From Ignavibacteriota bacterium (lineage in GTDB: Bacteria > Bacteroidota > Ignavibacteria > UBA10030 > UBA6906), in assembly GCA_003152875.1 (NCBI GenBank), contig PMBF01000076.1, positions 180,604 through 244,603 on the forward strand: 64,000 bases of DNA, given 5' to 3'. This document shows positions 1 through 64,000 of this stretch, one piece after another. Both the position numbers and the translations under genes were made by a program. The notes beneath the pieces are model-generated. The model did not search any database. It was given only the letters and a program-made list of their open reading frames with translations, and was not told where the DNA came from. Positions within the stretch are counted from its first letter, which is position 1. The number at the start of each line of letters is the position of its first letter.

Positions 1-298
1 TATAGGTGATGCCTCCCGCAACTTTTACACCCCTTGCTTTGAAAAACGCTTTCGCTGCTTCAATAGTTTTCTCATCGACTAATATCCGGTCGCGATGGGT
101 TTCAAGATAGATTTTGTCGACCTTCACTTGTTGAGACATTTCGTTCCATAATGGTTCAAGCCATTGCAGGCTGTCCATCTTTTGTACTTCGTAAGCGCGG
201 GCATAGACGGCAACGGTAAAGTTCTTGTAGCCGCTTCCCGAAAAGGCCGTTGCGGCAACAATCATGAGAAGTGCCATCGTGAATGCAAATGTCTTCAT
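1..298 (-). CDS. Secreted hypothetical protein, partial (3' end runs off the window). It has an N-terminal signal peptide, MKTFAFTMALLMIVAATAFSGSGYKNF..., and is distinctly lower in GC than the rest of the window.
   Basis: Translating the reverse complement of 1-298 gives a clean ORF from an ATG at 298-296 with no stop before the window edge. The N-terminus is hydrophobic and signal-peptide-like. The ORF is missing from the track only because it is truncated by the window. Confidence 0.5.
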   Translation of the reverse strand, partial: MKTFAFTMALLMIVAATAFSGSGYKNFTVAVYARAYEVQKMDSLQWLEPLWNEMSQQVKVDKIYLETHRDRILVDEKTIEAAKAFFKARGVKVAGGITY

Positions 299-329
299 TG
301 TCACCGAGTATTTGGTGCGAAGCAGCGAC

Positions 330-349
330 CCATCCCGCATGCGGGATGG
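330..349. promoter_or_regulatory. Perfect 20-bp palindrome CCATCCCGCATGCGGGATGG, 32 bp upstream of the start codon of the 1..298 gene. Candidate operator.
   Basis: Read directly from the sequence: the two 10-bp half-sites are exact reverse complements. The site lies in the promoter region of the minus-strand gene that starts at 298. Confidence 0.4.
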
Positions 350-379
350 TAAGGTGCACGGGGAAACCACTTCAGAGGC

Positions 380-391
380 CGGACATGTCCG
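380..391. promoter_or_regulatory. Perfect 12-bp palindrome CGGACATGTCCG, a second candidate protein-binding site in the same upstream region.
   Basis: Read directly; perfect dyad symmetry; 82 bp upstream of the ATG at 298. Confidence 0.3.
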
Positions 392-1072
392 ACAACGATA
401 TATTGAGACCACTCGCGGCCCGAGGCAGAAGCCTATCGCTCATCAGAAGAATGGGCCATGCCTGACCATCGCCCTCATCACAAGAGCTGAAGGCGTAAGA
501 TAATTCCCAGGTGAGCGAATGTCTATAGAAATGAATGTCAAGAGCAAAATAATTCCCTTCAACGACACAACAGGGGATTAATTCCAGAAGATTCGTTTCA
601 GGCAGTTCTTTCTTCAGAAACTTCTGCACCTTTCGGGACAAGATCTACAAGAAGAAGCCCCACACGTTGTGAGCATGGGGCTTTGTCTAACTTGTGGCGG
701 AATGGATGAGAATCAGTGACACCTGAAGCCCAGGATGAGAATTCTGGGCTTTTTCATCTCACGCCATTGCTCTGAGCACTTTCGTTGCAATGCAGTCCCG
801 TAGCATAGGAAACAGGGAGAAAAACACAATATATCTGTCAATTGGTGAACTTTTCGGCAATATTCCCGGTTTCGCAGTGTAGAAGGTTTTGAGCAAAAGG
901 GCGTTTTTCGGTTTCCGCCTGCTCCCTCTGGCGGCTCTCCAGTCCTGCTCAGGAGCTTCCCTTCCGACCATGGGAGCACAGTAATTCCTCGCTCCACTGT
1001 GCCAGCACTCATGGCCTGAGAACCGTAATGATCAACCAGGAGTTGGATGTATCTCCGGGTGGTCGTGACATG

Positions 1073-1089
1073 CCCCCCCCCAAAAAAAA
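1073..1089. repeat. Homopolymeric tract C9A8 (CCCCCCCCCAAAAAAAA), about 110 bp upstream of the small plus-strand gene at 1197. A possible slipped-strand phase-variation site.
   Basis: Read directly: 9 C (1073-1081) followed by 8 A (1082-1089). Confidence 0.5.
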
Positions 1090-1196
1090 CGGTTCGAGTA
1101 TTCCATCTCACCGAGCTGGAAACCAGGAAGAAATGGCAGCGTTATTATCGACCATCATCAGCGTCATCAACCCTACAACCATACACAGGAGGCAAC

Positions 1197-1478
1197 ATGT
1201 ACGTTATCGTCCAACACGAGATTTCCAATCCCAAGACGTTCTGGGAAACAGCAAAAACCGCAACAGCCGCTCTGCCATCGGATCTGAAAGTGCACCAGAC
1301 TCTTCCCAACGGGGAAGGGACAAAGGCTGTCTGTCTTTGGGAAGCCCCCGGAGTTGATGTGGTGAAGAAGCTTATAGAAGGAGCGGTAGGCAACGTCAGC
1401 AGAAACACGTACTTCGCTGTTGAGGCCGCAAACGCTATGGGGCTGCCCGCTTCCATCAAAGCAGGAGTGACAAGATAA
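1197..1478 (+). CDS. Small hypothetical protein of 93 aa, possibly DUF3303-like with a ferredoxin-like fold.
   Basis: An internal ATG in the 1047..1478 ORF is preceded by a strong SD (AGGAGG, 5 nt spacer). The translation MYVIVQHEISNPKTFWETAK... is protein-like. No confident family assignment. Confidence 0.55.
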   Translation: MYVIVQHEISNPKTFWETAKTATAALPSDLKVHQTLPNGEGTKAVCLWEAPGVDVVKKLIEGAVGNVSRNTYFAVEAANAMGLPASIKAGVTR

Positions 1479-1613
1479 TCCGTACTACACGGGACGAAGG
1501 ACCGGACGATCCCCACACGTTCGGCCCTTCGCCATCGGCTTGAACGCTCTCATGTTCAAGGCTGAATCCGTCGTGCGAGCGCACCCTGAATTCCGCTGAC
1601 ATTGCAGGAGCGG

Positions 1614-2114
1614 CTACTTTACCTTCTCGATCCTGGCGGCCCAGCCTCCACCGGGTGCCAAATGGATCTTCAACGTGTCGCCTGCTGCCGTCTTTATCAC
1701 CTCTCGTTTGTAATCGGTTGCGTCGCGATCTGCATTGATGCCGTCCTGGAACACTTCCGCAACGTAGGCTCCTTCGGAAAGAAATGAGAGGTTGAGCGCA
1801 AGGTCTCGTGCATCCCAGTTGCTCATTGCTCCCACATACCAGGTATCTCCTTTTCTGCGGGCAAGAGCCACGTACTCCCCCACTTTCCCATCCATTGGCA
1901 CAGTCTCATCGAACGTCGTAGGGACTTTGGTGTTGTTGTCGCGAACGTGCTTCTTGACCATGCCATAGGAGTGTCCGGGGGAATTGTGTTTTGACCGGTG
2001 GAGGGATGGAACTGACACACTCTTCGACCTTCCAGGTGAGAACCACCATGGTGGAACCGGCATGCCGTCAATGTCGTAAGCCTGGTCGTCGACCACACCC
2101 GGTAGTCTGGTCAT
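1614..2114 (-). pseudogene. Truncated C-terminal fragment of a glycoside hydrolase family 97 (SusB-like alpha-glucosidase). It is 166 aa where a full GH97 is about 650-700 aa.
   Basis: Motifs such as GDTWYVGAMSNWDARDLALNLSFL...AEVFQDGINADRDATDYKREV match the GH97 C-terminal domain. The TIM-barrel catalytic part is absent. Confidence 0.5.
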
Positions 2115-2297
2115 GCCGGACTCCCGACAGAACGGCGCTTAAACCCATTGCCTGCGACGCGAGTCTAACCATTTTGCACACTTGCATGTCAATGTTTTTT
2201 CGCGGACGTTCCTTGCAGGGTTTTCTTCAGATGTGGGAGACATCCGCCGGGCTGGACGGGCCAATATCATCCGCGTTGCGTCAGAAGGTTACGTTCT

Positions 2298-2855
2298 ATG
2301 GATCTCGCGACACTGGTCGATGCTCTTTCCTCCGTGCTGATCGCCATCGCGATCGGGCTACTCTGGAGAGCACGGGCCCAGTTCATGAATCTCAAGCCCA
2401 TCATCCCCGCACTGTTCTTCGTCTTGCTGGGTCGGATTAGCGACATCATCCTCGAACATGCCGCCGGAAGCTCCGGACCAACCAGTGTTTCCGCCGGCGG
2501 AGAGCTGGAGCGGGGCGTGGCGATCGCCGGTAATTTCACTGATGCCCTGGGCTTCTCTCTCCTCATTTACGGATTCCTCAGGATCATCCGCGAACACCGC
2601 AAGGAGTTGGAACATATTCAGAAACTGGAAACCCTCCTGCCGCTTTGCGCGCACTGCAAGAAATACCGGTCTCCCGAAAACCAGTGGTTGCCAATCGAGA
2701 AGTACCTGACGGAACATGGGACACCTGATCTGAGCCACAGCATTTGTCCAACCTGCCTTGAGGAATTGTACGGGGATATCCTCGAACGACGGAGGATGAA
2801 AGGAAAAGGAGATATTCCCTCACCACTCCCCCCGGAATCGCCTTCGCCATCCTGA
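2298..2855 (+). CDS. Small membrane protein with three predicted TM helices and a C-terminal CxxC-(26 aa)-CxxC zinc-ribbon module (LPLCAHCKKYR...WLPIEKYL...SHSICPTCLEELYG). This module is also found at the C-terminus of many PAS/GAF sensor proteins.
   Basis: Hydrophobic stretches at about residues 8-24, 35-50 and 75-95. The conserved CAHCKK(I/Y)R...W..IE.Y...H...SH.ICP.C pattern is recognised from memory of sensor-protein C-termini. Confidence 0.6.
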   Translation: MDLATLVDALSSVLIAIAIGLLWRARAQFMNLKPIIPALFFVLLGRISDIILEHAAGSSGPTSVSAGGELERGVAIAGNFTDALGFSLLIYGFLRIIREHRKELEHIQKLETLLPLCAHCKKYRSPENQWLPIEKYLTEHGTPDLSHSICPTCLEELYGDILERRRMKGKGDIPSPLPPESPSPS

Positions 2856-3040
2856 CCGCCTGGCCATCGTGATGCGCCGCACCGGTGAACCATACTGTCT
2901 TTTCCCCGGTCATGAGCATACATTGCAGATGACACAGGCAATTCTTTCAACCTCGCAGGACCGTGATCTTTGCACGTGCGACCTGGCATGCATGGACACA
3001 GGCTGAGCGATCTCTCTTCAGGCTCATCCCCTGACCGGGG

Positions 3041-3778
3041 TCATCGCCGCAACGCCGCCTTCGAAAATAGGTAATCGGGAATAGGGGCATCAAGAGCGAG
3101 TGAATCAACGAGGAATTCTGTCCCCTCTCCTTCCGTGAGGACGTCCTTATACAGCACTGACTTGGCCTGCCATGCGTTTTGAACTCTCATCACCTCCCTG
3201 ACATCGATCGTCTTCAATAGTTTTCCACCTTCCGCGTAAAGGTTTTGTCGCAGTACCACGGCACGCTCCTTGTCCACCCAGATGCGCCGGTGATCGTAGG
3301 CGATATCCTGCCTTTTCGCCTTGAGATCGAGAATCCAGCACTCGCGCCCTCCGACGGTATCGCGGGAGACCACCGTCGCCGAGTAGACGTTGGGCAGGTG
3401 TGGGTCTTCCATCATGTCCTCATAGGAGAGATCCGAGCCCATGACGGATTGGCGAAGCAAGTGGCCCGATATCATGATGATGCGATCGGTAGAGGGAGAG
3501 TAATCCCACAACATGTCCTTGAGCTTGAGCATCTTCGTTCCTTTCTCCCTTGCCGGCGCAAGAAATTCCGTGTACGCCTCATTCGTGCCGCGTTGCCACG
3601 ACTTGGATTCCACTGTTCTGGTCTCCCGGCGTCCGTGTATGATCATGCGCGCTACGGCAATCCTGCGTTCCGAGAACATGTTTTGATCGACCTTCTTCAG
3701 GATCTCATCTCCGGTAGGCCCTGCAAACCCGAACGAAAGGGCATTGAGTGCGATCAACACGGAAAGCGGACGTATCAT
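3041..3778 (-). CDS. Outer-membrane lipoprotein-sorting protein, LolA-like, of the family that accompanies MacB-type ABC transporters. It carries a signal peptide.
   Basis: Signal peptide MIRPLSVLIALNALSFGFA. It sits at the end of an ABC ATPase and two FtsX permeases on the same strand, with a 4-bp overlap to the permease. Confidence 0.55.
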   Translation of the reverse strand: MIRPLSVLIALNALSFGFAGPTGDEILKKVDQNMFSERRIAVARMIIHGRRETRTVESKSWQRGTNEAYTEFLAPAREKGTKMLKLKDMLWDYSPSTDRIIMISGHLLRQSVMGSDLSYEDMMEDPHLPNVYSATVVSRDTVGGRECWILDLKAKRQDIAYDHRRIWVDKERAVVLRQNLYAEGGKLLKTIDVREVMRVQNAWQAKSVLYKDVLTEGEGTEFLVDSLALDAPIPDYLFSKAALRR

Positions 3779-5070
3779 GTTTCAAGTTCCTTGAATAATT
3801 CAGATGTTTGCCGCCTGTAAATGCCGATGCCGGAGATCGTGGTCCCGAGAAATGTGGCAAGCAAGCCCGGAAGAAACCCGATCACATAGGAGAACGGCGA
3901 TATCCGGGCCCGTATGATGTTGGGAAGCATCATCGTGCTCTCCTTCAAGACCGACCCGATATCGAACCCATGCGCCTGAGTATATGCGGCCGCCGCCAAT
4001 CCGGTCGCCGTGCCGGCCACAGCGCCGGCGAAACCGATCATCAGCGACTCAGCCTGCAACGACACGTAGACGTGCTCCTTTTCCTCACCGATCGCGAGAC
4101 GGACGCCGAATTCTCCGTATCGCCGCAGACTTCCCGTCAACCCCGCATTCCATAGGACGATCGACATCGCCACAACGAAGACACCCATGATGACTCCCGA
4201 AAATACATCAACATAGTCGAGATAGTCAGACAGCCCGCTTTGGGTGCGAGGGGTTCCCATGACCGGGGAGAATGCGCCTGTATCACGAGGAGAGTCCCCG
4301 GGATCATTCCTGTGACAGGCATTGAAGACTGCGGTGACCGCATTTGCCCGATCTTCGTGATAGAGATCGTCTGCAAAGAAGCCCAGGATCTCTCCCGCGC
4401 CCCCCTGCATATCCAGGGCCTGCTGTATGTCCGCGAGATCTGCAATCACTGTCGCCTTGTCCATTGCGGCAATTCCGAACCGGACCGTACCGGCAATGAC
4501 GAAATTCATGACGCTCATGCTCCCGTACATGGTCGAACTGATGAATGTGGCGGTGTCGCCAGGCTGGATGCCGAGACGGGCTGCAAGGTCCACGCCTGCC
4601 AGGATTTCCCCGCGGTTTCTTGGCACGCGCCCCTGGACGATGGCGTTTTCGATGTTGAGTATACGCCATTCGGGACTGTCGGGGGAGAGCAGATCGACCG
4701 CCATTCCACTCACGGGAGCCTGTGCCCTCGTCTCACCCTTCTCGTCCGGGATATCCAGAAGTCCCCCGAACTTGATGCGCGGAGTCCAGAGGAGATCCGG
4801 ATACAGGCGGCGCAATTCCGTCATGAGTGTATCGATTCCCAGCAGTCCCAAATCGTTGGGGTTTTGGTCTGCTTCCTTCGCGTAGGCCTTCGTCATCACA
4901 CGAATGTGGCCTGTGCTGTAGTGCGCCGTGGATTCCAGCAGGGATGAGAGCACACCGTTCAACCAGGCGTGCAAGAACACCGTCAAGACGACGCCGGCAA
5001 ACACGGTGAGGAATGGGAACAGGGACCGGGATCGATCGCGCAAGAGACCCTTAAACAGGAAGGGGATCAC
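3775..5070 (-). CDS. ABC transporter permease, FtsX/MacB-like with a large periplasmic domain. The first 198 aa of the 629-aa track ORF are an out-of-frame overlap with the upstream permease and were trimmed; the start is a GTG in a GTGA overlap.
   Basis: The protein-like sequence begins at ...VIPFLFKGLLRDRSRSLFPFLTVFAGVVL. Four TM segments occupy the C-terminal third. The stop of the upstream ORF overlaps the GTG start (ctTGTGTGAtcc). Confidence 0.7.
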   Translation of the reverse strand: MIPFLFKGLLRDRSRSLFPFLTVFAGVVLTVFLHAWLNGVLSSLLESTAHYSTGHIRVMTKAYAKEADQNPNDLGLLGIDTLMTELRRLYPDLLWTPRIKFGGLLDIPDEKGETRAQAPVSGMAVDLLSPDSPEWRILNIENAIVQGRVPRNRGEILAGVDLAARLGIQPGDTATFISSTMYGSMSVMNFVIAGTVRFGIAAMDKATVIADLADIQQALDMQGGAGEILGFFADDLYHEDRANAVTAVFNACHRNDPGDSPRDTGAFSPVMGTPRTQSGLSDYLDYVDVFSGVIMGVFVVAMSIVLWNAGLTGSLRRYGEFGVRLAIGEEKEHVYVSLQAESLMIGFAGAVAGTATGLAAAAYTQAHGFDIGSVLKESTMMLPNIIRARISPFSYVIGFLPGLLATFLGTTISGIGIYRRQTSELFKELET

Positions 5071-6239
5071 ACAAGTTTCCCCCTGAGCGCGTCCACCGGT
5101 TTCAGCTTTGCTATTGTCCTCGTCGGAAGGAAGCTGACGATGGTGGTGACAACGCAGACGAGGAGCGTCGTGCCGATGATCAACGCAGGCGAATAGACCG
5201 GGAAGAGCCTCTGACCTATGGCAACACCGAAGTTGTCCGTCCCGGCGGGGAGTTCGAAGCCTAAGCTCGCGGCGTAAGCGAAGAGTGGAATTCCGTAACA
5301 GGAGCCGAGAATCGCAGCAAGGACGCTGTGAAACGCGCCTTCCATAGTGAACAATTCTATGACCCCTCCCCGGGTCATGCCAAGGGCCATGAGCGTCCCT
5401 ATCTCCTTCCGGCGCCGCCAGATGGAGAGGATTTGCGTGTCGAAAATGGCAAGCATGGCAAGAAACAAGAGGAAGAGGTACATGATGCTGCCCTGAACGC
5501 TTTTCATTCGTACAAGCGAGTGGAGATCCCGGAGAAGAAAGCCAAGATCCTTGAATTCCCACCCTGGCACTTCGTTGAGGGGAACGGCGCTCCTGTTCAC
5601 CACCACGATCGTCGCCTGGTCCGGCAAGTGCGTCAATTCCTGCAGCCGATCCAACGGAATCCACACCTGCTCATTATCGATATCCTGCACGGAGGTCCTG
5701 AACACCTCCACGATGCTCACGTCCCGCGCGTCGTATGTACCGTGAGTATCCCTCCAACGGACCGTCACGACATCTCCCTTCTTCAGCCCGGCGCCTTTTG
5801 CCATTCTGGCCCCAATCAACCCGGGGAGTTCATCATGACCGGTTCTTAGCAGATGCGAAGGGACCGACAGGATTGTCTGGCCGGGATCAATGCCTTTCAA
5901 AAGAATGGACCGGAACCGCCCATGAGGGTAGAACGTAGCAGGACGGATGAGAATAGACGTCGCTGAGGTATCGCTCACCAGCTTCCGCAGCGGCGGCGGG
6001 ATCGGTGCATGGGCGTCTTCCAGCGACAGGGGATCGAAAGGACCGTATGCATTTTGCCAGTACTGTCCGCCGCCGAACAGGGCATCCACGGTGGAGCGTT
6101 CCACCTGGTCGTTCAATCCTTCATAGAGGCCCTGCAGAAAAATGATCGAGACAAACGCAAATGAAAGGGCGGCGACATTGAGCCATGTTCGCAGGCCTGC
6201 ACTGAGAATATTCCTCGCGGCAAGTTTCAGGGTGAGCAT
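5067..6239 (-). CDS. ABC transporter permease, FtsX-like, MacB/LolC/LolE family.
   Basis: N-terminal TM helix, a periplasmic domain, and the C-terminal FtsX 4-TM region ...LMALGMTRGGVIELF...; it is adjacent to the ATPase. Confidence 0.8.
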   Translation of the reverse strand: MLTLKLAARNILSAGLRTWLNVAALSFAFVSIIFLQGLYEGLNDQVERSTVDALFGGGQYWQNAYGPFDPLSLEDAHAPIPPPLRKLVSDTSATSILIRPATFYPHGRFRSILLKGIDPGQTILSVPSHLLRTGHDELPGLIGARMAKGAGLKKGDVVTVRWRDTHGTYDARDVSIVEVFRTSVQDIDNEQVWIPLDRLQELTHLPDQATIVVVNRSAVPLNEVPGWEFKDLGFLLRDLHSLVRMKSVQGSIMYLFLLFLAMLAIFDTQILSIWRRRKEIGTLMALGMTRGGVIELFTMEGAFHSVLAAILGSCYGIPLFAYAASLGFELPAGTDNFGVAIGQRLFPVYSPALIIGTTLLVCVVTTIVSFLPTRTIAKLKPVDALRGKLV

Positions 6240-6242
6240 GAT

Positions 6243-6959
6243 TCACCTCACAGCGAGAGGGGGTTGATCACTGCGTTCGTCTTTCGAGATTCTGCCATCG
6301 ATGAGCGTGATTTTTCGCTTCAGGTAGCCGATCACTTTCTCGTCATGGGTGGCAAAAACAAACGTTGTTCCAAGCTCTTCGTTCAACTGTACCATGGTTC
6401 TCATGATGTGGTGAGAGTTCGCCGCATCGAGATTCGCCGTGGGCTCATCTGCCAGCACGATTTCCGGCTTTTTGACAATCGCCCTGGCGATCGCTACGCG
6501 CTGTCCTTGCCCACCGGACAGTTGGACTGGCCTGGAATCGGCACGATCGGCCAGGCCGACCCATTCGAGGGCTTCTTCGACGAGCTGCCTGCGGCGGGAA
6601 GATTCGACTCCTTGCAGGAGCAAAGGGAATTCGACGTTTTCATACACCGTGTAGACCGGGAGCAGGTTGAAGGTCTGGAAAATGAAGCCGATGTGGCCGT
6701 TTCGCAAGCCCGCCGCCTCTTTTTGAGAAAGAGAATCTATTCTCCTGCCAAGCACTTCGGCGGTTCCGCTTGTTGGCGCGTCGAGAGAGCCGATGATGTT
6801 GAGGAGAGTCGTCTTCCCCGAGCCGCTCGGTCCGACCAGTCCGAGGAATTCCCCTCTAGTCACTGTGAGAGTGACGTCATCGGGCGCTTTCAGGCTAGTC
6901 AGCCCAAGCGAATAGGTCTTCTCAAGGTTTTCGGTCTTTATCAGTGCTGAGTTCTGCAT
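6243..6959 (-). CDS. ABC transporter ATP-binding protein, LolD/MacB-type.
   Basis: Walker [10 protein letters not shown], signature [14 protein letters not shown] and Walker B ILADEPT are all present. Confidence 0.9.
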
Positions 6960-7020
6960 GCGTCCTTCCGCTTGTGCTTGAACTCCCTGTCACGATTCCG
7001 TTGCCAGGGATGATGTTCCG

Positions 7021-8221
7021 CTAATGATTGAAGACGGCCATGAATTGAAACCCGGTGCCGGCAAACCGGCTTTCGCTTGCCTGATTGCGATAGAGCTGGA
7101 TGTTCTCCGGGTTCCAGAACCCGAGGAGATAGAAGCTCCAGTTGTCGTAGGTCCGCTGCCAGGTTATCAGTCGATACCACTCGCGGTTCTTCCAGTCGCG
7201 GTACAATATGGCGGAAAGCTGGTCGACGACCCCAACCGGATACGTGAGCGACAAGGCGGAGAAGCCAGACCCCTCGGCGGGAGCAAACAGCCCGGTCGAG
7301 CTTTCAGACCGGAAATACTCGGTCGCTGCATACATGCCGTTCCCGACAGGAATGGTATAGTCCGCCCCTACCGTCCCACTGCCGCTGGTATTGCGCTCCA
7401 AGCAGGCCGCTTTCCTGACGCACCAGCACCCCTTCGAACCAGACTCCGATGCCGATATCCCATTTGCCATCCAGGCCCAGACGATCTTCCGGAGCAATGA
7501 GGCTGCTTCCGTCATCGTGAGCGAATACCAAGGGACTCAAATCCGCACGCCGGTTGTGATACGTGACACCAATTTCGCCTATCCACAGCGGGGATTGCAC
7601 CCTTCCCCCGAACTCGAAGGTTCTGGCTTCCGTCGGGACTGCCTCCAACCCTTTGGTGTTGTTATTGCCGTAGAGGCCCCAGAGCCAGATGTTGACGTTG
7701 TTCGTAAAGTAATACCGCGCTAACCCGGCATACACTCCGTCAGTCAGCTGGAGCGGGTCGCGCGGGTCGAGCCAGTCAAACCACATCAGAGGCCGGAGAA
7801 GCATCGCAGAGCCGAAGTTGATTTTCTGCAAACCGATCCAGACTTCAAGTCTGTCCGTCGAGAGCCGAAGCCAGAGGCGGTACGGCCTGGCGTGCCATTC
7901 CGAGGAGGGGTGCTTATCCCCAGCCGTGCGGACGATCGCATACGCGTTGAGCGACACTTCCATGTCGGCGTCGATCCCGCCGCCCAGCGGTTCCTTGACA
8001 AGAAGATTGGGGAGATAGCGAAGACCCGTCTGAACGAGCGGCGGGGATTCCGGATTCGTCGTGAGCCATGCCGAGGCCTGCCCGTGCAGATCCGCCGCCT
8101 GCGGCCGGGCGCTCTGCGCAAGAAGCAGAACAACCAGACAGGATGCCGCCCGGTTGACCACCTGGGGCTTTGAGTGCCTCCCCGTTCGTCCCGTGAGCCC
8201 GTTCATGACGTACGGCGCCAT
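7021..8221 (-). pseudogene. Putative outer-membrane beta-barrel protein, split by a frameshift into two overlapping ORFs (7304..8221 and 7021..7515). It has a signal peptide and the C-terminus ends ...FQFMAVFNH.
   Basis: The two ORFs overlap by about 210 bp in different frames. The sequence looks protein-like only in the N-terminal part of the first ORF and the C-terminal part of the second. It has an aromatic- and Gly-rich beta-strand composition. Confidence 0.4.
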
Positions 8222-8842
8222 TCTCTATGTGGATTTCTCCCATCGGGACGTCAGCGTCTCGATGAGGTGATGCGTGATGGCATCAATCGGAAAGAGCTCA
8301 GGCGCAACTGTGTAGTTTGCGACAACTCCATCAAAGACGAACATCAGGAGAAAACAATCAAGCTCCGGCTCGTCGGATCCCAGTCGTTTGATGAGCTTCG
8401 TAAGGCGTGCGAAAGGCGCGCGCCAAGCGGTTCATTCTTGATGACGTCAAGCCAGGCATTGACAAGCGAGACGAACCTCTCCTTTGCCGGCCGCGGAGAC
8501 AGCTCTTGAACCCCTGCTCGTACGTCGGAGGCTTGGTGACATCGCAGGTGGGAGGAGACGGGAAACACTACACGGCATACGCCTCTGATGGAACGATCAG
8601 AGTTGTCGGCGGCGGTGGTCTCATCATGAGATGGGGCGGACATTCGAATGCGGCAGGCAGAACAACCCGTTCTCTCTGAAACCATCCAGGTATTTCGTGC
8701 GCTGGAGCCGGGTGAATGACGAAGGCTTCGGATGTCTGCTGGGTGGCAACGGTCTTCCTGTGCTTCAGGCGGGATGATAACACGGCCGAACACCTCGCGA
8801 AGATACCCCTTCGCGCACCTCCTTGAAGCGCGCCCCCGTCCC

Positions 8843-10342
8843 TCATCTCAAGACGAGGAGTGACCTCGTGCGTACAACATCTCCCGCCCGCAATTTGTAG
8901 AAATACACTCCGGATGGGAGATGCGAGGCGTCGAACCTCACCTCATGGCTTCCGGCATCCATCTCCCGGTTGATCAGATCCGCCACTTTCTGTCCGAGCT
9001 CGTTGTACACCGTCAGACGGATGCGCACCCGCTGCGGGAGCGCAAACCGGATCGTGGTCGACGGGTTGAAGGGGTTGGGGTAATTCTGTTCCAGCTCAAG
9101 AGAGATCGGGGTGACCGCCTCCTGCGCAGGGACACCAGTGGGATGTGCGGCGAAAAGCTCATCATGCGCCTTCAGGATGACCCCGGGCAAGGCATTTGCA
9201 TTCAGGGCAAAGACTTCAAGATACTGCGCCACCATGGGATCGCCCGTGCCTTTCGGGTAGATCCCGGTTTCAAGCTCGGCCAGGTATGTTGAGTCGGTGC
9301 AGTGCGTGGTGTCCCCCGTTCCTCCGCAGGCAGCACCCAGCCCTGTGATTTCCTCGTTGGTTTGAAATGCGATCATCGTCTTCAGGCTCTCTGCGGCCTG
9401 GACGGTCTCTGTCTCAGCCGGTACACCGGGATAGAGGCTGTTGTTCTGAATCACCAGGTGACCGGGGAACTTCAGGCTGGCAAGTGTCAGCAGCGGCAGG
9501 TTCTGGTTCGGAATTGCGCCGGTGATGACGGAGCCGTCTTCGGCGATTGGAGGAAACGGGTTGGTACTCGCAATGATCGCCACGCTGAACGATTTGTCGG
9601 GAAAACTATTCTTGAACGCGCTGGTTGTGCCGTCCCAGCCTTTGAGCATCAGCGACGGCCTGTACCCTGCAGTCAGCCACGTGGCGACGGCGTCGGATGC
9701 ACATGGGGCCGCGGAGGGTTGCCGCGCGGGCAGATGCAGTTCGTCCGAATCCTTGTTGATCCCGGTCAGCCGAAGGAGAACCACAGCGTCATAGGTGCCG
9801 GCATGTTTGAGGTGAGCAGAGACTGAGTCCAGCATGGAGCTCCACTGAGCCAGGAAAAGCGTGTCCCACGGTGCGGCAATGGTCTCAGGGAGACATGTCG
9901 TATCCACCGGTTTCCGGGTGAAGGAGAAGAAGACCGGCCTGGCGCCGCCGCCGTTCGGCTGGGGTTGAAACAACCAGGACGGCGTATGGTAGTCCGCCCT
10001 TATCGAAAGCTCGACCTTTTTGCCTGCCGAGATTGCGATGTTCATCCACTGGTCCAAGGCGGTCCAATTAAACTTGCCCTTGGCAGGCTCGATATGATTC
10101 CAACCGACGACAAGCACCAGGCCATCGACGCCCGCCACTTTCAGGGAAGTGACCAGCGCTGTCGAGTCTCCCGTCGAGATGGGAAGGGCGTTGCTGTCGA
10201 CATAGATACCCCGCAAATCGGCCACGGTGGGGGTTTGCGTTGGCGATTCAGAAGAGCCGGAGTTCTGGGCAGAAATCGCGGGTTGTATCGCCAGGCTGCA
10301 CCCCACAACGACGAGCGCAATCCCGAGTGTGGTGTTCTTCAT
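8843..10342 (-). CDS. Secreted glycoside-hydrolase-like TIM-barrel protein (GH42/GH35-like fold, family not assigned) with a T9SS (Por) C-terminal sorting domain.
   Basis: Signal peptide; a W..IEP.KG.FNW motif typical of TIM-barrel glycosidases; C-terminus ...LEQNYPNPFNPSTTIRF...GVYFYKLRAGD..., consistent with TIGR04183. Confidence 0.6.
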   Translation of the reverse strand: MKNTTLGIALVVVGCSLAIQPAISAQNSGSSESPTQTPTVADLRGIYVDSNALPISTGDSTALVTSLKVAGVDGLVLVVGWNHIEPAKGKFNWTALDQWMNIAISAGKKVELSIRADYHTPSWLFQPQPNGGGARPVFFSFTRKPVDTTCLPETIAAPWDTLFLAQWSSMLDSVSAHLKHAGTYDAVVLLRLTGINKDSDELHLPARQPSAAPCASDAVATWLTAGYRPSLMLKGWDGTTSAFKNSFPDKSFSVAIIASTNPFPPIAEDGSVITGAIPNQNLPLLTLASLKFPGHLVIQNNSLYPGVPAETETVQAAESLKTMIAFQTNEEITGLGAACGGTGDTTHCTDSTYLAELETGIYPKGTGDPMVAQYLEVFALNANALPGVILKAHDELFAAHPTGVPAQEAVTPISLELEQNYPNPFNPSTTIRFALPQRVRIRLTVYNELGQKVADLINREMDAGSHEVRFDASHLPSGVYFYKLRAGDVVRTRSLLVLR

Positions 10343-10919
10343 GACCCGAATCGTCTCCTAGCATGCACTGCACGTCGACTCGCGAGCACAGATGTCAGGG
10401 GTTCGTAGTGCCAGCTGAGGGCCCGACGCCTCATATCCGTAGCGAACACCGGCATTTATGTCGAAGTTCATTGAAGGCACGGAATCTCCAGAGACCTTGA
10501 GGCGCGGATCGCGCTTCCTGAACGGGATCAAGGTTCTCCATGCGTGCTCCCGAAAGGAATCTGTTGGGTGGATGGCCAACAAGGGGGCCTCAGGGCCCGA
10601 GGGACTACAGATCCCTCTTGCATTACCGTTACTGCACTTGCTCGGCGGTCCTGCTAAGAAAAATCCCCGACAGGGATATCGGGGATCCGTTTCTGCATAA
10701 GCCGTATGTCGCCCGAGAGTTCCAGCTCCATCTTGGACCGGGAGAGCAGCGGACTCAGAAGGACGCTTGCTTTCCCGGCTGTTTCTGTTGCACAATTCCT
10801 CTTCATGGGACGGTCCACTTCGGTCACTGGATGCAGAAGCCACAACCTCACCCGAGAAAAGAAAACGACAACTTCTTCCCGGCAACGGGAGACCTGAAGA
10901 ACCGTCCTTTTATGGCCTT

Positions 10920-13556
10920 CTATTTCAGCACGAGGAGGGTCTTCGTCTCAACCGAGCCTCCCGCCTCCAATCTATAGTAGTATGTCCCACTGGAAAGGTC
11001 GTGGGCATTGAATGTCACCTCATAACGACCCGCCTGTTCGAATGTGTTCACCAGAGTCTGGATCTGTCTCCCAAGCACGTCAAATACCGTCAGACTCACA
11101 TGTGATGCATAGGGGATTTCATAACGGATGGTGGTGGTCGGGTTGAAAGGATTGGGGTAGTTCTGAAGCAGTTGTAGTGCACGAGGCACAGGATGCTCGG
11201 GAATCGGGACATCCGTGGTTGATGTGTTGAATGCAAACGGCATCATCCACAATTCATCAGGAGTATTGTGCCACGCAGGAGTGTGCGAATATAGCACGTA
11301 CCCGGTCTGCCCGATGGTCTGTTCGCGGTATGCAGGGGTCACCAGAATGACATTTTCATCTGTCTGTTGACCTTCCGTGAACTCCTTGACAGGAGCATCA
11401 AAGAACTTCTTTGGCGGCGTCCACGTTACCAGGTCAGCTGATGTGGAGAAATACCACCCCTTTTCGCAAATGAAGATCAGGACATATGCATTGAGGTAGG
11501 TGCTGTACACCACCCATGGTTGCGCTGGGCGCGAATCCGAGAACACTGTCGGAACAACCTGAGAACCGAACCCTCCAATTCCCGGCTGTGACCCAAAAGC
11601 GCCCTCGTAGAATTTCGTCCACGAACCAGGTGCTCCGTCAGTGGCAACAGGAGCTCGCGCAACCTGGATGGTGGAAGGCCCGGCATCTGAGTCGCCCTGC
11701 GTCGGGAAATATGCATAGAACGCGTAGATGTACCCTCCGGCGACTATCGCTCCCGGCTCCACGGCGCCCATTATGCCGCCTTTCGGAAGTGTGTCAGGCT
11801 TGACATCGCTCCCCGAGACCACAGCACCTTGCCGTTGCCATGAGACACCGTTGTCACTAGAACGTGCAAGTCCGATCACACACCACGCCGGATCGTTCTT
11901 TTCGTCGGGTGAACCAATCCCGTAATATATTGACTGAGCGTGGTAGAGCATGAGCAGGTCTTTGCCGTTGCTTGCCGGAAAGACGAGATCCGCCCCGGCA
12001 TAGTCTGCGTCATACTTGCTCCAGCATGTCACCGACCCCGGGCGGCAGCTTGGAGCCAGGACCACCTGCGCGGTGGTGGAGCTCCCGACCGGTCTATAGG
12101 ACAGAAAATCTCTGGTGGTGATCAGTCCGGTCGCCCCGTAGATGCTGTCGCTGTAGAAGTGACCGACAATCCAAACGCGGTACGTCGAATCTGCCTGGCG
12201 GATAAAAGTCATGTGCATGTCGGGCACTGTCGTCATTCCCATTGCGTCGGGTTTGTCCGCGTGGAAGAGCTGTTGTGGAGTGCCGAGGCTGATGTCCACC
12301 TCGGGCGGCAGGGGCCCGGCGACGATTTCCTGATGCGCCAGAAGAATGTCCTGGGGGAAAGCGTTCGCATTAATGGGCCAGACCTCGAGGTACTGTGACC
12401 TTAGGCCGAAGTCCTTCCCCAGCGGATAGATTCCTGTTTCAAGCTGGGACAAGTACGGAGCTGAGGTACAAGGGATGGGATTGGCCGGTGTTCCTCCGCA
12501 TGCGGCCCCCGAATCAGTCAGACTGTAGAAGTTATTCGTCTGGAACCCAACCAGGGTCCCGAGAGTCTGCGCTGCCTGAATGACAAACCAGTTTGCAGGA
12601 GTGTCGTTCAGCAGGAAGTTAAACTGGACCAGAAGGCGTCCAGGGAATTTCTCCGCGGCAAGGGCCAGCAAAGGCTGGTTCAGGTCGGGAACCGTTCCGG
12701 AGATCGTTGCGCCGGACCCGTCAATGGGGGGAAACGATAGCTGAGGCGGATTGGGAATAATCGCAACAGAAAAGGCCTTGTCCGGAAAGGACTTGAGAAA
12801 TGAATTTGTTATTGCATCCCAAGCCTCGAGGAGTTTGGCCGGGCGATATCCAGTGAGTTGCCACAACGAGATTGCATCGCTCACACACGAGAGACCTGTG
12901 GATTGGGCGGTCTCTGCCGGCAGCCGGAGTTCATCGGAGGTGCGATTGATTCCCGTCAATCGCAATGCGGCAATGGATCCGTAGGTCCCGGTGGTTTTCA
13001 GATGCGTGGACACATTTATCAGCAGGGTGTCCCAGAGGGCCAGGTAGTGTGCGTCCCAAGGGGCTGCAATTGTCTCCGTATCACAGACACCCGTCTTCCC
13101 TTCATGTGGGGAAATCCTGAAGTTCAACGGGGGAACACCCCCGCCTACCGGAGCGGCCTGGAACACCCACGACGGGATTCCGCTTCCGGACTTCATGACC
13201 AAAGTGATCTTCAGATTCAAAGAGTCGGCAAGCCCTAACCAGTTGTCCAGCCTTTGCCAGCTGTATTGTCCATGTGCAGGCTCAAGTGCGCTCCATGTGG
13301 TCACCATGGTCAGACCATCAACTCCGGGCAGCCTCAATGCCTCCTGCACTTTCAGACCTTGCGGGCTCGTGTACGCTTCATCGTTATTAATGATGTAGAT
13401 TCCCCTCAGATCTGCCGTTCCGGTCGACACCGCCGATCCGCCTGCCCCCGCAAATGCACGAACCAGGACCACAAGGCTGGATATGGCAATCAATACCGTT
13501 CTCATCCCTTCACCTTTGGGTTTTCTCAAAACCTTCTGCTTTGCGAAACGAGGCAA
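10920..13556 (-). CDS. Large secreted paralog of the previous gene: the same GH-like TIM-barrel N-domain, an extra beta-propeller/beta-sandwich domain of unknown function (DUF4185-like) and a T9SS C-terminal sorting domain.
   Basis: The N-terminal approx. 350 aa align by eye with the 499-aa paralog (ADLRGIY..., ETIAAPWD..., RLTGIN..DELRLPA..., FPDK.FSVAII...). The C-terminus is LQLLQNYPNPFNPTTTIRY...GTYYYRLEAGG. Confidence 0.6.
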   Translation of the reverse strand: MPRFAKQKVLRKPKGEGMRTVLIAISSLVVLVRAFAGAGGSAVSTGTADLRGIYIINNDEAYTSPQGLKVQEALRLPGVDGLTMVTTWSALEPAHGQYSWQRLDNWLGLADSLNLKITLVMKSGSGIPSWVFQAAPVGGGVPPLNFRISPHEGKTGVCDTETIAAPWDAHYLALWDTLLINVSTHLKTTGTYGSIAALRLTGINRTSDELRLPAETAQSTGLSCVSDAISLWQLTGYRPAKLLEAWDAITNSFLKSFPDKAFSVAIIPNPPQLSFPPIDGSGATISGTVPDLNQPLLALAAEKFPGRLLVQFNFLLNDTPANWFVIQAAQTLGTLVGFQTNNFYSLTDSGAACGGTPANPIPCTSAPYLSQLETGIYPLGKDFGLRSQYLEVWPINANAFPQDILLAHQEIVAGPLPPEVDISLGTPQQLFHADKPDAMGMTTVPDMHMTFIRQADSTYRVWIVGHFYSDSIYGATGLITTRDFLSYRPVGSSTTAQVVLAPSCRPGSVTCWSKYDADYAGADLVFPASNGKDLLMLYHAQSIYYGIGSPDEKNDPAWCVIGLARSSDNGVSWQRQGAVVSGSDVKPDTLPKGGIMGAVEPGAIVAGGYIYAFYAYFPTQGDSDAGPSTIQVARAPVATDGAPGSWTKFYEGAFGSQPGIGGFGSQVVPTVFSDSRPAQPWVVYSTYLNAYVLIFICEKGWYFSTSADLVTWTPPKKFFDAPVKEFTEGQQTDENVILVTPAYREQTIGQTGYVLYSHTPAWHNTPDELWMMPFAFNTSTTDVPIPEHPVPRALQLLQNYPNPFNPTTTIRYEIPYASHVSLTVFDVLGRQIQTLVNTFEQAGRYEVTFNAHDLSSGTYYYRLEAGGSVETKTLLVLK

Positions 13557-13559
13557 ATA

Positions 13560-14230
13560 TCGCTAGAAGTTCCATAATTGGCAGAGGCGTTGTCGTTTTC
13601 TCCCGGGTTCCTATGCGCCGGGACCGCCTTTCCACGTGAGGGCTCCGCGCTTGACGTGAGATGAACAAACCCAGGACGCTGCTCCCGGGCCACCGCAGGC
13701 CGCCTGTTTGTCGTTCGAGGGAGGCAGGTCTTCGTTGGTCTGAAAGGCGATCATGGTTCCGAGCGATTGTGCGGCATGGATGGTCTGGGGCTGCGCCGGT
13801 TCTGTCACATACAGGCTGTTGTTCTGAATGACCAGGTGACCCGGGAACTTCCGGCTGGCGAGCCTCAGCAACGGCAGGTTCTGAGCAACACTGAGACTCT
13901 CTTGGTTTGCGATGCTGAAGGGAAGGCCGTTTACAGCGATCGGCGGGAACGGGTACGTGGATGCGATGATCGCTACACTGAAGTTCTTGTCGGGAAAGCT
14001 CCTCTGGAAGCTGGTTGTGATGCCAACCCAGCCCTGCAGCATCAGGGACGGCCGGTACCCCGCCTACTGCTATGTGGTGATGGCGTCGCTGACGCAAGGC
14101 AGGCTGGTGGACTGAGCCGTCTCCGCAGGCAGATGCAGCTCATCGGAGTCGCGGTTAATCCCCGTCAGGCGAACGAGCACAACGGCGTTGTATGTGCCGG
14201 CGGTAATGATGATGTAAGACGCTTTCGCCT
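13560..14230 (-). pseudogene. Decayed internal fragment of a third copy of the GH-like gene. Only the middle part is recognisable, interrupted by stops and frameshifts.
   Basis: ORF 13611..14042 reads ...FPDKNFSVAIIASTYPFPPIA...LPLLRLASRKFPGHLVIQNNSLY...MIAFQTNE, near-identical to the middle of the 499-aa protein. Reverse-strand reading of 14040-14200 gives ...LTGINRDSDELHLPAETAQSTSLPCVSDAITT*Q... Confidence 0.55.
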
Positions 14231-14295
14231 TCTGTTGTGATGGCAAGGACCAACGCCAGCGAGCGTGTGCACGAGACGAAGAAGCATGCCCTCAT

Positions 14296-14514
14296 CTACG
14301 GAGTGTTCTTGCCCCCTGGCCCACAATCTTGTTGGTTCGTTCCTCGAGCTGAGACGCCAATTGCCAAACCGACAGCGACGCCAACAGGAATTGCCCAATT
14401 CCAAATCGTGCTATTCCCGGTAATTAACTGGACAGCCAGCGCAATGACTGCCGCTATGATCGCACCCAGTGCCATCCCCGTACCTGCATTGAGCCGCAGC
14501 AATACTGTTTTCAT
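14296..14514 (-). CDS. Small hypothetical membrane protein of 72 aa with two glycine-zipper-like TM helices.
   Basis: Hydrophobic, Gly/Ala-rich helices GMALGAIIAAVIALAV and WAIPVGVAVGLAIGV. Confidence 0.4.
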   Translation of the reverse strand: MKTVLLRLNAGTGMALGAIIAAVIALAVQLITGNSTIWNWAIPVGVAVGLAIGVSARGTNQQDCGPGGKNTP

Positions 14515-14575
14515 CGGATCCTCATTTCAATCTTCACACCTTTGATCAATCGCGTCTTGCGGTACATCGAGAAAG

Positions 14576-14905
14576 TTATGCAGCACCAGTCTGTGCTCGA
14601 TCGCTTCCCTTATCGGGCCCGGCCAGCCCAGATGGACTCAAGCCTTTGAACAAAAGCCAAAGGCCCAATGCCCCCGCTGTACTGGCCTGCTCATTCCATC
14701 GTTGAACGTTTACGCCGATAACGACGAGCCACAGCAACAGCGATGCTTCCCCGAGGACGCCGGCTGCCAGATTGCAGGGGGACAGGAAGTTTGCGAGCGG
14801 CGGTGACAGAGAGATCATCCAACACAAACCGGCGAACGCCATCAGCGCAGAGAAAACGGCCACTATGCCGAATACTCTGCTGTAATAAGAACGAGACGTT
14901 TTCAT
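14576..14905 (-). CDS. Hypothetical membrane protein of 109 aa with about three TM helices.
   Basis: Three hydrophobic segments; no family recognised. Confidence 0.4.
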   Translation of the reverse strand: MKTSRSYYSRVFGIVAVFSALMAFAGLCWMISLSPPLANFLSPCNLAAGVLGEASLLLWLVVIGVNVQRWNEQASTAGALGLWLLFKGLSPSGLAGPDKGSDRAQTGAA

Positions 14906-15026
14906 ACAGACCTGCTACTCTTCTATGAAGCAAGAGTGGCCAGCCTTGTACCGGGAAAACATGAAACGCTCCCATCCATTACTTGAACAGGAGCGTATTG
15001 AAGGGGCAGGATTTGAAAAGACCTAG

Positions 15027-15099
15027 AGCTGGCGGGCGGATTTGAACCGTCGACCTGCTGATTACGAATCAGCTGCTCTACCAGCTGAGCTACGCCAGC
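15027..15099 (-). tRNA. tRNA-Thr, anticodon CGT, 73 nt with no encoded CCA.
   Basis: The reverse complement folds into a cloverleaf: acceptor GCTGGCG/CGCCAGC, D-arm GCTC-AGCTGGTA-GAGC, anticodon arm GCTGA-TTCGTAA-TCAGC (anticodon CGT) and T-loop TTCAAAT. Confidence 0.85.
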
Positions 15100-15320
15100 A
15101 AGAAAGGCCTGTTAATATAAGGTTAAAGCCTCAGAAACGCAACGATTCAACGTCCACCACTTCCCCTTTCACTGGTGCGACTTCCTCGCTGCTTTCATCA
15201 TATCCTATTCCCGTGTCCAGGAATAGCTCGGCACCCCCATCCAGACCCTTCAAACCGGTGTAGGAGACAAGAGAATCCACAACCATGGAATTCGAATATG
15301 TGTGTGCAAGACAGAGCACC

Positions 15321-16712
15321 TTAATGGATCCCGGGCTCGGTCATCTTGCGCAAGTCGAAGATCTCGTTCAATTTCTCCGGAGTCAGCCATCCCCTCCCCG
15401 CAACGATCTCGCGGAGGGTGCGGCCGGTTGAAAGTGATTCCTTCGCGGCTTCTGCCGACCGCTGGTAGCCGACATGCGGGTTCAAAGCCGTCACTATGCT
15501 GAGGCTCCCTTCAGCATAAGCCCGACATCGTTCCTCGTTTGCCGATATCCCCTCAATGCCTTTCCGCCTGAATGCTTCAATCGCGTTAGCCAGAATTTCA
15601 AGTTCATGAAGGAGATTGAACGCGACAACCGGCATCATCACATTTAATTCCAGCTGCCCCGCCTGTGCAGCCATCAACACGGTTGTGTCACACCCGAAAA
15701 CCTGGAAACACACCATGTCGAGCATCTCCATCATGACAGGATTCACCTTTCCCGGCATGATGGAGGAGCCTGGCTGGACCGCGGGGAGGTTTAGCTCGAA
15801 GAGACCGGTCCTGGGCCCGGAGGCGAGCAGGCGGATGTCGTTCGCAATCCGCACCAGGTCCTGCGCGAGGTTTCGAACCGCTCCGGAGAGTTCCACCATG
15901 GGCCTCAGGCTCTGCATCGCCTCGAAATAGTCCCCGGCCATTCTAAAGTGTATGCCGGTCATCCTTGAGAGCTCCTCAACTATCAGCTGCCTGAACCGCG
16001 GATGAGCGTTCAACCCAGTCCCCACAGCGGTACCTCCGATCCCCAGCTCCTGGCAACTGAATGCTGCATGCCGCACCGGTTCACCATGGTACCGTATGTT
16101 GGCCCCCCATGCGCCGAACTCCTGCCCCAGCCGGATTGGTACCGCGTCCTGAAGATGAGTCCTCCCGGATTTGAGGACTCCATCGAATTCCGTTGACTTC
16201 CTTGACAACGTCTTTTCCAGCTCATCCATGGCCCGGAGCAGAGGACCCGTGAGCATAAGGGCTCCGATGCGGATGGCCGTCGGACAGACGTCGTTTGTCG
16301 ATTGGGCCATATTCACATGATCGTTCGGGTGCACAAGCGAATAGTCCCCCATCCGACCCCCGAGGAGTTCGGCAGCCCGGTTCGCCAGCACTTCATTGAC
16401 ATTCATGTTGTGAGAAGTCCCTGCACCCGCCTGATACACATCGACGACAAACCACTCTCGGTACTGTCCGGAGAGCACCTCATCGGCGGCCTCTATGATC
16501 GCATTTGCGATCTTGGTCTCCAAAAGGCCCAGCTCTCTGTTCACCAGAGCTGCCGCACGCTTGATTTGGACTGTAGCTTCGACGTACGCAGGTTTTGGCC
16601 TCAATCCGCTGATAGGAAAATTCCCCAATGCCCTCATCGTCTGGATTCCGTAGTACGCATCAGCCGGCAGATCCATTTCACCCAGCGTGTCCTTTTCTCT
16701 ACGAGTTTTCAC
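15321..16712 (-). CDS. aspA: Aspartate ammonia-lyase, from the aspartase/class II fumarase family. AspA is favoured over FumC.
   Basis: GSSIMPGKVNP SS-loop and DVYQAGAGTSHNMNVNEVLAN; the N-terminal KDTLGEMDLPADAYYGIQT matches the aspartase pattern ADAYYG better than the FumC pattern ADKLWG. Confidence 0.65.
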   Translation of the reverse strand: MKTRREKDTLGEMDLPADAYYGIQTMRALGNFPISGLRPKPAYVEATVQIKRAAALVNRELGLLETKIANAIIEAADEVLSGQYREWFVVDVYQAGAGTSHNMNVNEVLANRAAELLGGRMGDYSLVHPNDHVNMAQSTNDVCPTAIRIGALMLTGPLLRAMDELEKTLSRKSTEFDGVLKSGRTHLQDAVPIRLGQEFGAWGANIRYHGEPVRHAAFSCQELGIGGTAVGTGLNAHPRFRQLIVEELSRMTGIHFRMAGDYFEAMQSLRPMVELSGAVRNLAQDLVRIANDIRLLASGPRTGLFELNLPAVQPGSSIMPGKVNPVMMEMLDMVCFQVFGCDTTVLMAAQAGQLELNVMMPVVAFNLLHELEILANAIEAFRRKGIEGISANEERCRAYAEGSLSIVTALNPHVGYQRSAEAAKESLSTGRTLREIVAGRGWLTPEKLNEIFDLRKMTEPGIH

Positions 16713-16828
16713 GGTTGTTCCCTCCTTATGTATGGAGAACAGCGGCCAGCAAAGAACGGTTCTTCATCGGATGCGAAGACAGACCAGTTCCAAGCCGTGA
16801 CAAGCTGAACGTGAAGCGATGCCCGGAG

Positions 16829-17111
16829 GCGAGGACCCGGGGGGGAAAGCTCAGAAACGAGAACCTGGAAGGAGAATCTCGAAAGCGAAAAGCCCCCAAG
16901 GGGGAGAGTTTGGACGCGAGGAAGCCGGGGAAAGAGGTCGGAAGCCAGGACTTGGGGGGAGAAGTTCGGAAGCGAGGAAGCCGGGGAAGGAGGTCGGAAG
17001 CGAGGACCTGGGGGGGGAAGCTTGAAAGGGAGAACCCCCCAGGGGGAGAGCTTGGAAGTAAGAAACTGGGGAGAGGCTTCGGGAGGCAAGAAGCCAGGAG
17101 CCGGGAGGCAG
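16829..17111. repeat. Degenerate purine-rich tandem repeat array: about ten copies of an approx. 28-bp unit (consensus near GCGAGGAAGCCGGGGAAGGAGGTCGGAA), including two adjacent 56-bp units of about 88% identity. It lies between the aspA start and the 3' end of the GH31 gene.
   Basis: Read directly; for example 16916-16971 versus 16972-17027. There is strong strand asymmetry: G/A-rich on the plus strand, C/T-rich on the coding-sense minus strand. Confidence 0.7.
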
Positions 17112-17277
17112 TACTCGGCGGCCTTGTCCTTGAAAGTGTGCCAAATGTGAAAAAGTGTCTGGGCGAAGCCGCGCCAATTCCTCCCGAAGGACCTGCCGGC
17201 ATCTGAGCCCAATACGTGAGCGCGCTAGTTTAACATCCGTACCCGGGGACGGATGTAAGCAAGCTCCGCGCAAATCT

Positions 17278-19869
17278 TCAATATCCTGCCGTCAGATGCT
17301 TGAGCGCCCTGGTCTTGATGCTGTCAGGGACTGCCATTCCTCGAATCGCACCGCGGATCTCCTCCTGACTGCGGGAGAACCTCCCAAGCTCATCCCTGAA
17401 TGTGACCGGATTGATAGTGAGTCGATTCCCCGTCTGGGCGGCCTTCACCAGTACCCCGGGTGACCACTCCTTCGGCCACTGGTTGTTCAGCAGAGTCATG
17501 ACGCGTTGCAGTCGAGCGAGACGTCCGGGTAGCCCGTTGAGTTCATTCTCGAGAGAGTCGACGCCGGACGGCATTGACAGGACGACTTCAACCTTGCTCC
17601 CTACCGGGTATGCGCCGGTCCGGATCCTCACTGAAGCGTGGTCGCCATCATAACTCCATCCGGTGGATGCTTTGTCCCTCGTCCACGACAGGACCGCCCC
17701 GTTACCTGTGACCCGCAAGGGCGGAGCTGCGCCCGGCAGGACCACCTCAAAGGAGCGACTGACCGGCAAGCCGGGGTATTGCCCCTCCACAGGTCCAATC
17801 ACAATCTTGAGTGACAGGTTCTCAGTTTTCCAGAACCTTACGGGCGTCCACGCTCCCTCTCCCCGCTGATAGGCGGTAGTGTTCCCGGCGTCTTCATACA
17901 CACGGGTCGAACCGGAGTCCCCAGGCGCGATGGTCAATATCAACGGATCGACCGTCTTCTCACCGGTGTACTTCATGGCAGGCTGCATGGGAATGATCGC
18001 CCCGGGTCTCAAGAAGACCGGTATCTCGTCAAGGGCATAACAACGGGTCAGCGTCATCGGTCCGGCCAGGAGTGTGCCCGTCTGCCATTCAAACCAGTTC
18101 CCTGGGGGCAGCCAGAGAGTGCGGGCAGCGAGCATGGAATCGGGAGAGACCGGACTGACGACCGGTGCGACCAGCATTGCGTCCCCGAACAGGTACTCGT
18201 CCGTCCGGGCGTACGCCTCCCCGGTTTCGGGATAGTCGTAATACAACGGGTGACAGATCGAAAGGCCGCTGTCGTACGTCATCCGCGCGGAGGTATAGAG
18301 GTATGGGATCAACGCATAGCGGAGGAGGAAGGCGTCACGCATCCTGGCAAAATCATCCACGGGATATGCCCAAATGCGGCGCTCGGCACCCGGGTTCTTC
18401 GTTGTGTGGGTCCGGAGGATAGGACTGAAGACCCCAAACTGGATCCAGCGTGTGTAGAGTTCCGGAGAAAGGACACCGGGCATATGGCCTCCGATGTCGT
18501 GACTCCAGTACCCGAACCCCACGTTCGCAGCCGTGGCTGTGAAGTAGGGCTGGAACGCGAGCGAAGGCCAAACAGATACCACATCGCCGGAGAACCCGAT
18601 CTGGTAACGATGGTTGCCCAGTCCTCCCCACCGGTGGAAGAGCAGCGGACGTGCCTTCCCTTCCCTTTCCATGTCAGTAAAGAAGACATAGTTGAGCCAC
18701 CAGGTAGGGGTGACCCCGGGAATTGCCGTCGAGCCCCATTGCTGCCAGTCGAGCCAGAAGAAGTCGATCCCCTGGCGTTGGAGCGGGTGCATGACGAGGT
18801 TCATGTAGTTCAACGTGAATTTCTTGTCAGTGATATCGAACGGCACATAGTGTTTCGTGGAGGGATCGGTCCCCATGGCTCTTGCCATCTCTGGATAGAC
18901 GGCTTCGTGGGGCTGGATTCCAGAAGCAGGATGGATGTTGAGCGTGGTTTTGAGCCCGCGGTTCTTGCACCATGCAAGAAATCCTACGGGATCTGGGAAT
19001 ACATTCGGGTCCCACGTGTAGCCCGTCCATCCCAGCATCTGCCCCGCTTGATCGACCACATTCTTGCTCCACCGCATGTCAAACGTCAGATGCCAGTCCA
19101 TGTCGATCACCAGCACGTCAAGGGGCACGGTGTGTTCCTCGAATTGGCGGACCAGATCCTTGAATTCCTGGTCTGTGTATGACCAGTAACGGGACCACCA
19201 GGTCCCGAAGGCAAATCGCGGGGGCATGGGGATGCGGCCGGCAATGGCCGTGAAGTCATGGAGCGCCGCCCGGAAGTCGTGACCGTAGCCAAAGAAGTAG
19301 AGATCCTGCCGCTCGCCCGAGGGACGCGGCATGACCCAGGCCCACGGTGAGGCGTCGAACAGCGGGCGAGCGCCGTCATCCACGACAGCCCATCCATCCC
19401 GGGACACCAACCCCGGTTCAAGCGGCGTGGCCCCCTCCACCCCATCCAGCGTCCTAATCGTCCCTTTCAGGTTGCCCAGGTCGGCGGTTCCCGGCCTCCA
19501 GGAGTGGGGGACGCCGTTGAGGGAAAAGCGGATTTCGAGGTTGTCCGCGGCGAGGCGTCCGCTGCCCTTGAGAAACCGGAGCTCAAGCGCAGAGGTACGG
19601 ATCAGCAGCGTATCCTTGCTGACTGACACTGTAAAGGGCGGGACCGTCATTTGCCGGTTCAGAAAGACCAGCGACGCATGGTCTTCGAATACCCCGTCAG
19701 CGGCCCACTCCAGCCTCAGAAGCCTGGGAGTGAGAATCGTGAACCGGCAGCTGCCGTCCGTGACGATAGCGCGTGCATCTGCAACCGGATTGGCATCCTG
19801 GGCCGGAGCGGCGGCAGGCACCATGAAGAGCAAGAGCAGCAGGCTTGCGCCCTGCAATCTGGTGAGCAT
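17278..19869 (-). CDS. Glycoside hydrolase family 31 protein (alpha-glucosidase/alpha-xylosidase-like), secreted.
   Basis: Signal peptide; the GH31 nucleophile region GIDFFWLDW and the acid/base region RYQIGFSGDVVSVWPSL...GFGYWSHDIGG; length about 860 aa. Confidence 0.75.
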   Translation of the reverse strand: MLTRLQGASLLLLLFMVPAAAPAQDANPVADARAIVTDGSCRFTILTPRLLRLEWAADGVFEDHASLVFLNRQMTVPPFTVSVSKDTLLIRTSALELRFLKGSGRLAADNLEIRFSLNGVPHSWRPGTADLGNLKGTIRTLDGVEGATPLEPGLVSRDGWAVVDDGARPLFDASPWAWVMPRPSGERQDLYFFGYGHDFRAALHDFTAIAGRIPMPPRFAFGTWWSRYWSYTDQEFKDLVRQFEEHTVPLDVLVIDMDWHLTFDMRWSKNVVDQAGQMLGWTGYTWDPNVFPDPVGFLAWCKNRGLKTTLNIHPASGIQPHEAVYPEMARAMGTDPSTKHYVPFDITDKKFTLNYMNLVMHPLQRQGIDFFWLDWQQWGSTAIPGVTPTWWLNYVFFTDMEREGKARPLLFHRWGGLGNHRYQIGFSGDVVSVWPSLAFQPYFTATAANVGFGYWSHDIGGHMPGVLSPELYTRWIQFGVFSPILRTHTTKNPGAERRIWAYPVDDFARMRDAFLLRYALIPYLYTSARMTYDSGLSICHPLYYDYPETGEAYARTDEYLFGDAMLVAPVVSPVSPDSMLAARTLWLPPGNWFEWQTGTLLAGPMTLTRCYALDEIPVFLRPGAIIPMQPAMKYTGEKTVDPLILTIAPGDSGSTRVYEDAGNTTAYQRGEGAWTPVRFWKTENLSLKIVIGPVEGQYPGLPVSRSFEVVLPGAAPPLRVTGNGAVLSWTRDKASTGWSYDGDHASVRIRTGAYPVGSKVEVVLSMPSGVDSLENELNGLPGRLARLQRVMTLLNNQWPKEWSPGVLVKAAQTGNRLTINPVTFRDELGRFSRSQEEIRGAIRGMAVPDSIKTRALKHLTAGY

Positions 19870-19877
19870 GGGGAATC

Positions 19878-20837
19878 TTACCTTGATACTGGTTCAAGAA
19901 TTGGCCGGCGTGCGGACGAAACCACGTGCAGATTTATCAGGAACGCCTGTACACCGTTGAGGAAGGTCTCCTCGTCATGAAAGATAGCCGAACTGTGCCC
20001 GCCGTGAAGCTCCAGAAATGTCTTCGGCGGCGCCGCCGCCTCGTAAAGCTTCTGCCCGTGCGAGAACGGCACGACATTGTCCTCCACCGCGTGGATGAAG
20101 AGTTTCGGAATTGTCAGCGAGCCAACCTTGTGGATCGAATCAAAGTGGTTTTGCGCAAACAGTCTGATGGGAAGATACGGGTAGAGCTCCTGACCCCTGT
20201 CCGTGACGGAGGTGAATGCCCCTTCAACGATAAGGCACGCGGCCTTGCGCCTCACGGCCAGTTCCACTGCCACTCCGGATCCGAGCGAGTGACCATAGAT
20301 GATGACACGTTGAGGGGGGACCCGGAGTACTTCGATGAGATGGTCGTACATTGTCTCCGCATCAAGATAGAGACCCTGCTCTTCCGGCCGCCCTTCGCTT
20401 TCGCCGTAGCCCCGGTAGTCTGCGGTGAAGACGTTGACGCCCAGTTTCTGCAGCTGCGCGTACCGGTCGACCCACTCCGAGATGTTCCCCGCGTTACCGT
20501 GAAGATAGAGCAGCCATGCACCGCTGGAATCCCCCGCAGGTGTCCGCATCTCCCACCCTACCAGGCGAAGGTGGTCCTTTGTCTGCAGCTCAACCCGTTC
20601 ATGATGAAATCCTGAAAAGCTCTCCGGGGGAGGAACCAGGCGCGAAGGATGATACACCATGCGGGTCTCATTCACCACGAACCACATCCCCATGCTTCCA
20701 TACACGAGGACGACTGCAACCACCAGAGACCAGAAGAATCTCGAAAGCAGCCGCCGCGACCCGATTCGAACATTTGCAGGAGAAGGAGCGGGAGGCGCGG
20801 GGGGCGGGGTTTGCATGGACAATTCTCGGCTGTTCAT
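19878..20837 (-). CDS. Alpha/beta-fold hydrolase with an N-terminal TM anchor.
   Basis: GHSLGSG nucleophile elbow; membrane-anchored N-terminus. Confidence 0.7.
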   Translation of the reverse strand: MNSRELSMQTPPPAPPAPSPANVRIGSRRLLSRFFWSLVVAVVLVYGSMGMWFVVNETRMVYHPSRLVPPPESFSGFHHERVELQTKDHLRLVGWEMRTPAGDSSGAWLLYLHGNAGNISEWVDRYAQLQKLGVNVFTADYRGYGESEGRPEEQGLYLDAETMYDHLIEVLRVPPQRVIIYGHSLGSGVAVELAVRRKAACLIVEGAFTSVTDRGQELYPYLPIRLFAQNHFDSIHKVGSLTIPKLFIHAVEDNVVPFSHGQKLYEAAAPPKTFLELHGGHSSAIFHDEETFLNGVQAFLINLHVVSSARRPILEPVSR

Positions 20838-21595
20838 TGAACGGGGGGGTGCGGGATTCCCGGTTTTGCGGCAAGACGGGCGGGCGCATTTCCTTGTACC
20901 CTCAGCCTGTCTTCCCGTCCGTCCCTCAGCAGGATCAGGCGGTAGCAGGCATAGGCTGCAAAAGGTGCCACGATCACGTCAATCGTGTAGTGGACATGCT
21001 GCCAAAGCACCGCAACGGCTACTGCCGCGGCACAACAGAGGAAAAGCGCTTTGAGCAGCCGTCCGCGCGCGGTCAGGGACAGCAGGAAGAGCGTGGACGC
21101 GTGGCCGGAAAAAAACAAGTCTCTGGTCGGTACCCCGCCGCTCCCGACGAATTGGACGAGTGGATCCGCGAGGGGTATCAGGCCTGGAGGGGGGTCGAGC
21201 GGCACGAAGAACATCATCACCATGCGGACAAGAACCAGCAGGACATAGCTCTCGATCGTCGTGAGCAGAGCCCTGGGGTGCCGCAGGAGGAAGATGACAC
21301 CGGCAATGAGTCCGGCATAAATCAACGCGAACGTCAGCCAGGTCAGGTTGACGGGCGAAACGAGAGCAAGAAGCGGGTCCCGAAGCACCACCCCAGGACG
21401 GCCCTCCACGACATCCAGGAACGACGTCAACGCCGCAAGGACAACACCGAGAGCGGGAACAGCAAGCAAACATCTTCGGCGGAATGCACGATCGGACCAT
21501 GCATCCGACCATGCGGCGGCAGTTGATGACCTCACAGGCAGCGGCGATTGGTGGGTTAATCCTGGTGAAGGCTGAACATGCTCTGAAACTAGCAA
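20834..21595 (-). CDS. PAP2-superfamily membrane protein (PAP2_C / phosphatidic acid phosphatase-like).
   Basis: Motifs FFSGHAS...WQHVHYTIDV between TM helices; 4-bp overlap with the downstream hydrolase gene. Confidence 0.6.
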   Translation of the reverse strand: MLVSEHVQPSPGLTHQSPLPVRSSTAAAWSDAWSDRAFRRRCLLAVPALGVVLAALTSFLDVVEGRPGVVLRDPLLALVSPVNLTWLTFALIYAGLIAGVIFLLRHPRALLTTIESYVLLVLVRMVMMFFVPLDPPPGLIPLADPLVQFVGSGGVPTRDLFFSGHASTLFLLSLTARGRLLKALFLCCAAAVAVAVLWQHVHYTIDVIVAPFAAYACYRLILLRDGREDRLRVQGNAPARLAAKPGIPHPPVQ

Positions 21596-21794
21596 CTGCC
21601 GGCTTGAAAGTCAATTGATCGATTGACGCTCTCCTCACAGACGCCCGATTCGCTCTCCAGGCGACTGGCGGCTCGACAGATCGGCAAAGCGAGGGGTTTG
21701 ACAGCGAGGGACCGTAGGTCATCGCCGCGGTTTCGGCTGCCGGCCGTGGTCCCGCGGCGCACATGCTCCGGCGGGACCACGACCAGATGACTGA

Positions 21795-24700
21795 TCAAGC
21801 TTCCACTCTGTCCGGTTCGATGTGCACCGGGCGCCCTTTCCAGGGAACGCGCGCAGCCCAGACAACGCGCTTGAACAGGACCGGAAGCCTGGCCTTCAGT
21901 CCGTCGACGTAGGTGTAGATGACCGGGATGACGACCAGGGTGAGAAGCGTCGAGCTGATGAGACCGCTGATGACCACAATCGCCATTCCCTGCCGCATCT
22001 CTGAGCCCGCGCCGAGCGCCAGCGCCAGTGGGAGCATGCCGAAGACCATCGTGGCAGTCGTCATAATGATAGGTCGAAGGCGGGTCTTCCCCGCCTCGCG
22101 GAGGGCCTCGTGCATTTCAAGTCCGCGCGCCCGGAGCGTGTTCGTGAAGTCCACGAGCAGGATTGCATTCTTTGTCACCAGACCCATCAGCATGATGATC
22201 CCGATCATGCTGAACATGCTAAGGGACTTGCCGGTAAGGGCAAGGCCGGCCAGGGCGCCGACCAGGGCAAGGGGCAAAGAAAACATGATCGTGAACGGAT
22301 GAATATACGATTCGAACAGGCTGACCATGATGATGTAGACAAAGAGAATCGCCAGACTGAGCGCGATCGTCATATCGCTGAACATGTCGCGCATGTTCTC
22401 CGTGTCTCCTCCATAGAAGACCCTGATTCCGGGCGGTACCCCCCCTGCATTGATCGCCTGCTCCACGGCCGCCGTCACCTGGCCGAGAGAGACCTGGCCT
22501 GAGAGGTTAGCCGCTACCGTGACAAGGCGCTCCCGGTCTTTACGCTGGATCTCCGAAGGACCCTTGCCATAGGTGATCGCCGCGACCTGGCGGAGCTGGA
22601 CCGCCTGGCCATAGTGATTCAACAGGGTGATCTCCGCTACATCGCGTGCCCGGTCGCGGTTGGCTTTTTTCAGGATAACACGCGTATCATATTCAGTATC
22701 TCCTTCGGTGTACTTCGTGCTGACATCTCCTTCAATCGCCGTTCTCACGGCCATTCCGACCTCGGCCAGCGTGAGTCCCATGCGCGAGGCCTTTTCCCGG
22801 TCAATCTCGATCTTGACCTCGGGCTTTCCCTCCTCCCACGACGTTTCGATGCCGGCTGTCCCCTTTGCAGCGGCAAGGATGTCGGCTACTTTTCCCGAAA
22901 AGGCAACCACATCGGTCAGGTTGCTTCCGATGATCTCGATCTGCAGCGGGGCGGCATTTGCCGAGCCGAACATTCCAATGTTGTTGAAACTCATGGTGAG
23001 CCCTGGGATCGTACGGGCCTGCTGTTGAATTGCCATCATGACCTGCTGCGAGGACCGCTTGCGCAGCTGCCGGTCAACGAGCTTGACCTGGACCTGCCCG
23101 ACGTTCGATTGCTCGGCGTTCTTCCATGCGGTCTGCTTCTTACCCGAGGTGGAGAGATAGCGCTGAACCTCCGGCATGGCGGCGACGATCGCCTCCACGC
23201 CTCGCACGGCCTGATCCGTCTTCTCGAGCGTGGTCCCGAGGGGCATGTCCAGGTTAGCGGCGAAATCGCCGCGATCGACGTCGGTCATGAATTCGGTCCC
23301 GATCAGGCCGGCCGGCAGAAGGGCGAGGCTGGCGATCAGGAGCAACCCGCTGGTGAGAAGCACCGTTTTCCGGCGGTCCAGGGCCCACGTCAGGAGATTC
23401 CGGTATGATTCGCCGAGCTGTTCCTGTTTCCCTTCAATCCAGGATATGAACCGGCCGGCGAGGCTCGTCCTGGACCACACCGTCACCTTCGACCATTTTG
23501 CCGAAAGCATGGGCGTGAGCGTGAACGAGACAAAGAGAGAGAGGAGGGTCGAGACGACAATGGTCAGGCCGAATTCTCCGAAAATCCTCCCCACCATCCC
23601 TCCAACCAGCGAGATCGGCAAAAATACGACCACATCCACCAGCGTGATCGCGATGGCGGCAAATCCAATTTCGCTCCTGCCGTTGATGGCCGCCTTCACC
23701 CGTTCCTCTCCCTTTTCCATGTGCCGGTAGATGTTCTCCAGCACGACGATCGAATCGTCGACCAGGATGCCGATGACGAGGGCGAGCGCCATCAGCGAGA
23801 CCAGGTTCAGAGTGAAGTTCAACAAATACATGAAGAAGAATGTCGTGACCAGCGATGTCGGGATCGCGAGGAGCACGATGAGCGAATTCCGCACGCTGTG
23901 CAGGAACAGGAAGAGAACGAGCGCAACCATCAGGATTGCCAGGAACAGGTCGCGGTTCACTTCATGCAGGGCATTGCGGGTGAAATCGGTGATGTCCTGT
24001 GCCACTGTGAACTTGACTTTCCCCGGGTTGTCGGACTCGAACTCCTTCATTGCAAGGCCAAGCCGGTCGCTCGTTTTCACAGAGTTGGCGTCGGATTGTT
24101 TCTGAATAACCAGCACTACGGAATTCTCGCCGTTCAGCCTGGTCTGGAGGGGATTCTCCTTCTCGCTGTCCTTGACCTCGGCAACGTCCTGGAGGTGCAC
24201 CACACCCGCCTGCGTTGCCGCCACCACCATAGTGCTGATCTCATCCGTGCTCCGGAACTTCCCAGCGAGGCGGACGATGTACTGGTTCTGCGCTTCATCG
24301 ATCTTCCCGGTCGGGAAATCCAGGTTCTCGCGCGCGAGCGCCTGGGAGACCTGCAGGATCGACAATCCATAGGAGTTGAGTTTCTGGTTATCGACCTCCA
24401 CCCGGATCTCCCTCTCCCTCCCCCCGACAATCGTGATCGTCGACACGCCGTCGACCTGTTCCAGCCTGGGTTTCACCTTGTCCTTGACGAACTGGAAGAG
24501 ATCCCGGGGGGGGAGGCTCCCCGTGACCGAGATGCGGAGGATCGGGAACGCATTCATGTCCGACTTGGACACACGGGGGGTCTTTGCCTCATCCGGGAGC
24601 TTCGTCCTCGCCTGGTCGACCACGCGCTGGATCTCGTTGGTGACGACATCCACGTCGGCACTGAAGGTGAATTGAGCCAGGATCACCGAGAGGCCTTCAT

Positions 24701-24953
24701 ACGAATAGGAGCGGACATTGTCCAGCTTGTTCACTCCGCTGACCACCTCTTCGAGGGGCTTGGAAACAAGGGATTCGACCTCCTTCGGGCCGGCTCCCGG
24801 ATACACGGTCACCACAGAGACCATGGGCCAATCCATCTTCGGGAGGAGGTCGACGCCCATGCGGCTGTATCCGAAGATGCCCAGCACGGCGAGGGCCACG
24901 AAGATCATAGTCATGAAGGCAGGCCGGCGTATTGCAACTTCTGTGATTTTCAT
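21795..24953 (-). CDS. RND efflux transporter permease, AcrB/HAE1 family.
   Basis: 1052 aa with 12 TM helices and two large periplasmic loops; a typical AcrB N-terminus. Confidence 0.9.
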   Translation of the reverse strand: MKITEVAIRRPAFMTMIFVALAVLGIFGYSRMGVDLLPKMDWPMVSVVTVYPGAGPKEVESLVSKPLEEVVSGVNKLDNVRSYSYEGLSVILAQFTFSADVDVVTNEIQRVVDQARTKLPDEAKTPRVSKSDMNAFPILRISVTGSLPPRDLFQFVKDKVKPRLEQVDGVSTITIVGGREREIRVEVDNQKLNSYGLSILQVSQALARENLDFPTGKIDEAQNQYIVRLAGKFRSTDEISTMVVAATQAGVVHLQDVAEVKDSEKENPLQTRLNGENSVVLVIQKQSDANSVKTSDRLGLAMKEFESDNPGKVKFTVAQDITDFTRNALHEVNRDLFLAILMVALVLFLFLHSVRNSLIVLLAIPTSLVTTFFFMYLLNFTLNLVSLMALALVIGILVDDSIVVLENIYRHMEKGEERVKAAINGRSEIGFAAIAITLVDVVVFLPISLVGGMVGRIFGEFGLTIVVSTLLSLFVSFTLTPMLSAKWSKVTVWSRTSLAGRFISWIEGKQEQLGESYRNLLTWALDRRKTVLLTSGLLLIASLALLPAGLIGTEFMTDVDRGDFAANLDMPLGTTLEKTDQAVRGVEAIVAAMPEVQRYLSTSGKKQTAWKNAEQSNVGQVQVKLVDRQLRKRSSQQVMMAIQQQARTIPGLTMSFNNIGMFGSANAAPLQIEIIGSNLTDVVAFSGKVADILAAAKGTAGIETSWEEGKPEVKIEIDREKASRMGLTLAEVGMAVRTAIEGDVSTKYTEGDTEYDTRVILKKANRDRARDVAEITLLNHYGQAVQLRQVAAITYGKGPSEIQRKDRERLVTVAANLSGQVSLGQVTAAVEQAINAGGVPPGIRVFYGGDTENMRDMFSDMTIALSLAILFVYIIMVSLFESYIHPFTIMFSLPLALVGALAGLALTGKSLSMFSMIGIIMLMGLVTKNAILLVDFTNTLRARGLEMHEALREAGKTRLRPIIMTTATMVFGMLPLALALGAGSEMRQGMAIVVISGLISSTLLTLVVIPVIYTYVDGLKARLPVLFKRVVWAARVPWKGRPVHIEPDRVEA

Positions 24954-24983
24954 AGCAGGGTCCGTTCAGTTGGGCGAGAGACG

Positions 24984-26090
24984 TTACTTGTACTGGACGG
25001 CAGCCCCGTCCTTGAGGCCTTTCTGGCCGAAGGAAACGACCAGATCACCGGCCTTGAGCCCGTCGAGCACCTGAAAGCGGTCGGCGGTGCGGAGCCCGAG
25101 CTTCACGTGCCGGAGTCTTGCCACGTGGTCTTCGACGATGAACACGGCAGGGGCCGACTCGTCGCTCACGAGCGATTCCCTGGAGATGCTCATGGCTTCC
25201 GGGGCGGAGCTCGTCATGATGTCGACCCGGCCGAACATGCCTGCTTTCAGCTCGAAGGCGTTCCTGTTCCTGATGACGACTTCGACCGGATAAGTATGAC
25301 CGGTTGTTGTCTCGGTTTTCGAGCCGATCGTATAGACGCTTGCCCCGTACACCTCGCCTGGCCGCGAATCAATGCGGAGCGTGGCGGCCTGGTTCAGACT
25401 GATCAGCCCGATCTCTTCCTCCGCAATGCTGAGCCTCACCTTCACGGTGCTGACATCGATGATATTGGCGACTTCCCGTCCCGGCGAGAGCATTTCGCCA
25501 ATTTCCACCTTCCGCGAGGCGACCAGGCCGTTGATCGGCGATTTCACACGCGTATCCGCCAGCTGCCGCTCAGCCGCACGGAGTCCCGCTGCCGCCCCTT
25601 TCTCCTGAGCCTCGGCGGCATGCATCGCGAGCCGGTTCCCCTCCAGCTCGACATCGGGGATATCGCCTGATTTGAAGAGCGTCTCCGCCCTTTGATAGTC
25701 GCGCTGGGCCTTTTTCAGGCTGGTCTGTGCGGCAAGCATCTGCGCCTTCGCCTGCTCGACGGCAACGACTTTCAGTTCGTCATCCACGATGATCAAGGGC
25801 TGGCCCTCATGGACCCTGTCGCCGACCTTGACGGCGACAGCGGTCACGCGGCCCGCGGTCTCGGAGCTGACGACCACGTCGCGCATCGCGGCGATGGTTC
25901 CCACGGCGGAGACGGTTTCTGCCAGCGGGCCTATCGTCACAGGGGTGGCCTCAACGGCAATGGCGTTTGCCACAGCCTGGACCGCATCGGTTCTGCCCGG
26001 ACGATTGGTAAAGGCCGCGACCGAAGCCACGGCGAGAACGATGACGCCTATCCAGACAGGGCGGCTCTTGAGTATTGATGAACGGGACAT
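24984..26090 (-). CDS. RND efflux periplasmic adaptor subunit (membrane fusion protein, HlyD/AcrA family).
   Basis: Signal/anchor, coiled-coil hairpin and lipoyl-like/beta-barrel domains; located between TolC and RND genes. Confidence 0.85.
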   Translation of the reverse strand: MSRSSILKSRPVWIGVIVLAVASVAAFTNRPGRTDAVQAVANAIAVEATPVTIGPLAETVSAVGTIAAMRDVVVSSETAGRVTAVAVKVGDRVHEGQPLIIVDDELKVVAVEQAKAQMLAAQTSLKKAQRDYQRAETLFKSGDIPDVELEGNRLAMHAAEAQEKGAAAGLRAAERQLADTRVKSPINGLVASRKVEIGEMLSPGREVANIIDVSTVKVRLSIAEEEIGLISLNQAATLRIDSRPGEVYGASVYTIGSKTETTTGHTYPVEVVIRNRNAFELKAGMFGRVDIMTSSAPEAMSISRESLVSDESAPAVFIVEDHVARLRHVKLGLRTADRFQVLDGLKAGDLVVSFGQKGLKDGAAVQYK

Positions 26091-26119
26091 GGGAGCTCCT
26101 CAGGATTTCCTGTGACTGT

Positions 26120-27553
26120 TCAACGCGAAATGGTTCCTGTCGCACGGGCGACCTGCACTCCGGCGATCAGGTAGTCATAGACCGCGGCAATGTAGTCGGT
26201 CTTGGCCGAAGTGTATGCCGTCTGGACATCAAGAAGATCGACATTTGAGGCTCCGCCTGTTTCATAGCGGCGGGTCACCGAATTCAGCACGTCGAGCGCC
26301 TGTTCCTGCCCTTTGCGGGCTGTCCCCATCCGCTGCCGGGCGGCTCGCACAGAGAGCCGGGCATTCGTGGCCTGCATCAGCAGCCCCCGGCGGAACCCCT
26401 CCACCTGCGCCTCCGTGCGCTTGAGCTCATAACGTGCCTTTTCCACACCCGTGAAGTCGCTGAACCCGCTGAAGATGGGATAGCTGATCGACAGCATGAG
26501 AGCCCACGGCTTGATGCCGTCAAGGCTCAGCGTGCTGTTTTTCTCCCAGCCATACTGGAACGCCACATTCACCTTCGGCTTGAAATTCACCCAGGATTTT
26601 TCAACGCCGGCGTCCGCAAGGCGAAGATTCGCTTCCATGACACGCATGGAGGGATGTTCCTGGAGGAACGAGCCGTCAATCCCGCGGACTTCATCGGGGG
26701 TCTTATCGCCAGTCCCGGCAGAAGAGGATGATGCTACGAGCATGGTGGAATCGGGGAGTGGAGCCTTCTCGAGCGTGAACTGCCGGTTGAGGTCCACACC
26801 CATCACCTCGTTCAACTGGATCCTGGCCATCGCGAGCATGTTCTCCGAGGTGATCACGGCCCCCTCACCCGAGGCGAGCTGGACCTCCCAGCGCAGGACG
26901 TCGGTTTGTGTGCGGGTGCCGATCGACGCTCGCCGCCGTGTCATATCCAGATAGCGGCGATTTCTTTCGGACGATTCACGGGCAAGGGCTGCAAGCTCCT
27001 GGGCCTTCAGCACGGTGTAATAGGAGGTTTTCACTCGGGCGATCACGTCCTGCTCTGTGTCCTGGAGCGAGTACTCGCTCCGATCCTCCGCCGCTTCAGC
27101 GGCATGAAGCCCGACGATTTCCGCGCCTCCGTTATAGATAGGCTGGATCACGGTGAGATCCGTGGAGTAGGTGTCACGGTAGGCGAACGGCCGGAGCTCC
27201 GAGAGCGCCGAAGCAGGAATGCCGAGGCTGGCGGCCGATACCTTGATGAAATCGACGGCGGCATTTGCGCGCCGTTCAGATTCGGGGTCGATGCGTGTCA
27301 CCCCCGAGGAGATTTCCACTTTCGGAAGGAAATTCGTGACGGCGTTCAACCTGCCCCAGCGGGCGGCATCCAGGTCATGGCCCGCTCCCCGGAGTGCCTG
27401 GTTTTGTTGCACGGCGGTGGATACCGCCTGTTCCAGTGTCAGGGATTCCTGGGCACTTGCGCCTCCAACGGGAGCGCCCGCGAGCACAACCACAGTCAGG
27501 ATTCGTAAGAAGGAGTTCATGGGATGTGGACTCAGGTGTGAATGTTGAACCAC
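26120..27553 (-). CDS. TolC-family outer-membrane efflux protein.
   Basis: Signal peptide and two repeated OEP halves; about 470 aa. Confidence 0.85.
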   Translation of the reverse strand: MVQHSHLSPHPMNSFLRILTVVVLAGAPVGGASAQESLTLEQAVSTAVQQNQALRGAGHDLDAARWGRLNAVTNFLPKVEISSGVTRIDPESERRANAAVDFIKVSAASLGIPASALSELRPFAYRDTYSTDLTVIQPIYNGGAEIVGLHAAEAAEDRSEYSLQDTEQDVIARVKTSYYTVLKAQELAALARESSERNRRYLDMTRRRASIGTRTQTDVLRWEVQLASGEGAVITSENMLAMARIQLNEVMGVDLNRQFTLEKAPLPDSTMLVASSSSAGTGDKTPDEVRGIDGSFLQEHPSMRVMEANLRLADAGVEKSWVNFKPKVNVAFQYGWEKNSTLSLDGIKPWALMLSISYPIFSGFSDFTGVEKARYELKRTEAQVEGFRRGLLMQATNARLSVRAARQRMGTARKGQEQALDVLNSVTRRYETGGASNVDLLDVQTAYTSAKTDYIAAVYDYLIAGVQVARATGTISR

Positions 27554-27562
27554 GCCGGACAG

Positions 27563-28246
27563 TCACGGCCGGGCCGGCGTGACGAGATCGTCAAAAGATG
27601 CCTTCGCTTTTTCTGTCATCATCGCCTGCACCAGAAGCTTGTTTGCTTTCCTCAGCATCGCTTCCAGATTGAGCCCGTGCTTGCCCGTCCAGGCCCACTC
27701 GTCACGATCGATCAATCGCATGAGCCCATTGGAGTTTGACCAGAGCATGACCCCTGCCTCCAGAGGATCGACGTCATCACGCAGGAGTCCACCCTCTACC
27801 GCCCGGCGAATGATGCCCACGACCAGATCCCAGATCCTGGTGTCAAGGAGTTCGCACTGTTCCATCATCTCACTGGAGACCTGGCTGTGGATCCGGGGAT
27901 TTTCGAGGAAGTAATACATCCGGAAATAGTTGCGCTGCTCCTGGAAATAGGCAAAGTAGGCCTCCCCGAGGTTGAAGAGGTGCCTGATTGGGTTTTCATC
28001 CGTGGCAATCGCCTTCTTGAACATCTCATACATGATTTCCGAACCACGAAGCAGGACGGCGATGTAGAGGTCCTCTTTGCTCTTGTAGTAGAGATAGAGA
28101 GTGCCCTTACTCAGTTCTGCCGATTCGGCAATCTCATCCATCGTGGCGGGAGCAAATCCCTTTTCGAAGAAAATTCTCTCCGCCGCATTGATGATCTCCT
28201 CCCGCCGGGCTCCCTTTTCTCTCTCTTTTCTTTCCTTGATTCCCAT
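27563..28246 (-). CDS. TetR/AcrR-family transcriptional regulator, the first gene of the efflux operon.
   Basis: N-terminal HTH ...FAPATMDEIAESAELSKGTLYLYYKSKEDL; about 227 aa. Confidence 0.85.
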   Translation of the reverse strand: MGIKERKEREKGARREEIINAAERIFFEKGFAPATMDEIAESAELSKGTLYLYYKSKEDLYIAVLLRGSEIMYEMFKKAIATDENPIRHLFNLGEAYFAYFQEQRNYFRMYYFLENPRIHSQVSSEMMEQCELLDTRIWDLVVGIIRRAVEGGLLRDDVDPLEAGVMLWSNSNGLMRLIDRDEWAWTGKHGLNLEAMLRKANKLLVQAMMTEKAKASFDDLVTPARP

Positions 28247-28264
28247 TTGGTCCTTCCGTCGATC

Positions 28265-28281
28265 AATGACTATAAGTCATT
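28265..28281. promoter_or_regulatory. Perfect 17-bp palindrome AATGACTATAAGTCATT, 19 bp upstream of the tetR start. Candidate TetR operator.
   Basis: Read directly; perfect dyad; sits in an AT-rich promoter region. Confidence 0.5.
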
Positions 28282-28355
28282 TATTAGGAGCCAATATAAT
28301 CAACAACTATTGATTTATCAATATTGTATATTTTTTATACTTCAACCATTTAGCT

Positions 28356-28370
28356 AATGACTATAGGTCA
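28356..28370. promoter_or_regulatory. Second, slightly imperfect copy of the operator palindrome (AATGACTATAGGTCA), about 91 bp from the first.
   Basis: Read directly; same TGACTATA(A/G)GTCA core. Confidence 0.4.
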
Positions 28371-28632
28371 GTGATACGAAGTATCTCTCCGTTTGTTTCG
28401 CAGCTCTCCTTTAATTGACGGACAGACCCGAACCGCACACAGGTTCGATTGGCAGGGGGCATCGGACGGATGGAATCAGCCCCGAGGATGACGGCGCATC
28501 CAAAACAGAGCGAGTTGAAACGGAACTGAGGTGGGAGAGAGCGCGAATCGGAACAATGGTTTTGTCCGGGCGATCATGGACGAGCCCCGGCAGACCATAT
28601 GCCGGGGCTCTCCATGCTGACCATTGAAGGGA

Positions 28633-30681
28633 TTACCAGATGTGTGCGCGGTCTTTCTCGGGCCGCCACATAGGATCACCGTCCTTGACATTGAATGCTG
28701 CATAGAACTCATCTATGTTCACCAGCGGTCCAATGGTCCGGAACCGGCCGGGGGAGTGAGGGTCGATGATCAATCGCCTGCGCAACTCCTCGGGCCGGTA
28801 GTTGGCCCGCCAGATCTGGGCCCAAGCCAGGAAGAAACGCTGAGGAGGAGTCATGCCGTTGATCTCCGGAGCGGGATGCTTCGCCAGAGCTTTTTGAAGC
28901 GCCGCATAAGCAATCGTAAGCCCTCCCAGATCGGCGATGTTCTCACCGAGAGTCAGTTTTCCGTTGACCCGGGACGTGTCGATCGCGACAAAGTCGCTGA
29001 ATTCCCTCTCCACCATCTTTGTCCGGGCCGTGAAGGCGATCTTATCGGTGGGAGACCACCAGTCCGCGAGGTTTCCTTTCGCATCGAACTGGCTCCCCTG
29101 ATCGTCGAAGCCGTGGGTCATCTCATGACCGATCACTGCCCCCATGCCGCCGTAATTCACAGCATCGTCCGCCGCGGGATCGAAGAAAGGAGGCTGCAGG
29201 ATGCCGGCAGGAAAGACGATCTCGTTCCTCGAGGGATTGTAATATGCGTTGACTGTTGGAGGCGTCATCCCCCACTCGGTCCGGTCGACCGGCTGGCCGA
29301 TCCTGTTCAGGACTCGCTTGAACTCGAAGGAGTCCGCCCTCATGATGTTGAGGACAACGGGACCGCGGTCGATCTCCAGCCCCGTGTAATCCCGCCATTT
29401 TTCAGGATAGCCGATCTTTACCCCGAAGGCATCGAGTTTCGCAAGCGCCTTGGCCCGAGTCTGATCGCTCATCCACTGGCGGTTCTGAATGCGCTCCCGA
29501 AACGCTTCCTTCAGGTTATTCACCATCTCCCTCGCGCGTTCCCTCGCTTGCGGCGGGAAGTATTTCTTCACATAGAGGATGCCGAGCGCCTCACCTACCC
29601 CGTCGTTGACCACATCGAGCGCCCGTTTCCACCGAGGCCGGAGTTCCTTGGCCCCTGTGAGCGTGGTGCCATAGAAGCGGAAGTTCTCCTGGACGAAGGC
29701 ATTGTTCAGTTGCGGTGCGGTACTGTGGAGGAGATGCCAGCGGAAGTAGCTCTTCCAGTCGCCCACCTGGCGCTCCGCCAGAAGACGGCTTAACGCGCGG
29801 AAGAATTCCGGCTGGGCGACGTTCAGGGCCCCGGGACCCGGTCGGCCGATCTCGCTAAAGTAGGCCGACCAGTCGAATGCTCCGGCAAGATCCTGCAGAT
29901 CGCCGAGCCCCATTTTATGATAGGTGGCGTTCGGATCGCGCCTCTGCACCCTGGTCATTGATGCCTTCGCAAGTTCAGTCTCGATTTCCATCACGGTCTT
30001 CGCAGCGGACGCGGACGTTACAGGCGTCATCCCGCTGAGTTCAAGGGTTTTTGCGACGTGCTTGACGTACTCATCACGGATGGTCCGTGACCGGTCGTCA
30101 TCCTTCGTGTAGTAGTCCCTGTCGGGAAGCCCGAGTCCCCCCTGGTACAGTTGAGCGATCTGATCGGTGCTGATTTTTGCATCCTGAGCGACGAAGAAAT
30201 TGAACAGGCCCGTGATTCCGTGCACATGAAGGAAGCCCGCGATGGAGCTCAGGTCGGTGCGACCCTGGATGCCGTCGATGCGGGCCAGCACGGGAGCCAG
30301 CGGAGCTATGCCGGCCTGCTCTGCCTGCACGGAATCCATGGCACTCGCATACAGATCGCCGACGCGCTGAACGGTGCCTCCTTTCGGGACAGCACTGTTA
30401 GCCGCAGCTTCATCGAGAACACCGTGAAGATCAAGGTAATTCTTCTCCATCAACTCCTCAAAGGCACCGTAACGGCTGTAGTCGGGAGGCACCGGATTGC
30501 GTGACAGCCAACCGCCATTTGCATACTGGAAGAAATCTTTGGAAGCAGGGGTGGTGGGATCAAGGTTGGAAGGATCGAGTCCGCGGTTCTCTGTGGAGGT
30601 GGGTGAGTCCGGGAACCCCGCACCGAGCAAAAGCAAGGCTCCACCCAGTGCAAGTGCTGTAGAGAGACTTCTCATCCGCAT
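28633..30681 (-). CDS. M13-family zinc metallopeptidase (PepO / neprilysin / endothelin-converting-enzyme-like), secreted.
   Basis: HEMTHGFD zinc motif, ENIADLGG and NAYY motifs; signal peptide. Confidence 0.85.
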   Translation of the reverse strand: MRMRSLSTALALGGALLLLGAGFPDSPTSTENRGLDPSNLDPTTPASKDFFQYANGGWLSRNPVPPDYSRYGAFEELMEKNYLDLHGVLDEAAANSAVPKGGTVQRVGDLYASAMDSVQAEQAGIAPLAPVLARIDGIQGRTDLSSIAGFLHVHGITGLFNFFVAQDAKISTDQIAQLYQGGLGLPDRDYYTKDDDRSRTIRDEYVKHVAKTLELSGMTPVTSASAAKTVMEIETELAKASMTRVQRRDPNATYHKMGLGDLQDLAGAFDWSAYFSEIGRPGPGALNVAQPEFFRALSRLLAERQVGDWKSYFRWHLLHSTAPQLNNAFVQENFRFYGTTLTGAKELRPRWKRALDVVNDGVGEALGILYVKKYFPPQARERAREMVNNLKEAFRERIQNRQWMSDQTRAKALAKLDAFGVKIGYPEKWRDYTGLEIDRGPVVLNIMRADSFEFKRVLNRIGQPVDRTEWGMTPPTVNAYYNPSRNEIVFPAGILQPPFFDPAADDAVNYGGMGAVIGHEMTHGFDDQGSQFDAKGNLADWWSPTDKIAFTARTKMVEREFSDFVAIDTSRVNGKLTLGENIADLGGLTIAYAALQKALAKHPAPEINGMTPPQRFFLAWAQIWRANYRPEELRRRLIIDPHSPGRFRTIGPLVNIDEFYAAFNVKDGDPMWRPEKDRAHIW

Positions 30682-30908
30682 GATGTGCTCCGTAAGTGGT
30701 AATCCGGCCCTCCCTGTCCAACAATGGCCGGCACAGGAGGAATCGGAAGGATGCCAACATAGTTATACGGAGCGAGGGCCTGAAAGATTCACCCTGAAAC
30801 ACCGAGCCCCGCAGGGGGTCCAGGCGTTCGGAGAAATCCCTGCAGGGCAGCGGCATGTGGTTGTGCAGCACCGATCAAGAGAGAGAGCAGAACCTTGCTG
30901 AGTGAGAT

Positions 30909-31970
30909 TTAATCGAATATGTAGTCTGTGATATGGCGCAGGAAATCGCGGCTCTCCCTGTGGGCCGCCCGCCACTGATTGTACCTCTCGCGCGTGATAA
31001 AGCCCACCGGCCCGCGGTAGATCCCGCCGTGGAGCCACTCGTCGAAGACTCTCACAGCGATGATGTTCTCCGATCCGGCATGGAGCAATCCCGACGGGAT
31101 CGTATACGCCCTGAGCTGCCGGTACTCGCCGCCTGAATAGTCGTCGCGGACCTCCGCGGGAAAGTGTCCGGTACGGCCAATCCGCTGACCGTTCAGATAT
31201 GTTTCATCGAAATCGTCAATGCGGCCCATCAGGAGCAGGAGGCGCTGGTCCGCAAGCTCTTCGGGAACCGTCACGTGCAGCCGGTACCATCCCGGACCGT
31301 CATATCCCTTGTGGCCCTGGGTCTCCCAGTAGGCGGGCACATACGCACTGTCCCAATGCGCATCATCGCAGGAGGTTTCACGCCAGGCAGGGTCATCGCC
31401 CAAGCGGAGTTTCCACATCCCGTCCAGCGAGAGATTGGGGTAGGGTGGATTCTTCACCTCATACAGGCCGAGGTCTCCCTGGACGATCCCGCCGTTCATC
31501 TGGTCGTCATACACACGGACTGCTATGACATTGTCTTCGCCGGGCTTGAGCATCCACGATGGCAGCTGATACTCGCGCTGGAGATTGTAGGCGGTCCGAT
31601 AGGCAGGGGGAAAGATGCCCATGAAGCCGACGAACCTTCCGTTCACATAGACCTCATCCACGTCATCGATCACACCAACTCTCAGCAGCAGCATCTTCCC
31701 CCGGGCGGTTTCGGGAACACGGATGTGCTTTCTGTACCAGGCATATCCGTCGTAACCGGGATAGCCCTGGTCCTCCCAGGGTCCGGGGGCGCGGATTGTT
31801 TCCCATGACCGGTCGTTGAACTCCGGTGAGGCCCAGCGCATGTCGTCCCCCGCCTCGAACTTCCATTCGCCGGAAATATCCACGAGACGGACGTTCTCCT
31901 GGGCTCCCGCAGGAGCGGCAGCCAGAAGAACGGCCACAAGGTATGGATAGACGTTTTTCATGATATTCAC
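30909..31970 (-). CDS. Secreted protein built from two tandem GH2-N-like sugar-binding (galactose-binding-like jelly-roll) domains, with no catalytic domain.
   Basis: Two internal repeats of about 150 aa each carry the W.F......W..I.VP..WE.QG...YDG.GWYR...VP.......LL.G.IDD.DE.Y.NG..IG pattern of the GH2 N-terminal sugar-binding domain. Confidence 0.55.
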   Translation of the reverse strand: MNIMKNVYPYLVAVLLAAAPAGAQENVRLVDISGEWKFEAGDDMRWASPEFNDRSWETIRAPGPWEDQGYPGYDGYAWYRKHIRVPETARGKMLLLRVGVIDDVDEVYVNGRFVGFMGIFPPAYRTAYNLQREYQLPSWMLKPGEDNVIAVRVYDDQMNGGIVQGDLGLYEVKNPPYPNLSLDGMWKLRLGDDPAWRETSCDDAHWDSAYVPAYWETQGHKGYDGPGWYRLHVTVPEELADQRLLLLMGRIDDFDETYLNGQRIGRTGHFPAEVRDDYSGGEYRQLRAYTIPSGLLHAGSENIIAVRVFDEWLHGGIYRGPVGFITRERYNQWRAAHRESRDFLRHITDYIFD

Positions 31971-32104
31971 CCGATGATTTCAGTAACAGCGGCGAGGAAG
32001 TACCGCCAGATCAATCCGAAATAACCAGTGTGGAATAGTACGGTGCATTCTTGAAAAGTGTGTCACTGTGCTGAATGCGCCTGTAAAACTATGTCACCGC
32101 CGTA

Positions 32105-32551
32105 TCACTCATTCATGCTGAGCGCGGCCGCCTGCAGCCGTGCGGCAAGAACGGCGAATAACGCATCCGGCGATGTGCAGGCCCAGCACTCCTTCACATC
32201 CGCCGCTTGCGGCTCGTCAAAAACGGCACTTGCCAGATAGGCTTTGTAGCGGATGGCCATCGTGCGCCCTCCAGTGACCAGGGTGCGAAGCGCCTGTTCC
32301 GCACGCGGGAAATGCCTGTTGCGGTACGCAAGCTTCATTCTGACAAGATGCGCAATGCTCGATCCGATGACACCGTCGTTCTCCGACCTCAGGTTCTCGG
32401 TGAGATTTCGCTCGACCGCTCCGATGTCGACGGCATGGTATCTCGCGTCGCCGGAAAAATAGGGTTGATCCTCTGCCGGGGGCCGGGCGGAAGCGGAGCC
32501 GACAAGCAAAATCGTGACCAGGGCAGCGGGGACAACAGTATGCAGGTTCAT
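32105..32551 (-). CDS. Secreted hypothetical protein of 148 aa.
   Basis: Signal peptide MNLHTVVPAALVTILLVGSASA; no recognised family. Confidence 0.4.
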   Translation of the reverse strand: MNLHTVVPAALVTILLVGSASARPPAEDQPYFSGDARYHAVDIGAVERNLTENLRSENDGVIGSSIAHLVRMKLAYRNRHFPRAEQALRTLVTGGRTMAIRYKAYLASAVFDEPQAADVKECWACTSPDALFAVLAARLQAAALSMNE

Positions 32552-32665
32552 GACATTCTCCTTCAGGTGGAGTGACCGGGCTTGCGTTTCCTGTTGGAGT
32601 GTACGCCCTGAGTGCGAAGAAGATGTGACGGAGGAGTCAGCGAATGTAAAGGATTGTGACGCGGG

Positions 32666-33349
32666 TCAGGGCACCAGGCGATAGCCGGCGCCGTGCACGG
32701 TGATGATGTGCTTCGGGCGGGAGGGGTCCTCTTCGATCTTCTGCCGGAGTTTGACCATGAAGTTGTCGACCGTCCGGGTCGTGGGGGCCGATTCATACCC
32801 CCAGACCTCGCTGAGCAGCTGATCGCGGGTCACCGTCTGGTTCCGGTGCTGCCAGAGAAATTTCAGGATTTCAAATTCCCGCGCGGTCATCACCACGTCC
32901 TCTCCCTTCCTGGTTGCCGTGTAGGCGTCGAGATTCGCCTCGAGGCACCCAAGCGCGATCCGGAGTCCTGCCGCAGCAAGAGCGGGATCCCTCCGCCGCA
33001 GCACCGCCTTCACGCGCGCGAGCAGCTCGCGAAGGCTGAAGGGTTTCAGCACATAGTCGTCTGCTCCCAGCTCCAGGCCCAAGACCCTGTCGATCTCCTC
33101 CCCTTTCGCGGTGAGCACGATGATGGGTGTGCTTATGCCGCGTTCCCGCGCATGCCTGAGGACATCAAACCCCGACATCGAGGGGAGCATGATATCGAGC
33201 AGCACAAGGTCATAATTCCCGGCGGCAATTTTGTTCAAGCCTTCTTCCCCGTCCCCCGCGACCTCGACTTCATAGCCCTCGAATTCCAGATTGTCCTTCA
33301 GGCCCTCGCGCATTTTGCGCTCGTCTTCCACGACCAGGATCCGTGTCAT
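32666..33349 (-). CDS. OmpR/PhoB-family response regulator (REC domain plus winged-helix DNA-binding domain).
   Basis: Phospho-acceptor D in LVLLDIMLP; C-terminal wHTH ...TVHGAGYRL. Confidence 0.85.
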   Translation of the reverse strand: MTRILVVEDERKMREGLKDNLEFEGYEVEVAGDGEEGLNKIAAGNYDLVLLDIMLPSMSGFDVLRHARERGISTPIIVLTAKGEEIDRVLGLELGADDYVLKPFSLRELLARVKAVLRRRDPALAAAGLRIALGCLEANLDAYTATRKGEDVVMTAREFEILKFLWQHRNQTVTRDQLLSEVWGYESAPTTRTVDNFMVKLRQKIEEDPSRPKHIITVHGAGYRLVP

Positions 33350-35004
33350 GCCCTTGCCTCAGGTTGTCTGTTCTTCCCCGGATCAGCGCAGGGATCCGGA
33401 AATACCAGCGCGAACGTGCTCCCGGCCCCGGGGACGCTCCTGACCGTGATCTCGCCGCGATGGGCACCCATGATATGCTTGACGATCGCGAGCCCGACGC
33501 CGCTGCCCCGGGCCGTCTGCACGAGGCCGCCAGAAGCACGGTAGAACATATCGAAGATGTTGGGGAGATGCTGCGCGGTGATGCCGATACCGTGATCTTC
33601 CACAGACAGGACAACGTTTCCCCCGTCGACGGCGGTCGCCACCCGCAGGAACTTACCTTCTCCCCCGTACTTGATGGCGTTGTCGACAAGGTTGACGACC
33701 GCTTCCGTCACGGCCTCGAGGTCCGCTTCCACAGCCGGGAGCCCAGCTGCACAGCCTACCTGCATCTGGATTCCCTCGGCGCGGATGTGGGGTTCCCAGA
33801 CGCGCGCGACATCCTCAACGACGGTATTGAGATCGAGCGGCGCGAACCGGTATGGCATCCGTCCGGCCTCCAGGCGCGAGAAATTGAGGATGTTATTCAC
33901 GAGTCTGGTGAGACGCGCCGATTCTGCGACAATCGTCGCGTAATACTCCTGCCTCTTAGACTCGTCTTTCGCCCTCCCCATTTCCAGCATTTCGGCATAC
34001 ATGCGGATCAGCGCAAGGGGGGTCCGGAGCTCGTGGGAGATGCTCGAGACAAAATCAGACTTCAGGCGGGTGAATTCCATTTCCCGCCGGAGGTTCCGAT
34101 AGGTGGCCCAGGCGCCTGCAAGCAGAACGAGATCGAGTGCCACAATCATCGCGAGAGTCCGGCGTGAGCGGGAGGCGGCCAGCTCTTCCACAGAGGTGCC
34201 CCGGAATCTGATGCCGGCTTCCAGACCCGGGAAAACCCAGAGAGTACGCCGCTGGGTAATGGAAGCCTCCTGCACGCTGTCGGTGGCAAACGTCGTGCCG
34301 GGCACTCCCCTCCGCATGACTGCAATGACGAACTCCGTGCCGGCGGTCTCGAGAAGGCGCGGAGCCAGGGTTGTGCGGACGAACCGGTCGGGTTCAAGGA
34401 CAAATCCTGCCAGACGGATTCCCGGCCCCCCGGCGAGGAACACGAGGGCCACCCTCATATCTCCGCCTGCGCTGTCAAGGACGAAAGGGTCGAGCCTGGT
34501 ATAGCCTGCAGCCCGCAATTTGATCAGGCGTTTCCTCCCGGCTGCGGCTTCCCGAGCCGCCAGGTCGAGCCTTCCAGGCGAAGGATCGTTCTGATGCCTC
34601 CAGAACACGCGCTCTATATGCCCTGCCGTGTCCGCCAGGAAAGCCGCATCCACAGCATCGTGGCGCTCCACAGATGCGTGCAGGAGGCTGTCCTCGGGCT
34701 CTCTCGAGGCCAGGCCGCCTGAGAGGGAGGCCGCCCATCCGCTTACGACGTCCCACGAATACTGATTCACGGAGGAAAGCACACCTTCGAGCTGGCGGGT
34801 GTACGTCGAGGCAAGAATCCTCTCCGCGGCATTCAGCGTGGCGAGCTCGTAGGCCGAGAAGATCAGGACAGGGAGGAGGATCAGCAGTCCGAGCACGAGG
34901 AGCACCGAGCGCTTCGTATTGCGGCGGCCGAAGGCCCGGGGGGCATGGCGTTCTCTTTGCAGTCTGATCAACGGTGTGTCCGGAAAGGAATTGCGGGGCA
35001 TCAA
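33346..35004 (-). CDS. Sensor histidine kinase (two TM helices, HisKA and HATPase_c domains), partner of the OmpR-type regulator.
   Basis: H-box FVSSISHELRTPL, N/G boxes; 4-bp overlap with the regulator gene. Confidence 0.85.
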   Translation of the reverse strand: MMPRNSFPDTPLIRLQRERHAPRAFGRRNTKRSVLLVLGLLILLPVLIFSAYELATLNAAERILASTYTRQLEGVLSSVNQYSWDVVSGWAASLSGGLASREPEDSLLHASVERHDAVDAAFLADTAGHIERVFWRHQNDPSPGRLDLAAREAAAGRKRLIKLRAAGYTRLDPFVLDSAGGDMRVALVFLAGGPGIRLAGFVLEPDRFVRTTLAPRLLETAGTEFVIAVMRRGVPGTTFATDSVQEASITQRRTLWVFPGLEAGIRFRGTSVEELAASRSRRTLAMIVALDLVLLAGAWATYRNLRREMEFTRLKSDFVSSISHELRTPLALIRMYAEMLEMGRAKDESKRQEYYATIVAESARLTRLVNNILNFSRLEAGRMPYRFAPLDLNTVVEDVARVWEPHIRAEGIQMQVGCAAGLPAVEADLEAVTEAVVNLVDNAIKYGGEGKFLRVATAVDGGNVVLSVEDHGIGITAQHLPNIFDMFYRASGGLVQTARGSGVGLAIVKHIMGAHRGEITVRSVPGAGSTFALVFPDPCADPGKNRQPEARA

Positions 35005-35037
35005 AGGACGATTCGTCGCCGGGCCGGCTGGCCTTTG

Positions 35038-35853
35038 CTAAGGTACGAAATCAGCCGGCGGAATGAAAGACCGTCCTTCACCGGAGCGGTGCCCACGCAG
35101 GAAGGCGAATACGGCCTGTGCGAAAAGCACGGGTTGATCAGCGTGCACCCAGTGACCTGCCCCGGGCACGGTGACGAACCGGGCGGCCGGAAAAAGCGCC
35201 GTGAATGCCTGGAGATGCTCAGGCCGCACATACGCGGAGGCTTCTCCGCGGACGACAAGAACGGGCCCCTCGAACCTTCTACCCCCTCGAAGAGCGGCGT
35301 TCATGGCTTCAGAGTTCCGCATGAGGGCTTCCAGACCCAATCGCCACGCGAGCCGGCCATCCCCGGTGCGGTGCAGGTTGGTCATCAGAAACTGGCGGGT
35401 TCGCTCCACGGGGATCTGAGGCCGGAGCGCCGCATCGACCTCTCCCCTTGACGCGAAGGCCGAAGGGTCAACTGAGGCAAGCGCCTCCATGAGCGCATCG
35501 TGCGAGGGAGGATAGGGTGCTGGTGCGATATCGACGACGATGAGGCTCTTCACGCGATCGGGCGTCCCCAGGGCGACCTCCATCGCGGTCTTCCCCCCCA
35601 TCGAGTGCCCCAGAAGATGAGCGCTGGACATTGCCTGCTGGTCCATGAATTCTCGGAGGTCGTCCGCCAGCACAGGGAAGGTGTGAACCGGATGATGGGG
35701 CGAACGCCCGTGGTTGCGCTGGTCGACTGCGTAGACCTCGAACTCTTCGGCGAATGCGCGGCACAGAGTGGCCCAGTTGTTCAGCGAGCCGAAGAGGCCG
35801 TGGAGGATGACAAGCGGCTCACCGGCGCCGTAGCGGCGGGATGACAGTTGCAT
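35038..35853 (-). CDS. Alpha/beta-fold hydrolase (esterase/MenH-like).
   Basis: Oxyanion-hole HGLFGS and nucleophile elbow GHSMGG; about 270 aa. Confidence 0.7.
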   Translation of the reverse strand: MQLSSRRYGAGEPLVILHGLFGSLNNWATLCRAFAEEFEVYAVDQRNHGRSPHHPVHTFPVLADDLREFMDQQAMSSAHLLGHSMGGKTAMEVALGTPDRVKSLIVVDIAPAPYPPSHDALMEALASVDPSAFASRGEVDAALRPQIPVERTRQFLMTNLHRTGDGRLAWRLGLEALMRNSEAMNAALRGGRRFEGPVLVVRGEASAYVRPEHLQAFTALFPAARFVTVPGAGHWVHADQPVLFAQAVFAFLRGHRSGEGRSFIPPADFVP

Positions 35854-35883
35854 GGTCTTCCGGAGCTGCCCTCCGTATGAACC

Positions 35884-36879
35884 TCAGGTGGAGCACTGAC
35901 GGAGGGCATCTTCCAGGACTCGCATGTTCTGCAAACCATTCGCGCCGTCCAGCGGATGCCCGGTGCCGTTCAGGATGGCGTCGGAGAAGAGAGTCACCTC
36001 TCTGGAATAGAGGTTCGGTATGTCAACGCGTTCGGTCATCACGTCGCCGGGCAGGCCTCCAGACCCTTTGAGCACCGTGACGGTGAGGGTCTCCGCGGGC
36101 GCGGTGAAATCGGGGAGGGATACGATCGCGTCGCGGCACATGACTTCAAGCATCCGGATCCGGACGGGGGAGGCATACGTGCAGAAGCTTGACGCCGGTG
36201 TCCCCCGGGAGAACTGAAGGCTCAGAAGCGCCGAGGTCTCGGTCGTCGCATGCGTCGGCCGGGGATCAAGGTGCGCTTTGACGGAAGCCACTTCGTCGTC
36301 AAGAACGTAGCGAAGCGTGTCAAGGCAATGGATCCCTATATCGTAGAGGGGGCCGCCCCCGGCCACCCGCGTGTCAAACAGCCAGGCCCGGCCGCTGAGC
36401 CGGGCGTTGTAGGAAAAATCTGCGCGGGCAAACACCACGGGCCCGTATGCTCCCGAGCCAACCAGCTCCCGTACCCTTTCTACAGCCGGGGAAAGCCTGA
36501 CCATGTGTCCGACCATAAGCCTGACGCCATGTCGATCGCACGCAGCGATCATTTCCTTTGCCTCAGCCACCGTGAGGGACATCGGTTTCTCGACGATCAC
36601 GTGCTTGCCCGCGGCCGCGGCGGCAAGGGTCTCGGGATGATGCGCGGAGTTCGCGGAGCAGATGAACACCGCATCGACATCAGGATGATTGACCAGCGCG
36701 CCGACGGAATCGAAGGCGTGCGGCACTCCCGTCCGGGCCGCGATCTCCCTCGCAGACGCAAGCGACCGTTTCTGGAGGGCGACAAGCGACGAGTTAGCGG
36801 AGCTCATGATTGCGGGGCCGATGGCCCTGCCGGCGAATTCTCCAAAACCGATGATGCCGTATCGTACCCTGGGTGGCAT
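35884..36879 (-). CDS. Gfo/Idh/MocA-family NAD(P)-dependent oxidoreductase.
   Basis: N-terminal Rossmann motif IIGFGEFAGRA and the EKP motif. Confidence 0.75.
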   Translation of the reverse strand: MPPRVRYGIIGFGEFAGRAIGPAIMSSANSSLVALQKRSLASAREIAARTGVPHAFDSVGALVNHPDVDAVFICSANSAHHPETLAAAAAGKHVIVEKPMSLTVAEAKEMIAACDRHGVRLMVGHMVRLSPAVERVRELVGSGAYGPVVFARADFSYNARLSGRAWLFDTRVAGGGPLYDIGIHCLDTLRYVLDDEVASVKAHLDPRPTHATTETSALLSLQFSRGTPASSFCTYASPVRIRMLEVMCRDAIVSLPDFTAPAETLTVTVLKGSGGLPGDVMTERVDIPNLYSREVTLFSDAILNGTGHPLDGANGLQNMRVLEDALRQCST

Positions 36880-36897
36880 GAACGCTGCTCCGGAGTT

Positions 36898-37395
36898 CTA
36901 CTTGCCTGCCGCGCGCTGGCCGAGCTGCCGGTCCAGCATGAGCAGAGATAATCCGCTCTCGCCGACCATCCTGAGCATGTGCAGGACTTCATCGGCGTTC
37001 TTTTCCTCTTCGACCTGTTCCTGGACAAACCACTGGAGCTCGATCTGCGTGGCGTGGTCGTTTTCCCTGATGGCAAGATCGTACAGGTTGTTGATGGCCG
37101 CGGTCACCTTCCGCTCATGCTCCAGCACAAGGGTGAAGACGGCGATCGGCGAGGCATAGTCCTTAGGCGGCTTCTCAACCGTTTCCAGGGTGACGCGGCC
37201 CCGCCTGTCATTGACGTAGCGGAAGAGCTTCATGCCGTGGGATAATTCTTCCTGCCACTGGATCCGGAGCCAGGTGGCAATTCCGGGGAGGTTCACGCTC
37301 TCGCAGTATGCCGACATCGCCAGATAGAGGTACGCGGATTCGATTTCATGCTTCAGCTGGAGATTGATGGCGCTTTCGATAGACGGACTGAGCAT
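36898..37395 (-). CDS. Ferritin (non-haem ferritin-like iron storage), about 165 aa. The start was trimmed to the internal Met.
   Basis: Ferroxidase-centre residues in E..SA..YL...AY and QEE..HG; the N-terminal 45 aa of the track ORF are not protein-like. Confidence 0.7.
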   Translation of the reverse strand: MLSPSIESAINLQLKHEIESAYLYLAMSAYCESVNLPGIATWLRIQWQEELSHGMKLFRYVNDRRGRVTLETVEKPPKDYASPIAVFTLVLEHERKVTAAINNLYDLAIRENDHATQIELQWFVQEQVEEEKNADEVLHMLRMVGESGLSLLMLDRQLGQRAAGK

Positions 37396-37563
37396 AGCGT
37401 TTCCTTTCGTGGAAGTGGAGGTGAGAGACGGCGTGCATCTCCATGAACAAATCGGGAGGGGCCCCGGTTCACCTCTCCCGGGACCCACTCCCGCATATTG
37501 CCCCCGGCCCTCTGTTTGCTCCGGGAGCACCCCTTCACGGCCTCGAGGCCTCCCTCCGCCCGC

Positions 37564-38265
37564 TCATTTCACTGAGAGCAGCTCCACTTCGAAGCAGAGT
37601 GTGGCGTTCGGCGGGATCACGGTCCCCGCGCCCCTCTCCCCGTAAGCAAGGTCCGACGGAATCCAGAGCTGCCACTTGGAGCCCACCTTCATCTTCAGCA
37701 GCGCCTCCGTCCAGCCGCGGATTACTCCGGACACGGGAAATGTGGCGGGTTCCCCCCGCTTGTAGGAGCTGTCGAACTCTTTTCCGTCGATCAGCGTCCC
37801 CGCGTAATTCACCGTAACTGTCTGGGTCGACTTCGGGACGGGACCGTTTCCCTCTTTCAGGACCTTGTACTGCAGTCCGTCGGGAAGGGTGGTCACCCCC
37901 TCTTTCGCCTTGTTCGCGGCAAGGAATGCCTCCCCTTCGCCCTTGTTTTTCTCTCCCTGCACTTTTGCATTCGACATTTGCTTCTCCATCATTTCTGACT
38001 GAAACATCTTCATCGTGGAATCCACCATGCGCTGCGACAGGATCCTCTTGCTGCTATCCACGGCGGCATCCTGAACCCCGAGGACCAACGCATCTGGGCT
38101 CACCTGAATGGAATCGCGGATGAGGTTGTGCCCGATGTTCAGCCCGATCACGTAGCTGACGGAATCCTTTTTCGTTGCCAGCGCGGATGATCCGCCTTTC
38201 CTGGCGTCCTGGGCCTGGCACCCGAGCATGCTTCCCGCCAGCACCACGGCAAGTAGGACTCTCAT
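37564..38265 (-). CDS. FKBP-type peptidyl-prolyl cis-trans isomerase (FkpA/Mip-like), secreted.
   Basis: A signal peptide and dimerisation helix followed by the FKBP domain ...GVIRGWTEALLKMKVGSKWQLWIPSDLAYGERG. Confidence 0.8.
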   Translation of the reverse strand: MRVLLAVVLAGSMLGCQAQDARKGGSSALATKKDSVSYVIGLNIGHNLIRDSIQVSPDALVLGVQDAAVDSSKRILSQRMVDSTMKMFQSEMMEKQMSNAKVQGEKNKGEGEAFLAANKAKEGVTTLPDGLQYKVLKEGNGPVPKSTQTVTVNYAGTLIDGKEFDSSYKRGEPATFPVSGVIRGWTEALLKMKVGSKWQLWIPSDLAYGERGAGTVIPPNATLCFEVELLSVK

Positions 38266-38382
38266 GAACCTCCCTTTCCTTGACTGATGGAATGATTGAC
38301 ATGTATCCCGGCCGCTTCACGGCCGTTCGTCGCAGCACCTGCCTTGACGTTCTGTGTGCACGGAACCACGCGCAGAGGCGCG

Positions 38383-38607
38383 TCAGATCCCGTCGAACAA
38401 TTCGTTCAGCATCTCCCGGGCCTGCGCGGCATGTTCCGCCTCGACGTACAGGTCTGCCCCCTGCGGAAAGCCCGCAGATGCCCCGGCCCCCAGGAATCCG
38501 GCATCCGGCGATTGGATGACTGACTCTATTCCGTCCTCCTGAAGCGATTGCTGAGCCCTCTCGGCATAGGACCTGTCGGGAAAATTCTTGACCAGCTCCA
38601 GCCCCAT
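38383..38607 (-). CDS. DUF2007-like small protein of about 75 aa (putative signal-transducing protein).
   Basis: An internal Met begins MGLELVKNFPDRSYAERAQQSLQEDGIESV...; the upstream part of the track ORF is Arg/Gly-rich and probably non-coding. Confidence 0.35.
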   Translation of the reverse strand: MGLELVKNFPDRSYAERAQQSLQEDGIESVIQSPDAGFLGAGASAGFPQGADLYVEAEHAAQAREMLNELFDGI

Positions 38608-38765
38608 CGCGATGCTCCTCCTGTTCCTGAGTGTCGACCCGCGGGGCGGCAGCGGCAGCCGCCGGGCAAGGGCCCGTCCCCCGGCGCGGAGGGCCCCCAC
38701 ACTGCCCCCCCGGGCCGCGGTCAACCCCCGCAGAAGCGGGTACTGCGCCGTCCGCGGCGGCGCCT

Positions 38766-40535
38766 CTACGTGCTCACGGCTGTATGCGCCGCGTTGACAA
38801 GATACCGTTTCACCTTCTGGGTTGTCGTTTTCTCGAATTCATGGTCCCGGAGATAGAATTTCCGGATCTGCTTGAACGGTGGCAGCTCCTTGTTTACCCG
38901 CTGGATCTCTCCCGCGATCGTGCTCTGCATCAGCTCGCGCGTGATCTGGATGTTCCTGGTCTCCGCAAGTTCGATGAAGGCTTCCGCATCCGGCACGACC
39001 TGGACGGCTATAATTTCGTCAAGCTTGGGATCCTCTTCGCCGTAGACCAGCGACTCCAGGATGAACGGACTCCTCTGCAGAAGATCCTCCAGCTCCTCCG
39101 GGTAGACATTCTCACCGGACTTGGAGATGATGATGTTCTTCTTCCTGCCGCTGATGTGCAGGAACCCCTCCTCGTCGATGCGGCCCAGGTCCCCCGTCTT
39201 GAACCAGCCGTCTTCGAATGCATCCAACGTGGCCCGCTCGTTCTTGTAGTAGCCGAGCATCACGTTCGGCCCTTTCGCCCAGATCTCGCCCACCCCCAGG
39301 ACATCCGGTTCGTTGATGCGGAGCGTGACTCCGGGGAGCGGAAGCCCGGCGGAATCGTCCTTGAACCGGTCGATGTGGTTCAGCGTGAGAATCGGTGAGG
39401 TCTCGGTCAGCCCATACCCCTGAACGAAATTGAACCCGAATTCCCTCAACCCCTTCGAGACTGTCGGATCCTGGGCGGCGCCGCCGGCGATGAAGAGCCT
39501 GACGGATCCGCCGAAGCGCTCGTGGATCTCCTTGAACACCTGACGCTTGGAGTTCTTCCACCCGACAACCCGGAGGAATTCCGTCGCCTTGATGAGCGGC
39601 CCGATCAGGAGGGACAGGACCTTTTTCTCGCCGATCCCCTTGTAGATGCGCTTGAACATCTTGTCGTACATCAGGGGCACGGTGAGGAGGATCGTGCTTT
39701 TCACCTGCTGCAGGTCCTCCACGACGGTCTTCAACGAACGCGCAAAATGCACGGAGGCGCCAGTGTACATCGGACAGAGCATTCCGCAGGTACAGGCGTA
39801 GGTGTGATGGATCGGGAGCACCATGAGGAAGCGGTCTTCGGATCGCACCTCGACGTTTTTCACCATCGCCATCAGGTTTTCCGCAATATTGCGCTGGCTC
39901 AGCATGACGCCCTTCGCACGGCCGAGGGACCCCGAGGTGAAGATGATCTCTGCCATCTCCTCTGGATTGACCGCGGGAAGCTCGGCGAGAGTGCACCCGG
40001 GACTCTTCTGAATGAGCTCAACCATCGACAGCATGCCTCCCGACGAGACAGGGGCGTCCATATTGATGTAGTGGCGAAGGTTCTTCATGGAACTCCGGCG
40101 CTCGGCGAAGACGGGCTCAAGAGTCTCGGAGTAGATGATCGCAACGGCGTCCGACTCGTGCAGGATGTTGAGCACCTCGTTGATCGTGAGGTTCCGGTCG
40201 ATCGGCACGACCACGTAATCGAAGCACATGCAGGTGAGATAGCTGAGCGCCCACTGGGTGCGGTTCTCGCTGATCACCGCCACGTGGCTTCGCTCCCTGA
40301 TGCCCAGCCTTTGGAGGGCGGCGCCGAACTTGAGCGCCTGCCGGAGCAGCCCGGCAAACGACAGCCTGTTGATGGGAGTATCCTTGAGATCCTCCAGGGC
40401 GAGTTTCTCGCCGTGAGCGTGTGCGGACTGGATGACCATGTCCTGGATGGATGCAATGTGCGGACCTTCTCGAAGGCTTGTCGAAGGGCTCATGGGGTTC
40501 CTCCATTTAGCAACGGGGAGCTCATAAGGCAGCAC
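38766..40535 (-). CDS. Long-chain-fatty-acid--CoA ligase (AMP-binding, FadD-like).
   Basis: AMP-binding motif IFTSGSLGRAKGV and the YGLTE motif; about 570-590 aa. Confidence 0.8.
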   Translation of the reverse strand: MLPYELPVAKWRNPMSPSTSLREGPHIASIQDMVIQSAHAHGEKLALEDLKDTPINRLSFAGLLRQALKFGAALQRLGIRERSHVAVISENRTQWALSYLTCMCFDYVVVPIDRNLTINEVLNILHESDAVAIIYSETLEPVFAERRSSMKNLRHYINMDAPVSSGGMLSMVELIQKSPGCTLAELPAVNPEEMAEIIFTSGSLGRAKGVMLSQRNIAENLMAMVKNVEVRSEDRFLMVLPIHHTYACTCGMLCPMYTGASVHFARSLKTVVEDLQQVKSTILLTVPLMYDKMFKRIYKGIGEKKVLSLLIGPLIKATEFLRVVGWKNSKRQVFKEIHERFGGSVRLFIAGGAAQDPTVSKGLREFGFNFVQGYGLTETSPILTLNHIDRFKDDSAGLPLPGVTLRINEPDVLGVGEIWAKGPNVMLGYYKNERATLDAFEDGWFKTGDLGRIDEEGFLHISGRKKNIIISKSGENVYPEELEDLLQRSPFILESLVYGEEDPKLDEIIAVQVVPDAEAFIELAETRNIQITRELMQSTIAGEIQRVNKELPPFKQIRKFYLRDHEFEKTTTQKVKRYLVNAAHTAVST

Positions 40536-42042
40536 TTAATTCCGCGAGGCGGGAAGCCGAGAGTTTTTCGACCTCCGCGTGCAGGCTGTTCCCGCCTGCA
40601 TCCATCGTCACTATCGCGGGGAAGTCCTGCACGGTGATATGCCACATCGCTTCCGGGATGCCGAATTCCAGAAAATCCACGCCGTCCACGGCACTGATGC
40701 ATTTGGTGTAATACTGGGCCGCACCGCCGATGGCATTCAGGTAGACCGCGCCGCATTCCTTCAGCGCGGCGAGCGTCTTCACCCCCATCCCCCCCTTTCC
40801 GATCACCACGCGAAGACCGAATTTACGGATCACCTCGGCCTGATAGGGTTCTTCCCGGCTGCTCGTGGTGGGTCCGGCAGCATTCAGAGACCAGCGGTCT
40901 CCCTGCTTCAGGGCGACCGGGCCGCAGTGGTAGATCGCACCGCCGTTCAGATCTACGGGCGCCTCGTGGGTCTGCAGATAGTGGTGCAGGACATCACGCC
41001 CGGTATGCATCGGTCCGCTCAGGAGGACGACATCCCCCACCTTCAATGCACGGACCTGTCCCTCCGAAAGGGGGAGCCTCAGCCTCAGCTCGCGGCCCGT
41101 GAGGGGGAGATGCTCGCTGCGCGCCATGCGGACGGCCGGGGTATCACCCTTGTACAGCCACCTTGTGATGGCGCCCGTTCGGGAATCGAGAACCACTCCC
41201 AGGCGCCGGAACGCCCAGCAATCATACGCGACGGTGACAAAAAAACTGGCGGGGAGCCTGTGATACGAGCCGACCTTGCATCCGAACAGCGTCGCTTTCC
41301 CCCCGAACCCCATGGTGCCGATCCCCAGGGTGTTGGCGCGGTCCAGAACGTACTCCTCGAGCTTCGCAAGCTCGGGGTTGGGGTTGATGTCGTCGAGCGT
41401 CCGGAACAACTGCTGCTTTGCGAATGCGTAGCCCGAGGCGCGATCCCCGCCGATGGCCACGCCAATCGCCCCCGTGCTGCACCCCTGACCCTGGGCCTGG
41501 TACACCGCGTGGAGGATGCACTTGCGGACACCGTCGAGGTTCCGGTCCGCGCGCCCCAACTCCGGGAGCTCTGCGGGGAGAGAGTACTGGATATTCTTGT
41601 TCTCACATCCGCCCCCCTTCAGGAGGAGCCTCACTTCGATTTCCCCGTCCGCCTCCCACTGGTCGAAATGCATGACCGGCGTCCCCTCGCCCAGATTATT
41701 GCCGCTGTTCTTGCCTGTGAGGGAGTCAACCGCGTTGGGCCGGAGGTGCCCAAGCCGGGTGGCCTCCGCGATCGCATCACGGATCCACTGTTTCATCACC
41801 ATCTGGTTGGCGCCGACCGGCGTCTTGATCTCGAACGTGGGGGTACCTGTATCCTGGCACAACGGGGCGCTCGTATCACACGCCATGTCGATGTTCAGCG
41901 CTATCGTGTCGAGTGCCAGCGCCGATTGCGAACCCGCCGTCTCTCCGTCCATCGTCGACCTCAGACTCCGGCGGACATCCTCAGGCAGGTTGCTGGAGGT
42001 CTCTATGACCAGAGCCAGGATGCTTTTCTTGAATTCTTCCAC
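40522..42042 (-). CDS. Class I (Fe-S dependent) fumarate hydratase, fused alpha and beta domains. The start was trimmed to a GTG just before EEFKKSILALV.
   Basis: PLCQDTGT and LLKGGGCENKN motifs (alpha domain) and IYHCGPV...GPTTS (beta domain) match FumA/FumB/TtdAB-type hydro-lyases. Confidence 0.75.
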   Translation of the reverse strand: MEEFKKSILALVIETSSNLPEDVRRSLRSTMDGETAGSQSALALDTIALNIDMACDTSAPLCQDTGTPTFEIKTPVGANQMVMKQWIRDAIAEATRLGHLRPNAVDSLTGKNSGNNLGEGTPVMHFDQWEADGEIEVRLLLKGGGCENKNIQYSLPAELPELGRADRNLDGVRKCILHAVYQAQGQGCSTGAIGVAIGGDRASGYAFAKQQLFRTLDDINPNPELAKLEEYVLDRANTLGIGTMGFGGKATLFGCKVGSYHRLPASFFVTVAYDCWAFRRLGVVLDSRTGAITRWLYKGDTPAVRMARSEHLPLTGRELRLRLPLSEGQVRALKVGDVVLLSGPMHTGRDVLHHYLQTHEAPVDLNGGAIYHCGPVALKQGDRWSLNAAGPTTSSREEPYQAEVIRKFGLRVVIGKGGMGVKTLAALKECGAVYLNAIGGAAQYYTKCISAVDGVDFLEFGIPEAMWHITVQDFPAIVTMDAGGNSLHAEVEKLSASRLAELSAAL

Positions 42043-42209
42043 GTCCCCCTCCTTCCAGGAAAGACTCCACCTATTCGCCCGACGCCGTGAGCACCCGACT
42101 CTCAGGATCCCTGCTCGCCCCGCGCTGACCGGCGTTCGGGCGGCTGACCAACCCGGCGGTAAGCACGGCCACATTCGCCGGCACCCGCCCCCACCGCCCT
42201 CTCATGCCA

Positions 42210-42941
42210 CTACGTGTATACAGGACGGGTCACATAGGGTATCGGGTCTTCAACTCCCGCCTCTCGAAACCCCCTGAGTCTCAGCGCACAACTGTCGCAG
42301 ACCCCGCAAGCGCGGTCTTCGCGCTGGTAGCACGACCAGGTCAGATGCAGAGGTGCCCTCAGCTCCATGCCCATCCTGACAATTTCCGCTTTTGTGGAGC
42401 CGATGACCGGTGTGATGATGTGGATCTCTGTGGTTGGCCTCGTCCCTTCACGGACGGCCGCTTCAAACGCCTGGAAAAACGACTTTCGGCAATCCGGGTA
42501 CCCCGATGAGTCTTCCTCCACGGCCCCAAAGAACACCGCATTCGCCCCGAGCACCTCGGCCCAGCTGACAGCAGCGGAAAGCAGGTTAGCGTTCCGGAAA
42601 GGGACATACGACGACGGAATGTCTCTGGCTCCGAGATCGGCGGGAGAGACGGGAATACTGGTATCGGTCAGGCTGGATCCGCCGATCGCCGCCAGGTGTC
42701 CCATGCGGATCACGAGACGGGATGCAGCGTCCAGTGCGCCTGCAACGTCATGAAAAGCCTTGAGTTCGCGCGCTTCGGTCCGCTGGCCGTAGCTGAAATG
42801 GAGCATCGCAATGTCGTGTGTGCGTTGAGCGATAGCGGCAGAAACGCAGCTGTCCATTCCGCCGCTCGCGAGCACAATAGCACGATCCCTCCCCATCAGA
42901 ATCCTCTCGCGGATAAGTGCATCGGAGACAGAAGCAGGCAA
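42210..42941 (-). CDS. queC: 7-cyano-7-deazaguanine synthase QueC. The true start is probably the internal Met at MGRDRAIVLASGG.
   Basis: PP-loop SGGMDS and the C-terminal Zn-binding cluster C..C..C.LR. Confidence 0.85.
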   Translation of the reverse strand: MPASVSDALIRERILMGRDRAIVLASGGMDSCVSAAIAQRTHDIAMLHFSYGQRTEARELKAFHDVAGALDAASRLVIRMGHLAAIGGSSLTDTSIPVSPADLGARDIPSSYVPFRNANLLSAAVSWAEVLGANAVFFGAVEEDSSGYPDCRKSFFQAFEAAVREGTRPTTEIHIITPVIGSTKAEIVRMGMELRAPLHLTWSCYQREDRACGVCDSCALRLRGFREAGVEDPIPYVTRPVYT

Positions 42942-43089
42942 GCTTCACAGACAGCCGGGTTCGCCACCGGTGTGGGGCATGACCCGGATACTGAAGAAAA
43001 TCTCGTTGATGGTGAGCGGGAAAGGTACCAAGGGTCCAAAGGTCTCCCAAGGTACAACTTGCGGCAGGGAAAAGCAAGGAACCAACGGC

Positions 43090-43746
43090 TCAGGACAGGT
43101 GGCTGCGGCGCGTGAGGCAGCGCATGACGGTTGCCGCCACGACGTCAGGATCGAAGGGCTTGACGATAAAATCATCAACACCCATCCGGCGGCCGGCAAT
43201 CTCGACATTCCGGTCGAGATGGGCAACCAGGAAGAGAAAGACCCCGTCGTTGCCGGGTTGAAGAGTCTTAAGCTGGTGAAAGAGCTCAAACCCCCTCGGG
43301 CCGGAATCGAAATTCACCTCAGAGAGGACCACATCAGGCAGGCAGGATGAGAGGATTTCTGCCGATTCGTCGATTGTCCCGGCCCCGACCACGGGAAAAC
43401 CGTATCCACGGAAGGTCTCGGTAAGCCCGGTAAGCACCCGTTCGTCCTGGTCAACCACCATGACGATCTCGGGGCGCCGCGCACCGGCGGCCTGGTGGTT
43501 ATTCAGCCAGTCGGCATGAACGGGCCGGCAGAGCAATCTGAGGCGCTCGTGCGTCCGGTCGCGCAGCTCAGCCGCGGCGGCGTTGCCGGGGTCAAGGGCG
43601 GTGACGATGTCGAGCACCCGCTGGGTGGCGTGATAGCGCGCCATTGCAAAGCACTCCGATGCCCGGTCCAGGTAATGCTCGACCTTGGCGTGCTGGTACG
43701 CTTCTCGAGGGGAGATCTCGGTCTGGCGTTCGATGGTGACGTCCAT
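43090..43746 (-). CDS. Atypical receiver-domain protein: an N-terminal helical region of about 100 aa plus a CheY-like REC domain in which the phospho-acceptor position reads Ser (DVVLSEVNF) instead of Asp.
   Basis: The REC hallmarks are present (IVMVVDQDE at the start, KPFD near the end), but the usual D at the end of beta-3 is S. Confidence 0.5.
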   Translation of the reverse strand: MDVTIERQTEISPREAYQHAKVEHYLDRASECFAMARYHATQRVLDIVTALDPGNAAAAELRDRTHERLRLLCRPVHADWLNNHQAAGARRPEIVMVVDQDERVLTGLTETFRGYGFPVVGAGTIDESAEILSSCLPDVVLSEVNFDSGPRGFELFHQLKTLQPGNDGVFLFLVAHLDRNVEIAGRRMGVDDFIVKPFDPDVVAATVMRCLTRRSHLS

Positions 43747-43859
43747 GAATCAGGAGTATGAGGATCTGGGTACGATGATGGTGATTCAGTATAAACAATT
43801 CCTCATCGTCCGTCTGTGCCGAACATCACACCCTGACGATCCTCCTCCGGGGACGTCTC

Positions 43860-44714
43860 CTAAGGAGCGATCAGCCCCGAACTGAGGAGCACGACCAGGA
43901 CCAAACCAAGCGCCAAACGATACCAGACAAAGACCAGAGTGGTGTTTTTCATCAGATAATGCAGGAGCCAGGCTATCGCAGCGTACCCTGTGATCCCGGA
44001 CACAAGTGTGGCAATGACAAGGTTTCCCATCCCGAGGGAGAAGACGTCACCGTGAATCTTGGTCAGCTCGTAGAGACCGCTCGCAAGAACCGCCGGCACG
44101 CTCAGGAGGAAGGAGAACCTGGCCGCCGATTCGCGCGTGAACCCGAGAAACAGGCCGGCAGTGATCGTCGTTCCGGATCGTGACGATCCGGGTATCAGCG
44201 CGCATGCCTGGGCAATGCCGACCAGCAGCGCATCCAGCCAGGTGAGGCTTTCGAGGTGCCGTGTGCGGCCGGCAACCCGTTCCGCGAGCCAGAGAAGGAG
44301 TGCAAGCCCGATCATGCTGCCGGCAATGACCGGAAGGCTCTTGGTTAGGGCTCCCTCGATCAGGTTCTTCAGACCGAACCCGAACACTCCCACAGGCAGC
44401 GTCCCCACGATGACCAGGAGCGCAAGCCGCGTCTCCGGCGCCTGAGTACCCCACCCTCTCATCAGAGCGCCCGACCCGGCAGCGCGGAAGAATGACGAAG
44501 CCATGCCGATGAGATCGGACCAGAAGTAGACTACCACCGCCGCCATGGTCCCGAGCTGGATGACAGCCATGTACTCGGTCCAGAGCTCCGGATGCAGAGG
44601 ATCGATGAGATGGAGCGCCTTTGCAGCAAGCGTCAGATGGGCCGTGCTGCTGATCGGAAGAAACTCGGACAGTCCCTGGATCAGTCCGAGCAACACTGCA
44701 ACAATGGGGTTCAC
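43860..44714 (-). CDS. uppP: Undecaprenyl-diphosphate phosphatase (UppP/BacA).
   Basis: GLSEFLPISSTAHL motif; 8 TM helices; about 284 aa. Confidence 0.9.
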   Translation of the reverse strand: MNPIVAVLLGLIQGLSEFLPISSTAHLTLAAKALHLIDPLHPELWTEYMAVIQLGTMAAVVVYFWSDLIGMASSFFRAAGSGALMRGWGTQAPETRLALLVIVGTLPVGVFGFGLKNLIEGALTKSLPVIAGSMIGLALLLWLAERVAGRTRHLESLTWLDALLVGIAQACALIPGSSRSGTTITAGLFLGFTRESAARFSFLLSVPAVLASGLYELTKIHGDVFSLGMGNLVIATLVSGITGYAAIAWLLHYLMKNTTLVFVWYRLALGLVLVVLLSSGLIAP

Positions 44715-44753
44715 GAATCCTCCCTGGAAGTGGATACCTGGCAGCGCAAGCCT

Positions 44754-45158
44754 CTATGGTTTCTCACACAGCTCCGTCAGCACGCCGAACGTCGATCGAG
44801 GATGAAGAAACCCCGTCTCCATGCCTTCCGCCCCTTTTTTCGGACGCGCGTCTATCAGCTCTACCCCTTTTGTTTGCGCCTCGTCAAGAGCAGCCTCGAG
44901 GCCCTCGACGCCGTACGCCACATGGTGAATTCCCTCTCCCCTCTTCGCTATGAACTTCCCGATCGGCCCGTCAGGTGCGGTCGACTCCAGGAGCTCAATC
45001 TTGGTCTGGCCGGCCTTGAAGAAGGCGGTCCTGACGCTCTGGGCGGGAACCTCCTCCACGGCATAGCATTTCAGGCCAAGGACATTCTCGTACCAGGCGA
45101 TGGCATCCTCAAGGTTTCTGACCGCGATGCCGATGTGTTCGACGTGTGTCACCTTCAT
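44754..45158 (-). CDS. Methylmalonyl-CoA epimerase (VOC/glyoxalase-like family). The start was trimmed to MKVTHVEH.
   Basis: HIGIAVRNL...GEGIHHVAY VOC metal-binding pattern; immediately downstream of the methylmalonyl-CoA mutase gene. Confidence 0.75.
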   Translation of the reverse strand: MKVTHVEHIGIAVRNLEDAIAWYENVLGLKCYAVEEVPAQSVRTAFFKAGQTKIELLESTAPDGPIGKFIAKRGEGIHHVAYGVEGLEAALDEAQTKGVELIDARPKKGAEGMETGFLHPRSTFGVLTELCEKP

Positions 45159-45165
45159 GGATCTC

Positions 45166-46863
45166 TCAGATGATGATTCGTTCCCGGTGTTCACCAAACA
45201 CTTCGCGCATCGTGTTGCAGATCTCCCCCACGCTGGCATAGGCCCGGACGGCGGCAAGAATTGCCTGCATGACATTCTCCTCCCCGGCGGCGGCAGTCTT
45301 CAGCGCGGCCAGACTCTCCGTGACTGCCGAGTTATCACGTTCTGCCCGGACCTTCCGCAGGGCTGCGATCTGATCGTCCTGCGTTTTCCGGTCGACTCTC
45401 AACAGGCCGCCGGGTTTTTCTTCCTTGACCTGATACCTGTTCACGCCGACAACAATCCGTTCCCCCGCTTCGACCTCCCGGCAGTAGCGGTATGCCGCCT
45501 TCTGGATTTCGGCCTGCACGAAGCCCGATTCGATGGCATCGATCATTCCTCCCATCCCATCGATGGTCTCGATGTACCGGACGGCCTCCTCCTCGATCCG
45601 GTCCGTCAGCGCTTCCAGGTAGAACGAGCCGGCGAGGGGGTCCACCGTGTTCCCGACGCCGCTTTCGTGGGCAATGATCTGCTGGGTGCGGAGCGCGATG
45701 CGGACGGATTCCTCTGTGGGCAGCGCGAGCGCTTCGTCGCGCGAGTTGGTATGGAGCGACTGCGTCCCGCCCAGTACCGCCGCAAGGGCCTGGATGGTCA
45801 CCCGGACGATGTTGTTGTCGACCTGCTGCGCCGTGAGGGTGGAACCGGCCGTCTGGGCATGGAACCGCAGCATCAGCGATTTGTCGTTTTTTGCCCCGAA
45901 CCGCTCTTTCATGATGCGCGCCCAGAGGCGCCGCGCGGCTCTGTATTTCGCCACCTCTTCGAGCAGATCGTTGTGGGCATTAAAGAAGAATGAGAGGCGC
46001 CCGGCAAAGGAGTCGACGTCCAGCCCCGCCCGCACCGCCGCACCCACATATTCGATGCCGTTCGCCAGCGTGAAGCCCACCTCCTGCGCGGCAGTCGACC
46101 CCGCCTCGCGGATGTGATAGCCGGAGATCGAGATCGTGTTCCATTTCGGCAGCTCCCGCGCACAGTATTCGAAGATATTCGTGATCAGCCTCATTGAAGG
46201 CTTCGGCGGGTAGATGTAGGTGCCGCGGGCGATATACTCCTTCAGGATGTCGTTCTGGACGGTGCCGCTGAGCAGCCCGCGCTCGACGCCCTGTTTCTCC
46301 CCCACAGCGATGTACATTGCCAGCAGCACTGGTGCCGGAGCATTGATCGTCATGGAGGTGGATACCCTGTCGAGGGGGATACCGGCGAACAACACTTCCA
46401 TGTCCGCCAGTGTGTCGATCGCCACGCCCACCTTTCCCACCTCCCCGTCGGCCAGGGGCGCGTCGCTGTCGAGCCCGATTTGGGTCGGAAGGTCAAAGGC
46501 AACCGAAAGACCCATCTGACCCTGCTCGAGCAGGAATCGATACCTCCGGTTGGATTCGCGCGCGGTGCCGAAGCCCGCATACTGGCGCATCGTCCAGAAC
46601 CGACCCCGGTACATGTTTGGCTGGATCCCGCGGGTGAATGGATACTGTCCGGGAAAACCCAGGCGCCCAGTCTCGTGCTTGCGGTCCACGTCGGCCCCGG
46701 TATAGAGCGGATTCACGGGATCGGACGAGGCTGTGGTGAGCGCCTCCTTCCGTTCCGGGGTCTTTTCAATCGTCTTCCGGTAGACGTCCTCGTACCACCG
46801 GACGAACGCCTTCCGCACATCATCGGGAAGCGATGGGGGAAGGGCAGGATCTTCGTCTTGCAT
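45166..46863 (-). CDS. Methylmalonyl-CoA mutase catalytic (large) subunit without a fused B12-binding domain (split-type MCM).
   Basis: [41 protein letters not shown]; it is about 565 aa and ends before the B12 domain. Confidence 0.8.
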
Positions 46864-46931
46864 GGAGCTCTCGCTGATTAACGTGCCAGAGACTTCGAGT
46901 GAGATCAGGCGGGCGTGCACCGTTGAGGGAA

Positions 46932-47273
46932 TCAGGGGCTTGACGCTATGACGAGCATCACCTGCCCTTTGGCTACCTGAGTACCCACCGCTACCGCCAC
47001 ACTCTTCACGGTGCCATCAACCGGTGAGAGGACATCGTTCTGCATTTTCATGGCCTCAAGGGTGACCAGCGGATCGCCCTTGCAGACCCTCTGGCCCGGG
47101 CGCACACTCACCCGCAGGATCATCCCCGGAATGACACAGGCAACGCTTCCGGGATCGGGCTGTGACCAGGGCTTCCGGCGCAGGAATTTGCCGGTAAGGA
47201 GTGTTTCGTACGTGGTACCCTGCACCGTCAGCTTCTGGTACCTGGGATGCTCAGATGGCATGATCGTTCCCAT
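46932..47273 (-). CDS. Biotin carboxyl carrier / biotinyl-domain protein.
   Basis: EAMKMQN biotinylation motif in a lipoyl-like beta-sandwich. Confidence 0.75.
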
Positions 47274-47341
47274 TCACTCTTGAAGGCGGGGCCGCCGGAT
47301 ACTCCCTGCCTGGACAGGACGCGCCCCCGGGCCGCATCCAC

Positions 47342-48886
47342 TCAGAAAGGGGGGATTCCATGCTTCTTCTTCGGGCGCGATTCGGACTTGTTCGTGGAAA
47401 CCTGAATGGCATGAACAAGGAATTTTCTTGTGTCGGACGGTCCGATCACCGCGTCGATGTGGCCGCTCGCGGCGGCGACATAGGGATTGGCGAATTTCTC
47501 GCCGTACTCCGCTACCTTCTGTTTCCGTGTGGCCGCCGGATCCGCTGCGGCCGCGATTTCGTTTCTGAAGATGATGTTGGCTGCCCCTTCCGGGCCCATG
47601 ACTGCGATTTCCGCCGTCGGCCAGGCAAAGACGAAGTCCGCTCCAAGGTGGCGCGAGCACATGGCAATGTAGCCGCCGCCGTACGCCTTGCGCAGGATCA
47701 CGGTGATTTTCGGCACGGTCGCCTCGCTGTACGCGTAGAGAATCTTGGCCCCGTGCCTGATGACTCCCGCATGCTCCTGGTCGATCCCGGGCAAATATCC
47801 GGGCAGGTCAACGAGCGTCACCAGCGGAATATTAAAGGCATCGCAAAATCGTATGAACCTGGCGGCCTTGTCCGACGAATCCACATCGAGCACTCCTGCA
47901 AGGACAAGCGGCTGGTTGCCGACGACTCCCACCGTTTCTCCGTCGAGTCGCGCGAACCCGACGACAACATTCGGCGCCCAGCTCTTGTGCACCTCGAAGA
48001 AATCGGAGTTGTCACTGACGGCGCGGATGATATCGCGGATGTCGTATGGTTTCGACGGCTCCGGCGGGATGATTTTCTCGATGTCGAACCTGGGCTTGGG
48101 GGCAGTAGGCGGATATCTGTCGGGACGGCGCCCATTGTTCCATGGGATATAGGAGAGCAGCTGCTTGATCTGATGAAAGCATTCCAGCTCATTCGAGGCG
48201 ATGAAGTGCGCGTTGCCGGTAATCTCCGCCTGGACTCTGGCACCGCCGAGGTCCTCCATCGAGACCTCTTCTCCAAGGACGGTTTTGATCACCTCGGGCC
48301 CGGTGATGAACATCTTGGAGATCTTATCGACCACAAACACAAAGTCCGTCAATGCGGGCGAATAGACCGCCCCCCCGGCACAGGGACCCAGAATCACCGA
48401 CAGCTGAGGGATGATCCCCGAGGCCATGGTGTTCCGGTAGAAGATTTCGCCATAGCCGGCTAGCGAGTCCACTCCTTCCTGGATCCGGGCCCCTCCGGAA
48501 TCATTGATCCCGATCAGCGGCATCCCCATCTTCACGGCATGATCCATGATCTTCGTGATTTTCCGGGCATGCATCAGGCCCAGCGAGCCCCCGGCCACGG
48601 TGAAGTCCTGCGCATAGATGCACACGGGACGGTCAATGATCGTGCCGGTGCCTGTGATGACACCATCTCCGGGAAGAGACTTCGACTCCATGTCGAAATC
48701 ACGGCATTTGTGCTCGACAAACAGATCATATTCATGGAAGGAATGCGCATCGAGGAGTGCGGTGATCCGGTCCCTGGCGGTAAGCTTTCCCATCGCCGTC
48801 TGCTTTTCGATCGCCTTCGTGCCCCCCCCGCCCAGAAGTTTGTTCTTCCGGCGGAAGAAATCGACGTGTTTGCTTGTGGGTGCCAC
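47342..48886 (-). CDS. Acyl-CoA carboxyltransferase subunit (methylmalonyl-CoA decarboxylase alpha / propionyl-CoA carboxylase beta / transcarboxylase 12S family).
   Basis: Two crotonase-like carboxyltransferase halves; GGGG and GGARIQEG motifs. Confidence 0.85.
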   Translation of the reverse strand: MAPTSKHVDFFRRKNKLLGGGGTKAIEKQTAMGKLTARDRITALLDAHSFHEYDLFVEHKCRDFDMESKSLPGDGVITGTGTIIDRPVCIYAQDFTVAGGSLGLMHARKITKIMDHAVKMGMPLIGINDSGGARIQEGVDSLAGYGEIFYRNTMASGIIPQLSVILGPCAGGAVYSPALTDFVFVVDKISKMFITGPEVIKTVLGEEVSMEDLGGARVQAEITGNAHFIASNELECFHQIKQLLSYIPWNNGRRPDRYPPTAPKPRFDIEKIIPPEPSKPYDIRDIIRAVSDNSDFFEVHKSWAPNVVVGFARLDGETVGVVGNQPLVLAGVLDVDSSDKAARFIRFCDAFNIPLVTLVDLPGYLPGIDQEHAGVIRHGAKILYAYSEATVPKITVILRKAYGGGYIAMCSRHLGADFVFAWPTAEIAVMGPEGAANIIFRNEIAAAADPAATRKQKVAEYGEKFANPYVAAASGHIDAVIGPSDTRKFLVHAIQVSTNKSESRPKKKHGIPPF

Positions 48887-49201
48887 GGTCCTCCCTGGGA
48901 ATCGTCAAGGGAAATCTGCATCGGGATTTTCAATTTACTGAAAAAAACCGTGAGAGGGAAGGCAGCTTTCGAATAGAAGGTTTGTTGAAGACCGACGAAG
49001 CCTCGTCTTCAGTGAGTACCTTGGGTGAGTCGACCGGGGCAGCCTGCTGGCCATTGCCTTTTTTCGTCGTCCAAAGAGAGGAGGCGTCCGGGAGGGAAAA
49101 TGGAAGAGTGCGCAATTCGAGGGGGGATCAGCTCCCCGGCCGGCCTGCTTGATGGTTCAAGAGATGACGGGGGAGAGCGGATGAGGGGGATGTGGGACTC
49201 T

Positions 49202-50131
49202 TCACGTCTTGAGGGCCGGGCGGGGTTCCTTGTTCCCGAAGAGCGAACGGAGGGCTTCCTGAAGTGAAGGGAAGCGAAACCGGAAGCCGTTCCGGATCAG
49301 AGCAGAGGGCGTGACGCGCTGGCTCGCCAGGATCATCACTGCCATTTCCCCCAGCAGTCCGCGGAGGACAAAAGCGGGAACCGGGAGAAGCGAAGGCCGG
49401 TGAAGCGCACTCCCCAGCGCCCGCGAAAACTCACGCATGGTTACGCTCTCAGGCGCCACAAGATTGACGGGTCCCCGCATTGTACCGTCCCGCAGAGAGA
49501 AGAGCGCCGCGTCGACGGCATCATCCAAGTGTATCCATGGAACGTACTGCGCGCCGGACCCCGGTGTTCCCCCGAGAAATACCCGGAAGAGCAGGGCCAT
49601 TGTATCGAGCGCTCCCCCCGGCCGCCCGAGGACCACACCCATGCGGGGGATGACCACACGAATACCCAGGTCCACGGCTTTCAGCGCAGCGGCTTCCCAC
49701 GCCAGACAGACCTCGGCCAGAAACCCCCTGCCTGCCTCGTGCTGTTCGGTTACTATCTCCGTGCCGGTATCACCGTAGAATCCCACCGCCGAAATATTCA
49801 GGAGCACTGGGGGAGGGTGTGCGGCCGTACGCATGGCTTCCACGATCGCGCCGGTGGAAGCGGTGCGGCTCAGAAGGAGACGTTCCCTCCGCGCCCGCGT
49901 CCACCTCCCGCCTGCAAGCGACTCTCCGGCCAGGTTGATAACGGCATCTGATCTCTCGAATACCCGTGGGCCGGATGCCAGGCTGTCCCACCCCGAGTAC
50001 GTGATTCCTTGTTCTGCACGATACTGCCCGGGATGCCTGGTGAGCACCGCCACCTCATGGCCTTCATCAAGGAGCCTCCGCATGAAGTGCCGGCCGACGA
50101 ATCCCGTCCCACCGCAGAGCACGACTCTCAT
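49202..50131 (-). CDS. TIGR01777-family NAD-binding epimerase-like protein (YfcH/SDR39U1, with a DUF1731 C-terminus).
   Basis: N-terminal GGTGFVG and the C-terminal ...YVPWIHLDD motif. Confidence 0.75.
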   Translation of the reverse strand: MRVVLCGGTGFVGRHFMRRLLDEGHEVAVLTRHPGQYRAEQGITYSGWDSLASGPRVFERSDAVINLAGESLAGGRWTRARRERLLLSRTASTGAIVEAMRTAAHPPPVLLNISAVGFYGDTGTEIVTEQHEAGRGFLAEVCLAWEAAALKAVDLGIRVVIPRMGVVLGRPGGALDTMALLFRVFLGGTPGSGAQYVPWIHLDDAVDAALFSLRDGTMRGPVNLVAPESVTMREFSRALGSALHRPSLLPVPAFVLRGLLGEMAVMILASQRVTPSALIRNGFRFRFPSLQEALRSLFGNKEPRPALKT

Positions 50132-50312
50132 CTCAACTTACCTCCATGGAAAAGCTTCGCTCCATCCCGCCGGATAGAGCAACAGGGACCGGTGTCTGAA
50201 GTCAGGTGCAAGGCAAGAAAGGTTTCGGGAAATTGCGAAGCGAGGGAGCGCAGGGAATACCTGAAGGAGCACTTGCAGGATGGCGGGTTCCATCGGGAAG
50301 GCCTTCCGGCTT

Positions 50313-51260
50313 TCAATTCGCAGGAGCGGCACGGACACTTGTCCACTGATCGAGTGTATCTACCAGATCTTTCGCGGTCGTGGCAATGAGGTCGAAGGAC
50401 TTCTGGCTGTACCCCTTGTCCAGGGCGGCACGGCCTCCGAGGACCGCGATTGCGCCCTGGTCCCTGGCTGCGCGGGCGATTTCCCTCAGGTGGGAACCGG
50501 TCAGGGCGGAATGCCCGGACTGCGTCACCGAGATGCAGACCGCCGCCGGCTTCGTTTCTCTGATCGAGCGGACAATGGCGGATACGGGGGTGCGGGCTCC
50601 GAGAAAATTGGTCTGCCACCCCTCGGCTTCCAGCAGATAGGAGGTGCACCGGAGACCCATCTCATGCAGCTCCTCCCCAGCGCATGCCAGGACGACAAGA
50701 CGACCGCTGCCCGGCTTGACATGGATCTGCGACTGGAGCCTGGCGAGCGCATCAAGGGTTTCGTACGAAGCCCGGTGCTCCTGATCGACGCCCACTTCCC
50801 CCCTCTCCCATCGTTCGCCGATCTCCCTCATTCCCTCCCGGATAATGTCATCGTAGATCTGCCAGAGAGGGATCTTGTGTTCGTAGAGATACGACAGGAA
50901 ACCGGCCAGCTTCCCTTCATCGGCTGACAGCGCACGCTCAATGAATCCCTGGACGAGTGTGTCCATGTCCCGCTCCAGGACTGCCATCTGGAGGCGTGCG
51001 GCACGTTCATCATGTGCCGGCATCTGCAGGACGCCGAGCGGTTCCAGGTTGTTCTTTTCGGCGAACTCGACGACGTACTTGATCACAAACCTCCTGTGTC
51101 CGCCAGGCGTTTTCTGGCACCTCAAGACACCCTCGTCGGCCCATCGCTTGACGGTTGTTTCCGTCACGTTGAAGAGCCTCGCCACGTCCGCCGTGGACAG
51201 GATGGTTCTTTGCATGACCGGCCTCACTTCGTCCGATTTGTACGATTTATGCGACTTCAT
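50313..51260 (-). CDS. MerR-family transcriptional regulator with a C-terminal cobalamin-binding domain (CarH/LitR-like B12- or light-responsive regulator). The start was trimmed to an internal Met.
   Basis: N-terminal MerR HTH (TADVARLFNVTETTVKRWADEGVL) and a Rossmann-like B12-binding domain with E-x-H-x-x-G (EELHEMG). Confidence 0.65.
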   Translation of the reverse strand: MKSHKSYKSDEVRPVMQRTILSTADVARLFNVTETTVKRWADEGVLRCQKTPGGHRRFVIKYVVEFAEKNNLEPLGVLQMPAHDERAARLQMAVLERDMDTLVQGFIERALSADEGKLAGFLSYLYEHKIPLWQIYDDIIREGMREIGERWERGEVGVDQEHRASYETLDALARLQSQIHVKPGSGRLVVLACAGEELHEMGLRCTSYLLEAEGWQTNFLGARTPVSAIVRSIRETKPAAVCISVTQSGHSALTGSHLREIARAARDQGAIAVLGGRAALDKGYSQKSFDLIATTAKDLVDTLDQWTSVRAAPAN

Positions 51261-51445
51261 CGTGAGGCAAGACGTGTTTTTCCCTCCCCACCTTTTTCGT
51301 CCCCCCCGACAAGCGCCGGCTGCGCGCCTCCTGGCGGACGAACGCTCTTTATCTAACACCATGGAAAGTCACGCCGGTTCCAGAGACGGAACGCGAGGGA
51401 TAGGGACAAGACCGGCTGCCGGCACCCGTGGCCGGCAGACCGGGA

Positions 51446-53644
51446 TCAGGTCTTTTCGAGGAAGAGGGCTCCCAGGGGAGGAAGGGTCAGGTTGAGCGAA
51501 TGGCTCCGCGCGTGTGCCGGCACGGGGTCTGATTGGATATGGCCGGCATTGCCCATGTTGCCCCCGCCATAGAGCGCTGCATCGGTGTTGAGCAGTTCCT
51601 TGTAGCCACCCTGTTGCCGGACGCCGATGCGGTATCCGGGCCGCGGAACCGGGGTGAAATTGTAGACGCAGATCAAGGAATGACCTTTACCGGACTTACG
51701 TTCGAAGGCAATCACGCAAGCTGCGCGGTCCTCGAAATCGATCCATTCAAAGCCGCTGTAACTAAAGTCGATGCCATGGAGTGCCGGCCTGGACCGGTAG
51801 AGGGCATTGAGGTCCATGACGCAGCGTTTCAGCCCCCGATGGGGTTCGAAGTTGAGGAGGTGCCAGTCCAGGCTCTGTTCGTGGTTCCATTCGTTCCACT
51901 GGCCGAAGTCGATGCCCATGAAGAGGTGCTTCTTCCCCGGGAATCCATACATCAGCGCGAGCAGCAATCTCAGGTTGGCAAACTTCTGCCAGTCGTCGCC
52001 GGGCATCCGGCCGAGCATCGACCCCTTGCCGTGCACGACCTCGTCATGGGAAAACGGAAGGATGAACCGTTCGGTGAACGCATAGAGCAGCGCAAACGTC
52101 AGGTTGTTCTGGTGGTATGTCCGGTAGACGGGATCGAGCGAGAAGTACTCCAGCATGTCGTGCATCCACCCCATGTTCCATTTGAGGTCGAATCCGAGTC
52201 CGCCCTTGTCGAGCGCGTGCGTGACGCCGGGCCACGCTGTGGATTCCTCAGCGAGCATGACGACGCCGGGGTGGTACTCGTGCACGACGCTGTTGAGGTA
52301 TTTCACAAACTCGATCGCCTCGAGGTTTTCGCGGCCTCCATACTGGTTGGGGATCCACTCCCCTGCCTTGCGGGAGTAGTCGAGGTACAACATCGATGCA
52401 ACCGCATCGATCCTGATGCCGTCCACATGGTAGCGGTCCAGCCAGTAGAGCGCGTTGCTGATCAGGAAGTTTTTCACCTCGTTCCGCCCGTAGTTGAAGA
52501 TGAACGTACCCCAGTCCTGATGCTCGCCTTTGCGCGGGTCGGCATGCTCGTACAGGTGCGTCCCGTCAAATAGTCCCAGGGCATGCGCATCTTTCGGGAA
52601 GTGTGCCGGGACCCAGTCCAGAAGAACGCCGATGTTGTGTTCGTGGAGGTGGTTCACCAGGAACATGAAGTCCTGGGGGGAGCCGAAGCGGCTGGAGGGC
52701 GCATAGTACCCCGTGACCTGGTAACCCCATGAAGCGTCGAACGGATGTTCCATCACGGGCAGGAATTCAACGTGGGTGTAACCCATCGAAGTCACGTACT
52801 CGGCAAGTTGGACAGCGGTCTCGCGGTACGTGAGCCAGCGCGAATCCTCGCCGCGCCGCCATGATCCGAGATGCACCTCGTAGACCGCGAGCGGTCTTTC
52901 CTGTGACGTATCGGAGCGCCGCTGATCCATCCAGGGCCCGTCATGCCATTCGAAACCCCCGAGGAAATTGACTTTCGAGGCGGTTCTCGGCCTGACCTCC
53001 ATCTCGAAGCCGTAGGGGTCGGTCTTGTCTTCATACCTTCCGTTCTGGCCCTTCACCTCGAACTTATACAGCTCCCCCTCGTTCATGCCCGGGATGAAGA
53101 TCTCCCAGACACCGGAGGAGCCGAGCATGCGCATGGCATGGTACCGGCGGTCCCATCTGTTGAAGTCCCCGATGACGCTCACGCTGCGAGCCGAGGGAGC
53201 CCACACGGCAAACTGCACCCCGCCGACCCCATTCACAATGGAATGATGTGCACCGAGCTTCTCGTAGATCTGGTGGTGATTCCCGCCATTGAAGAGGTAG
53301 AGGTCGTATTCGGTGAGCGTTGGAAGGAATGAATAGGAGTCGTGGAAGAGCGCCGAGGACCCGTCGGGGTGGGCCTTCTTCAGCCAGTAGGCAAATACCT
53401 CCTGATGCCCCGGGAATACCGCCTCAAAGAAGCCCTCCCGGTGAATGAGCTCCATCGGGTGCTCTGCGCGGGTTGAATCCTCCACCACCCAGGCGGCGGA
53501 CGCATCAGGCAGGTAGGCCCTCACGGCGACAACCGGTTCGCCTCCGGGGACATGCACCAGATGGGCGCCAAGCACGGCGAACGGGTCGTGGTGATCCGCG
53601 TGAAGGATCTTTTCGATGTCGTTTTCGGGAACAGTGCTCATCAT
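51446..53644 (-). CDS. glgB: 1,4-alpha-glucan (glycogen) branching enzyme GlgB (GH13_9).
   Basis: CBM48 and alpha-amylase catalytic regions; conserved GH13 motifs (DWVPAHF, GIRIDAV, EES/EHD regions); 732 aa. Confidence 0.9.
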   Translation of the reverse strand: MMSTVPENDIEKILHADHHDPFAVLGAHLVHVPGGEPVVAVRAYLPDASAAWVVEDSTRAEHPMELIHREGFFEAVFPGHQEVFAYWLKKAHPDGSSALFHDSYSFLPTLTEYDLYLFNGGNHHQIYEKLGAHHSIVNGVGGVQFAVWAPSARSVSVIGDFNRWDRRYHAMRMLGSSGVWEIFIPGMNEGELYKFEVKGQNGRYEDKTDPYGFEMEVRPRTASKVNFLGGFEWHDGPWMDQRRSDTSQERPLAVYEVHLGSWRRGEDSRWLTYRETAVQLAEYVTSMGYTHVEFLPVMEHPFDASWGYQVTGYYAPSSRFGSPQDFMFLVNHLHEHNIGVLLDWVPAHFPKDAHALGLFDGTHLYEHADPRKGEHQDWGTFIFNYGRNEVKNFLISNALYWLDRYHVDGIRIDAVASMLYLDYSRKAGEWIPNQYGGRENLEAIEFVKYLNSVVHEYHPGVVMLAEESTAWPGVTHALDKGGLGFDLKWNMGWMHDMLEYFSLDPVYRTYHQNNLTFALLYAFTERFILPFSHDEVVHGKGSMLGRMPGDDWQKFANLRLLLALMYGFPGKKHLFMGIDFGQWNEWNHEQSLDWHLLNFEPHRGLKRCVMDLNALYRSRPALHGIDFSYSGFEWIDFEDRAACVIAFERKSGKGHSLICVYNFTPVPRPGYRIGVRQQGGYKELLNTDAALYGGGNMGNAGHIQSDPVPAHARSHSLNLTLPPLGALFLEKT

Positions 53645-53672
53645 TAGCGCCTTCTGGAGTGACAGGTGGAGT

Positions 53673-55028
53673 TCACCGGATGTCGTCCACGATGACGAAC
53701 TCCGTTTTCCCGGAGGTCACGGTCACCTGGTCTTGAGGAATCTCAAAGCCGCGGTCGGATGAGCGGACGCTCACGGCGTACTTTCCCGGCGGGACATTCA
53801 GACGGGCAAGCTGGATCTGAGCGGGGAGTGTCCCCCAGGTGCGAAGATCGGCTTTCTCGGTGGCCCCGACCGTGAGGTCGATTGCCAGACTTCCGAGAAA
53901 GTTGGTGAGCTTGTCATCCCTTTTCTTGAGCTCGGATTTCGCCTTCTCGGCCGCAAGGAATTTGAGGAGCGCCCTCCCTCCACTCTTCAGGTAGACGAGG
54001 GCAATCCGGTCGTCGAGACATTTCTCCGCAATCGCGGTGATGTCCTGTGCGATCTGGGTGTTGCCGACGGCCGCCACCGAGGAATCCGGGCCCTTCGCCT
54101 CCACAGTGTAGGTGCGCGGCCCCTTCATGCGAGGGACGAACTTTGGAAGAGCTATCTGAAACGTGTGGAGCGTCCCTGACGAATCGGGGATCGTCACCGT
54201 TGGCCGGATCTCCTGTTTCACCGGTCCCTGCCCGGCATAGGCAACGACCAGGATCGAGCCAAGGTTCCTGTCTGATTTCCTGGCCGCCTTCCCCCCCAGG
54301 TTCCGGTACTGTTCCGCCTCTTCGGTGAATCCCATCCGGGTGGCGGTACGGACGAGGTCGTCCAGCAGGAACGACGGTGGCGGAGTCTTATACTCGCGCG
54401 CGTACACGCCATAGCTTTCGTAGGCCTTCCTGTAGGAGATGAAGGCGTCGTTGATTTCCCCCCCGGTCTCATAGAGCACGCCGGCGATGTAGCGGACAAA
54501 GGCATCTTCCTGGTAGCGGTTCTTCCCTTCATATTGCCGGGAGTATTCGCGGAGTTTCAGGTCGACCTTCCGCGCCTCCACAAGGGCTTCGTCGACCTCC
54601 CGCTTCTCGGCAAAGTTGAGGGCGAGGAAGACATTGACCATGACCTTCTCAAAATCTTCCCCGTCGTACGGGAGGACATTGTCATTCGTCAGGAAGGATA
54701 TGGCGGCGAGGGAAATGCTCTTGGTGTACAGGTCCTGGATTTCCCGCTCGGCTGCAAAGAGGTACGCGCTGCTGGAATCGGGGAGTCCCGCATAGTGGAA
54801 CAGAAGGCCCAGGTCCAGGTTGTACAGGACGTGGGCCTTGTTGCCGTAGACCGAGGAACTGGCGCGGATGGTCTGGATCGCACGGAGGTATTCCCCCCGC
54901 GAGACATCGCCGTCGATGCTCTGGTAGACTTCCGTAACGTTGCTGCAGGAAGAAAGAAAAAAGCAAAGCGCTGCGGCGAACAGCCACAGCGCTTTCCCGC
55001 CTGCGACGGGAGAGGGGCTGTGTGGCAT
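53673..55028 (-). CDS. Hypothetical lipoprotein of 451 aa, with lipobox LSSCS and helical TPR-like repeats.
   Basis: Signal peptide plus Cys lipobox; no catalytic motifs recognised; 28-bp gap to glgB. Confidence 0.45.
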   Translation of the reverse strand: MPHSPSPVAGGKALWLFAAALCFFLSSCSNVTEVYQSIDGDVSRGEYLRAIQTIRASSSVYGNKAHVLYNLDLGLLFHYAGLPDSSSAYLFAAEREIQDLYTKSISLAAISFLTNDNVLPYDGEDFEKVMVNVFLALNFAEKREVDEALVEARKVDLKLREYSRQYEGKNRYQEDAFVRYIAGVLYETGGEINDAFISYRKAYESYGVYAREYKTPPPSFLLDDLVRTATRMGFTEEAEQYRNLGGKAARKSDRNLGSILVVAYAGQGPVKQEIRPTVTIPDSSGTLHTFQIALPKFVPRMKGPRTYTVEAKGPDSSVAAVGNTQIAQDITAIAEKCLDDRIALVYLKSGGRALLKFLAAEKAKSELKKRDDKLTNFLGSLAIDLTVGATEKADLRTWGTLPAQIQLARLNVPPGKYAVSVRSSDRGFEIPQDQVTVTSGKTEFVIVDDIR

Positions 55029-55045
55029 GGCTCGCTTGCCGGGGG

Positions 55046-55657
55046 TTAGAACTTCGTACCGCTCTGGGAAACGAACTTCTTGATCTTCTTTTCTCCGAGC
55101 CAGGCCTTGCGGTTATTCTCAAGGTTGACCAGCTCCATGTTCACCTGGTAGTACTTCACCTGATCACCGCCTTCCTGGTCGACGATGGTGGTGATGTCAC
55201 CCCTGAGCATGAAATCGGCTCCCGCCTCCTTCTGGAATTTTTTCATCGATTCGGGGGAGGCGTTTTCCTGCTGGTCTGCCCTCTCATCCCGCACCTCCTG
55301 CCGCTCTTCCTTGTTGGCGACGAAGTTCACCCGGCCTGAGTTGATGAGCTCGCGCTCGAGATTCTTGATGAAGGTAAGTGTCTGGATGTGCTCGCTCGAT
55401 CTGTTCTTGACGGTGCCCACGATCACGTCAGGCGGGCGTGTGTTTGCGCCCTTGAATTCTCCGAGCCAGGGACGCGCGAGGACGTCTCTGATCATCTCTT
55501 CCGCCACGAGACGCGAATCGGTATCGTTCCAATCGCCGCTGAGGTCGATGGTCTTATCCACGTCGACGCGTGAGACCGATTTGGTGGCCCCGCAACCCGA
55601 CAGAAGAACCATTGCGGTGATTGCGCCCGCTACGGCAAGACAGCGCGCTGTTACCAC
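55046..55657 (-). CDS. LpoB-like lipoprotein (COG3417, penicillin-binding-protein activator family), about 203 aa. The Pro/Arg-rich N-terminal 128 aa of the track ORF were rejected.
   Basis: Lipobox LLSGC; VIVGTVKNRSSEHI...LINSGRVNFV and ADFMLRGDITTI...YYQVNMELVNL resemble the E. coli LpoB core; a GGAGG sits upstream of a GTG start. Confidence 0.45.
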   Translation of the reverse strand: MVTARCLAVAGAITAMVLLSGCGATKSVSRVDVDKTIDLSGDWNDTDSRLVAEEMIRDVLARPWLGEFKGANTRPPDVIVGTVKNRSSEHIQTLTFIKNLERELINSGRVNFVANKEERQEVRDERADQQENASPESMKKFQKEAGADFMLRGDITTIVDQEGGDQVKYYQVNMELVNLENNRKAWLGEKKIKKFVSQSGTKF

Positions 55658-55740
55658 GGTACCTCCGATGGCTGGTGATAAGTGGGTAATTGCATGGTGA
55701 AGATACGAAAAAGCTGTTGAAGGTTCAAGAACCGGGCACG

Positions 55741-56060
55741 GAGGATAACCCTTTGGAGGAATACGCTTTGGAGGATAACACTTTGGAGGATTGCCGTTTG
55801 GACGATCACCCCCTGGCGGATCGCACTTCTTTGGATCAACCTTGCGTGGATCGCTTATCGGCGGGCGCCTGGTCGGAGGGCGATCGGCCATCCGATGTTT
55901 CGTTCCCTTGAGGCCGGCCATCCGGAACACCCTTCTCCGGAATCCTGGTTTCCGGTGCCTCGTTTCCACCGGTCCGGACCTCCGGTCCATCATTCCCCTT
56001 GAAGGGGTCTCCCGGTGGTTCGGTCGCGGGTACCCGGACATCCGGCCCTTCGGGTCCAGC
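55741..56060. repeat. Tandem repeat with 15-bp periodicity. Four crisp units, GAGGA(T/A)(A/T)NC(N)CTTTG, are at 55741-55800, degenerating through the 3' end of rmuC. The 15-bp period equals a pentapeptide period in the RmuC C-terminal tail.
   Basis: Read directly. The translated minus-strand tail ...RIPEK GVPDG RPQGN ETSDG RSPSD QAPAD shows a 5-aa period. The crisp DNA units lie just 3' of the rmuC stop. Confidence 0.55.
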
Positions 56061-57410
56061 CGCCATATGCCCCGGAGCCCGCTCTACGGGGTTCACCTCC
56101 GTCGCCCGTTCATCTTCCAGGAGCGAGGGATCGATGACCTTCGAAGCGTGCGCGCCAAGCCGCTTCAGCTCTTCCACCCTTCGAATAATATTTCCCTTGC
56201 CGGTCCCGAGGTGGGCGACCGCCGCTTCGTGCCACCGCCGGACTCCTTCAATCCTTCGGCCAACCTCCTGCAGGTCCCCAAGGAGGCTCACGAATTTGTC
56301 ATAGAGGTCTCCCGCCCGGTGTGCGATTTCCACGGCGTTCCGGTTCTGCCTCTCAACGCGCCAGAGCGATGCAATGATCCGGAGCGTGGCGAGAAGGCTG
56401 GATGCGGAAACGATGAGGATATTGCGCGCAAGGGCATCGGTGGTCAGCGAGGGGTCGGCATTGACGGCATCGTTGAAGGCCGGTTCCACGGGAACGAACA
56501 TCAGAACAAAGTCCGGGCTCTGGAGCCCCTCCAGGGTCTCGTACCGTTTTTCAGAAAGCTCGCGCACATGGCGCCGCATCGCCTCAACGTGCCCGGCGAG
56601 GGCCGCGGCTTTCTCCTCGGGATCGGCCGCAGCGCAATGCCGCTCATATGCCAGGAGGGAGACCTTGGCATCGATGACCACATGGCGCCGCTCCGGCAGC
56701 ATGATGATCGCGTCCGGCTGCAGGCGGCGCCCGTCGCCGGTCATGTGCTGCTCCTGAACGGCAAATTCCCGGCCCCGCATGAGTCCCGATTGTTCGAGAA
56801 TGCGTTCCAGGATCATTTCACCCCAGTTTCCCCGGATCTTCGCCTGGCCGCGAAGCGCGGTAGTGAGGTTCCTGGCTTCTTCGCCGATAGTGCTGTTGAG
56901 CTGCTGGAGCTGGAGGAGCTGCTCACGGAGGGACTGGTTCTCACGCACCGAGTCCCGGTGCGTGGACTCGACCTTTTCCTCGAACCGGCCGATGCTTTCC
57001 TTCAGGGGCCCCAGCACTTCCTGGAGGGTGCCGCGATGCTCGTCATGGATTGTCCGGGAGGTTTCCACGAGAACACGGCGGGCGATGTTTTCGAAGTCTC
57101 CAGTGTATTTTGCCTCAAACTCCTCGAGGAGATGCCGCTGCTCGTCCAGACGCTGTCGAAGCGCCTCTCCTTCAGCTTCGGCCTTGGCAGCGGCGGATGT
57201 CAGATCGAGCACCTTCACGCGTGCCTCGAGTGCCTCGGCCATGGCTTCCTCAGCCCGCCCGGACATCAGCCGGAGGCGCTCGCTGGCCAGCGCGTTTTCC
57301 CCGCCTGCAGCGGCCCGCGCAGTCTCTTCCTTACGCAAGCGGGGGAGAAAAACGCCGGCTGCGGCAGCGATGCCGAGCAGGAACCCAAGGAGGGCAAGAA
57401 GGAGTGTCAT
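55836..57410 (-). CDS. rmuC: DNA recombination protein RmuC, with a low-complexity Pro/Gly/Glu-rich C-terminal tail.
   Basis: N-terminal TM helix, long coiled coil and the conserved RmuC core (...NWGEMILERILE...VIDAKVSL...FVLMFVP...). Confidence 0.8.
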   Translation of the reverse strand: MTLLLALLGFLLGIAAAAGVFLPRLRKEETARAAAGGENALASERLRLMSGRAEEAMAEALEARVKVLDLTSAAAKAEAEGEALRQRLDEQRHLLEEFEAKYTGDFENIARRVLVETSRTIHDEHRGTLQEVLGPLKESIGRFEEKVESTHRDSVRENQSLREQLLQLQQLNSTIGEEARNLTTALRGQAKIRGNWGEMILERILEQSGLMRGREFAVQEQHMTGDGRRLQPDAIIMLPERRHVVIDAKVSLLAYERHCAAADPEEKAAALAGHVEAMRRHVRELSEKRYETLEGLQSPDFVLMFVPVEPAFNDAVNADPSLTTDALARNILIVSASSLLATLRIIASLWRVERQNRNAVEIAHRAGDLYDKFVSLLGDLQEVGRRIEGVRRWHEAAVAHLGTGKGNIIRRVEELKRLGAHASKVIDPSLLEDERATEVNPVERAPGHMAAGPEGPDVRVPATEPPGDPFKGNDGPEVRTGGNEAPETRIPEKGVPDGRPQGNETSDGRSPSDQAPADKRSTQG

Positions 57411-57546
57411 GGACGGGTCCGATGTGCGACACCGTCAACATCAGGAAACCGCGGTTGAAAATCAAACATGAAGGACGTGGTGTGAACAGCATGGGTTCGT
57501 GCCGCCCCGGCAAGAATCGGGCACGCTCTTGTCATCCGCTCACAAA

Positions 57547-57581
57547 CACCGAAGCCGATCCTGTGTGGATCGGCTTCGGTG
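57547..57581 (-). terminator. Perfect 15-bp-stem hairpin (CACCGAAGCCGATCC-tgtgt-GGATCGGCTTCGGTG) immediately 3' of trxA. Likely an intrinsic terminator, although the following T-tract is weak (TTTGT).
   Basis: Read directly; it starts 35 bp after the trxA stop on the minus strand. Confidence 0.45.
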
Positions 57582-57615
57582 TAAGTCCGGCTCTTTCGGG
57601 GACAACCTGCCTGTG

Positions 57616-57972
57616 TCAGGCGGGAACGCCGAGAAGCCCCTCGATCACCTGGACGAACGACTCTTTAGGGAGGGCGCCCATTGCCATTTGCGGTTTCCCC
57701 TCTTTCGGAATGAAGAGAAGCGAGGGGATACTCCGGATCCCGAAGGCAGCCGCAAGCTCCTGCTCTCTTTCGGTGTCGACCTTGTAGATATTCAGCTTGC
57801 CGGCGTATTGTTTGCCGAGATCCTCGAGAATCGGAGCCACCATCTTGCAGGGTCCGCACCAATCGGCATAGAAGTCCACGATGGCCGGAAGCTCGCCTGA
57901 GTAGCTCCATTCCTTGTTGTTCTCAAAGTCGAAAATCTTTTGCTGAAATGTCTCTTTCGTCAAGTGCTCCAT
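57616..57972 (-). CDS. trxA: Thioredoxin.
   Basis: WCGPC active site; about 118 aa. Confidence 0.9.
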   Translation of the reverse strand: MEHLTKETFQQKIFDFENNKEWSYSGELPAIVDFYADWCGPCKMVAPILEDLGKQYAGKLNIYKVDTEREQELAAAFGIRSIPSLLFIPKEGKPQMAMGALPKESFVQVIEGLLGVPA

Positions 57973-58196
57973 GCTGCCCCTCTGCTGTTTTGGCGTTGAT
58001 TCTGTGGTTGTCTACATTGATGTGATGCAGGAGAGGGCAAAAGGGGTCAGCGGCTTGCCTGAAGGGCTCTGAGGATGTCCGGGAAGCCCGTTTGGGCCAA
58101 TCCCTGAAATATGGGCATTCCATCCGGGGATCTCCCGGGGTCTTCCCCGACGGAGGCCGGGCTTCCCCCTGCCACCGCATGAGGGTTGACGAGTGA

Positions 58197-59576
58197 TTAC
58201 AGGCCCTCCTCGGAGATGAGGTAGCATAGAAGGGCTTCGGCAATAGCGCCGAGCTCCAATTCACGAGGGTTGACGGTTTCTATGGTGTCGTTGTCGGAAT
58301 GGTGGTAGTCGAAATAGCGCTGGTTTTCAACGTCAAGACCGAACCCCGGGACGCCGGTCTTGATCGTGGGGGAGATATCTGTGCCGCCGGACCCGGCTGT
58401 GAATTCGGCCGCTCCGAAGAGCGCAAACAGGGGCGACCAGCGGCGCGCCTTCTGAACGATGGCGGCATCTCCCTCGACGGTGAACCCGCGCGGAGCGAAG
58501 CTTCCCCTGTCGGACTCGAGGACGGCGACCTGATGCTCATGCTGCCGGGCCGGCTCCACAGGATAGTCTCGCCCTCCCCGGCTCCCATTTTCCTCGTTCG
58601 TGAACATGACGGCACGGATGGTCCGTTTGGGCTGAAGGCCGGCGCTTTTCAACAGGCGGAGAGCTTCGATTGCCTGCACGCATCCCGAGCCGTCGTCATT
58701 CGCCCCTTGACCCTTGTCCCAGCAGTCGAGGTGCCCTGAGACGACCACTATTTCATCCGGCTTTTCTGTCCCGGTAATCTCCCCCAGGACATTCGCGGAG
58801 GGCGCATCGGGAAGCGTCCGGCAGTCAAGGGTCATGTGAATCTTCAAACCCGGAGTCCGGCTCAGAAGCGCGCTGAGTGAGTCGGCGTCAACGCTGCTCA
58901 CCGCGGCGGCAGGAACCTTGGGCAGGCTGTCATTGTATCCCATCGCGCCCGTATGGGGCACCCGGTCCAGTCGAAGAGTCATCGAACGGACGAGGGCCGC
59001 AACCCCTCCAGCGCGTGCTGACTCCACCGCACCCCGGCTGCGTTGATCGACTGCGCCGCCATAGGCTTCAAATGTCACAACCCTGGTTGGGTCCATCGGC
59101 CTGTTGAAGAAGACGATGTTCCCCTTCGCACGAGGTCCGAGCGAGCGAAGCTCTTCGAAGGAATGGACTTCGACGACCCCGGCGGTGATCCCCTCGCCCG
59201 GTGTTGCCACACTCCCGCCGAGCGCGCAGATGTTCAGACGGTACGGGGTTGGGCCTGCGACGACGGCCTCTTCAGTCTTCCCCCGCACCCAGTGCGGCAC
59301 CATGACCTTCTCCTGGCGCACGCCGGTAAACCCAAGGCGGGTCATCATCATGGCGGTGAGATCGGATGCCTTCCGCTGGCCGTCGGAACCGCTGAGCCGG
59401 TGCGGGGCAACGTCCACGAGCTCGCGCAGCAGAGCATAGGCGTTCATCGTCCGCATGCCGGCCCCCAGCAGGCTTCTCGCGACCGGAAGGTATTGTGCGG
59501 TGTCAACAGACTGGGCGGATGCGGCAGGCAGAACCAGCAAGGTCGCTGCCAGGAGACGGATCGCACGTCGAAGCAT
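58197..59576 (-). CDS. M28-family aminopeptidase (PA domain plus peptidase M28), secreted.
   Basis: Signal peptide; zinc ligands in HLDCWDKGQGANDDGSG and surrounding M28 motifs. Confidence 0.75.
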   Translation of the reverse strand: MLRRAIRLLAATLLVLPAASAQSVDTAQYLPVARSLLGAGMRTMNAYALLRELVDVAPHRLSGSDGQRKASDLTAMMMTRLGFTGVRQEKVMVPHWVRGKTEEAVVAGPTPYRLNICALGGSVATPGEGITAGVVEVHSFEELRSLGPRAKGNIVFFNRPMDPTRVVTFEAYGGAVDQRSRGAVESARAGGVAALVRSMTLRLDRVPHTGAMGYNDSLPKVPAAAVSSVDADSLSALLSRTPGLKIHMTLDCRTLPDAPSANVLGEITGTEKPDEIVVVSGHLDCWDKGQGANDDGSGCVQAIEALRLLKSAGLQPKRTIRAVMFTNEENGSRGGRDYPVEPARQHEHQVAVLESDRGSFAPRGFTVEGDAAIVQKARRWSPLFALFGAAEFTAGSGGTDISPTIKTGVPGFGLDVENQRYFDYHHSDNDTIETVNPRELELGAIAEALLCYLISEEGL

Positions 59577-59606
59577 GTATTCTCCTGAAGACGATCGAAG
59601 AGAGGG

Positions 59607-60638
59607 TCAGCGCGCGTAACGCTGTTTGACACCGGGGATCAGGTACTCATCGAACGCCCGGCTCTGGTCATATTCGGGCATGAATCCCCAGTCGTTCCTG
59701 GCTGCTGAGTCGTCCACATCCTCCGGCCATGAATCGACGATTGCCTGGCGCTTGTCGTCCGGGAGGTAGCCGATCTCCGCGTTCTTGAATTCCCTGAGGG
59801 CAATTGCCCGGATTTCGCCCGCAGCCGGATTGAAAGACCCGATATTGTACACGCACTTGGTCAGGCGTTCGCGCGGCGCGTCGTGGAGTTTCAGGATCGC
59901 CGTGATCGCATCCGGCATTGCCATAAACGGGATCTTCCGGTCTTCACGGACAAAGCTGTAGTAGGGTTTTCCCTGCGCCGCCGCATGCAGCATTTCAGGA
60001 GCGAAGTCGCTGGTCCCCCCGCTCGGGACCGTGACGGCGCTGATGAGCCCGGGAAACCGGATGGCCCTGAAGTCGACGCCCCCCCGCTTTTCGTCTGCGG
60101 CGAGCTGGCGGTAGTGGTTCGCGTAGTACCTGCCGAGGTGTTCGCAGTAAAGCTTGTTGCATCCGTACATCGTGATGGGCATTGTCCATTCGTGTTCCCT
60201 GACACGGCCGACCCTGTGCTTGGTGGCAGGATCGGGCAGGCCGTACACGGCTATCGAGCTCGGGAAGAAGAAGCGGACCGGGGCCCCGTGCCACTGCGAC
60301 TGTTCGATGGCAATCTTGAGGAGGTGGAGGGTACCCTCGACGTTCACGCGGTGCGCGGCCTCCGGTGTGAATTCGGCGCGGGTGGAGAGAAGCGCGGCCA
60401 GGTGGAACATCGCATGGATTTCGAACTCGCTCTGGAGCCGCTCGAGCAGCCGGTTGTCCAGGATGTCTCCGACGATTGTTGCCGTGCTCTTCGCGGCAAG
60501 ACCGGCGTCGATCGGCCGCACATCAAGGGCGATAATGTGGACGTTTCCCGCCCCGGCGAGGCGGTCGATGAGACCATGTCCCATCTCGCCGTTTGCTCCT
60601 GTCACCAGGACGGCGGGTTTTCGGATGTGACCACTCAT
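59607..60638 (-). CDS. NAD-dependent epimerase/dehydratase-family protein (extended SDR, L-threonine 3-dehydrogenase-like). The start was trimmed to MSGHIRKPAVLVTGANGEMG.
   Basis: N-terminal Rossmann TGANGEMG and a YxxxK catalytic motif (YGCNK). Confidence 0.6.
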   Translation of the reverse strand: MSGHIRKPAVLVTGANGEMGHGLIDRLAGAGNVHIIALDVRPIDAGLAAKSTATIVGDILDNRLLERLQSEFEIHAMFHLAALLSTRAEFTPEAAHRVNVEGTLHLLKIAIEQSQWHGAPVRFFFPSSIAVYGLPDPATKHRVGRVREHEWTMPITMYGCNKLYCEHLGRYYANHYRQLAADEKRGGVDFRAIRFPGLISAVTVPSGGTSDFAPEMLHAAAQGKPYYSFVREDRKIPFMAMPDAITAILKLHDAPRERLTKCVYNIGSFNPAAGEIRAIALREFKNAEIGYLPDDKRQAIVDSWPEDVDDSAARNDWGFMPEYDQSRAFDEYLIPGVKQRYAR

Positions 60639-60870
60639 GGGAATCGGTTCTGGCGTGCGATGGATGGCGAGTTTTGCCTGCGGGAGGCTTATGGAAGATA
60701 CGGATTCCCGCGAAAAAACCAAACATGGATTATCCTGCCATGGAGCGGCATAGATCATCTGGCGGGACGGGGCGGGCACACAGAGAAGTGCGACGCTGCC
60801 GGAAGATTATCAGGAGGCCTGTTCAGGCAGAGCGCGGACAGAGAGATGCCGTCAGAAACAGGATGCGTCT

Positions 60871-61320
60871 TTAAGGCTTCCCTCTGCGGGCTGCGCGAAG
60901 CTGCGCATTCAGCCGGGAGCGGGCGCCACCCGGGAGCGAGGAAGGCCGGTTGTCCTCCGGCGTCATGAGATACTCGATCCAGTCCAGGAACTCCTCCACC
61001 GGCCGGCCTTTCCGGAGGAAGCCGTCGTACCGGGGATCTCTGATCGCATCGAGCGCATGCGTGTCGTCATGGGCCGAGACGAAGAGGAACGGGAGTTCCT
61101 GGTACAGAGCCATGAGCCGGACGGTCCGATAGAACTTGATGCCATCCATCACAGGCATGAAAATGTCGGACACGATGAGATCGACAGGCTGCTCTTCGAG
61201 CTTCTCGAGCGCTTCCTCGCCGTTGCCTGCCATGACGACTTCGTATCCTTCGGCCTGCAGAAGAGCCCGGAGAAGCATACGGTAGTCCGTTTCGTCGTCG
61301 ACAACAAGGACCCTTTTCAT
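60871..61320 (-). CDS. Single-domain CheY-like response regulator receiver protein.
   Basis: VLVVDDE...DLIVSDIFMP...K; about 120 aa of REC followed by a short tail. Confidence 0.8.
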   Translation of the reverse strand: MKRVLVVDDETDYRMLLRALLQAEGYEVVMAGNGEEALEKLEEQPVDLIVSDIFMPVMDGIKFYRTVRLMALYQELPFLFVSAHDDTHALDAIRDPRYDGFLRKGRPVEEFLDWIEYLMTPEDNRPSSLPGGARSRLNAQLRAARRGKP

Positions 61321-61461
61321 GAGAACCCTTCATCAGATGAATCTGGCCGGAAACCAGCACAACAATATAGCGACTTTTACTTCCAGAAGCTGTGCGCACG
61401 GTCACCCGACCACAGGTTGACAGCCACGTGCGCCTTGTCTGCGCCCGGGGAAACGGAAGAT

Positions 61462-62622
61462 TTACTCCTCGAAAACGCGGGGAACCCTCCAGGCGATGAG
61501 CGAAGTCACTTCGTAAGGGATGGTTCCCATGGCTTCGGCCAGATCCCACGCCGTGATGGTTTCCCCGCCGTCTCTCCCTATCAACACCGCGGGATCGCCC
61601 GGATGAACGGCCGCACCGGGCCCCACATCCACCATGCAGTGGTCCATGCAGACCGTGCCAGCAATCCGGAACCGCCGGCCGCGAATGAGCACGTCTCCCC
61701 GGTTCGTCAGGAGCCGCGAGTACCCATCGCCATAGCCGACGGGGAGGGTAGCAATCATTGTTGGGCGGTCGGTCGTGTAGCGGCGGCCGTAGGAAATGGA
61801 GGTTCCCACAGGGACGTCCTTGATGAATGAGACCCGGGTGACCAGAGAGAGCACAGGCTTGAGCGGGAACGGAAGGGGCATGTCCTTCCTGGGCGGATAT
61901 CCGTACAGCATGATGCCGGGGCGGACCATGTCCAGGTGTGAATCCGGATGGGCCAGGATGCCGCCGGAGCCCGCCATGTGCCTCAGCGGGACGTCGATCT
62001 TGAGCCCGGCAAGGGACTCAAGAACCCGGAGGAAGCGGCCGAGCTGTCCGCGCGCGTACCCGGGGTCGGCATCCTCGGCCGTAGAGAAATGACTGTAGAC
62101 GCCCACCAGGTCGATTCCGGGAATACTGGCAGCCCTCGCAATCTGCCCGGCGGCAGATTCCCAGGGGAGCCCGAGCCTGCCCATCCCCGTGTCCACTTTC
62201 ACATGAATGCGGGCCCTCATGCGGGTCCGCTGGGCGAGCCCGCCGATCTCTTCAGCACCTGCAAGGGAGGTGACGGTCAGGTCGAGGCCGGCGTGCAGGG
62301 CGGGCTCGATGTGCTCCGGCGGGGCGGCTTCAAAGACCAGAGCGGGGGTGTCGATTCCTTCACTTCGGAGCTGGACGCCTTCGGGAACACGCGCCACCCC
62401 GAGGTAATCGACACCTGCTGAGTGTGCCGCCCGGGAAATCCCGATCAGCCCGTGACCGTACGCTTCGGCCTTTACGACCGCGAGGATTTTCACTCGCGGA
62501 CCCACAAGGGTCCTGACAAGTTCCAGGTTCTCCCGGAAGGCCCCAAGAAGGATAATCGCCCGGGTTGGATGGAGTGGTACGGTCATGGCAATCAATATCG
62601 AAGATACGGCGGGAGAAATCAA
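61462..62622 (-). CDS. alr: Alanine racemase. The start is possibly the internal Met at MTVPLHPTRA.
   Basis: PLP-lysine motif VVKAEAYGHG and the C-terminal beta-domain. Confidence 0.85.
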   Translation of the reverse strand: MISPAVSSILIAMTVPLHPTRAIILLGAFRENLELVRTLVGPRVKILAVVKAEAYGHGLIGISRAAHSAGVDYLGVARVPEGVQLRSEGIDTPALVFEAAPPEHIEPALHAGLDLTVTSLAGAEEIGGLAQRTRMRARIHVKVDTGMGRLGLPWESAAGQIARAASIPGIDLVGVYSHFSTAEDADPGYARGQLGRFLRVLESLAGLKIDVPLRHMAGSGGILAHPDSHLDMVRPGIMLYGYPPRKDMPLPFPLKPVLSLVTRVSFIKDVPVGTSISYGRRYTTDRPTMIATLPVGYGDGYSRLLTNRGDVLIRGRRFRIAGTVCMDHCMVDVGPGAAVHPGDPAVLIGRDGGETITAWDLAEAMGTIPYEVTSLIAWRVPRVFEE

Positions 62623-62747
62623 GACTTCCGTATCACCCGGAGTCCCGGAGGTAACCGGCGCAGGGAGAGATTCCTCCAGGCTTCATGACCATGCCGTCAG
62701 ACCGGGCCGGGGAGCGGCGCTGTTTCTTCCTTCGTCCGGCGGCCCGT

Positions 62748-64000
62748 CTACACTTTTCCCCTGCGCGACTCAAGCTGAACGCGAATCTCCTCACATTTCT
62801 GCTTTGTTAGCTGAAGCTTCGAAATGAAGAAGATGACCGCCAGCAACCCGGCAACGGGAATTGATGCGAGGGACGCGCGGATCCAGAAAATCGTCTCAGG
62901 GGCCTGTGCGCCGTGGGAAGAGTTGAACCCCGCCCACCCGAGGATAAGGCCGGAGACGAAATATCCCATCGAATTGCCCAGCTTCAGGATATAGGAGCCA
63001 CAGGCAGTGAACGAACCTTCACGGCGTATCCCCATATTCAGTTCGTCATAATCGATGATGTCCGCGCCGATGGAACCATGCAGCATCCAGAGACCGCCTG
63101 CCGCAAGCCCCATCGTCCCGGAAGCGATGGTCTGCAGCCACGGGATCAAAGGCGTATACAGGAACCATGACCCCCCATAACCAAGAATGCCGATGATGGC
63201 GGCCGCGATGACGCCCGTCTTCTTGTCCGTCGCGCGCGCAATCCTCCCCAGAATGAGCGGACCCGAAAAGCCGCCGACCATGAACGCAAACCCCATCCAG
63301 AAGTTCCAATTGTCTCCGTTGATGGTGCTTCCGCCGCAGACGTAGTAGACGGTGGCGTAATAGCCGAGAGCGCCGACCATGCTGGTTCCCATGGTGAAAG
63401 CGGCACCAACGCCCATCATGGTCCGGAACGGTTTGCATTTCAACGTTTCGTAGAACGAGCTTTTGAGCGAGATGCGTTCCTTCGTCTTGACGACCACCCG
63501 TTCATAATAGCGTTCTTTCACCCTGAAAAAGATGATGATCGCAAATGCCGCCATCAACAGGCCGAGGATGGAAGTGTAGACCTGCATTCCCAGGAGGGTA
63601 TTCTTGCCGACTGCCCCCGGAAGAAGAAACCAGGAGAGGTTGGTGAATCGCAGCGCATAGAAATTCCCGATCTCGAATATTTTCTGCATCGAGCTTCTGT
63701 AGGTCATCACCGAGGTGCGCTCCTCGTAGTCCGGAGTCATCTCTGCCCCGAGGCTGTTGTACGGGACGGTATAGAGCGCCATGAGGGGAATATAGATCAT
63801 GGACGATACGATCATGTACCAGAACACCACGGACAATCCAAGAAACGTCTGGTCAACCCAGGACGGCGAGATAAGAAAAAGGGCAGGGAGACCAAGGCCG
63901 CTCAAGATCCCGGCAATCAGGATGAACGGACGCCTCCGGCCGAACTTTGATCGGAAATTGTCGGAGATCCATCCTGCGATCGGATCGGCAATGGCATCGT
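62748..64000 (-). CDS. GPH-family (MelB-like glycoside-pentoside-hexuronide:cation) symporter, partial: the 5' end is beyond the window. The internal Met at 63905 is not the true start.
   Basis: The in-frame translation continues upstream of 63905 to the window edge (...DPIAGWISDNFRSKFGRRRPFILIAGI...), the GPH signature region; 12 TM helices. Confidence 0.7.
   Translation of the reverse strand, partial: DAIADPIAGWISDNFRSKFGRRRPFILIAGILSGLGLPALFLISPSWVDQTFLGLSVVFWYMIVSSMIYIPLMALYTVPYNSLGAEMTPDYEERTSVMTYRSSMQKIFEIGNFYALRFTNLSWFLLPGAVGKNTLLGMQVYTSILGLLMAAFAIIIFFRVKERYYERVVVKTKERISLKSSFYETLKCKPFRTMMGVGAAFTMGTSMVGALGYYATVYYVCGGSTINGDNWNFWMGFAFMVGGFSGPLILGRIARATDKKTGVIAAAIIGILGYGGSWFLYTPLIPWLQTIASGTMGLAAGGLWMLHGSIGADIIDYDELNMGIRREGSFTACGSYILKLGNSMGYFVSGLILGWAGFNSSHGAQAPETIFWIRASLASIPVAGLLAVIFFISKLQLTKQKCEEIRVQLESRRGKV

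Follow-up and report, generated by a model that had tools for sequence, protein, structure and literature searches.

A small three-helix membrane protein from an Ignavibacteriota bacterium ends in a widespread four-cysteine module found in the output position of bacterial sensors

The 64,000-nucleotide stretch of Ignavibacteriota DNA analyzed here (hereafter "the window") carries, at 2298..2855 (+), a gene for a 185-residue protein in which three transmembrane (TM) helices are joined to a C-terminal module with two cysteine pairs. The reading frame and its C-terminal sequence are present exactly as reported in the initial annotation of this DNA; the frame opens with an ATG and closes with the stop codon at 2853-2855. 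Most of the genes in the region lie on the minus strand. This one, among the few on the plus strand, is flanked on both sides by minus-strand genes and is apparently monocistronic. The GH97 remnant said to adjoin it was found at 1614..2114 (-), where a 166-residue ORF matches only the GH97_C domain (PF14509, 1.1e-32). The match covers positions 561-661 of the 662-position alpha-galactosidase profile, corresponding to the C-terminal oligomerization domain. The catalytic part of the GH97 protein, about 550 residues, is missing and the 3TM-module gene occupies its expected place, an arrangement that recurs on contig L001. Convergent with the 3′ end of the gene, the segment 3041-6959 (-) holds an operon in which a LolA_like gene (245 aa, 4.3e-50) is accompanied by genes for two permeases of the FtsX family and for an ABC ATPase; the first permease is 629 residues long (3775-5664) in the mechanical ORF list, versus 431 residues as called on identical contigs. 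The locus of an orthologue with 78% identity has neither the GH97 remnant nor the LolA-like/ABC operon. Farther away, at 8843-10342 (-), as well as on contigs L001-L004 and L085, neighboring genes encode proteins with Por_Secre_tail (T9SS sorting) and glycoside hydrolase domains, which suggests a polysaccharide-degrading member of the FCB group.

Comparison with the 78% identical orthologue showed the nucleotide differences to be distributed 29/13/58 among the three codon positions. Within the module, 18 of the differing codons are synonymous versus 6 non-synonymous. Judged from these comparisons, the gene is under purifying selection. The identical 185-residue protein was called on 16 metagenomic contigs and, in the alignment of the family described below, M1 coincides with the start position of 25 out of 25 members. 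Searching the upstream region for Rfam families, riboswitches or other RNAs gave no match at E ≤ 1. Scanning for a sigma-70-like promoter and a terminator gave nothing useful, with a consensus set that excludes promoter types of the FCB group, the probable type of the host. Together with the adjoining GH97 remnant, this last result would be in keeping with the ORF being a leftover or an artefact, namely what is left of a PAS sensor cut down to its C-terminus, or else a spurious frame beside a decayed GH97 gene. The third-codon-position bias and synonymous excess argue against such an origin, as do the copies on 16 contigs. Start, size and architecture also recur unchanged in proteins from at least three phyla, comprising 27 that match the TM profile over its full length together with 3 genomic and 32 metagenomic loci. 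We consider this explanation effectively refuted.

The structure of the whole protein was modeled with AlphaFold2 using an alignment of 126 sequences (mean pLDDT 82.6). The model has helices at residues 3-27, 35-57 and 65-111, strands at 114-117, 122-124 and 130-132, a helix at 133-140, a strand at 145-148 and a final helix at 151-171. A model of the module alone agrees with it (pLDDT 81; 83-94 in the core blocks). The limits of the TM helices follow from the model and from conservation. TM helix 1 (residues 3-27; 2304..2378 (+)) carries an invariant aspartate, D8, at its presumed outer end and W23 and R26 at the inner one. TM helix 2 (residues 35-57; 2400..2468 (+)) is marked by P34, G45, R46, D49 and E53, with E53 invariant and R46 and D49 at least 90% conserved. 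A short variable loop, presumably periplasmic, follows (residues 58-64; 2469..2489 (+)), at which the pLDDT falls to 67. This outer loop measures only 7-16 residues and an extracytoplasmic domain is absent. TM helix 3 is continuous with a cytoplasmic helix of the signaling type (residues 65-111; 2490..2630 (+)); it includes G78-N79, the invariant D82 and G85 and an LIYGF motif, and the heptad a/d positions of its extension lead up to P115.

Beyond this helix lies the Cys4(+His) module, putatively metal-binding, at residues 113-160 (2634..2777 (+); LLPLCAHCKKYRSPENQWLPIEKYLTEHGTPDLSHSICPTCLEELYGD). Its first knuckle, C117-A-H-C120 (2646..2657 (+)), sits in a β-hairpin according to sequence, conservation and model and is directly followed by K121-K122-x-R124. 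The second cysteine pair, in H147-S-I-C150-P-T-C153 (2736..2756 (+)), stands where the last helix begins. The chain ends with a tail that is basic at first, then rich in proline and serine (residues 161-185; 2778..2852 (+)), not conserved and missing from the orthologue P0002. In all, the window protein extends 32 residues past its last cysteine.

We infer an N-out/C-in topology. By the positive-inside rule, R24, R26 and K33 in the first loop and R95, R98, R101 and K102 after TM helix 3 would face the cytoplasm, which is also the compartment needed by a thiolate metal site. With this orientation, D8, R46, D49, E53, N79 and D82 would lie in that half of the bundle which spans the outer leaflet, where these polar residues look like a possible cation or proton site. 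The initial annotation had proposed a zinc ribbon and an AlphaFold model as the means to confirm it. The two CxxC pairs are as described; the modeled fold, by contrast, looks treble-clef-like rather than like a classic two-hairpin ribbon, since a hairpin (made of strands 114-117 and 122-124) holds only the first pair and the second (C150-P-x-C153) is placed at the start of helix 151-171. Fold searches with the module returned no significant match, and a profile search of the PDB gave nothing below E 0.5, hence no relative by sequence in that collection. From the sequence, the four cysteines are likely to bind a metal, probably zinc, with iron as a possibility.

The module proved to be extremely common. 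A profile built from six module segments (A1) matches at least 3,011 proteins in a word-indexed search, and HMMER, run exhaustively over 1.84 billion representatives, identified 24,410 clusters at 50% identity with E ≤ 1e-3, 19,112 of them with E ≤ 1e-10. For detailed analysis we used the best 80 of at least 584 confirmed pattern matches in genomes (one genome per GTDB species), these ORFs being chosen on the first CxxC alone, and a second sample of 101 cluster representatives, which brings the two sets to 181 proteins. The best 80 of the at least 584 come from Bacteroidota, Ignavibacteria, Spirochaetota, Acidobacteriota, Desulfobacterota and other former deltaproteobacteria, Chloroflexota, Nitrospirota, Cloacimonadota, Verrucomicrobiota, Omnitrophota, Gammaproteobacteria and Clostridia. 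Desulfoluna limicola, Desulfobotulus alkaliphilus and Dethiosulfatarculus sandiegensis are cultured species among the carriers. The four cysteines are invariant in both samples and in the 126 homologues selected by HMM. Also invariant in the 126 homologues and the 80 genomic ORFs are P115, K121, W130, H147 and P151; for L110 and R124 the former set shows no exception and the latter at least 90% conservation, the opposite being true for K122. Among the 101 representatives, W130 is invariant and L110, P115, K121, K122, R124, H147 and P151 reach at least 90%. As the genomic ORFs were chosen on the first CxxC alone, they provide independent confirmation of the second pair (C-P-x-C), of H147 and of W130.

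Spacing is equally rigid. The second cysteine and the histidine are separated by 26 residues in 365 of 368 modules, including that of the window, and the tryptophan at +15 is 100% conserved in the module set. Hydrophobic residues at -15, -12/-11, -8, -5 and -1 form a heptad pattern leading to the proline. The resulting signature, L-x4-P-[ILV]-C-x2-C-K-K-x-R ... W ... E-x-Y ... H-x2-C-P-x-C, is matched by the window protein at every invariant residue. The module is on average slightly acidic, with a mean charge of -1.08 (n = 355) and a charge of -2 in the window protein. It lies close to the chain end: 49-68 residues separate the motif from the stop in 79 of the 80 genomic ORFs, and the median length past the last cysteine is 16 residues across the family.

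Scans of the window protein against Pfam, NCBIfam and PADLOC identified no family at threshold over the module. The best Pfam match, PF23545 (Zn_ribbon_HMPTM), scores 15.3 bits against a cutoff of 27 (E 0.015) and covers only residues 146-164, around the CPxC. In neither of two Pfam censuses (of the 80 ORFs and of the 101 representatives) did any single family hit every protein, the result expected of a model for the module. Thus, the description of the C-terminal 45 residues as conserved and uncharacterized is borne out: neither of the findings that were to refute it, a match to a well-characterized Pfam family or a lack of conservation of the four cysteines, was obtained. Names in the source records are generic ("hypothetical", "response regulator", "CheY-like", "PAS domain protein", "sensor with HAMP domain"), and some fragments of module proteins bear KO-derived "RsbU" labels. 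A search of published full-text literature found no account of the module, although most subscription journals fall outside its coverage and a prior description is possible. A phage collection contained no match to the module. Among 72,556 plasmid records a single match was obtained, an IS-disrupted remnant: in locus L090 (Dongshaea marina NZ_CP028898.1, 831-4150), a GAF-domain gene is followed by an IS21 transposase and then by an unannotated orphan module, so that the ensemble looks like a GAF-module sensor split by IS insertion. Six top-scoring ORFs (P0127, P0129, P0130, P0131, P0136 and P0144) contain two modules each, arranged as a tandem repeat of a TM bundle, REC or PAS domain plus module. 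Such ORFs may represent genuine fusions of tandem paralogues, or else gene calls that read through a stop. In P0144 the second module is degenerate and comes right behind the first. The window has one module copy only.

The domains associated with the module are telling as to its position. N-terminal domains recognized by Pfam in the 80 genomic ORFs include REC (22 proteins), PAS (20), TPR (4), Reg_prop/Y_Y_Y (3) and HAMP (3); in the 101 representatives they include PAS (39), REC (11), GAF (5) and HAMP (5), along with SBP_bac_3, MASE3, MASE6 and sCache. The recognized domains preceding the module are thus of input or transmission types, or are replaced by bare TM bundles. At least one TM segment is predicted in 39 of the 80 genomic proteins, and 16 of the 80 (about 20%) consist of a TM bundle and the module only. 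Apart from one EAL-like string, a motif scan of the 181 proteins was negative for the hallmarks sought, namely the H-box, the HATPase G2 box, GGDEF, HD-GYP and PP2C; the window protein itself has no HisKA or HATPase_c hit in Pfam. REC-module proteins have an ordinary receiver sequence, which places the module in the output position. This combination is the signature of a C-terminal signaling output (transmitter) domain and agrees with the earlier statement that the module takes the place of the kinase in PAS/GAF sensors: PAS, GAF and REC sensors devoid of a kinase have it at their very C-terminus. In two unusual REC/GAF-PAS-module proteins, P0221 (residues 505-628) and P0185 (residues 363-507), about 125 residues follow the module. 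The P0185 tail aligns with the whole SpoIIAA-like profile PF11964 (STAS) below threshold (E 0.0077, 17.4 bits versus a cutoff of 25), a faint hint of a link between the module and partner switching of the STAS type.

The window protein belongs to a distinct subfamily. A profile of the TM domain alone identified 27 full-profile matches of 103-185 residues (most of 145-185, the shortest looking truncated) and two additional weak partial matches (87 residues) to about 30% of the query. None of these proteins has another output domain, within the reach of a word-indexed search that may miss distant relatives. Genomic members occur in Chitinophagaceae (Bacteroidota), Ignavibacteria and Syntrophorhabdales, and 32 further loci came from a scan of metagenomes; the subfamily covers at least three phyla. 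The distance from the TM3 motif to the module is 27 residues in 40 of 40 complete loci. Across 25 members there is no exception at D8, R26, F29, P34, E53, D82 and G85, and conservation reaches at least 90% at G45, R46, D49, G78 and N79. The window protein fits this pattern throughout, with a TM domain of about 110 residues, the seven invariant residues, the LIYGF motif and the module 27 residues on. The subfamily has its own variant of the module (CKKYR / W-x-P-I-E / G-x-P), indicating that the 3TM domain and the module evolved together. Of the "membrane sensor" of the initial annotation the first word holds; the second is no more than a possibility, as a 3TM domain seen solely with the Cys4 module offers no independent sign of sensing and could be a mere anchor. 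The module is indeed fused to the 3TM domain and nothing else, as the model confirms. This minimal architecture is, however, not a one-off, being shared by a conserved family, with proteins of about 160-185 residues, that spans at least three phyla.

Gene neighborhoods were analyzed for both the module family at large and the 3TM subfamily, a check suggested at the outset, and yielded no deeply conserved partner for either. Between 80 and 85 module loci were clustered in two separate runs, in which the sole recurrent neighbors were generic two-component genes (36 of 85 loci); no other neighbor cluster was present in more than 7 of the 85 loci. In the 3TM family, the order radical SAM, 3TM-module gene, AHSA1, ~240-residue protein is found in 17 of 41 loci (L009, L086, L088, L100, L102, L105-L108, L110-L113, L115-L117 and L121). 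The radical SAM protein (350 aa) is AmmeMemoRadiSam-like by eye, the AHSA1/SRPBCC protein has 135 residues, and the intergenic gaps are short. We rejected this arrangement as functional evidence and ascribe it to lineage synteny, because the carriers are 68-100% identical and the order is missing from other clades at about 50% identity. In L087 (1330-5844), a 1,504-residue dCache-HAMP-multi-PAS sensor gene precedes the 3TM gene by 157 bp on the same strand. This is the only 3TM locus in which a large sensor was seen to adjoin.

Known systems offer several points of comparison. Like the module, the HisKA/DHp, GGDEF and ANTAR outputs are located C-terminally to PAS, GAF, HAMP, REC or TM inputs, from which they are reached through an in-register heptad helix at fixed spacing, and in these systems, too, many sensors converge on one highly conserved module. 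In contrast to them, the Cys4 module has no sequence or fold relation to these outputs and no catalytic or phospho-acceptor motif, consisting of some 45 residues around four cysteines. The N-terminal zinc-binding domain (ZBD) of ClpX and the C4 finger of DksA/TraR share with it two CxxC pairs on a hairpin knuckle and a helix N-terminus; a long helix or coiled coil is nearby, as here, and such fingers are typically dimeric and protein-binding. The cysteine pairs are 29 residues apart in the module versus about 17-18 in fingers of this kind, and identity was rejected on hhalign probabilities of 0.4% (ClpX ZBD) and 2.4% (DksA/TraR), without any Pfam, PDB or fold match. A rubredoxin identity was similarly rejected (hhalign probability 2% over 8 aligned columns; no Pfam Rubredoxin hit). 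ZAS anti-sigma factors resemble the module in having a conserved histidine ahead of a CxxC, a zinc-thiolate site and a logic of protein sequestration. They are set apart by their H-x3-C-x2-C motif, N-terminal position and helical structure, as opposed to an H-x2-C-x2-C motif in a C-terminal, partly β module lacking any zf-HC2 hit. Zn_ribbon_HMPTM and HisKA/HATPase did not fit either, and no PADLOC model of anti-phage defense matched the window protein (0 families at E ≤ 1).

The nearest published analogue found is HalOD2, a halobacterial REC-linked C-terminal predicted zinc finger, preceded by a helix and possessing two CXXC motifs, whose function is unassigned (Galperin et al. 2018, PMC5847659). 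By description, the criterion on which the two are set apart, HalOD2 has CXXC separations of 20-25 and occurs in few halobacteria (PMC5847659), whereas the module has a fixed separation of 29 and occurs in many bacterial phyla and many non-REC architectures. For the membrane part, kinases of the LiaS/BceS and DesK types likewise have a TM bundle with a short outer loop (7-16 residues in the window protein) directly coupled to a cytoplasmic helix; the window protein differs in having a non-kinase output and three TM helices instead of two or five. It also has no conserved ABC transporter or response regulator, the LolCDE-like operon of the window being missing at the orthologue locus. The window protein would work like a signaling-helix-coupled sensor and is outside every named output family tested.

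How might such a protein operate? The interpretation we tentatively prefer, while crediting it with slightly less than an even chance, is that of a small inner-membrane signaling protein whose helix-coupled, metal-stabilized head engages a common partner encoded in trans. The protein would comprise two parts. One is the 3TM domain, which may form a sensing site for a cation, for protons or for some property of the membrane, a role proposed because a periplasmic domain is absent. The other is the 45-residue Cys4 module, probably bound to zinc, which would serve as the transmitter of a large unnamed family of sensors and response regulators. TM helix 3 runs unbroken into the heptad helix and ends at the invariant proline, two residues before the first cysteine, with fixed spacing; a shift in the membrane domain would therefore pass mechanically to the head. 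In the relatives, a change in a PAS, REC, GAF or HAMP domain could be relayed to the metal-bound head in a like manner. By analogy with other signaling-helix proteins, the relay would most likely take place within a parallel dimer. Movement of the helix upon signaling might alter the presentation of the surface formed by K121, K122, R124, W130, E134, Y136 and H147, and so switch the binding of the head to a shared partner encoded elsewhere, more likely a protein than DNA. A protein is favored over gene-specific DNA binding since half of the family is membrane-bound, the module is acidic on average, it stays uniform among sensors with very different inputs, and no target gene is linked to it. 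The same data include elements that sit less well with this interpretation: no partner gene recurs, the 3TM synteny being limited to a shallow clade; nucleic acid, phospholipid and nucleotide are all conceivable ligands of the K-K-x-R patch; the near-universal His147 is unexplained by a Cys4 site; and the 3TM domain might do nothing but anchor.

The basic patch raises the prospect that the module is a DNA- or RNA-binding zinc finger and that its bearers are one-component regulators, some of them membrane-tethered like ToxR or CadC. Besides the invariant K121-K122-x-R124, the aromatic and conserved W130 and Y136 point this way, as do the frequency with which small Cys4 fingers bind nucleic acids, a weak, sub-threshold HTH_IclR-like tail in L053, and the precedent of HalOD2, a two-CXXC archaeal output predicted to bind DNA or RNA (PMC5847659). 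Yet the acidity of the module fits poorly with this role, and so does the finding that membrane proteins make up about half of the family, a location seldom seen in one-component regulators that bind DNA. Fold searches gave no match to DNA-binding fingers above noise and, being near-invariant across very different sensors, the module cannot encode differing operator specificities. We regard nucleic-acid binding as unlikely. Also unlikely, in our judgment, is that the metal centre is itself the sensor, either as a redox switch of the thiol/zinc type or as an Fe(Cys)4 site resembling that of rubredoxin, making the module an input or integrator instead of an output. Zinc-thiolate redox switches are well established, ZAS anti-sigma factors being an example. 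The C-x2-C-x29-C-P-x-C spacing is identical to that of rubredoxin, a near-universal histidine lies beside the second cysteine pair, and the family abounds in anaerobic groups, among them Desulfobacterota, Spirochaetota and Chloroflexota.

One could finally envisage a purely structural part for the module, as a metal cap stapling a coiled-coil dimer, with the output residing elsewhere and the window protein acting as a membrane scaffold; oligomerization, sequestration of the sensor domains or, for the REC forms, a phosphate sink would be examples of such outputs. A module that is small, placed behind a heptad helix and without identifiable catalytic motif or partner could well be of this sort. 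However, a pure cap has no need of exposed K, K, R, W, E, Y and H residues kept invariant across phyla, and it leaves unexplained the 24,410 clusters having the module as their sole non-input domain. We therefore hold this explanation to be improbable.

Returning to the transmitter interpretation, its widest form holds that the module represents an unrecognized and widespread route of bacterial signal output, through which PAS, GAF, REC, HAMP, Cache, MASE and bare-TM sensors converge on one cellular target by way of the invariant head. We view this as a possibility, although a doubtful one. If true, the route would run parallel to, and independently of, phosphorelay and cyclic-nucleotide outputs, with the 3TM proteins as a minimal version of it that lends itself to genetics. 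Censuses of signal transduction proteins sort them by output domain and in effect count those with the module as output-less. With some 24,000 clusters in many phyla and an invariant Cys4-His-Trp-KKxR signature, the family makes up a sizeable block of signaling proteins with a downstream step to be found. The 3TM proteins and the REC-module regulators of about 200 residues are small enough for direct biochemistry, which makes the question testable. Should a single common partner exist, the map of bacterial signaling outputs would gain a new branch.

Follow-up and report, generated by a model that had tools for sequence, protein, structure and literature searches.

The window, a stretch of 64,000 nucleotides from an Ignavibacteriota bacterium, carries two intact paralogous genes, P1 and P2, the remnant of a third family member, two small open reading frames and a tRNA-Thr(CGT) gene, all on the minus strand (Table 1). 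An initial annotation made from the sequence alone had described the same features at or near these positions, and its basic layout is confirmed: both paralogs (499 aa and 878 aa) are found as minus-strand open reading frames with a common N-terminal domain, 44% identical over 403 aa (E 1e-104), and the two tiny membrane proteins next to the tRNA are both hydrophobic, with the tRNA itself recovered by ARAGORN and Rfam. A protein identical to P1 (P0001) is present on public contigs. The length of P2 depends on its start codon: the open reading frame spans 10920-13556 and encodes 878 aa if started at the TTG at 13556, while gene callers on identical public contigs start at the ATG at 13505, just downstream of a GAAGGG stretch, which gives 861 aa. 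The smaller of the two hydrophobic reading frames shows no significant family match in a Pfam/NCBIfam scan, and an Rfam scan and a promoter/terminator scan of 7-17.5 kb find only the tRNA and the hairpin that follows it. A GH31 gene and a C-terminal fragment of a GH97 gene, a truncated glycoside hydrolase gene at 1614-2114, also lie nearby.

Table 1. Features of the locus, in positions of the window.
Feature	Position	Strand	Basis
P1, 499 aa: signal peptide, unclassified (beta/alpha)8 barrel (A1), T9SS C-terminal domain	8843..10342	-	ORF; Pfam/NCBIfam
P1 barrel domain, residues 40-400	9143..10225	-	
P1 candidate catalytic glutamates	E201 codon 9740-9742; E376 codon 9215-9217	-	
P1 T9SS type A C-terminal sorting domain, residues 421-499	8846..9082	-	PF18962, TIGR04183
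P2, 861 aa: signal peptide, A1 barrel, five-bladed propeller (A2), T9SS C-terminal domain	10920..13505	-	
P2 barrel domain, residues 48-414 (878-aa numbering)	12315..13415	-	A1 HMM score 583 bits
P2 conserved barrel glutamates E209 and E391 (878-aa numbering)	E391 codon 12384-12386	-	
P2 five-bladed beta-propeller (A2), residues 415-781	11214..12314	-	
P2 T9SS type A C-terminal sorting domain, residues 800-878	10923..11159	-	PF18962, TIGR04183
Remnant of a third A1-family gene, barrel strands beta4-beta7 only	13659..14213	-	tblastn
72-aa ORF, two hydrophobic segments; neighbour, link to the enzymes not implied	14296..14514	-	
109-aa ORF, two hydrophobic segments; neighbour, link to the enzymes not implied	14576..14905	-	
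tRNA-Thr(CGT)	15026..15099	-	ARAGORN; Rfam tRNA 67.9 bits
Terminator-like hairpin after tRNA-Thr	14996-14966		

Both proteins end in a type IX secretion system (T9SS) sorting domain, as first annotated, and the domain scores above the curated cut-offs of two models: in P1, 38 bits against PF18962 (cut-off 27) and 37.5 bits against TIGR04183 (cut-off 23), and in P2, 36.9 and 40.9 bits. The matches run to the last residues of each protein, and the two C-terminal domains are 43% identical to each other. At the other end, signal peptides are called from hydrophobic segments (residues 4-26 in P1 and 1-24 in the 861-aa form of P2) rather than by a dedicated signal-peptide predictor. By the known T9SS pathway, P1 and P2 would pass the inner membrane via Sec through this N-terminal signal, after which the type IX system would recognise the C-terminal domain and carry them over the outer membrane. 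Numerous further Por_Secre_tail proteins are encoded in related Ignavibacteriota loci. Across the barrel family the export or anchor modules differ by phylum and include T9SS, TIG/TIGR03437, RTX and Ig-like domains, and the family is predicted to be extracellular throughout. Four cysteines kept in at least 90% of 54 barrel sequences fit such a location.

In confident AlphaFold models of P1 and P2, the common domain folds as a (beta/alpha)8 barrel. Structure searches rank GH14 beta-amylases first, followed by GH35 and GH42, and GH14 outscores the latter two in both search tools used. Pfam and NCBIfam scans find no model that covers the barrel, in agreement with the initial description of a TIM-barrel, glycoside-hydrolase-like domain that could not be placed in a named CAZy family. 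In sequence, known glycoside hydrolases resemble the barrel over only about 50 residues around strand beta2, and searches of PDB sequences with P1, P2 and the barrel profile return only marginal, partial matches in this same region. The family is sizeable: when 1.84 billion representative proteins are searched with its profile, 300 clusters (50% identity) are recovered at E<=1e-30 and about 1,070 at E<=1e-10. Several homologs are named 'beta-galactosidase' (GH42/GH35) by the NCBI pipeline, a label that is a misnaming, and literature searches found neither the barrel nor the propeller family described.

Alignment of 54 barrel sequences, diverged to about 25% identity and including a barrel fused to DUF4185, leaves only three invariant positions, G6, E162 and E337, the two glutamates corresponding to E201 and E376 of P1. 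The enzymatic nature of the fold had initially been made to hang on a conserved acidic pair, and these glutamates provide one. A D-E-L-[HR]-L-P motif on the loop that follows strand beta4 contains E201, and E376 is part of strand beta8; from their conservation, the two probably form the catalytic pair, with E201 probably in the place that the general acid occupies in beta-amylases. In GH14 and clan GH-A, the second catalytic residue sits on beta7. Soybean beta-amylase has its general acid E186 on loop L4 and its general base E380 on beta7, and clan GH-A enzymes combine an acid/base glutamate in an N-E dyad after beta4 with a nucleophilic glutamate at the end of beta7. The barrel family instead has N-x3-D-E after beta4, and its beta7, which lacks a glutamate, ends in Q-T-N followed by a variable residue (E, N or L). 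Glutamates on the beta4 loop and on beta8 would make a pair unlike the canonical one of either GH14 or clan GH-A. The barrel may be regarded as an unclassified glycoside-hydrolase-like family, a candidate for a new CAZy family that can be put to the test.

The structural ranking raises the alternative, which appears unlikely, of an exo-alpha-glucanase of beta-amylase type in an alpha-glucan utilisation locus. GH14 is the top structural match, and the GH31 gene and GH97 fragment nearby belong to families that contain alpha-glucosidases. The DEL[HR]LP motif also resembles GELRYP around the beta-amylase general acid, and hhalign of the barrel family against soybean beta-amylase aligns E162 with the GELRYP glutamate, albeit at a low-confidence probability of 11%, with a manually entered beta-amylase sequence and an alignment that is sensible only in its first half, up to the beta4 loop. 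Against this stand the lack of any PF01373 match at E<=1, phmmer hits to GH14 among PDB sequences that reach E 0.005-0.05 over only about 60 residues, and a structural-alignment identity to beta-amylases of about 12%. Compared by strand position, a threonine appears to take the place of the beta7 catalytic base of beta-amylases in P1, P2 and the family consensus. Furthermore, GH31 and GH97 genes do not recur beside the barrel in other genomes, whereas GH183-type propellers do.

In tblastn, window positions 14204-13659 align with residues 181-343 of P1 (64% identity, E 2e-67) and with residues 188-365 of P2 (52% identity), so the region at 13560-14230, initially called a decayed third copy, does belong to the family. 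Its decay is confirmed by truncation and by two in-frame TAG stops (14070-14072 and 14064-14066), but the internal deletion and frameshift also ascribed to it are not found: the remnant runs for about 185 codons in one reading frame and has lost both ends, namely about 180 N-terminal codons and everything after an 'AACGG' motif. A sequencing artefact can be dismissed, since three independent assemblies of the population (L001-L003) all carry this remnant and its two stops. Closer to the remnant than P1 or P2 is a fusion gene of a third subtype (L014:3-2576), with 71% identity over 174 aa (E 1e-79) and a loop insertion common to both. Pairwise identities among P1, the P2 barrel and the remnant are only 46-67%, P2 reaches 82-86% identity with other Ignavibacteriota fusions, and each of the three has closer relatives in other genomes than in the other two. 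Judged by these identities, the three copies can be taken as old paralogs. They would have been brought or kept together, with the third truncated and inactivated and P1 representing a single-module paralog of diverged specificity.

These relationships also bear on the initial picture of a young, dynamic locus shaped by recent tandem duplication, local gain of the propeller, decay of the third copy and insertion of a genomic island at a tRNA-Thr hotspot. That picture is largely refuted and must be considered improbable. Three family members do lie in tandem on one strand beside a tRNA gene, the GH97 fragment is a second truncated glycoside hydrolase gene in the region, and a 15-nt near-copy of the tRNA 3' half occurs at 7537-7551. 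The degree of divergence among the copies and their closer relatives elsewhere, however, argue against ongoing duplication, and the barrel-propeller fusion is common to several Ignavibacteriota genomes and therefore did not arise at this locus, contrary to the proposed domain accretion. Nor does the hotspot find support: a search with a 22-mer of the tRNA 3' end, allowing up to 3 mismatches, matches only the tRNA itself, and the 15-nt near-copy is inverted, lies inside coding sequence and is absent from the ortholog. GC content is flat (0.545-0.604 in 9-15 kb versus 0.55-0.61 in the flanks), and neither the genes called within 10 kb on identical contigs nor the window reading frames scanned include a member of an integrase or transposase family. 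Another genome (L010) shares the ABC/FtsX/LolA-like operon of the window and has a P1 ortholog next to it, on its other side. The aspartase-like gene and the tRNA-Thr site occur in none of the compared loci from other genomes. The locus is best described as a group of old paralogs, one of them dead, rather than as an active hotspot.

The extra domain of P2 is a five-bladed beta-propeller whose AlphaFold model best matches the GH183/DUF4185 endo-D-arabinanase EndoMA1 (8hhv), in line with its original description as DUF4185-like. P2 does not match PF13810 at E<=1, only 2 of 33 aligned members of the propeller family match it weakly (best E about 1.3e-4), and searches of PDB sequences with P2 and the propeller profile give only marginal, partial matches at the Asp-box, which reads 'ARSSDNGVSW' in P2. 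By hhalign, the propeller family aligns to a DUF4185 set at 94.4% probability (E 9e-8) when the set includes a bridging protein (L039:6652-8085; 31 bits against PF13810, cut-off 39.5), and at 0.3% against five DUF4185 domains without the bridging sequence or against a single domain. The profile-level link between the two families thus depends on one bridging sequence. Taken with the fold, the P2 propeller is probably a distant relative of the GH183/DUF4185 endo-D-arabinanases.

The catalytic residues of GH183 are only partly retained. EndoMA1 uses the aspartate pair D33/D51 as nucleophile and acid/base, 17-18 residues apart (PMC10509167, PMC10115798). The propeller family keeps the first aspartate, on blade 1 (alignment D32, P2 D446), but not the second: by an alignment of strands made by eye rather than by superposition, the position of the 'FGD' aspartate holds an invariant glycine followed by a variable residue. 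The residues invariant among the 33 members include D446 in a VPDMH motif and D516 in a YDADYAG motif, and E600 in an EPGAI motif is conserved in most of them. D516 and E600 suggest a GH43-like arrangement instead of the GH183 pair.

Of 40 loci compared, only 13, spread over four phyla, have the barrel fused with or next to this propeller or a true DUF4185 domain, in both domain orders, since most Acidobacteriota barrel genes stand alone. Barrel-propeller fusions occur in the window and in six other Ignavibacteriota loci (L011, L014, L032, L034, L035 and L041), and reverse-order DUF4185-barrel-T9SS fusions in L005 and L014. In the Verrucomicrobiota locus L039, the propeller gene ends 4 bp before the barrel gene. 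True PF13810 genes adjoin barrel genes in L008, L019 and L040, and in L046 the distance is within about 5 kb. When the 141 immediate neighbours of barrel genes are sorted by family, DUF4185, PF04185 phosphoesterase, PF00702 (HAD hydrolase) and HATPase_c come out on top with three occurrences each; only the first two have a bearing on glycan breakdown. The neighbourhood survey reveals no PUL-like context, and the 25 most frequent families among these neighbours include no GH172, GH116 or other D-arabinan pathway genes. Fusion or adjacency in several phyla and in both domain orders indicates that barrel and propeller probably act on one substrate, most likely by cutting different bonds in one complex glycan.

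Together, the observed folds, export signals, conserved residues, co-occurrence and paralogy favour, with a probability of about 0.7, the view that P1 and P2 are exported enzymes built on an unclassified glycoside-hydrolase-like barrel, that the P2 propeller is distantly GH183-like, and that the two modules are coupled on one glycan. P1 and P2 would then act as extracellular enzymes of an Ignavibacteriota bacterium from peat, for which we infer a hydrolase activity: E201 and E376 would form the catalytic pair of the barrel, and the propeller, with D446 but without the GH183 acid/base aspartate, would cleave other bonds of the same polymer than the barrel does. The substrate may be a furanoside-rich microbial cell-wall or exopolysaccharide glycan, for example actinobacterial arabinan or arabinogalactan. 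This is a low-confidence guess by analogy, because it derives only from the single known activity of GH183, a family discovered in 2023 whose sole known substrate is mycobacterial D-arabinan (PMC10509167, PMC10115798). A bolder version, speculative at this stage, would make the barrel a new glycoside hydrolase family with a beta4-loop acid and a beta8 glutamate, a partner of GH183-type endo-arabinanases that, together with the propeller and often a PF04185 phosphoesterase, dismantles actinobacterial wall glycans of the arabinogalactan/lipoarabinomannan type.

One or both modules could instead be pseudo-enzymes that act as glycan binders or as structural proteins of the cell surface. Residues that are catalytic in the nearest families are indeed missing, namely the beta7 glutamate in the barrel and the GH183 acid/base aspartate in the propeller, and the bridging propeller paralog carries asparagine in place of the blade-1 aspartate. 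Yet two glutamates remain strictly invariant in a barrel family diverged to 25% identity, and the blade-1 aspartate and a second aspartate are invariant in the propeller family. Such strict conservation is typical of active sites and makes loss of catalysis very unlikely.

If the bolder version above holds, the dismantling of wall glycans by soil Ignavibacteriota, Acidobacteriota, Chloroflexota and Verrucomicrobiota would be a hitherto unrecognised way in which bacterial necromass is turned over in peat. The sizeable barrel family has no dedicated Pfam or NCBIfam model and could become a new CAZy family whose catalytic pair is non-canonical. From its recurrent fusion with, or position next to, GH183-type propellers follows a directly testable hypothesis on the breakdown of complex microbial wall glycans, one that concerns abundant soil and peat bacteria. 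The locus itself is more ordinary, with old paralogs and one dead copy.

Among known systems, GH14 beta-amylases (PDB 3voc, 1b90, 7upv) are closest to the barrel in fold. The barrel differs from them in the low identity, the missing PF01373 match and the beta7 threonine noted above, in its second invariant glutamate on beta8, and in its genomic partners, which are furanosidase-type propellers and not starch-utilisation genes. That it is an ordinary GH42 or GH35 beta-galactosidase of clan GH-A (PF02449; PDB 4ucf, 8z43, 8faa), as NCBI names on several homologs would have it, is highly improbable: PF02449 matches only at positions 30-81 of 376, about 52 positions in the beta2-beta3 region, a profile search of PDB sequences again finds only this short stretch of GH42, the N-E acid/base dyad is absent, Q-T-N takes the place of the beta7 nucleophile, the GH42 trimerisation and C-terminal domains are lacking, and GH14 scores higher in structure searches.

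The P2 propeller is closest in fold to the GH183/DUF4185 endo-alpha-D-arabinofuranases (EndoMA1 8hhv, Rv3707c, DgGH4185), from which it differs by the absent PF13810 match, the glycine or variable residue at the acid/base position and the presence of an Asp-box motif. As T9SS type A cargo of the FCB group (TIGR04183/PF18962), P1 and P2 show nothing unusual, with an N-terminal signal peptide and a C-terminal domain of about 75 aa that starts 'NYPNPFNP.T.I'. In its overall design, P2 resembles secreted CAZymes with two catalytic domains, such as the GH10-GH43 xylanase/arabinofuranosidase (PDB 7ezo/7erl): a barrel and a five-bladed propeller are joined in one exported polypeptide and presumably act together on one heteropolymer, but in P2 both module families are unclassified or only marginally classified.

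The locus encodes two exported proteins built on a common (beta/alpha)8 barrel: P1, which ends in a T9SS sorting domain, and P2, which carries a five-bladed propeller between its barrel and its T9SS domain. P2 probably starts at the ATG at 13505 and is then 861 aa long; gene callers choose this codon on public contigs of identical sequence, and just upstream of it is a GAAGGG stretch. Both N-termini are hydrophobic, and both C-termini match PF18962 (P1 38 bits, P2 36.9 bits; curated cut-off 27) and TIGR04183 (37.5 and 40.9 bits; cut-off 23). The N-domains share 44% identity over 403 residues (E 1e-104) and the C-terminal domains 43%. ORF calls, these two models and tblastn thus bear out, with corrections, the tandem family of two intact T9SS paralogs and a decayed third copy proposed in the initial annotation.

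Features of the barrel-family locus (window coordinates unless stated otherwise)
Feature	Position	Strand	Basis or content
P1	8843-10342	minus	ORF, 499 aa
P2-P1 gap, 577 bp	10343-10919		only a 175-aa ORF without family match and two weak terminator-like hairpins
P2	ORF 10920-13556	minus	878 aa if started from TTG
P2 extra domain	residues 415-781		propeller
Barrel-family remnant	about 13659-14213	minus	tblastn alignment to P1/P2
Small ORF, 72 aa	14296-14514	minus	two hydrophobic segments
Small ORF, 109 aa	14576-14905	minus	two hydrophobic segments
tRNA-Thr(CGT)	15026-15099	minus	tRNA search and Rfam

The gap between the two genes, with its weak hairpins (10677-10663 and 10582-10561), points to separate transcription of P1 and P2. 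A protein 100% identical to P1 occurs on contigs of several assemblies, including GCA_003155505.1 (PMCX01000253.1) and a 'WOOD18' scaffold. In GCA_003155505.1 the P2 gene is broken into 747-aa and 108-aa products (L002 6846-9423) and the gene calls in the aspartase-like region (3120-5030) differ; same-population assemblies show neither, and both are probably assembly or consensus errors.

The three copies differ in their nearest relatives. The P1 and P2 barrels are about 46% identical. P1 is closest, at about 64-66%, to proteins scattered in Chloroflexota, Acidobacteriota and Ignavibacteriota, and P2, at 82-86%, to barrel-propeller fusions in Ignavibacteriota MAGs. The third copy, placed by the initial annotation at 13560-14230, aligns with P1 residues 181-343 at 64% identity (E 2e-67) and with P2 at 52%. 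Its decay is real, and its supposed frameshift is not: the tblastn alignment runs in a single frame, interrupted by two single-base nonsense changes ('TAG CAG TAG' against W-Q-Q in homologs). No further pieces of the gene are detectable in any frame. The remnant most resembles a third barrel-propeller fusion subtype, L014:3-2576 (71% over 174 aa, E 1e-79), with which it shares a distinctive loop insertion, and it is present, identical, in three other assemblies. Since each copy is closer to relatives elsewhere than to the others, sequence comparison identifies P1, P2 and the remnant as ancient paralogs, with a fusion older than this genome. Neither recent duplication (the copies are only 46-67% identical) nor local domain gain by P2 (the fusion occurs in six other Ignavibacteriota loci) fits this pattern.

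The proposal of a tRNA insertion hotspot is not supported. A search for direct repeats of the tRNA-Thr 3' end found none, no integrase occurs among the called neighbour genes, and GC is uniform across the locus and its flanks. The 15-mer TCAAATCCGCaCGCC at 7537-7551 (+) is an inverted, one-mismatch match to the 3' half of tRNA-Thr; it lies within a 305-aa ORF, is absent from the L010 ortholog and, against a shuffle expectation of 0.26 for such matches (at most two mismatches), is probably a chance match. That ORF belongs to an operon beside P1 (3041-8221, minus) encoding the 305-aa protein, an ABC ATPase, two FtsX permeases and a LolA-like protein. The operon is syntenic in another Ignavibacteriota MAG (L010:13661-18746, 55-81% identity), where the opposite side carries a P1 ortholog together with a C-terminal propeller fragment (L010:13388-13645). 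In no other Ignavibacteriota locus retrieved does the family sit beside a tRNA-Thr gene.

Other features of the surroundings merit record. A 166-aa ORF at 1614-2114 (minus) holds a GH97 C-terminal domain alone (PF14509, E 1e-32), making it a second truncated glycoside hydrolase gene of the window; public contig L004 has this fragment as a called gene too. Between the aspartase/fumarase-like and GH31 genes, part of a 565-bp gap is filled by a purine-rich, imperfect tandem repeat at 16813-17108 (28-nt unit; 56-nt super-unit at 89% match), which several long spurious ORFs overlap. Upstream of the GH31 and alpha-beta hydrolase genes lie a complete RND efflux operon at 21795-27553 (minus; AcrB-like 1052 aa, HlyD-like 368 aa, outer-membrane factor 477 aa) and an M13 peptidase gene (28633-30681), both unrelated to the barrel and propeller genes.

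The barrel family is large. A word-indexed search returned 353 relatives at E<=0.001. Acidobacteriota MAGs (Thermoanaerobaculia, Blastocatellia) and those of other soil bacteria account for most, and NCBI names some of these proteins 'beta-galactosidase'. A HMMER scan of 1.84 billion representatives gave 300 clusters at E<=1e-30, 1,073 at E<=1e-10 and 2,357 at E<=0.001. Export modules differ by phylum: T9SS, TIG/TIGR03437, RTX with a serralysin C-terminal domain, and Ig-like or cadherin-like. Apart from the sorting domain, Pfam scans match only PF02449 (GH42), over about 52 residues (26 bits in P1, 23 in P2), with a GH123_cat hint in P1 (E 0.076); no dedicated Pfam model exists even for distant members, and an NCBIfam scan of P1 and P2 found no family for the barrel. 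The literature searched holds no description of either the barrel or the propeller family. The reading as a secreted GH-like TIM barrel outside the named families therefore holds with respect to Pfam and NCBIfam, and the domain may conceivably fall in a recently created CAZy family.

An AlphaFold2 model from a 29-sequence alignment (pLDDT 88.5, pTM 0.89) has eight beta/alpha units with a beta-hairpin insertion after beta3. Foldseek places beta-amylases first (E 1e-10, TM-score about 0.62), then GH35 and GH10; PDB sequence and profile searches match only a segment after beta2. Across 54 sequences, down to about 25% identity and including a DUF4185-fused barrel from L005, only G6, E162 and E337 are invariant, with four cysteines, several tryptophans, Q288 and N290 at least 90% conserved. 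E162 (P1 E201, P2 E209) lies in the loop after beta4 (TGIN-x3-D-E-L-[HR]-L-P), E337 (P1 E376, P2 E391) on strand beta8 (Q-Y-[IL]-E-V), and beta7 terminates in Q-T-N. The invariance of both glutamates gives the family a conserved acidic pair, a candidate catalytic pair; the initial annotation would have been refuted by a non-enzymatic fold lacking such a pair. Alignment of E162 with the beta-amylase general acid is of low confidence (hhalign probability 11%, against a soybean beta-amylase sequence).

The most informative new result is the co-occurrence of barrel and propeller, which, with the candidate catalytic pair, is what this analysis adds. A one-genome-per-species scan yielded 39 barrel loci in Acidobacteriota, Ignavibacteriota, Chloroflexota and Verrucomicrobiota MAGs, and all ORFs in these and the window (n=40) were scanned with HMMs and Pfam. 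The barrel is coupled to a GH183-type propeller in 13 of the 40, across phyla, in both domain orders and as separate genes. Fusions of barrel to propeller are present in the window and in L011, L014, L032 (split), L034, L035 and L041, all Ignavibacteriota; L010 pairs a P1-type gene with a propeller fragment, and in the Verrucomicrobiota locus L039, 4 bp separate the end of a propeller gene from the barrel gene. True DUF4185 (PF13810) genes adjoin barrel genes in L008 and L019 (Chloroflexota) and L040 (Acidobacteriota), and one lies about 5 kb away in L046. Reverse-order fusions, from true DUF4185 through a divergent barrel (about 27% identical to P1) to T9SS, occur at L005:14206-17088 (-), where both glutamates are kept, and at L014:2636-5314 (+), directly 3' of the barrel-propeller fusion gene. 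Acidobacteriota copies mostly stand alone. This recurrence of fusion and adjacency in both orders indicates that barrel and propeller probably act on one common extracellular substrate.

Among 141 immediate barrel neighbours the commonest families, with three each, are DUF4185, PF04185 phosphoesterase, PF00702 (HAD hydrolase) and HATPase_c, the last two having no bearing on glycan breakdown. Genes of PF04185, a phospholipase C/acid phosphatase family (L006/L007:9423-10946; L019:7025-8533; L029:17916-19097; contig of P0123), come directly after propeller genes that stand alone, in two contexts unrelated to each other, and adjoin or stand near barrel genes in others, an association that may indicate a phosphodiester-containing substrate.

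The propeller has 135 relatives. Nearly all are secreted proteins of 340-520 aa that stand alone, and Pfam annotates the domain in none of the 135. The AlphaFold2 model of the propeller is all-beta (pLDDT 91.7). The initial annotation's 'DUF4185-like beta-propeller' describes the fold fairly; GH183 membership is not established. PF13810 has no match in P2 at E<=1 and matches 2 of 33 family members (best E 1e-4), while 8 of 33 show a weak BNR_2 match via an Asp-box. The family HMM (E 3e-33) and PF13810 (31 bits, under cut-off) both hit one propeller paralog, L039:6652-8085; when the DUF4185 set includes this bridging sequence, hhalign relates the family to the set at 94% probability, and at 0.3% without it.

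Compared with clan GH-A and GH14, the barrel is built without their beta4/beta7 arrangement of acidic residues. GH183 hydrolases act with retention and rely on a pair of catalytic aspartates spaced 17-18 residues apart, D33 and D51 in EndoMA1 (PMC10509167; PMC10115798). P2-type propellers keep the blade-1 Asp, invariant as D446 of P2 (in 'VPDMH'), whereas in a by-eye strand alignment 'W-I-T-G' replaces the strand ending 'FGD' of true DUF4185 proteins, which indicates that the acid/base Asp is missing. D516 is also invariant and E600 conserved in most members, and the spacing of D446, D516 and E600 appears to resemble the GH43 Asp/Asp/Glu triad. By analogy, furanoside-rich actinobacterial wall glycans would be a reasonable but weak guess at the substrate, since the sole known GH183 substrate is the D-arabinan of mycobacterial arabinogalactan and lipoarabinomannan (PMC10509167; PMC10115798).

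Follow-up and report, generated by a model that had tools for sequence, protein, structure and literature searches.

What is the purine-rich repeat array that separates a GH31 alpha-glucosidase-like gene from aspA, the gene for aspartate ammonia-lyase, and does it affect the expression of either gene? We examined this question in a 64-kb stretch of DNA (the window) from an uncultured Ignavibacteria/Bacteroidota-like MAG population of Stordalen Mire peat. Identical proteins are found in WOOD18 scaffolds and in the MAG GCA_003155505.1. The nearest named aspA homologs show 70-72% identity and are labelled Ignavibacteria(e)/Bacteroidota. T9SS sorting domains were seen on proteins of the window.

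Both genes are encoded on the minus strand, and the spacer between them is 565 nt long, with the array in its middle (Table 1). In the direction of the genes, the order of elements is GH31, an inverted repeat, a block of ~120 nt, the array, a segment of 106 nt and aspA. The array starts 167 nt past the stop codon of GH31 (17278-17280), and it ends 107 nt before the aspA start, a GTG at 16712. This start was confirmed, because an ATG is present at the matching position in a sister species (L087, described below). The initial annotation had placed the array in the GH31-aspA spacer, 3' of GH31 and upstream of aspA, and this placement is correct. Its limits needed a small correction, since the real start lies ~10 nt before 16829, and the distance to aspA is consequently 107-399 nt.

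Table 1. Coordinates of the genes, spacer elements and repeat units, numbered by window position
Feature	Position	Strand	Remarks
aspA, aspartate ammonia-lyase, downstream gene	15321..16712	(-)	Lyase_1 + FumaraseC_C
GH31 alpha-glucosidase-like gene, upstream gene	17278..19869	(-)	
Inverted repeat, 12+12 nt	17233..17256	(-)	downstream edge 21 nt past the GH31 stop, no T-run after it
Conserved intergenic block, 50 nt	17157..17206	(-)	48/50 matches to sister species
Block at the upstream (aspA-sense) array edge, 41 nt	17082..17122	(-)	39/41 matches to sister species
Array-to-aspA segment, 106 nt	16713..16818	(-)	84% conserved in sister species
Hairpin TCTTC-N9-GAAGA	16761-16779		within segment 16713..16818
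aspA SD AAGGAGGG, strong	16720-16727		7 nt before the GTG start
Whole minisatellite	16819..17111	(-)	~10 degenerate 28-nt units, unit length 26-33 nt
Unit U1	16824-16851		28 nt
Unit U2	16852-16879		28 nt
Unit U3	16880-16910		31 nt
Unit U4	16911-16938		
Unit U5	16939-16966		
Unit U6	16967-16994		
Unit U7	16995-17022		
Unit U8	17023-17052		30 nt
Unit U9	17053-17078		26 nt
Unit U10	17079-17111		33 nt
Array core, U4-U5 + U6-U7	16911..17022	(-)	adjacent 56-nt near-duplicates, 88-89% identical; TRF period 56, lag 56 z=9.6
U1-U3 block	16824..16910	(-)	lag 28 z=3.7
Degenerate units U8-U10	17023..17111	(-)	array-like in composition and motifs only

On the plus strand, the consensus of the units is YGGAAGCGAGGA-(short CC..GG palindrome)-GGGRAGRNT. 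Tandem Repeats Finder detected two periods at 16900-17020, one of 28 nt (3.6 copies, 72% matches) and one of 56 nt (2.2 copies, 89%), and a repeat search placed 4-6 more unit copies, in register, across 16819-17108. Autocorrelation of the whole array gave z=7.6 at lag 28 and z=6.2 at lag 56 when compared with 500 dinucleotide shuffles. Against such shuffles, the left section of the array scored z=3.7 at lag 28, and the centre scored z=7.1 and z=9.6 at lags 28 and 56, respectively; no lag was significant in the right 89 nt (17023-17111; z<=2.1). The array is thus a head-to-tail repeat of a unit within the 10-100-bp range, with a periodicity above chance, as defines a minisatellite. Ten or so copies of a 28-bp unit, with two adjacent 56-bp near-duplicates among them, had been proposed from inspection of the letters. 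The check by Tandem Repeats Finder and shuffling upheld both points, as the periods of 28 and 56 were clearly beyond those of shuffled sequence.

The 56-nt duplication in the core (U4-U5/U6-U7) is the most recent one. We also observed that 16824-16903 matches 16967-17046 (U6-U8) as an 80-nt block with 74% identity. This resemblance of U1-U3 to U6-U8 shows an older higher-order duplication of ~143 nt. Neither the unit nor an array like this one recurred elsewhere in the window.

The composition of the array is as unusual as had been described. Its plus strand is 75% purine, while the mean of the 64 kb is 49.6% (sd 4.7%, 250-nt windows), and this purine fraction is the maximum of the entire window. 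The minus strand, which is the sense strand of aspA and GH31, has 44.7% C, 29.4% T, 18.1% G and 7.8% A. The sense strand had also been described as full of CCTCC, and this did not hold: we counted 4 copies, against 5.3 +/- 2.1 expected from composition. None of the motifs of the array was enriched past composition.

Gene callers predict ORFs over the array in several assemblies: 158-, 167- or 188-aa ORFs on the minus strand and one of 192 aa on the plus strand. In both species, each strand has one or more open frames. It could be argued from this that the array encodes a low-complexity protein, as the 158/167-aa minus-strand ORF or the 192-aa plus-strand ORF, but we give this reading almost no credence. 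The frames are open because stop codons require A on the minus strand or T on the plus strand, each of which makes up only ~8% of its strand. The period of 28 nt is not a multiple of 3, so the frame rotates with every unit. The indels between the window and the sister species are not multiples of three either, and the open frames of the two do not correspond. A population variant with 7 C shifts the frame, and the contig that carries it has no called ORF. We also found no SD ahead of the ATG of the array ORF. When the 158-aa ORF was searched by HMMER against 1.84 billion representative proteins, only the ORF itself was returned, which means that arrays of this kind have not been called as ORFs elsewhere. 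An annotated coding domain in homologues would have spoken for a protein, and among these 1.84 billion proteins there was no homolog at all. The called ORFs are composition artefacts and the array is non-coding, as the initial annotation had assumed. The array accounts for the spurious 158-192-aa 'hypothetical proteins' that several pipelines have annotated.

We further evaluated the variation of the array within the population, using the window and seven other assemblies (L001-L006 and L112) that derive from different samples and pipelines. The same array was present in independent assemblies. The number of units was identical in 8/8 of the population assemblies; short-read assemblies could hide minor variants. 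The differences seen in the spacer were one SNP, a poly-C of 8 or 7 nt (window 17010-17017, G8 on the plus strand) and an insert in L004. The suggestion that the array is copy-number-variable was therefore not confirmed, since unit number was constant in the eight assemblies and changes of 30/31 nt were seen only between sister species. A copy number differing between strains of one species, the hallmark of a VNTR, was not found in this set.

In a search with the aspA protein, one close relative was found at 95% amino acid identity (L087, Logan SRR30681565), and none other was above 79%. This sister species has the identical gene order, a 579-nt spacer, and an array at the matching site with 41.7% C, 18.9% G and 7.9% A (C/G 2.21). 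The 28-nt period is kept as well (z=4.2). When the two arrays were aligned, the identity was 72% with 65 gap columns, and the indels included a 30-nt segment present only in the window and a 31-nt segment present only in L087. As a neutral yardstick we used the 4-fold degenerate sites of aspA and GH31, which are 77-79% identical between the two species; the rest of the spacer is 84-87% identical. By these three values, the array evolves as fast as neutral sequence or faster, through substitutions and whole-unit turnover, with its flanks constrained. Gain and loss of whole units are seen in the 30- and 31-nt indels against L087, together with the 56-nt and ~143-nt duplications. As judged from this alignment, the composition and periodicity of the array persist and its sequence does not; the comparison points to no purifying selection on the array sequence and gives no evidence of a sequence-specific function. 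The 41-nt block at the upstream edge is conserved in the sister species, unlike the remainder of the array.

In more distant relatives, both the array and the GH31-aspA junction were missing. In L088 (aspA 78%) there was no array and no junction, and aspA lies 60 nt after a PAP2-like gene. P0008 (aspA 75%) also had neither, with aspA 43 nt after an M28 peptidase gene. The next GH31 relatives after the sister species, L110 and L111 (GH31 68%), share the upstream synteny and have no array; there the RND-PAP2-abhydrolase-GH31 block is followed by yjbQ, not aspA. Among 80 genome loci of aspA relatives (<=73% amino acid identity), no comparable array was seen. The only strong skew among these loci, in L016, was a run of N and was discarded, and the remaining stretches with a skew proved to be coding sequence or unrelated repeats. 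A 19-mer common to both species gave 21 matches in JGI metagenome contigs, all of which were chance matches in coding sequence (VLASDL). Since the array and the junction are both missing in the more distant relatives, the array is, on this comparison of loci, a young and lineage-restricted feature of a rearrangement junction. A conserved RND-PAP2-abhydrolase-GH31 block would have been joined to aspA, leaving a long spacer. In that spacer a 28-nt unit would have been duplicated by slipped-strand or unequal-crossover events, and later duplications would have involved blocks of 56 nt and ~143 nt.

The mycobacterial MIRU, reportedly described by Supply et al. in 1997, are an example of an intergenic minisatellite/VNTR. 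Like them, our array is made of head-to-tail units of 10-100 bp in a spacer between co-directional genes, is non-coding or accidentally open, and changes by gain and loss of whole units. MIRU differ in being a dispersed multi-locus family with a conserved sequence and with strain-level copy-number polymorphism, whereas the array is a single orphan locus with no copy variation in eight assemblies and with an extreme purine/pyrimidine asymmetry. We conclude that the array is a real but fairly ordinary intergenic minisatellite, of the VNTR/MIRU kind by its structure and its mode of evolution.

The array is flanked by several other elements. The inverted repeat downstream of the GH31 stop is a candidate for a weak or U-tract-less GH31 terminator hairpin, U-tract-less because the T-run is missing after it. 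The conservation of the 50-nt block (17157..17206) is far above the neutral 77-79%. A stem-loop predicted at 17160-17211, with UCC-UUCG-GGA at its tip and containing a TGCCGGCA palindrome, encloses this block. The block is putatively either the 3' UTR/terminator zone of GH31 or a control region of aspA. Covariation in the 17160-17211 stem was considered, and the apparent compensatory changes were not counted as they need a register shift. At the other end of the spacer, a local UUCUCC/GGAGGG hairpin is predicted to pair the aspA SD in both species. No sigma-70-like promoter was found at 16400-17600 (with the sigma-70 consensus only), and no plus-strand terminator-like site in the same interval. 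Two minus-strand terminator-like matches fall inside the array, which is no more than shuffles yield. The Bacteroidetes-type promoter motif TAnnTTTG was missing in every intergenic region of the window, and could not be used for placing the TSS for this reason.

The array is most probably transcribed in the sense direction, because both flanking genes are on the minus strand and the GH31 hairpin is without a U-tract. The product would be ~290 nt of untranslated RNA that is C-rich, G-poor, A-poor and weakly structured. C-rich, G-poor and weakly structured untranslated RNA is the preferred loading substrate of Rho. If the array does anything, it is most likely that Rho would load on this RNA and terminate the read-through from GH31, so that aspA would be insulated. 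We tentatively propose that the array is a lineage-restricted non-coding minisatellite giving Rho-dependent termination of GH31 read-through. Should aspA have a promoter upstream of the array, the alternative outcome would be attenuation within the aspA leader.

Several measurements are consistent with this proposal. The C/G ratio of the sense strand is 2.47 over the array and reaches 42:9 in its best 78-nt window. YC dimers occur on the sense strand at 36.5 per 100 nt, against a background of 15.8. By far the longest tract of the 64 kb with C>=40% and G<=20% falls in the array (~264 nt). For the sense RNA of the array, the predicted minimum free energy was -74.7 kcal/mol; random 293-nt segments of the window gave -105 +/- 12, and a mere 1.3% of them were less stable. 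Published sequence criteria for rut sites call for more C than G in a 78-nt stretch, C residues at regular spacing and RNA lacking structure (PMC6407284). The array has C/G >1 with C at regular spacing over >=78 nt, low structure and no translation, although these criteria are permissive. Agreement with them is weak evidence, because RhoTermPredict calls as many as 23,930 sites in E. coli, and the rut criteria are thus very permissive (PMC6407284). Cooperation between Rho and weak intrinsic terminators is documented for 3' UTRs (bioRxiv 10.1101/2022.07.21.500918), and Rho with N-terminal insertions is common in Bacteroidota (PMC12360218).

For a Rho pause site we looked for a GC-rich hairpin with a 4-8-nt loop within 150 nt downstream. 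At 40-100 nt downstream of the array are the conserved TCTTC-N9-GAAGA hairpin and the SD hairpin, with stems that are not GC-rich and loops of 8-9 nt. In the TCTTC-N9-GAAGA hairpin itself the stem is AT-rich and the loop 9 nt long, so it does not look like the usual pause hairpin. Elsewhere in the window, intergenic spacers read in the sense direction had no general C>G bias (skew +0.014; 11/22 positive), and there is accordingly no sign that this genome marks its gene ends by C>G. Known rut regions (lambda tR1, trp t' and the mgtA/corA leaders) resemble the array in being C-rich, G-poor, weakly structured, untranslated and >=78 nt long, and the array resembles them also in lying downstream of a gene with a poor intrinsic terminator. 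Known rut sites differ in being much shorter and in not being tandem-repeat arrays, and we infer the Rho dependence of the array solely from its composition; any benefit to the cell is putative.

It is also possible, if slightly more doubtful, that replication slippage at the scar of a rearrangement produced the array as a selectively neutral by-product. The array would then leave the expression of GH31 and aspA untouched and be lost in time, by decay or deletion. Its divergence at or above the neutral rate with unit-sized indels, its restriction to two closely related lineages, the failure to find homologs or related arrays elsewhere, and a lack both of motif enrichment past composition and of significant folding on either strand are all as expected of such a by-product. 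Evolution at the neutral rate fits a functionless repeat equally. Against this, the array has kept its site, its extreme composition and its period through ~22% synonymous divergence. With two species only, persistence of composition is indistinguishable from plain inheritance. If the array is transcribed, Rho is unlikely to overlook a C-rich untranslated tract of 290 nt that separates two genes of the same orientation. The same tract could instead be a long 5' leader of aspA, in which the C/U-rich units work either in cis or by recruiting a C/U-binding protein; anti-SD pairing, an S1-/KH-type protein site and a translational enhancer were the mechanisms considered. The units do carry ACCUCCUU/CCUCC-like stretches, and an aspA promoter/operator could lie in the conserved blocks at 17157-17206 and 17082-17122, upstream of the array. 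We consider this unlikely, since CCTCC is unenriched in the array, the array sequence is not conserved in the sister species, and no aspA promoter was identified by sigma-70-type and TAnnTTTG scans. When the hypothetical full aspA leader was folded, the aspA SD paired locally (partition-function partner mass of 5.2 in the 3' segment and 0.12 in the array), whereas dinucleotide-shuffled arrays do capture the aspA SD (partner mass 4.0). Sequestration of the SD by the array was not supported by this fold, in which the partner of the SD is the local hairpin. Decidedly unlikely is an elaboration in which the array is an evolvable modular RNA device peculiar to this Ignavibacteria-like lineage, with the number of units setting the loading of Rho, or with the repeat RNA titrating an RNA-binding protein. 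In the titration version, the bound protein would recognise C/U if the RNA is sense, and GGA or SD motifs if it is antisense.

The plus strand was also evaluated as a possible ~300-nt purine-rich GGA-repeat sRNA, antisense to the spacer, that would sponge CsrA/RsmA-type or SD-binding factors. Its length and repeat layout recall CsrB, SD-like AAGGAGG/GGAG motifs are recurrent on it, and it has 26 GGA per 293 nt of array where ~7 are expected from the whole window. However, GGA (TCC on the sense strand) is within the dinucleotide expectation of the array itself (26 vs 21.5, z=1.8), and it is not among the enriched 3-mers of L087. The folding of the array was not significant (z=-0.18 for the plus strand and +0.22 for the minus strand), which leaves the plus strand with no hairpins to present GGA. 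An Rfam cmscan of 15000-19000 at E<=10 gave only tRNA-Thr and chance matches, nothing in the spacer, and none to CsrB, RsmX/Y/Z or any other family. No sigma-70-like promoter or terminator was found on the GGA strand in 16400-17600, and the neutral-rate evolution of the sequence counts against a plus-strand sRNA as well. A full-text search of the literature gave no link between Ignavibacteria and CsrA, the single match naming each term once. Thus, compared with CsrB/RsmZ, the array has a similar length of ~300 nt, repeated units and many GGA, and it lacks GGA stem-loops, GGA beyond composition, a promoter, a terminator, an Rfam match and sister-species conservation. The sRNA suggested in the initial annotation finds no support in these results, and we regard the sponge as very improbable. 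A DNA-level element, i.e. H-DNA/triplex or G-quadruplex modulating aspA transcription or replication, is extremely improbable, even though the tract is 75% purine with many G runs of 3-8. H-DNA takes an uninterrupted homopurine/homopyrimidine mirror repeat of ~15 bp or more; the array shares the strong R/Y bias of such repeats, but it is interrupted every <=11 nt, its purines run on without a break for at most 11 nt, and it contains neither a long mirror repeat nor any useful mirror symmetry. The earlier suggestion of H-DNA/triplex fails on that run length. For G-quadruplexes we took four G3+ runs with loops of 1-7 nt, or a G4Hunter score above 1.2-1.5. No canonical G4 of this form was found in the array, the mean G4Hunter score of the array is 0.74 with 2.6% of its windows >1.5, and of the 247 windows across the 64 kb whose |score| is >1.5, it contains only 7. 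A CRISPR had been dismissed from the start, and rightly so: the 28-nt unit is within the range of repeat lengths, but the units are contiguous, mutually degenerate (~70% alike) and without spacers.

As known now, the array matters little, being one more intergenic minisatellite of an uncultured bacterium. If the Rho reading is true, it would be a clean natural case of a rut region made of tandem repeats, and of a terminator/insulator born de novo by slippage after a rearrangement of gene order. If the extent of read-through into aspA is tuned by copy number, the array would act as a simple dial by which regulation can evolve; in the landing-pad version of the RNA device, it is the number of C-rich units that would set the coupling of GH31 and aspA expression.

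The insert in L004 consists of 90 nt with 10 N and two unrelated 33-nt ends, and both of its sides are flanked by an identical 14-mer, CCGACCTCCTTCCC. We rejected it as a 90-nt length variant because it contains 10 N. Neither end matched the window or viral contigs, and no other retrieved locus matched the first end. The insert represents either an artefact of scaffolding or both ends of an insertion carried by a sub-population. If the RNA-device reading holds, a possible insertion with a 14-nt duplicated target would also make the array a hotspot for mobile DNA.

We examined the gene order around the array, and found that synteny of the RND transporter-PAP2-abhydrolase-GH31 block extends to relatives whose GH31 is 68% identical (L110 and L111), where yjbQ comes next. 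In other relatives, aspA lies directly after PAP2 (L088), or after a gene for an M28 peptidase. Only this lineage has the GH31-aspA junction, with its 565-nt spacer. On its other side, aspA is separated by 415 nt from the next ORF, and this gap contains a tRNA-Thr gene, which lies downstream of aspA at a distance of 222 nt.

Gene callers, as well as public annotations, place 'hypothetical proteins' of 158-192 aa across the array, and the strand on which they are called varies with the pipeline. We conclude that these ORF calls are composition artefacts.

Coordinates of the features around the array and elsewhere (L001-L006, other assemblies of the same population; L087, sister species; L064, Geomonas sp. 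MAG)
Feature	Sequence	Position	Strand or remark
tRNA-Thr (anticodon CGT)	window	15026-15099	-
Predicted ORF over array	window	16709-17212	-
Predicted ORF over array	window	16726-17202	-
Predicted ORF over array	window	16628-17206	+
Predicted ORF over array	L001	5511-5987	
Predicted ORF over array	L003	8668-9144	
Predicted ORF over array	L005	5403-5981	
Predicted aspA Shine-Dalgarno hairpin	window	16720-16740	
Predicted aspA Shine-Dalgarno hairpin	L087	~4972-4998	
Interrupting stretch in array	L004	8887-8962	window ~16994/16995
Homopolymer run	window	17010-17017	
Conserved 50-nt block	window	17157-17206	
Predicted stem-loop	window	17160-17211	overlaps conserved block
Syntenic GH31 block	window	17278-24953	
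TetR-family regulator gene	window	27563-28246	
AT-rich spacer	window	28247-28632	
15-nt-unit array	window	55740-55860	
555-aa ORF	window	55791-57458	
Microsatellite	L064	~1790-1880	

Beside the array, an intergenic block of 50 nt is the same in the sister species at 48 positions, far exceeding the 77-79% identity at neutral (4-fold) sites. The block, which had no Rfam match, includes the palindrome TGCCGGCA and a hairpin tip, UCC-UUCG-GGA. It could act on aspA as a promoter or regulator site, or be an element of the GH31 3' UTR. Covariation in the outer stem of the predicted stem-loop was not established, since the apparent compensatory changes require a register shift. The Shine-Dalgarno of aspA is itself predicted to be paired, in both species, by a small local hairpin (UUCUCC ... 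GGAGGG). At one position of its stem, C is replaced by U, which can still pair with G. In fold energy, this segment was no better than its shuffles.

Assemblies of the same population also differ within the array. A run of eight G on the + strand, which reads C8 in the sense orientation, measures only 7 nt in two further assemblies (L002 and L006); the difference is a polymorphism in homopolymer length, or possibly an assembly error. In one Stordalen scaffold (L004), the U6/U7 unit junction is interrupted by 33 nt, 10 N and another 33 nt, both 33-nt parts being unrelated sequence, with an identical 14-mer, CCGACCTCCTTCCC, on each side. Either this is an artefact of scaffolding, or a sub-population carries an insertion with a target-site duplication, of which the scaffold shows the two ends. 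Viral contigs and the window gave no match to either end; nor, for the first end, did any other fetched locus.

Other repeats were also seen. A second degenerate tandem array in the window has a 15-nt unit, GGAGGATAACCCTTT, with 4.8 copies by TRF, extending to ~8 by eye. It spans the beginning of an orphan ORF of 555 aa that had no Pfam match; one frame of the array is open and gives E-D-N-P-L-like pentapeptides, and stops are present upstream in the frame of the ORF. L064 contains an intergenic microsatellite, (CACCATT) x ~13; a C-rich stretch comes next, and both lie upstream of a gene. This microsatellite is unrelated to the array, and is a further case of strand-biased intergenic repeats among the loci fetched for aspA.

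Elsewhere in the window, the spacer between an M13 peptidase gene and the TetR-family regulator gene is unusually AT-rich. It carries two copies of a palindromic motif, TGAC(C/T)TATAGTCATT, and is likely a TetR operator and promoter region.

Follow-up and report, generated by a model that had tools for sequence, protein, structure and literature searches.

The regulator gene described here, from a 64,000-nucleotide stretch of Ignavibacteriota DNA (the window), probably encodes an AdoCbl-dependent, light-sensing repressor of the CtMerR branch, which would control its own operon, including an adjoining gene of the TIGR01777 family. The features on which this reading relies are the following.

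49202–50131, reverse strand: gene for a TIGR01777/YfcH-family atypical SDR of 309 aa, with Epimerase and DUF1731 domains (assigned from TIGR01777 and Pfam scores)
50132–50312, reverse strand: spacer of exactly 181 bp from the regulator gene to the TIGR01777 gene
50313–51215, reverse strand: coding sequence of the 300-aa regulator, with its stop codon (ORF, Pfam and family alignment)
50427–50699, reverse strand: Rossmann-type B12-binding subdomain, residues 173–263
50655–50672, reverse strand: E182xH184xxG187 motif, with H184 predicted to serve as lower axial ligand
50766–50942, reverse strand: four-helix-bundle subdomain (B12-binding_2), residues 92–150, with G133xxW136 and the cap motif inside
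50775–50810, reverse strand: cap motif W136-x9-E146-H147
51054–51206, reverse strand: N-terminal winged-HTH DNA-binding domain, residues 4–54, BldC/excisionase-like
51222–51225, reverse strand: Shine-Dalgarno-like GAGG, 6 nt before the ATG at 51215 (read from the sequence)
51229–51255, reverse strand: predicted operator of three tandem 9-bp direct repeats, GTCGCATAA ATCGTACAA ATCGGACGA (position weight matrix, PWM)
51256–51264, reverse strand: weaker fourth repeat
51446–53644, reverse strand: glgB, 1,4-alpha-glucan branching enzyme, upstream of the regulator gene (Pfam and synteny)

The ORF list contains the reverse-strand frame ending at 50313 that an earlier, sequence-only reading had described. 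The start that it had proposed (51260, giving 315 aa) is very probably wrong, the true start being the ATG at 51215. Indeed, each of the 25 homologues in the family alignment begins with MQ(K/R)TILST, as does P0001, an identical database protein of 300 aa, and public gene calls for the regulator likewise give 300 aa. The 15 extra codons of the longer version contain the conserved putative operator. The glgB gene does lie immediately upstream on the same strand, as had been noted; it is a syntenic neighbour outside the regulator system, and an inverted-repeat scan detected a hairpin (51416–51438) after its stop codon. On the other side, beyond the TIGR01777 gene and a gap of 315 bp, the same strand carries genes for a methylmalonyl-CoA carboxyltransferase, a BCCP, a mutase catalytic subunit and an epimerase (45166–48886).

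Pfam recognizes in the regulator, all above gathering scores, HTH_17 (35.4 bits), MerR (30.7 bits, only just over the cut-off of 28.2 and below HTH_17), B12-binding_2 (35.3 bits) and B12-binding (45 bits), which bears out the architecture originally proposed. The E-x-H-x-x-G motif was also correctly identified: it reads E182-L-H184-E-M-G187 and belongs to a full B12 motif, E182xH184xxG187-x41-S229xT231-x28-G260G261, whose last spacer is one residue beyond the published range (ExHx2Gx41SxV/Tx22-27GG). The Wx9EH cap motif is present as W136-x9-E146-H147, and these two motifs define CarH homologues (PMC8156234). Every one of the 25 homologues in the alignment carries W136, E146, H147, H184, G187, S229, G260 and G261, and G206xxxP210 (GARTP) is present and invariant in the family.

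[quoted passage not shown] The family profile matches PDB 8jbs over the full length (residues 5–285, E 2.3e-58), and the window protein itself shows 35% identity with CtMerR (E 2e-49); homologue E-values of 1e-195 to 1e-94 place the regulator far beyond chance. In the AF2 model (pLDDT 80), a linker connects the HTH to the B12 module, with helices at 102–163. Foldseek retrieves 8jbs/8jbt first (TM 0.87–0.90, rmsd 2.1 Å), then TtCarH, which it still aligns at full length, and the match to the CtMerR B12 domain supports the B12-binding fold. Among the CtMerR signature elements (SignatureFinder), GERW (GxxW), EH and GARTP (GxxxP) are found, and GxxH is absent, the corresponding residues G180-E-E-L-H184 reading GxxxH. 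The score on the NCBIfam CarH equivalog is 58.9 bits, below the cut-off of 400. The assignment to the CarH/LitR-like B12 photoreceptors thus stands, both CarH-defining motifs being invariant in the family and the fold matching CtMerR; within the CarH/LitR family, the regulator most likely belongs to the CtMerR branch, a subtype described only recently.

A degenerate B12 module, or one that works without B12 like those of CarA and class II/III LitR, would make the protein a constitutive or otherwise-signalled repressor, which is very improbable. Such a reading could invoke the GxxxH variant and the His-less paralogues P0166 and P0175, which have the same HTH type (Wx9ER, no ExHxxG) and lie beside UV/light-stress genes, but all the invariant residues listed above, GxxxP included, which are the signature residues in contact with the cofactor, are present, and the model of the B12 domain fits the AdoCbl-bound CtMerR structure to within 2.1 Å.

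Judged by sequence, the DNA-binding domain resembles BldC and excisionases, not TtCarH. The HTH domain alone retrieves CtMerR (1.9e-13), BldC (3e-6) and TtCarH (0.3) from the PDB, and scores 53.9 bits, below the cut-off of 77, on the NCBIfam BldC subfamily. Residues 4–43 are near-invariant across the 25 homologues, and R24 of TVKRW takes the position of Arg30, which contacts bases in BldC. A classical MerR identity was considered and rejected on account of the BldC-like HTH and since neither 50132–50312 nor 51216–51445 holds a promoter with a 19–20-bp spacer or an inverted repeat; moreover, the linker and B12 module come after the HTH, where classical MerR activators have a coiled-coil dimerisation helix. 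MerR-type inverted repeats and 19-bp-spacer promoters had been suggested as a check; both intergenic regions yielded unrelated hairpins only, and a scan of the two for sigma-70-like promoters returned none.

In the dark, the regulator most likely occupies the three 9-bp repeats predicted before its own gene, which in the BldC register read AAGTCGCAT AAATCGTAC AAATCGGAC and end 13 nt before the start codon. With a PWM from 43 other loci, the window being left out, this operator scores 22.6 bits, while the next unrelated site in the 64 kb, both strands considered, reaches 6.7 bits and the best score in 100 simulated windows averages 10.2 ± 2.5 bits; the window has exactly one copy. The three-repeat site occurs in 44 of 62 Ignavibacteriota-type loci, 31–71 nt (mostly 31–48 nt) before the regulator start. 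Furthermore, a scan of 1.88 Mb gave 58 matches scoring 18 bits or more, and all 58 lie directly upstream either of the regulator or of the crtI-led cluster in front of it, on the strand of the regulator. The conserved unit is A[A/T]CGnnnA[A/T] with a 9-bp period. The PWM was seeded by eye from the same upstream regions, which is offset by the leave-out test and by an unseeded 3-mer spacing analysis that peaks at 9 and 18 nt.

In the closest relatives (L001–L005), operator matches are weak or absent. Of 43 loci, 24 have a TTGACn-17/18-TATATT-like promoter at most 50 nt upstream of the site, and the end of its -10 element is usually 2–3 nt from the first repeat; beside the window operator, no sigma-70 or Bacteroidota-type promoter is recognisable, the best weak candidate being TTGCCT-15-TAAATC. 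A matching conserved repeat (AACGCTCAA AGCGGTCAA / AACGTGCAA ATCGGTCAA) is found upstream of the C. thermophilum and Blastocatellia regulator genes, and the candidate site for CtMerR is AACGCTCAAAGCGGTCAAGTCAG.

The neighbouring gene is a clear TIGR01777 member (327.1 bits, cut-off 207.35; Epimerase 73.9 bits and DUF1731 70.3 bits in Pfam) and remains below the cut-off of the NCBIfam ThyD equivalog (279.4 vs 400). It is co-oriented with the regulator gene at 181 bp, as first described, a distance that could hold an independent TIGR01777 promoter. The pairing, whose conservation had been put forward for verification, recurs in 35 of 43 close-clade loci; part of this conservation may be plain synteny, since the pair sits inside a larger block, glgB-regulator-TIGR01777-methylmalonyl-CoA carboxyltransferase, syntenic in the clade. 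In about 20 relatives, the regulator gene comes first in a same-strand cluster of crtB, crtE, photolyase, crtZ, lycopene cyclase, SRPBCC and TIGR01777 genes; the order in relatives is crtI-regulator-crtB-crtE-phr-crtZ-SRPBCC-lycopene cyclase-SRPBCC-TIGR01777, on one strand. By gene content, the window is a reduced version of this cluster, with the regulator and TIGR01777 genes only; gene clusters and the Pfam domains of large ORFs reveal no crt or photolyase gene elsewhere in the 64 kb. The surprise initially expressed at a non-phototroph context is unwarranted: non-phototrophs are the typical hosts of CarH/LitR regulators (PMC8156234, PMC6739363), and in relatives the regulator heads carotenoid/photolyase clusters.

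Neither the window nor any other locus has an operator in front of the TIGR01777 gene: even the highest PWM scores in these spacers are negative. Any light control of this gene must therefore come through co-transcription; such control is plausible, though inferred. The regulator might instead act as described while leaving the TIGR01777 gene uncontrolled, the two being neighbours by inherited synteny, with a TIGR01777 promoter in the spacer and the real targets (e.g. crt, photolyase) elsewhere in the genome. This is a serious, though unlikely, alternative, with which the 181-bp spacer, the operator-free TIGR01777 upstream regions, the synteny of the whole block and the absence of a nearby TIGR01777 gene from most distant-clade loci (31–40% identity) would agree. 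Several data nevertheless argue for co-transcription. The spacer is only 16–50 bp in six relatives, and that of the window shows no convincing reverse-strand terminator or sigma-70-type promoter. Where crt and phr genes occur, their place is always after the regulator gene and before TIGR01777, on the same strand, with SRPBCC-TIGR01777 last, and at locus L044 TIGR01777 closes the regulator-led chain whereas glgB is not detected. In a Polyangiaceae genome, a paralogue of the regulator devoid of the B12 motif is divergent from adjoining DUF1731 (TIGR01777-type) and SRPBCC genes. Lastly, high light induces the cyanobacterial TIGR01777-family protein ThyD 5–8 fold and causes bleaching of the ThyD mutant (PMC11711299). 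ThyD was reached through its NCBIfam name, a topic search for literature tying DUF1731/TIGR01777 to light or carotenoids having given nothing relevant.

The genes at 45166–48886 raise another alternative, in which the regulator would sense B12 availability in the dark and tune the adjoining AdoCbl-dependent methylmalonyl-CoA mutase pathway. These genes are on the same strand, their linkage recurs in relatives, and CarH-type repressors require AdoCbl for DNA binding and are therefore B12-responsive. The logic would be inverted, because a holo-repressor would shut the genes off when B12 is present, and no operator was found in the 315-bp gap between the TIGR01777 and carboxyltransferase genes. 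Moreover, the Wx9EH cap is the CarH photoreceptor signature, which MetH, a B12 enzyme, is reported to lack (PMC8156234), photolysis is established for the nearest characterised homologue (PMC11796333), and in relatives the genes conserved beside the regulator are those for carotenoids and photolyase. Such a role for the mutase operon was rejected on the cap motif, the inverted logic and the crt/phr companions, and has hardly any likelihood. The window contains no separate B12-binding subunit for the split mutase, the regulator being its sole real B12-motif ORF; one further regex match to the motif is spurious. Rfam detects a single tRNA in the window, with no cobalamin riboswitch or other RNA, and nothing at loci L063–L065.

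For a photoreceptor repressor of its own operon, the following mechanism can be proposed. In the dark, AdoCbl would be bound with H184 as lower ligand and capped by W136, E146 and H147, and would drive tetramer formation through the B12 domains. The BldC-like winged helices would then fill the three repeats head-to-tail, at or just downstream of the promoter and before the regulator start, and block transcription. Green, blue or UV light would photolyse the Co-C bond, dissociate the tetramer and derepress the operon, which would comprise here the regulator and the TIGR01777 oxidoreductase and, in relatives, also carotenoid-synthesis and photolyase genes. Because of its place in a putative light-controlled operon, the TIGR01777 protein is most likely a protective light-stress enzyme with a hydrophobic or membrane substrate. 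To our knowledge, no enzymatic activity has been assigned to any member of the TIGR01777 family.

Besides a corrected start codon, the locus provides a concrete predicted operator and regulon for the CtMerR branch, whose DNA target was left open by the 2024 structural paper; the candidate site upstream of CtMerR concerns a protein that has already been purified. A light switch of the CarH type joined to BldC-like DNA binding would imply a different operator geometry, relevant to the design of optogenetic tools. The locus also places the widespread TIGR01777/YfcH/SDR39U1 family in a putative bacterial light-stress regulon, which agrees with the ThyD phenotype and narrows the substrate search.

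Among known systems, CtMerR is the closest. [quoted passage not shown] They differ in host (Acidobacteriota vs Ignavibacteriota-type) and in GxxH, which is GxxxH here; furthermore, the regulon as well as the DNA site was left open for CtMerR, whereas an operator of three 9-bp repeats and a crt/phr/TIGR01777 regulon are predicted here. The class I LitR/CarH systems of Thermus thermophilus, Myxococcus xanthus and Bacillus megaterium (PDB 5C8A–5C8F) share the two-module architecture, both CarH-defining motifs and, as predicted here, the logic of a dark AdoCbl tetramer on promoter direct repeats that light dissociates, with carotenoid/photolyase targets in non-phototrophs. In contrast, their HTH is not detectably similar by sequence to that of the window protein (E 0.3), their operators consist of three or four 11-bp repeats (nAnnTnnACAn) rather than repeats with a 9-bp period, and the His beside the Trp that forms their bis-His light state is replaced by E137.

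BldC of Streptomyces (PDB 6AMA/6AMK) sits head-to-tail on direct repeats of 9 bp, AATTxxxx(C) (PMC5859096). Its winged HTH LLTPAEVATMFRVDPKTVTRWAKAGKLTSIRTLGGHRRY aligns with ILSTADVARLFNVTETTVKRWADEGVLRCQKTPGGHRRF, base-contacting Arg included; the predicted site here is likewise a tandem array of 9-bp direct repeats that start AT-rich, and the window repeat AAATCGGAC is one base off the AATTCGGAC modelled for BldC. However, BldC is a single domain of 68 residues that oligomerises only through its wHTH, whereas the 300-aa window protein fuses the wHTH to a B12 photosensory oligomerisation module, and the BldC consensus lacks the CG core that is invariant in the repeats here. Among the papers searched, none joined CarH with BldC or with Ignavibacteria. 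Quite possibly, this is a distinct B12-photoreceptor design, in which a BldC-type self-oligomerising helix works under a light-labile AdoCbl tetramer and light would end its head-to-tail, filament-like assembly on the 9-bp repeats; in the same tentative scheme, TIGR01777 (ThyD/GC1/YfcH/SDR39U1), usually with SRPBCC, would be the conserved terminal cargo, a light-stress enzyme widely shared by non-phototrophs, cyanobacteria and plastids. Within that family (ThyD/All2390 of Anabaena, Slr1223, GC1/SDR39U1, YfcH), the neighbour gene is a clear member. It differs from ThyD in falling under the equivalog cut-off and in belonging to an organism without thylakoids, but the strong induction of ThyD by high light and the need for it in high-light growth fit the predicted light-regulon position of the gene described here.

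The regulator lies in a series of co-oriented genes, ordered as follows in the window:

51446–53644, minus strand, glgB, upstream of the regulator
50313–51362, minus strand, mechanical ORF of the CarH/LitR-like regulator
49202–50131, minus strand, TIGR01777/YfcH-family gene
47342–48886, minus strand, methylmalonyl-CoA carboxyltransferase
46932–47273, minus strand, biotin carrier
45166–46920, minus strand, methylmalonyl-CoA mutase catalytic subunit
then, minus strand, methylmalonyl-CoA epimerase
then, minus strand, UppP

As the sequence-only reading had it, the regulator follows glgB, is co-oriented with the TIGR01777 gene and is separated from it by 181 bp. The start that it assigned at 51260 is very probably wrong; gene comparison points to the ATG at 51215, which gives 300 aa. 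This start is used by public gene calls on four contigs and is preceded by GAGG, a homologue search retrieved an identical 300-aa database protein (P0001), and MQ(K/R)TILST is the N-terminus in all 25 aligned homologues. The 45 nt previously taken as coding contain a conserved predicted operator. Between this operator and glgB lies a GC-rich inverted repeat (51296–51342; arms of 21 nt with 71% complementarity, loop of 5 nt), with a T-rich stretch after it on the plus strand. The mutase gene (584 aa as a mechanical ORF, 565 aa in public calls) encodes the catalytic N-terminal part only (TIGR00641, 813 bits); neither its operon nor the rest of the 64-kb window carries a separate gene for a B12-binding mutase subunit, the regulator being the sole ORF with a real B12 motif. 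Elsewhere, an LpoB-like lipoprotein (55046–56041, minus strand) has a long Pro/Arg-rich N-terminal extension; its true start is probably internal, since public calls give 203 aa versus 331 aa for the mechanical ORF.

The proposed architecture, a MerR HTH plus a B12-binding domain, is borne out by HTH_17 (35.4 bits), MerR (30.7), B12-binding_2 (35.3) and B12-binding (45), which all pass their Pfam gathering scores. Both motifs that define CarH homologues (PMC8156234) are present: W136-x9-E146-H147, and E182-x-H184-x2-G187-x41-S229-x-T231-x28-G260-G261, which includes the E-x-H-x-x-G noticed earlier and whose last spacer exceeds the published 22–27 by one residue. Their key residues are invariant among 25 homologues (51–66% identity). 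A degenerate B12 module is very improbable, as all contact residues are conserved. Indeed, the C-terminal part, on whose B12-binding fold the sequence-only reading depended, adopts this fold in the AlphaFold2 model (mean pLDDT 80.2). The best Foldseek match of this model is 8jbs (TM 0.87–0.90, target-normalised; rmsd 2.1 Å; 31% identity), a structure of CtMerR, the B12 photoreceptor of Chloracidobacterium thermophilum; CarH of Thermus thermophilus (TtCarH) comes next. Searched against PDB sequences, the family profile matches CtMerR (8jbs/8jbt) over residues 5–285 (E 2.3e-58) and TtCarH in the B12 domain only (E 2.6e-13); pairwise, the regulator and the C. thermophilum B homologue share 35% identity (E 2e-49). 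CtMerR itself binds AdoCbl, forming tetramers in the dark that light converts to monomers (Yu et al., PMC11796333). Among the four CtMerR signature elements of the same study, GxxW, EH and GxxxP are present and GxxH is not, the regulator reading G180-E-E-L-H184 there. The residue following its Trp is E137 and CtMerR likewise has no His at this position; therefore, the regulator is not expected to form the bis-His light state known from TtCarH.

By its similarities, the DNA-binding domain is BldC-like. Residues 1–64 alone retrieve CtMerR (E 1.9e-13) and Streptomyces BldC (6ama/6amk, 3e-6) from the PDB, TtCarH reaching only 0.3; the NCBIfam BldC subfamily scores 53.9 bits versus a cut-off of 77. 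R24, the Arg of TVKRW, aligns with the Arg of BldC TVTRW, which is Arg30 by count from the published numbering and touches a conserved C-G pair (PMC5859096). BldC places one protomer on each 9-bp direct repeat, AATTxxxx(C), with protomers stacked head-to-tail (PMC5859096). Two other proteins match the family HTH region in several separate stretches, P0303 (279 aa; profile positions 6–51) in four and P0307 (417 aa; positions 6–56) in seven; judging by these matches, each appears to string several BldC-like domains in tandem along one chain, an arrangement that would lend itself to binding tandem direct repeats.

A GTDB genome scan gave 62 regulator loci, nearly all from Ignavibacteriota, Ignavibacteria, "Bacteroidota bacterium", Chlorobi-like and Kapaibacterium MAGs (one is labelled just "uncultured bacterium"), and a tandem repeat recurs in the 120 nt upstream of the regulator. 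The resulting 27-nt position weight matrix (PWM), built of three A[A/T]CGnnnA[A/T] units, settled on sites in 44 of the 62 loci; these start 31–71 nt, mostly 31–48 nt, ahead of the start codon. With a threshold of 18 bits, it yields 58 matches on both strands of all loci (1.88 Mb), every one on the regulator strand and directly upstream of the regulator or of a preceding crtI-led cluster. Independently of the PWM seed, the spacing of identical 3-mers at positions −80 to −1 of 61 loci has a sharp maximum at 9 nt (0.058 versus a baseline of ~0.017), a further one at 18 nt and none at 10 or 11 nt. In 24 of 43 loci the operator is preceded, within 50 nt, by a TTGACn-17/18-TATATT-like promoter, whose −10 hexamer usually ends 2–3 nt before the first repeat. 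Protein bound to the repeats would thus sit over the transcription start, in the manner of a repressor.

When the window is left out of PWM training, its best site is 51229–51255 (minus strand), GTCGCATAA ATCGTACAA ATCGGACGA, at 22.6 bits. A second match (17.1 bits) is this site again, displaced by one repeat, and the next unrelated site scores 6.7 bits; in 100 simulated windows of 64 kb, the highest score per window averaged 10.2 ± 2.5 and reached 17.8 at most. In BldC register the repeats read AAGTCGCAT, AAATCGTAC and AAATCGGAC, the last with a single mismatch to AATTCGGAC, the sequence modelled in the BldC-DNA structure. Neither intergenic region holds the suggested MerR-type palindrome within a promoter of 19-bp spacer, and no promoter is recognisable beside the window operator. 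Sites are weak or absent in the closest relatives (L001–L005). Upstream of the C. thermophilum and Blastocatellia homologues, similar repeats, AACGCTCAA AGCGGTCAA and AACGTGCAA ATCGGTCAA, make up one of the two islands of conservation in an intergenic region that has otherwise diverged; with lower scores (10–18 bits), they are only suggestive. These two loci share an island, CCCCCCAAGCGT...TGAA..CTCCCCCCGGAGT...TCCAA.CCT.CAA (L063 7670–7740, L064 7640–7710), upstream of the CtMerR-type genes in a spacer otherwise diverged; it matches no Rfam family and may represent either a regulatory element or a small RNA.

The regulator is probably an AdoCbl-dependent light-sensing repressor of its own operon. 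By analogy with its homologues, an AdoCbl-loaded tetramer would occupy the three 9-bp repeats through its BldC-like domains in the dark and repress the operon; light would photolyse AdoCbl and dissociate the tetramer, allowing transcription of the regulator and TIGR01777 genes. That the protein instead senses B12 supply in the dark for the mutase genes is highly unlikely: the regulatory logic would be inverted, the genomic context speaks against it and the protein has the photoreceptor motif. The 64-kb window contains no crt (carotenoid), photolyase or photosynthesis genes and no cobalamin riboswitch, and its T9SS-sorted glycosidases are in keeping with a chemoheterotroph of the Bacteroidota/Ignavibacteriota group. 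CarH/LitR systems are typical of non-phototrophs, so there was no reason for the earlier surprise at a non-phototroph context.

Loci of the close clade (identity of 49% or more) keep the order glgB, regulator, variable insert, TIGR01777, methylmalonyl-CoA genes. For about 20 loci, this insert consists of a Pfam-confirmed cluster encoding, on the same strand:

phytoene synthase
polyprenyl (GGPP-type) synthase
DNA photolyase
CrtZ-like hydroxylase
SRPBCC protein
two lycopene-cyclase halves
second SRPBCC protein

TIGR01777 comes last in this cluster, and the regulator is often directly preceded by crtI; some loci carry just regulator, photolyase and TIGR01777. A glyoxalase/VOC-family ORF (~190 aa, mechanical call) occurs between regulator and TIGR01777 in L015 and L062, and inside the crt cluster in L010 and L034. 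The pairing seen in the window is conserved: of 43 close-clade loci, 35 have a co-oriented TIGR01777 gene downstream of the regulator; five of the other eight are truncated contigs and three have crt clusters filling the entire 10-kb flank. The reduced layout of the window is found in twelve loci, with regulator-TIGR01777 spacers of 16–50 bp in six, which argue for co-transcription, and 110–234 bp in the others; none of the twelve has an operator in this spacer. Mere synteny, with TIGR01777 transcribed from its own promoter, is rather unlikely; for control of this gene by the regulator, we consider the chances about even.

The neighbour belongs to TIGR01777 (327 bits, cut-off 207) and scores 279 bits on the model of ThyD, a cyanobacterial member, under the equivalog cut-off of 400. 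To our knowledge, no enzymatic activity is known for the family. As the terminal gene of photoreceptor-led carotenoid/photolyase clusters, it usually adjoins an SRPBCC lipid-binding-type protein; this conserved position would fit a role in protection against light stress, with a hydrophobic substrate. Anabaena ThyD (All2390) is induced 5–8 fold by high light, in which a thyD mutant bleaches and stops growing (PMC11711299).

Downstream of distant homologues (31–40% identity) are found either crtI-crtB-crtE-photolyase or an outer-membrane barrel, a TonB-dependent receptor, SRPBCC and a YbgA-like protein; one such locus (L044) has photolyase ... SRPBCC-TIGR01777. In a distant Ignavibacteria-type clade (L048, L050–L053), the regulator is followed by a small DUF481-like outer-membrane beta-barrel, a CarboxypepD_reg/Plug TonB-dependent receptor or both, without carotenoid genes downstream; these may be light-controlled outer-membrane/uptake functions, possibly for corrinoids. 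In C. thermophilum and a Blastocatellia MAG, the homologue is divergent from a polyprenyl synthase. Two paralogues with a regulator-type HTH lack both cofactor histidines (Wx9ER, no ExHxxG). P0166 (L065 8001–8879, Polyangiaceae MAG) points away from an Epimerase+DUF1731 gene, after which comes SRPBCC; P0175 (L067 7001–7936) has Dps, UvdE, SRPBCC and an NmrA/TspO fusion downstream and is divergent from an amine oxidase-DUF1365-CMAS-DUF1295 cluster. Beside such UV/light-stress genes, they look like a putative B12-independent branch analogous to CarA or class II LitR.

Compared with CarH, the regulator carries both motifs and would have a similar mode of action. It differs in its NCBIfam CarH equivalog score (58.9 bits, cut-off 400), in lacking an 11-bp operator and in its BldC-like DNA-binding domain. 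It groups with CtMerR, a subtype first described in 2024; at E 1e-30 or better, the family profile retrieves ~290 clusters (50% identity), mostly full-length (~300 aa). In the literature searched, the predicted 9-bp direct-repeat operator, the link to BldC-type binding and the placing of TIGR01777 (with SRPBCC) in the predicted light regulon of such a regulator all appear to be new.
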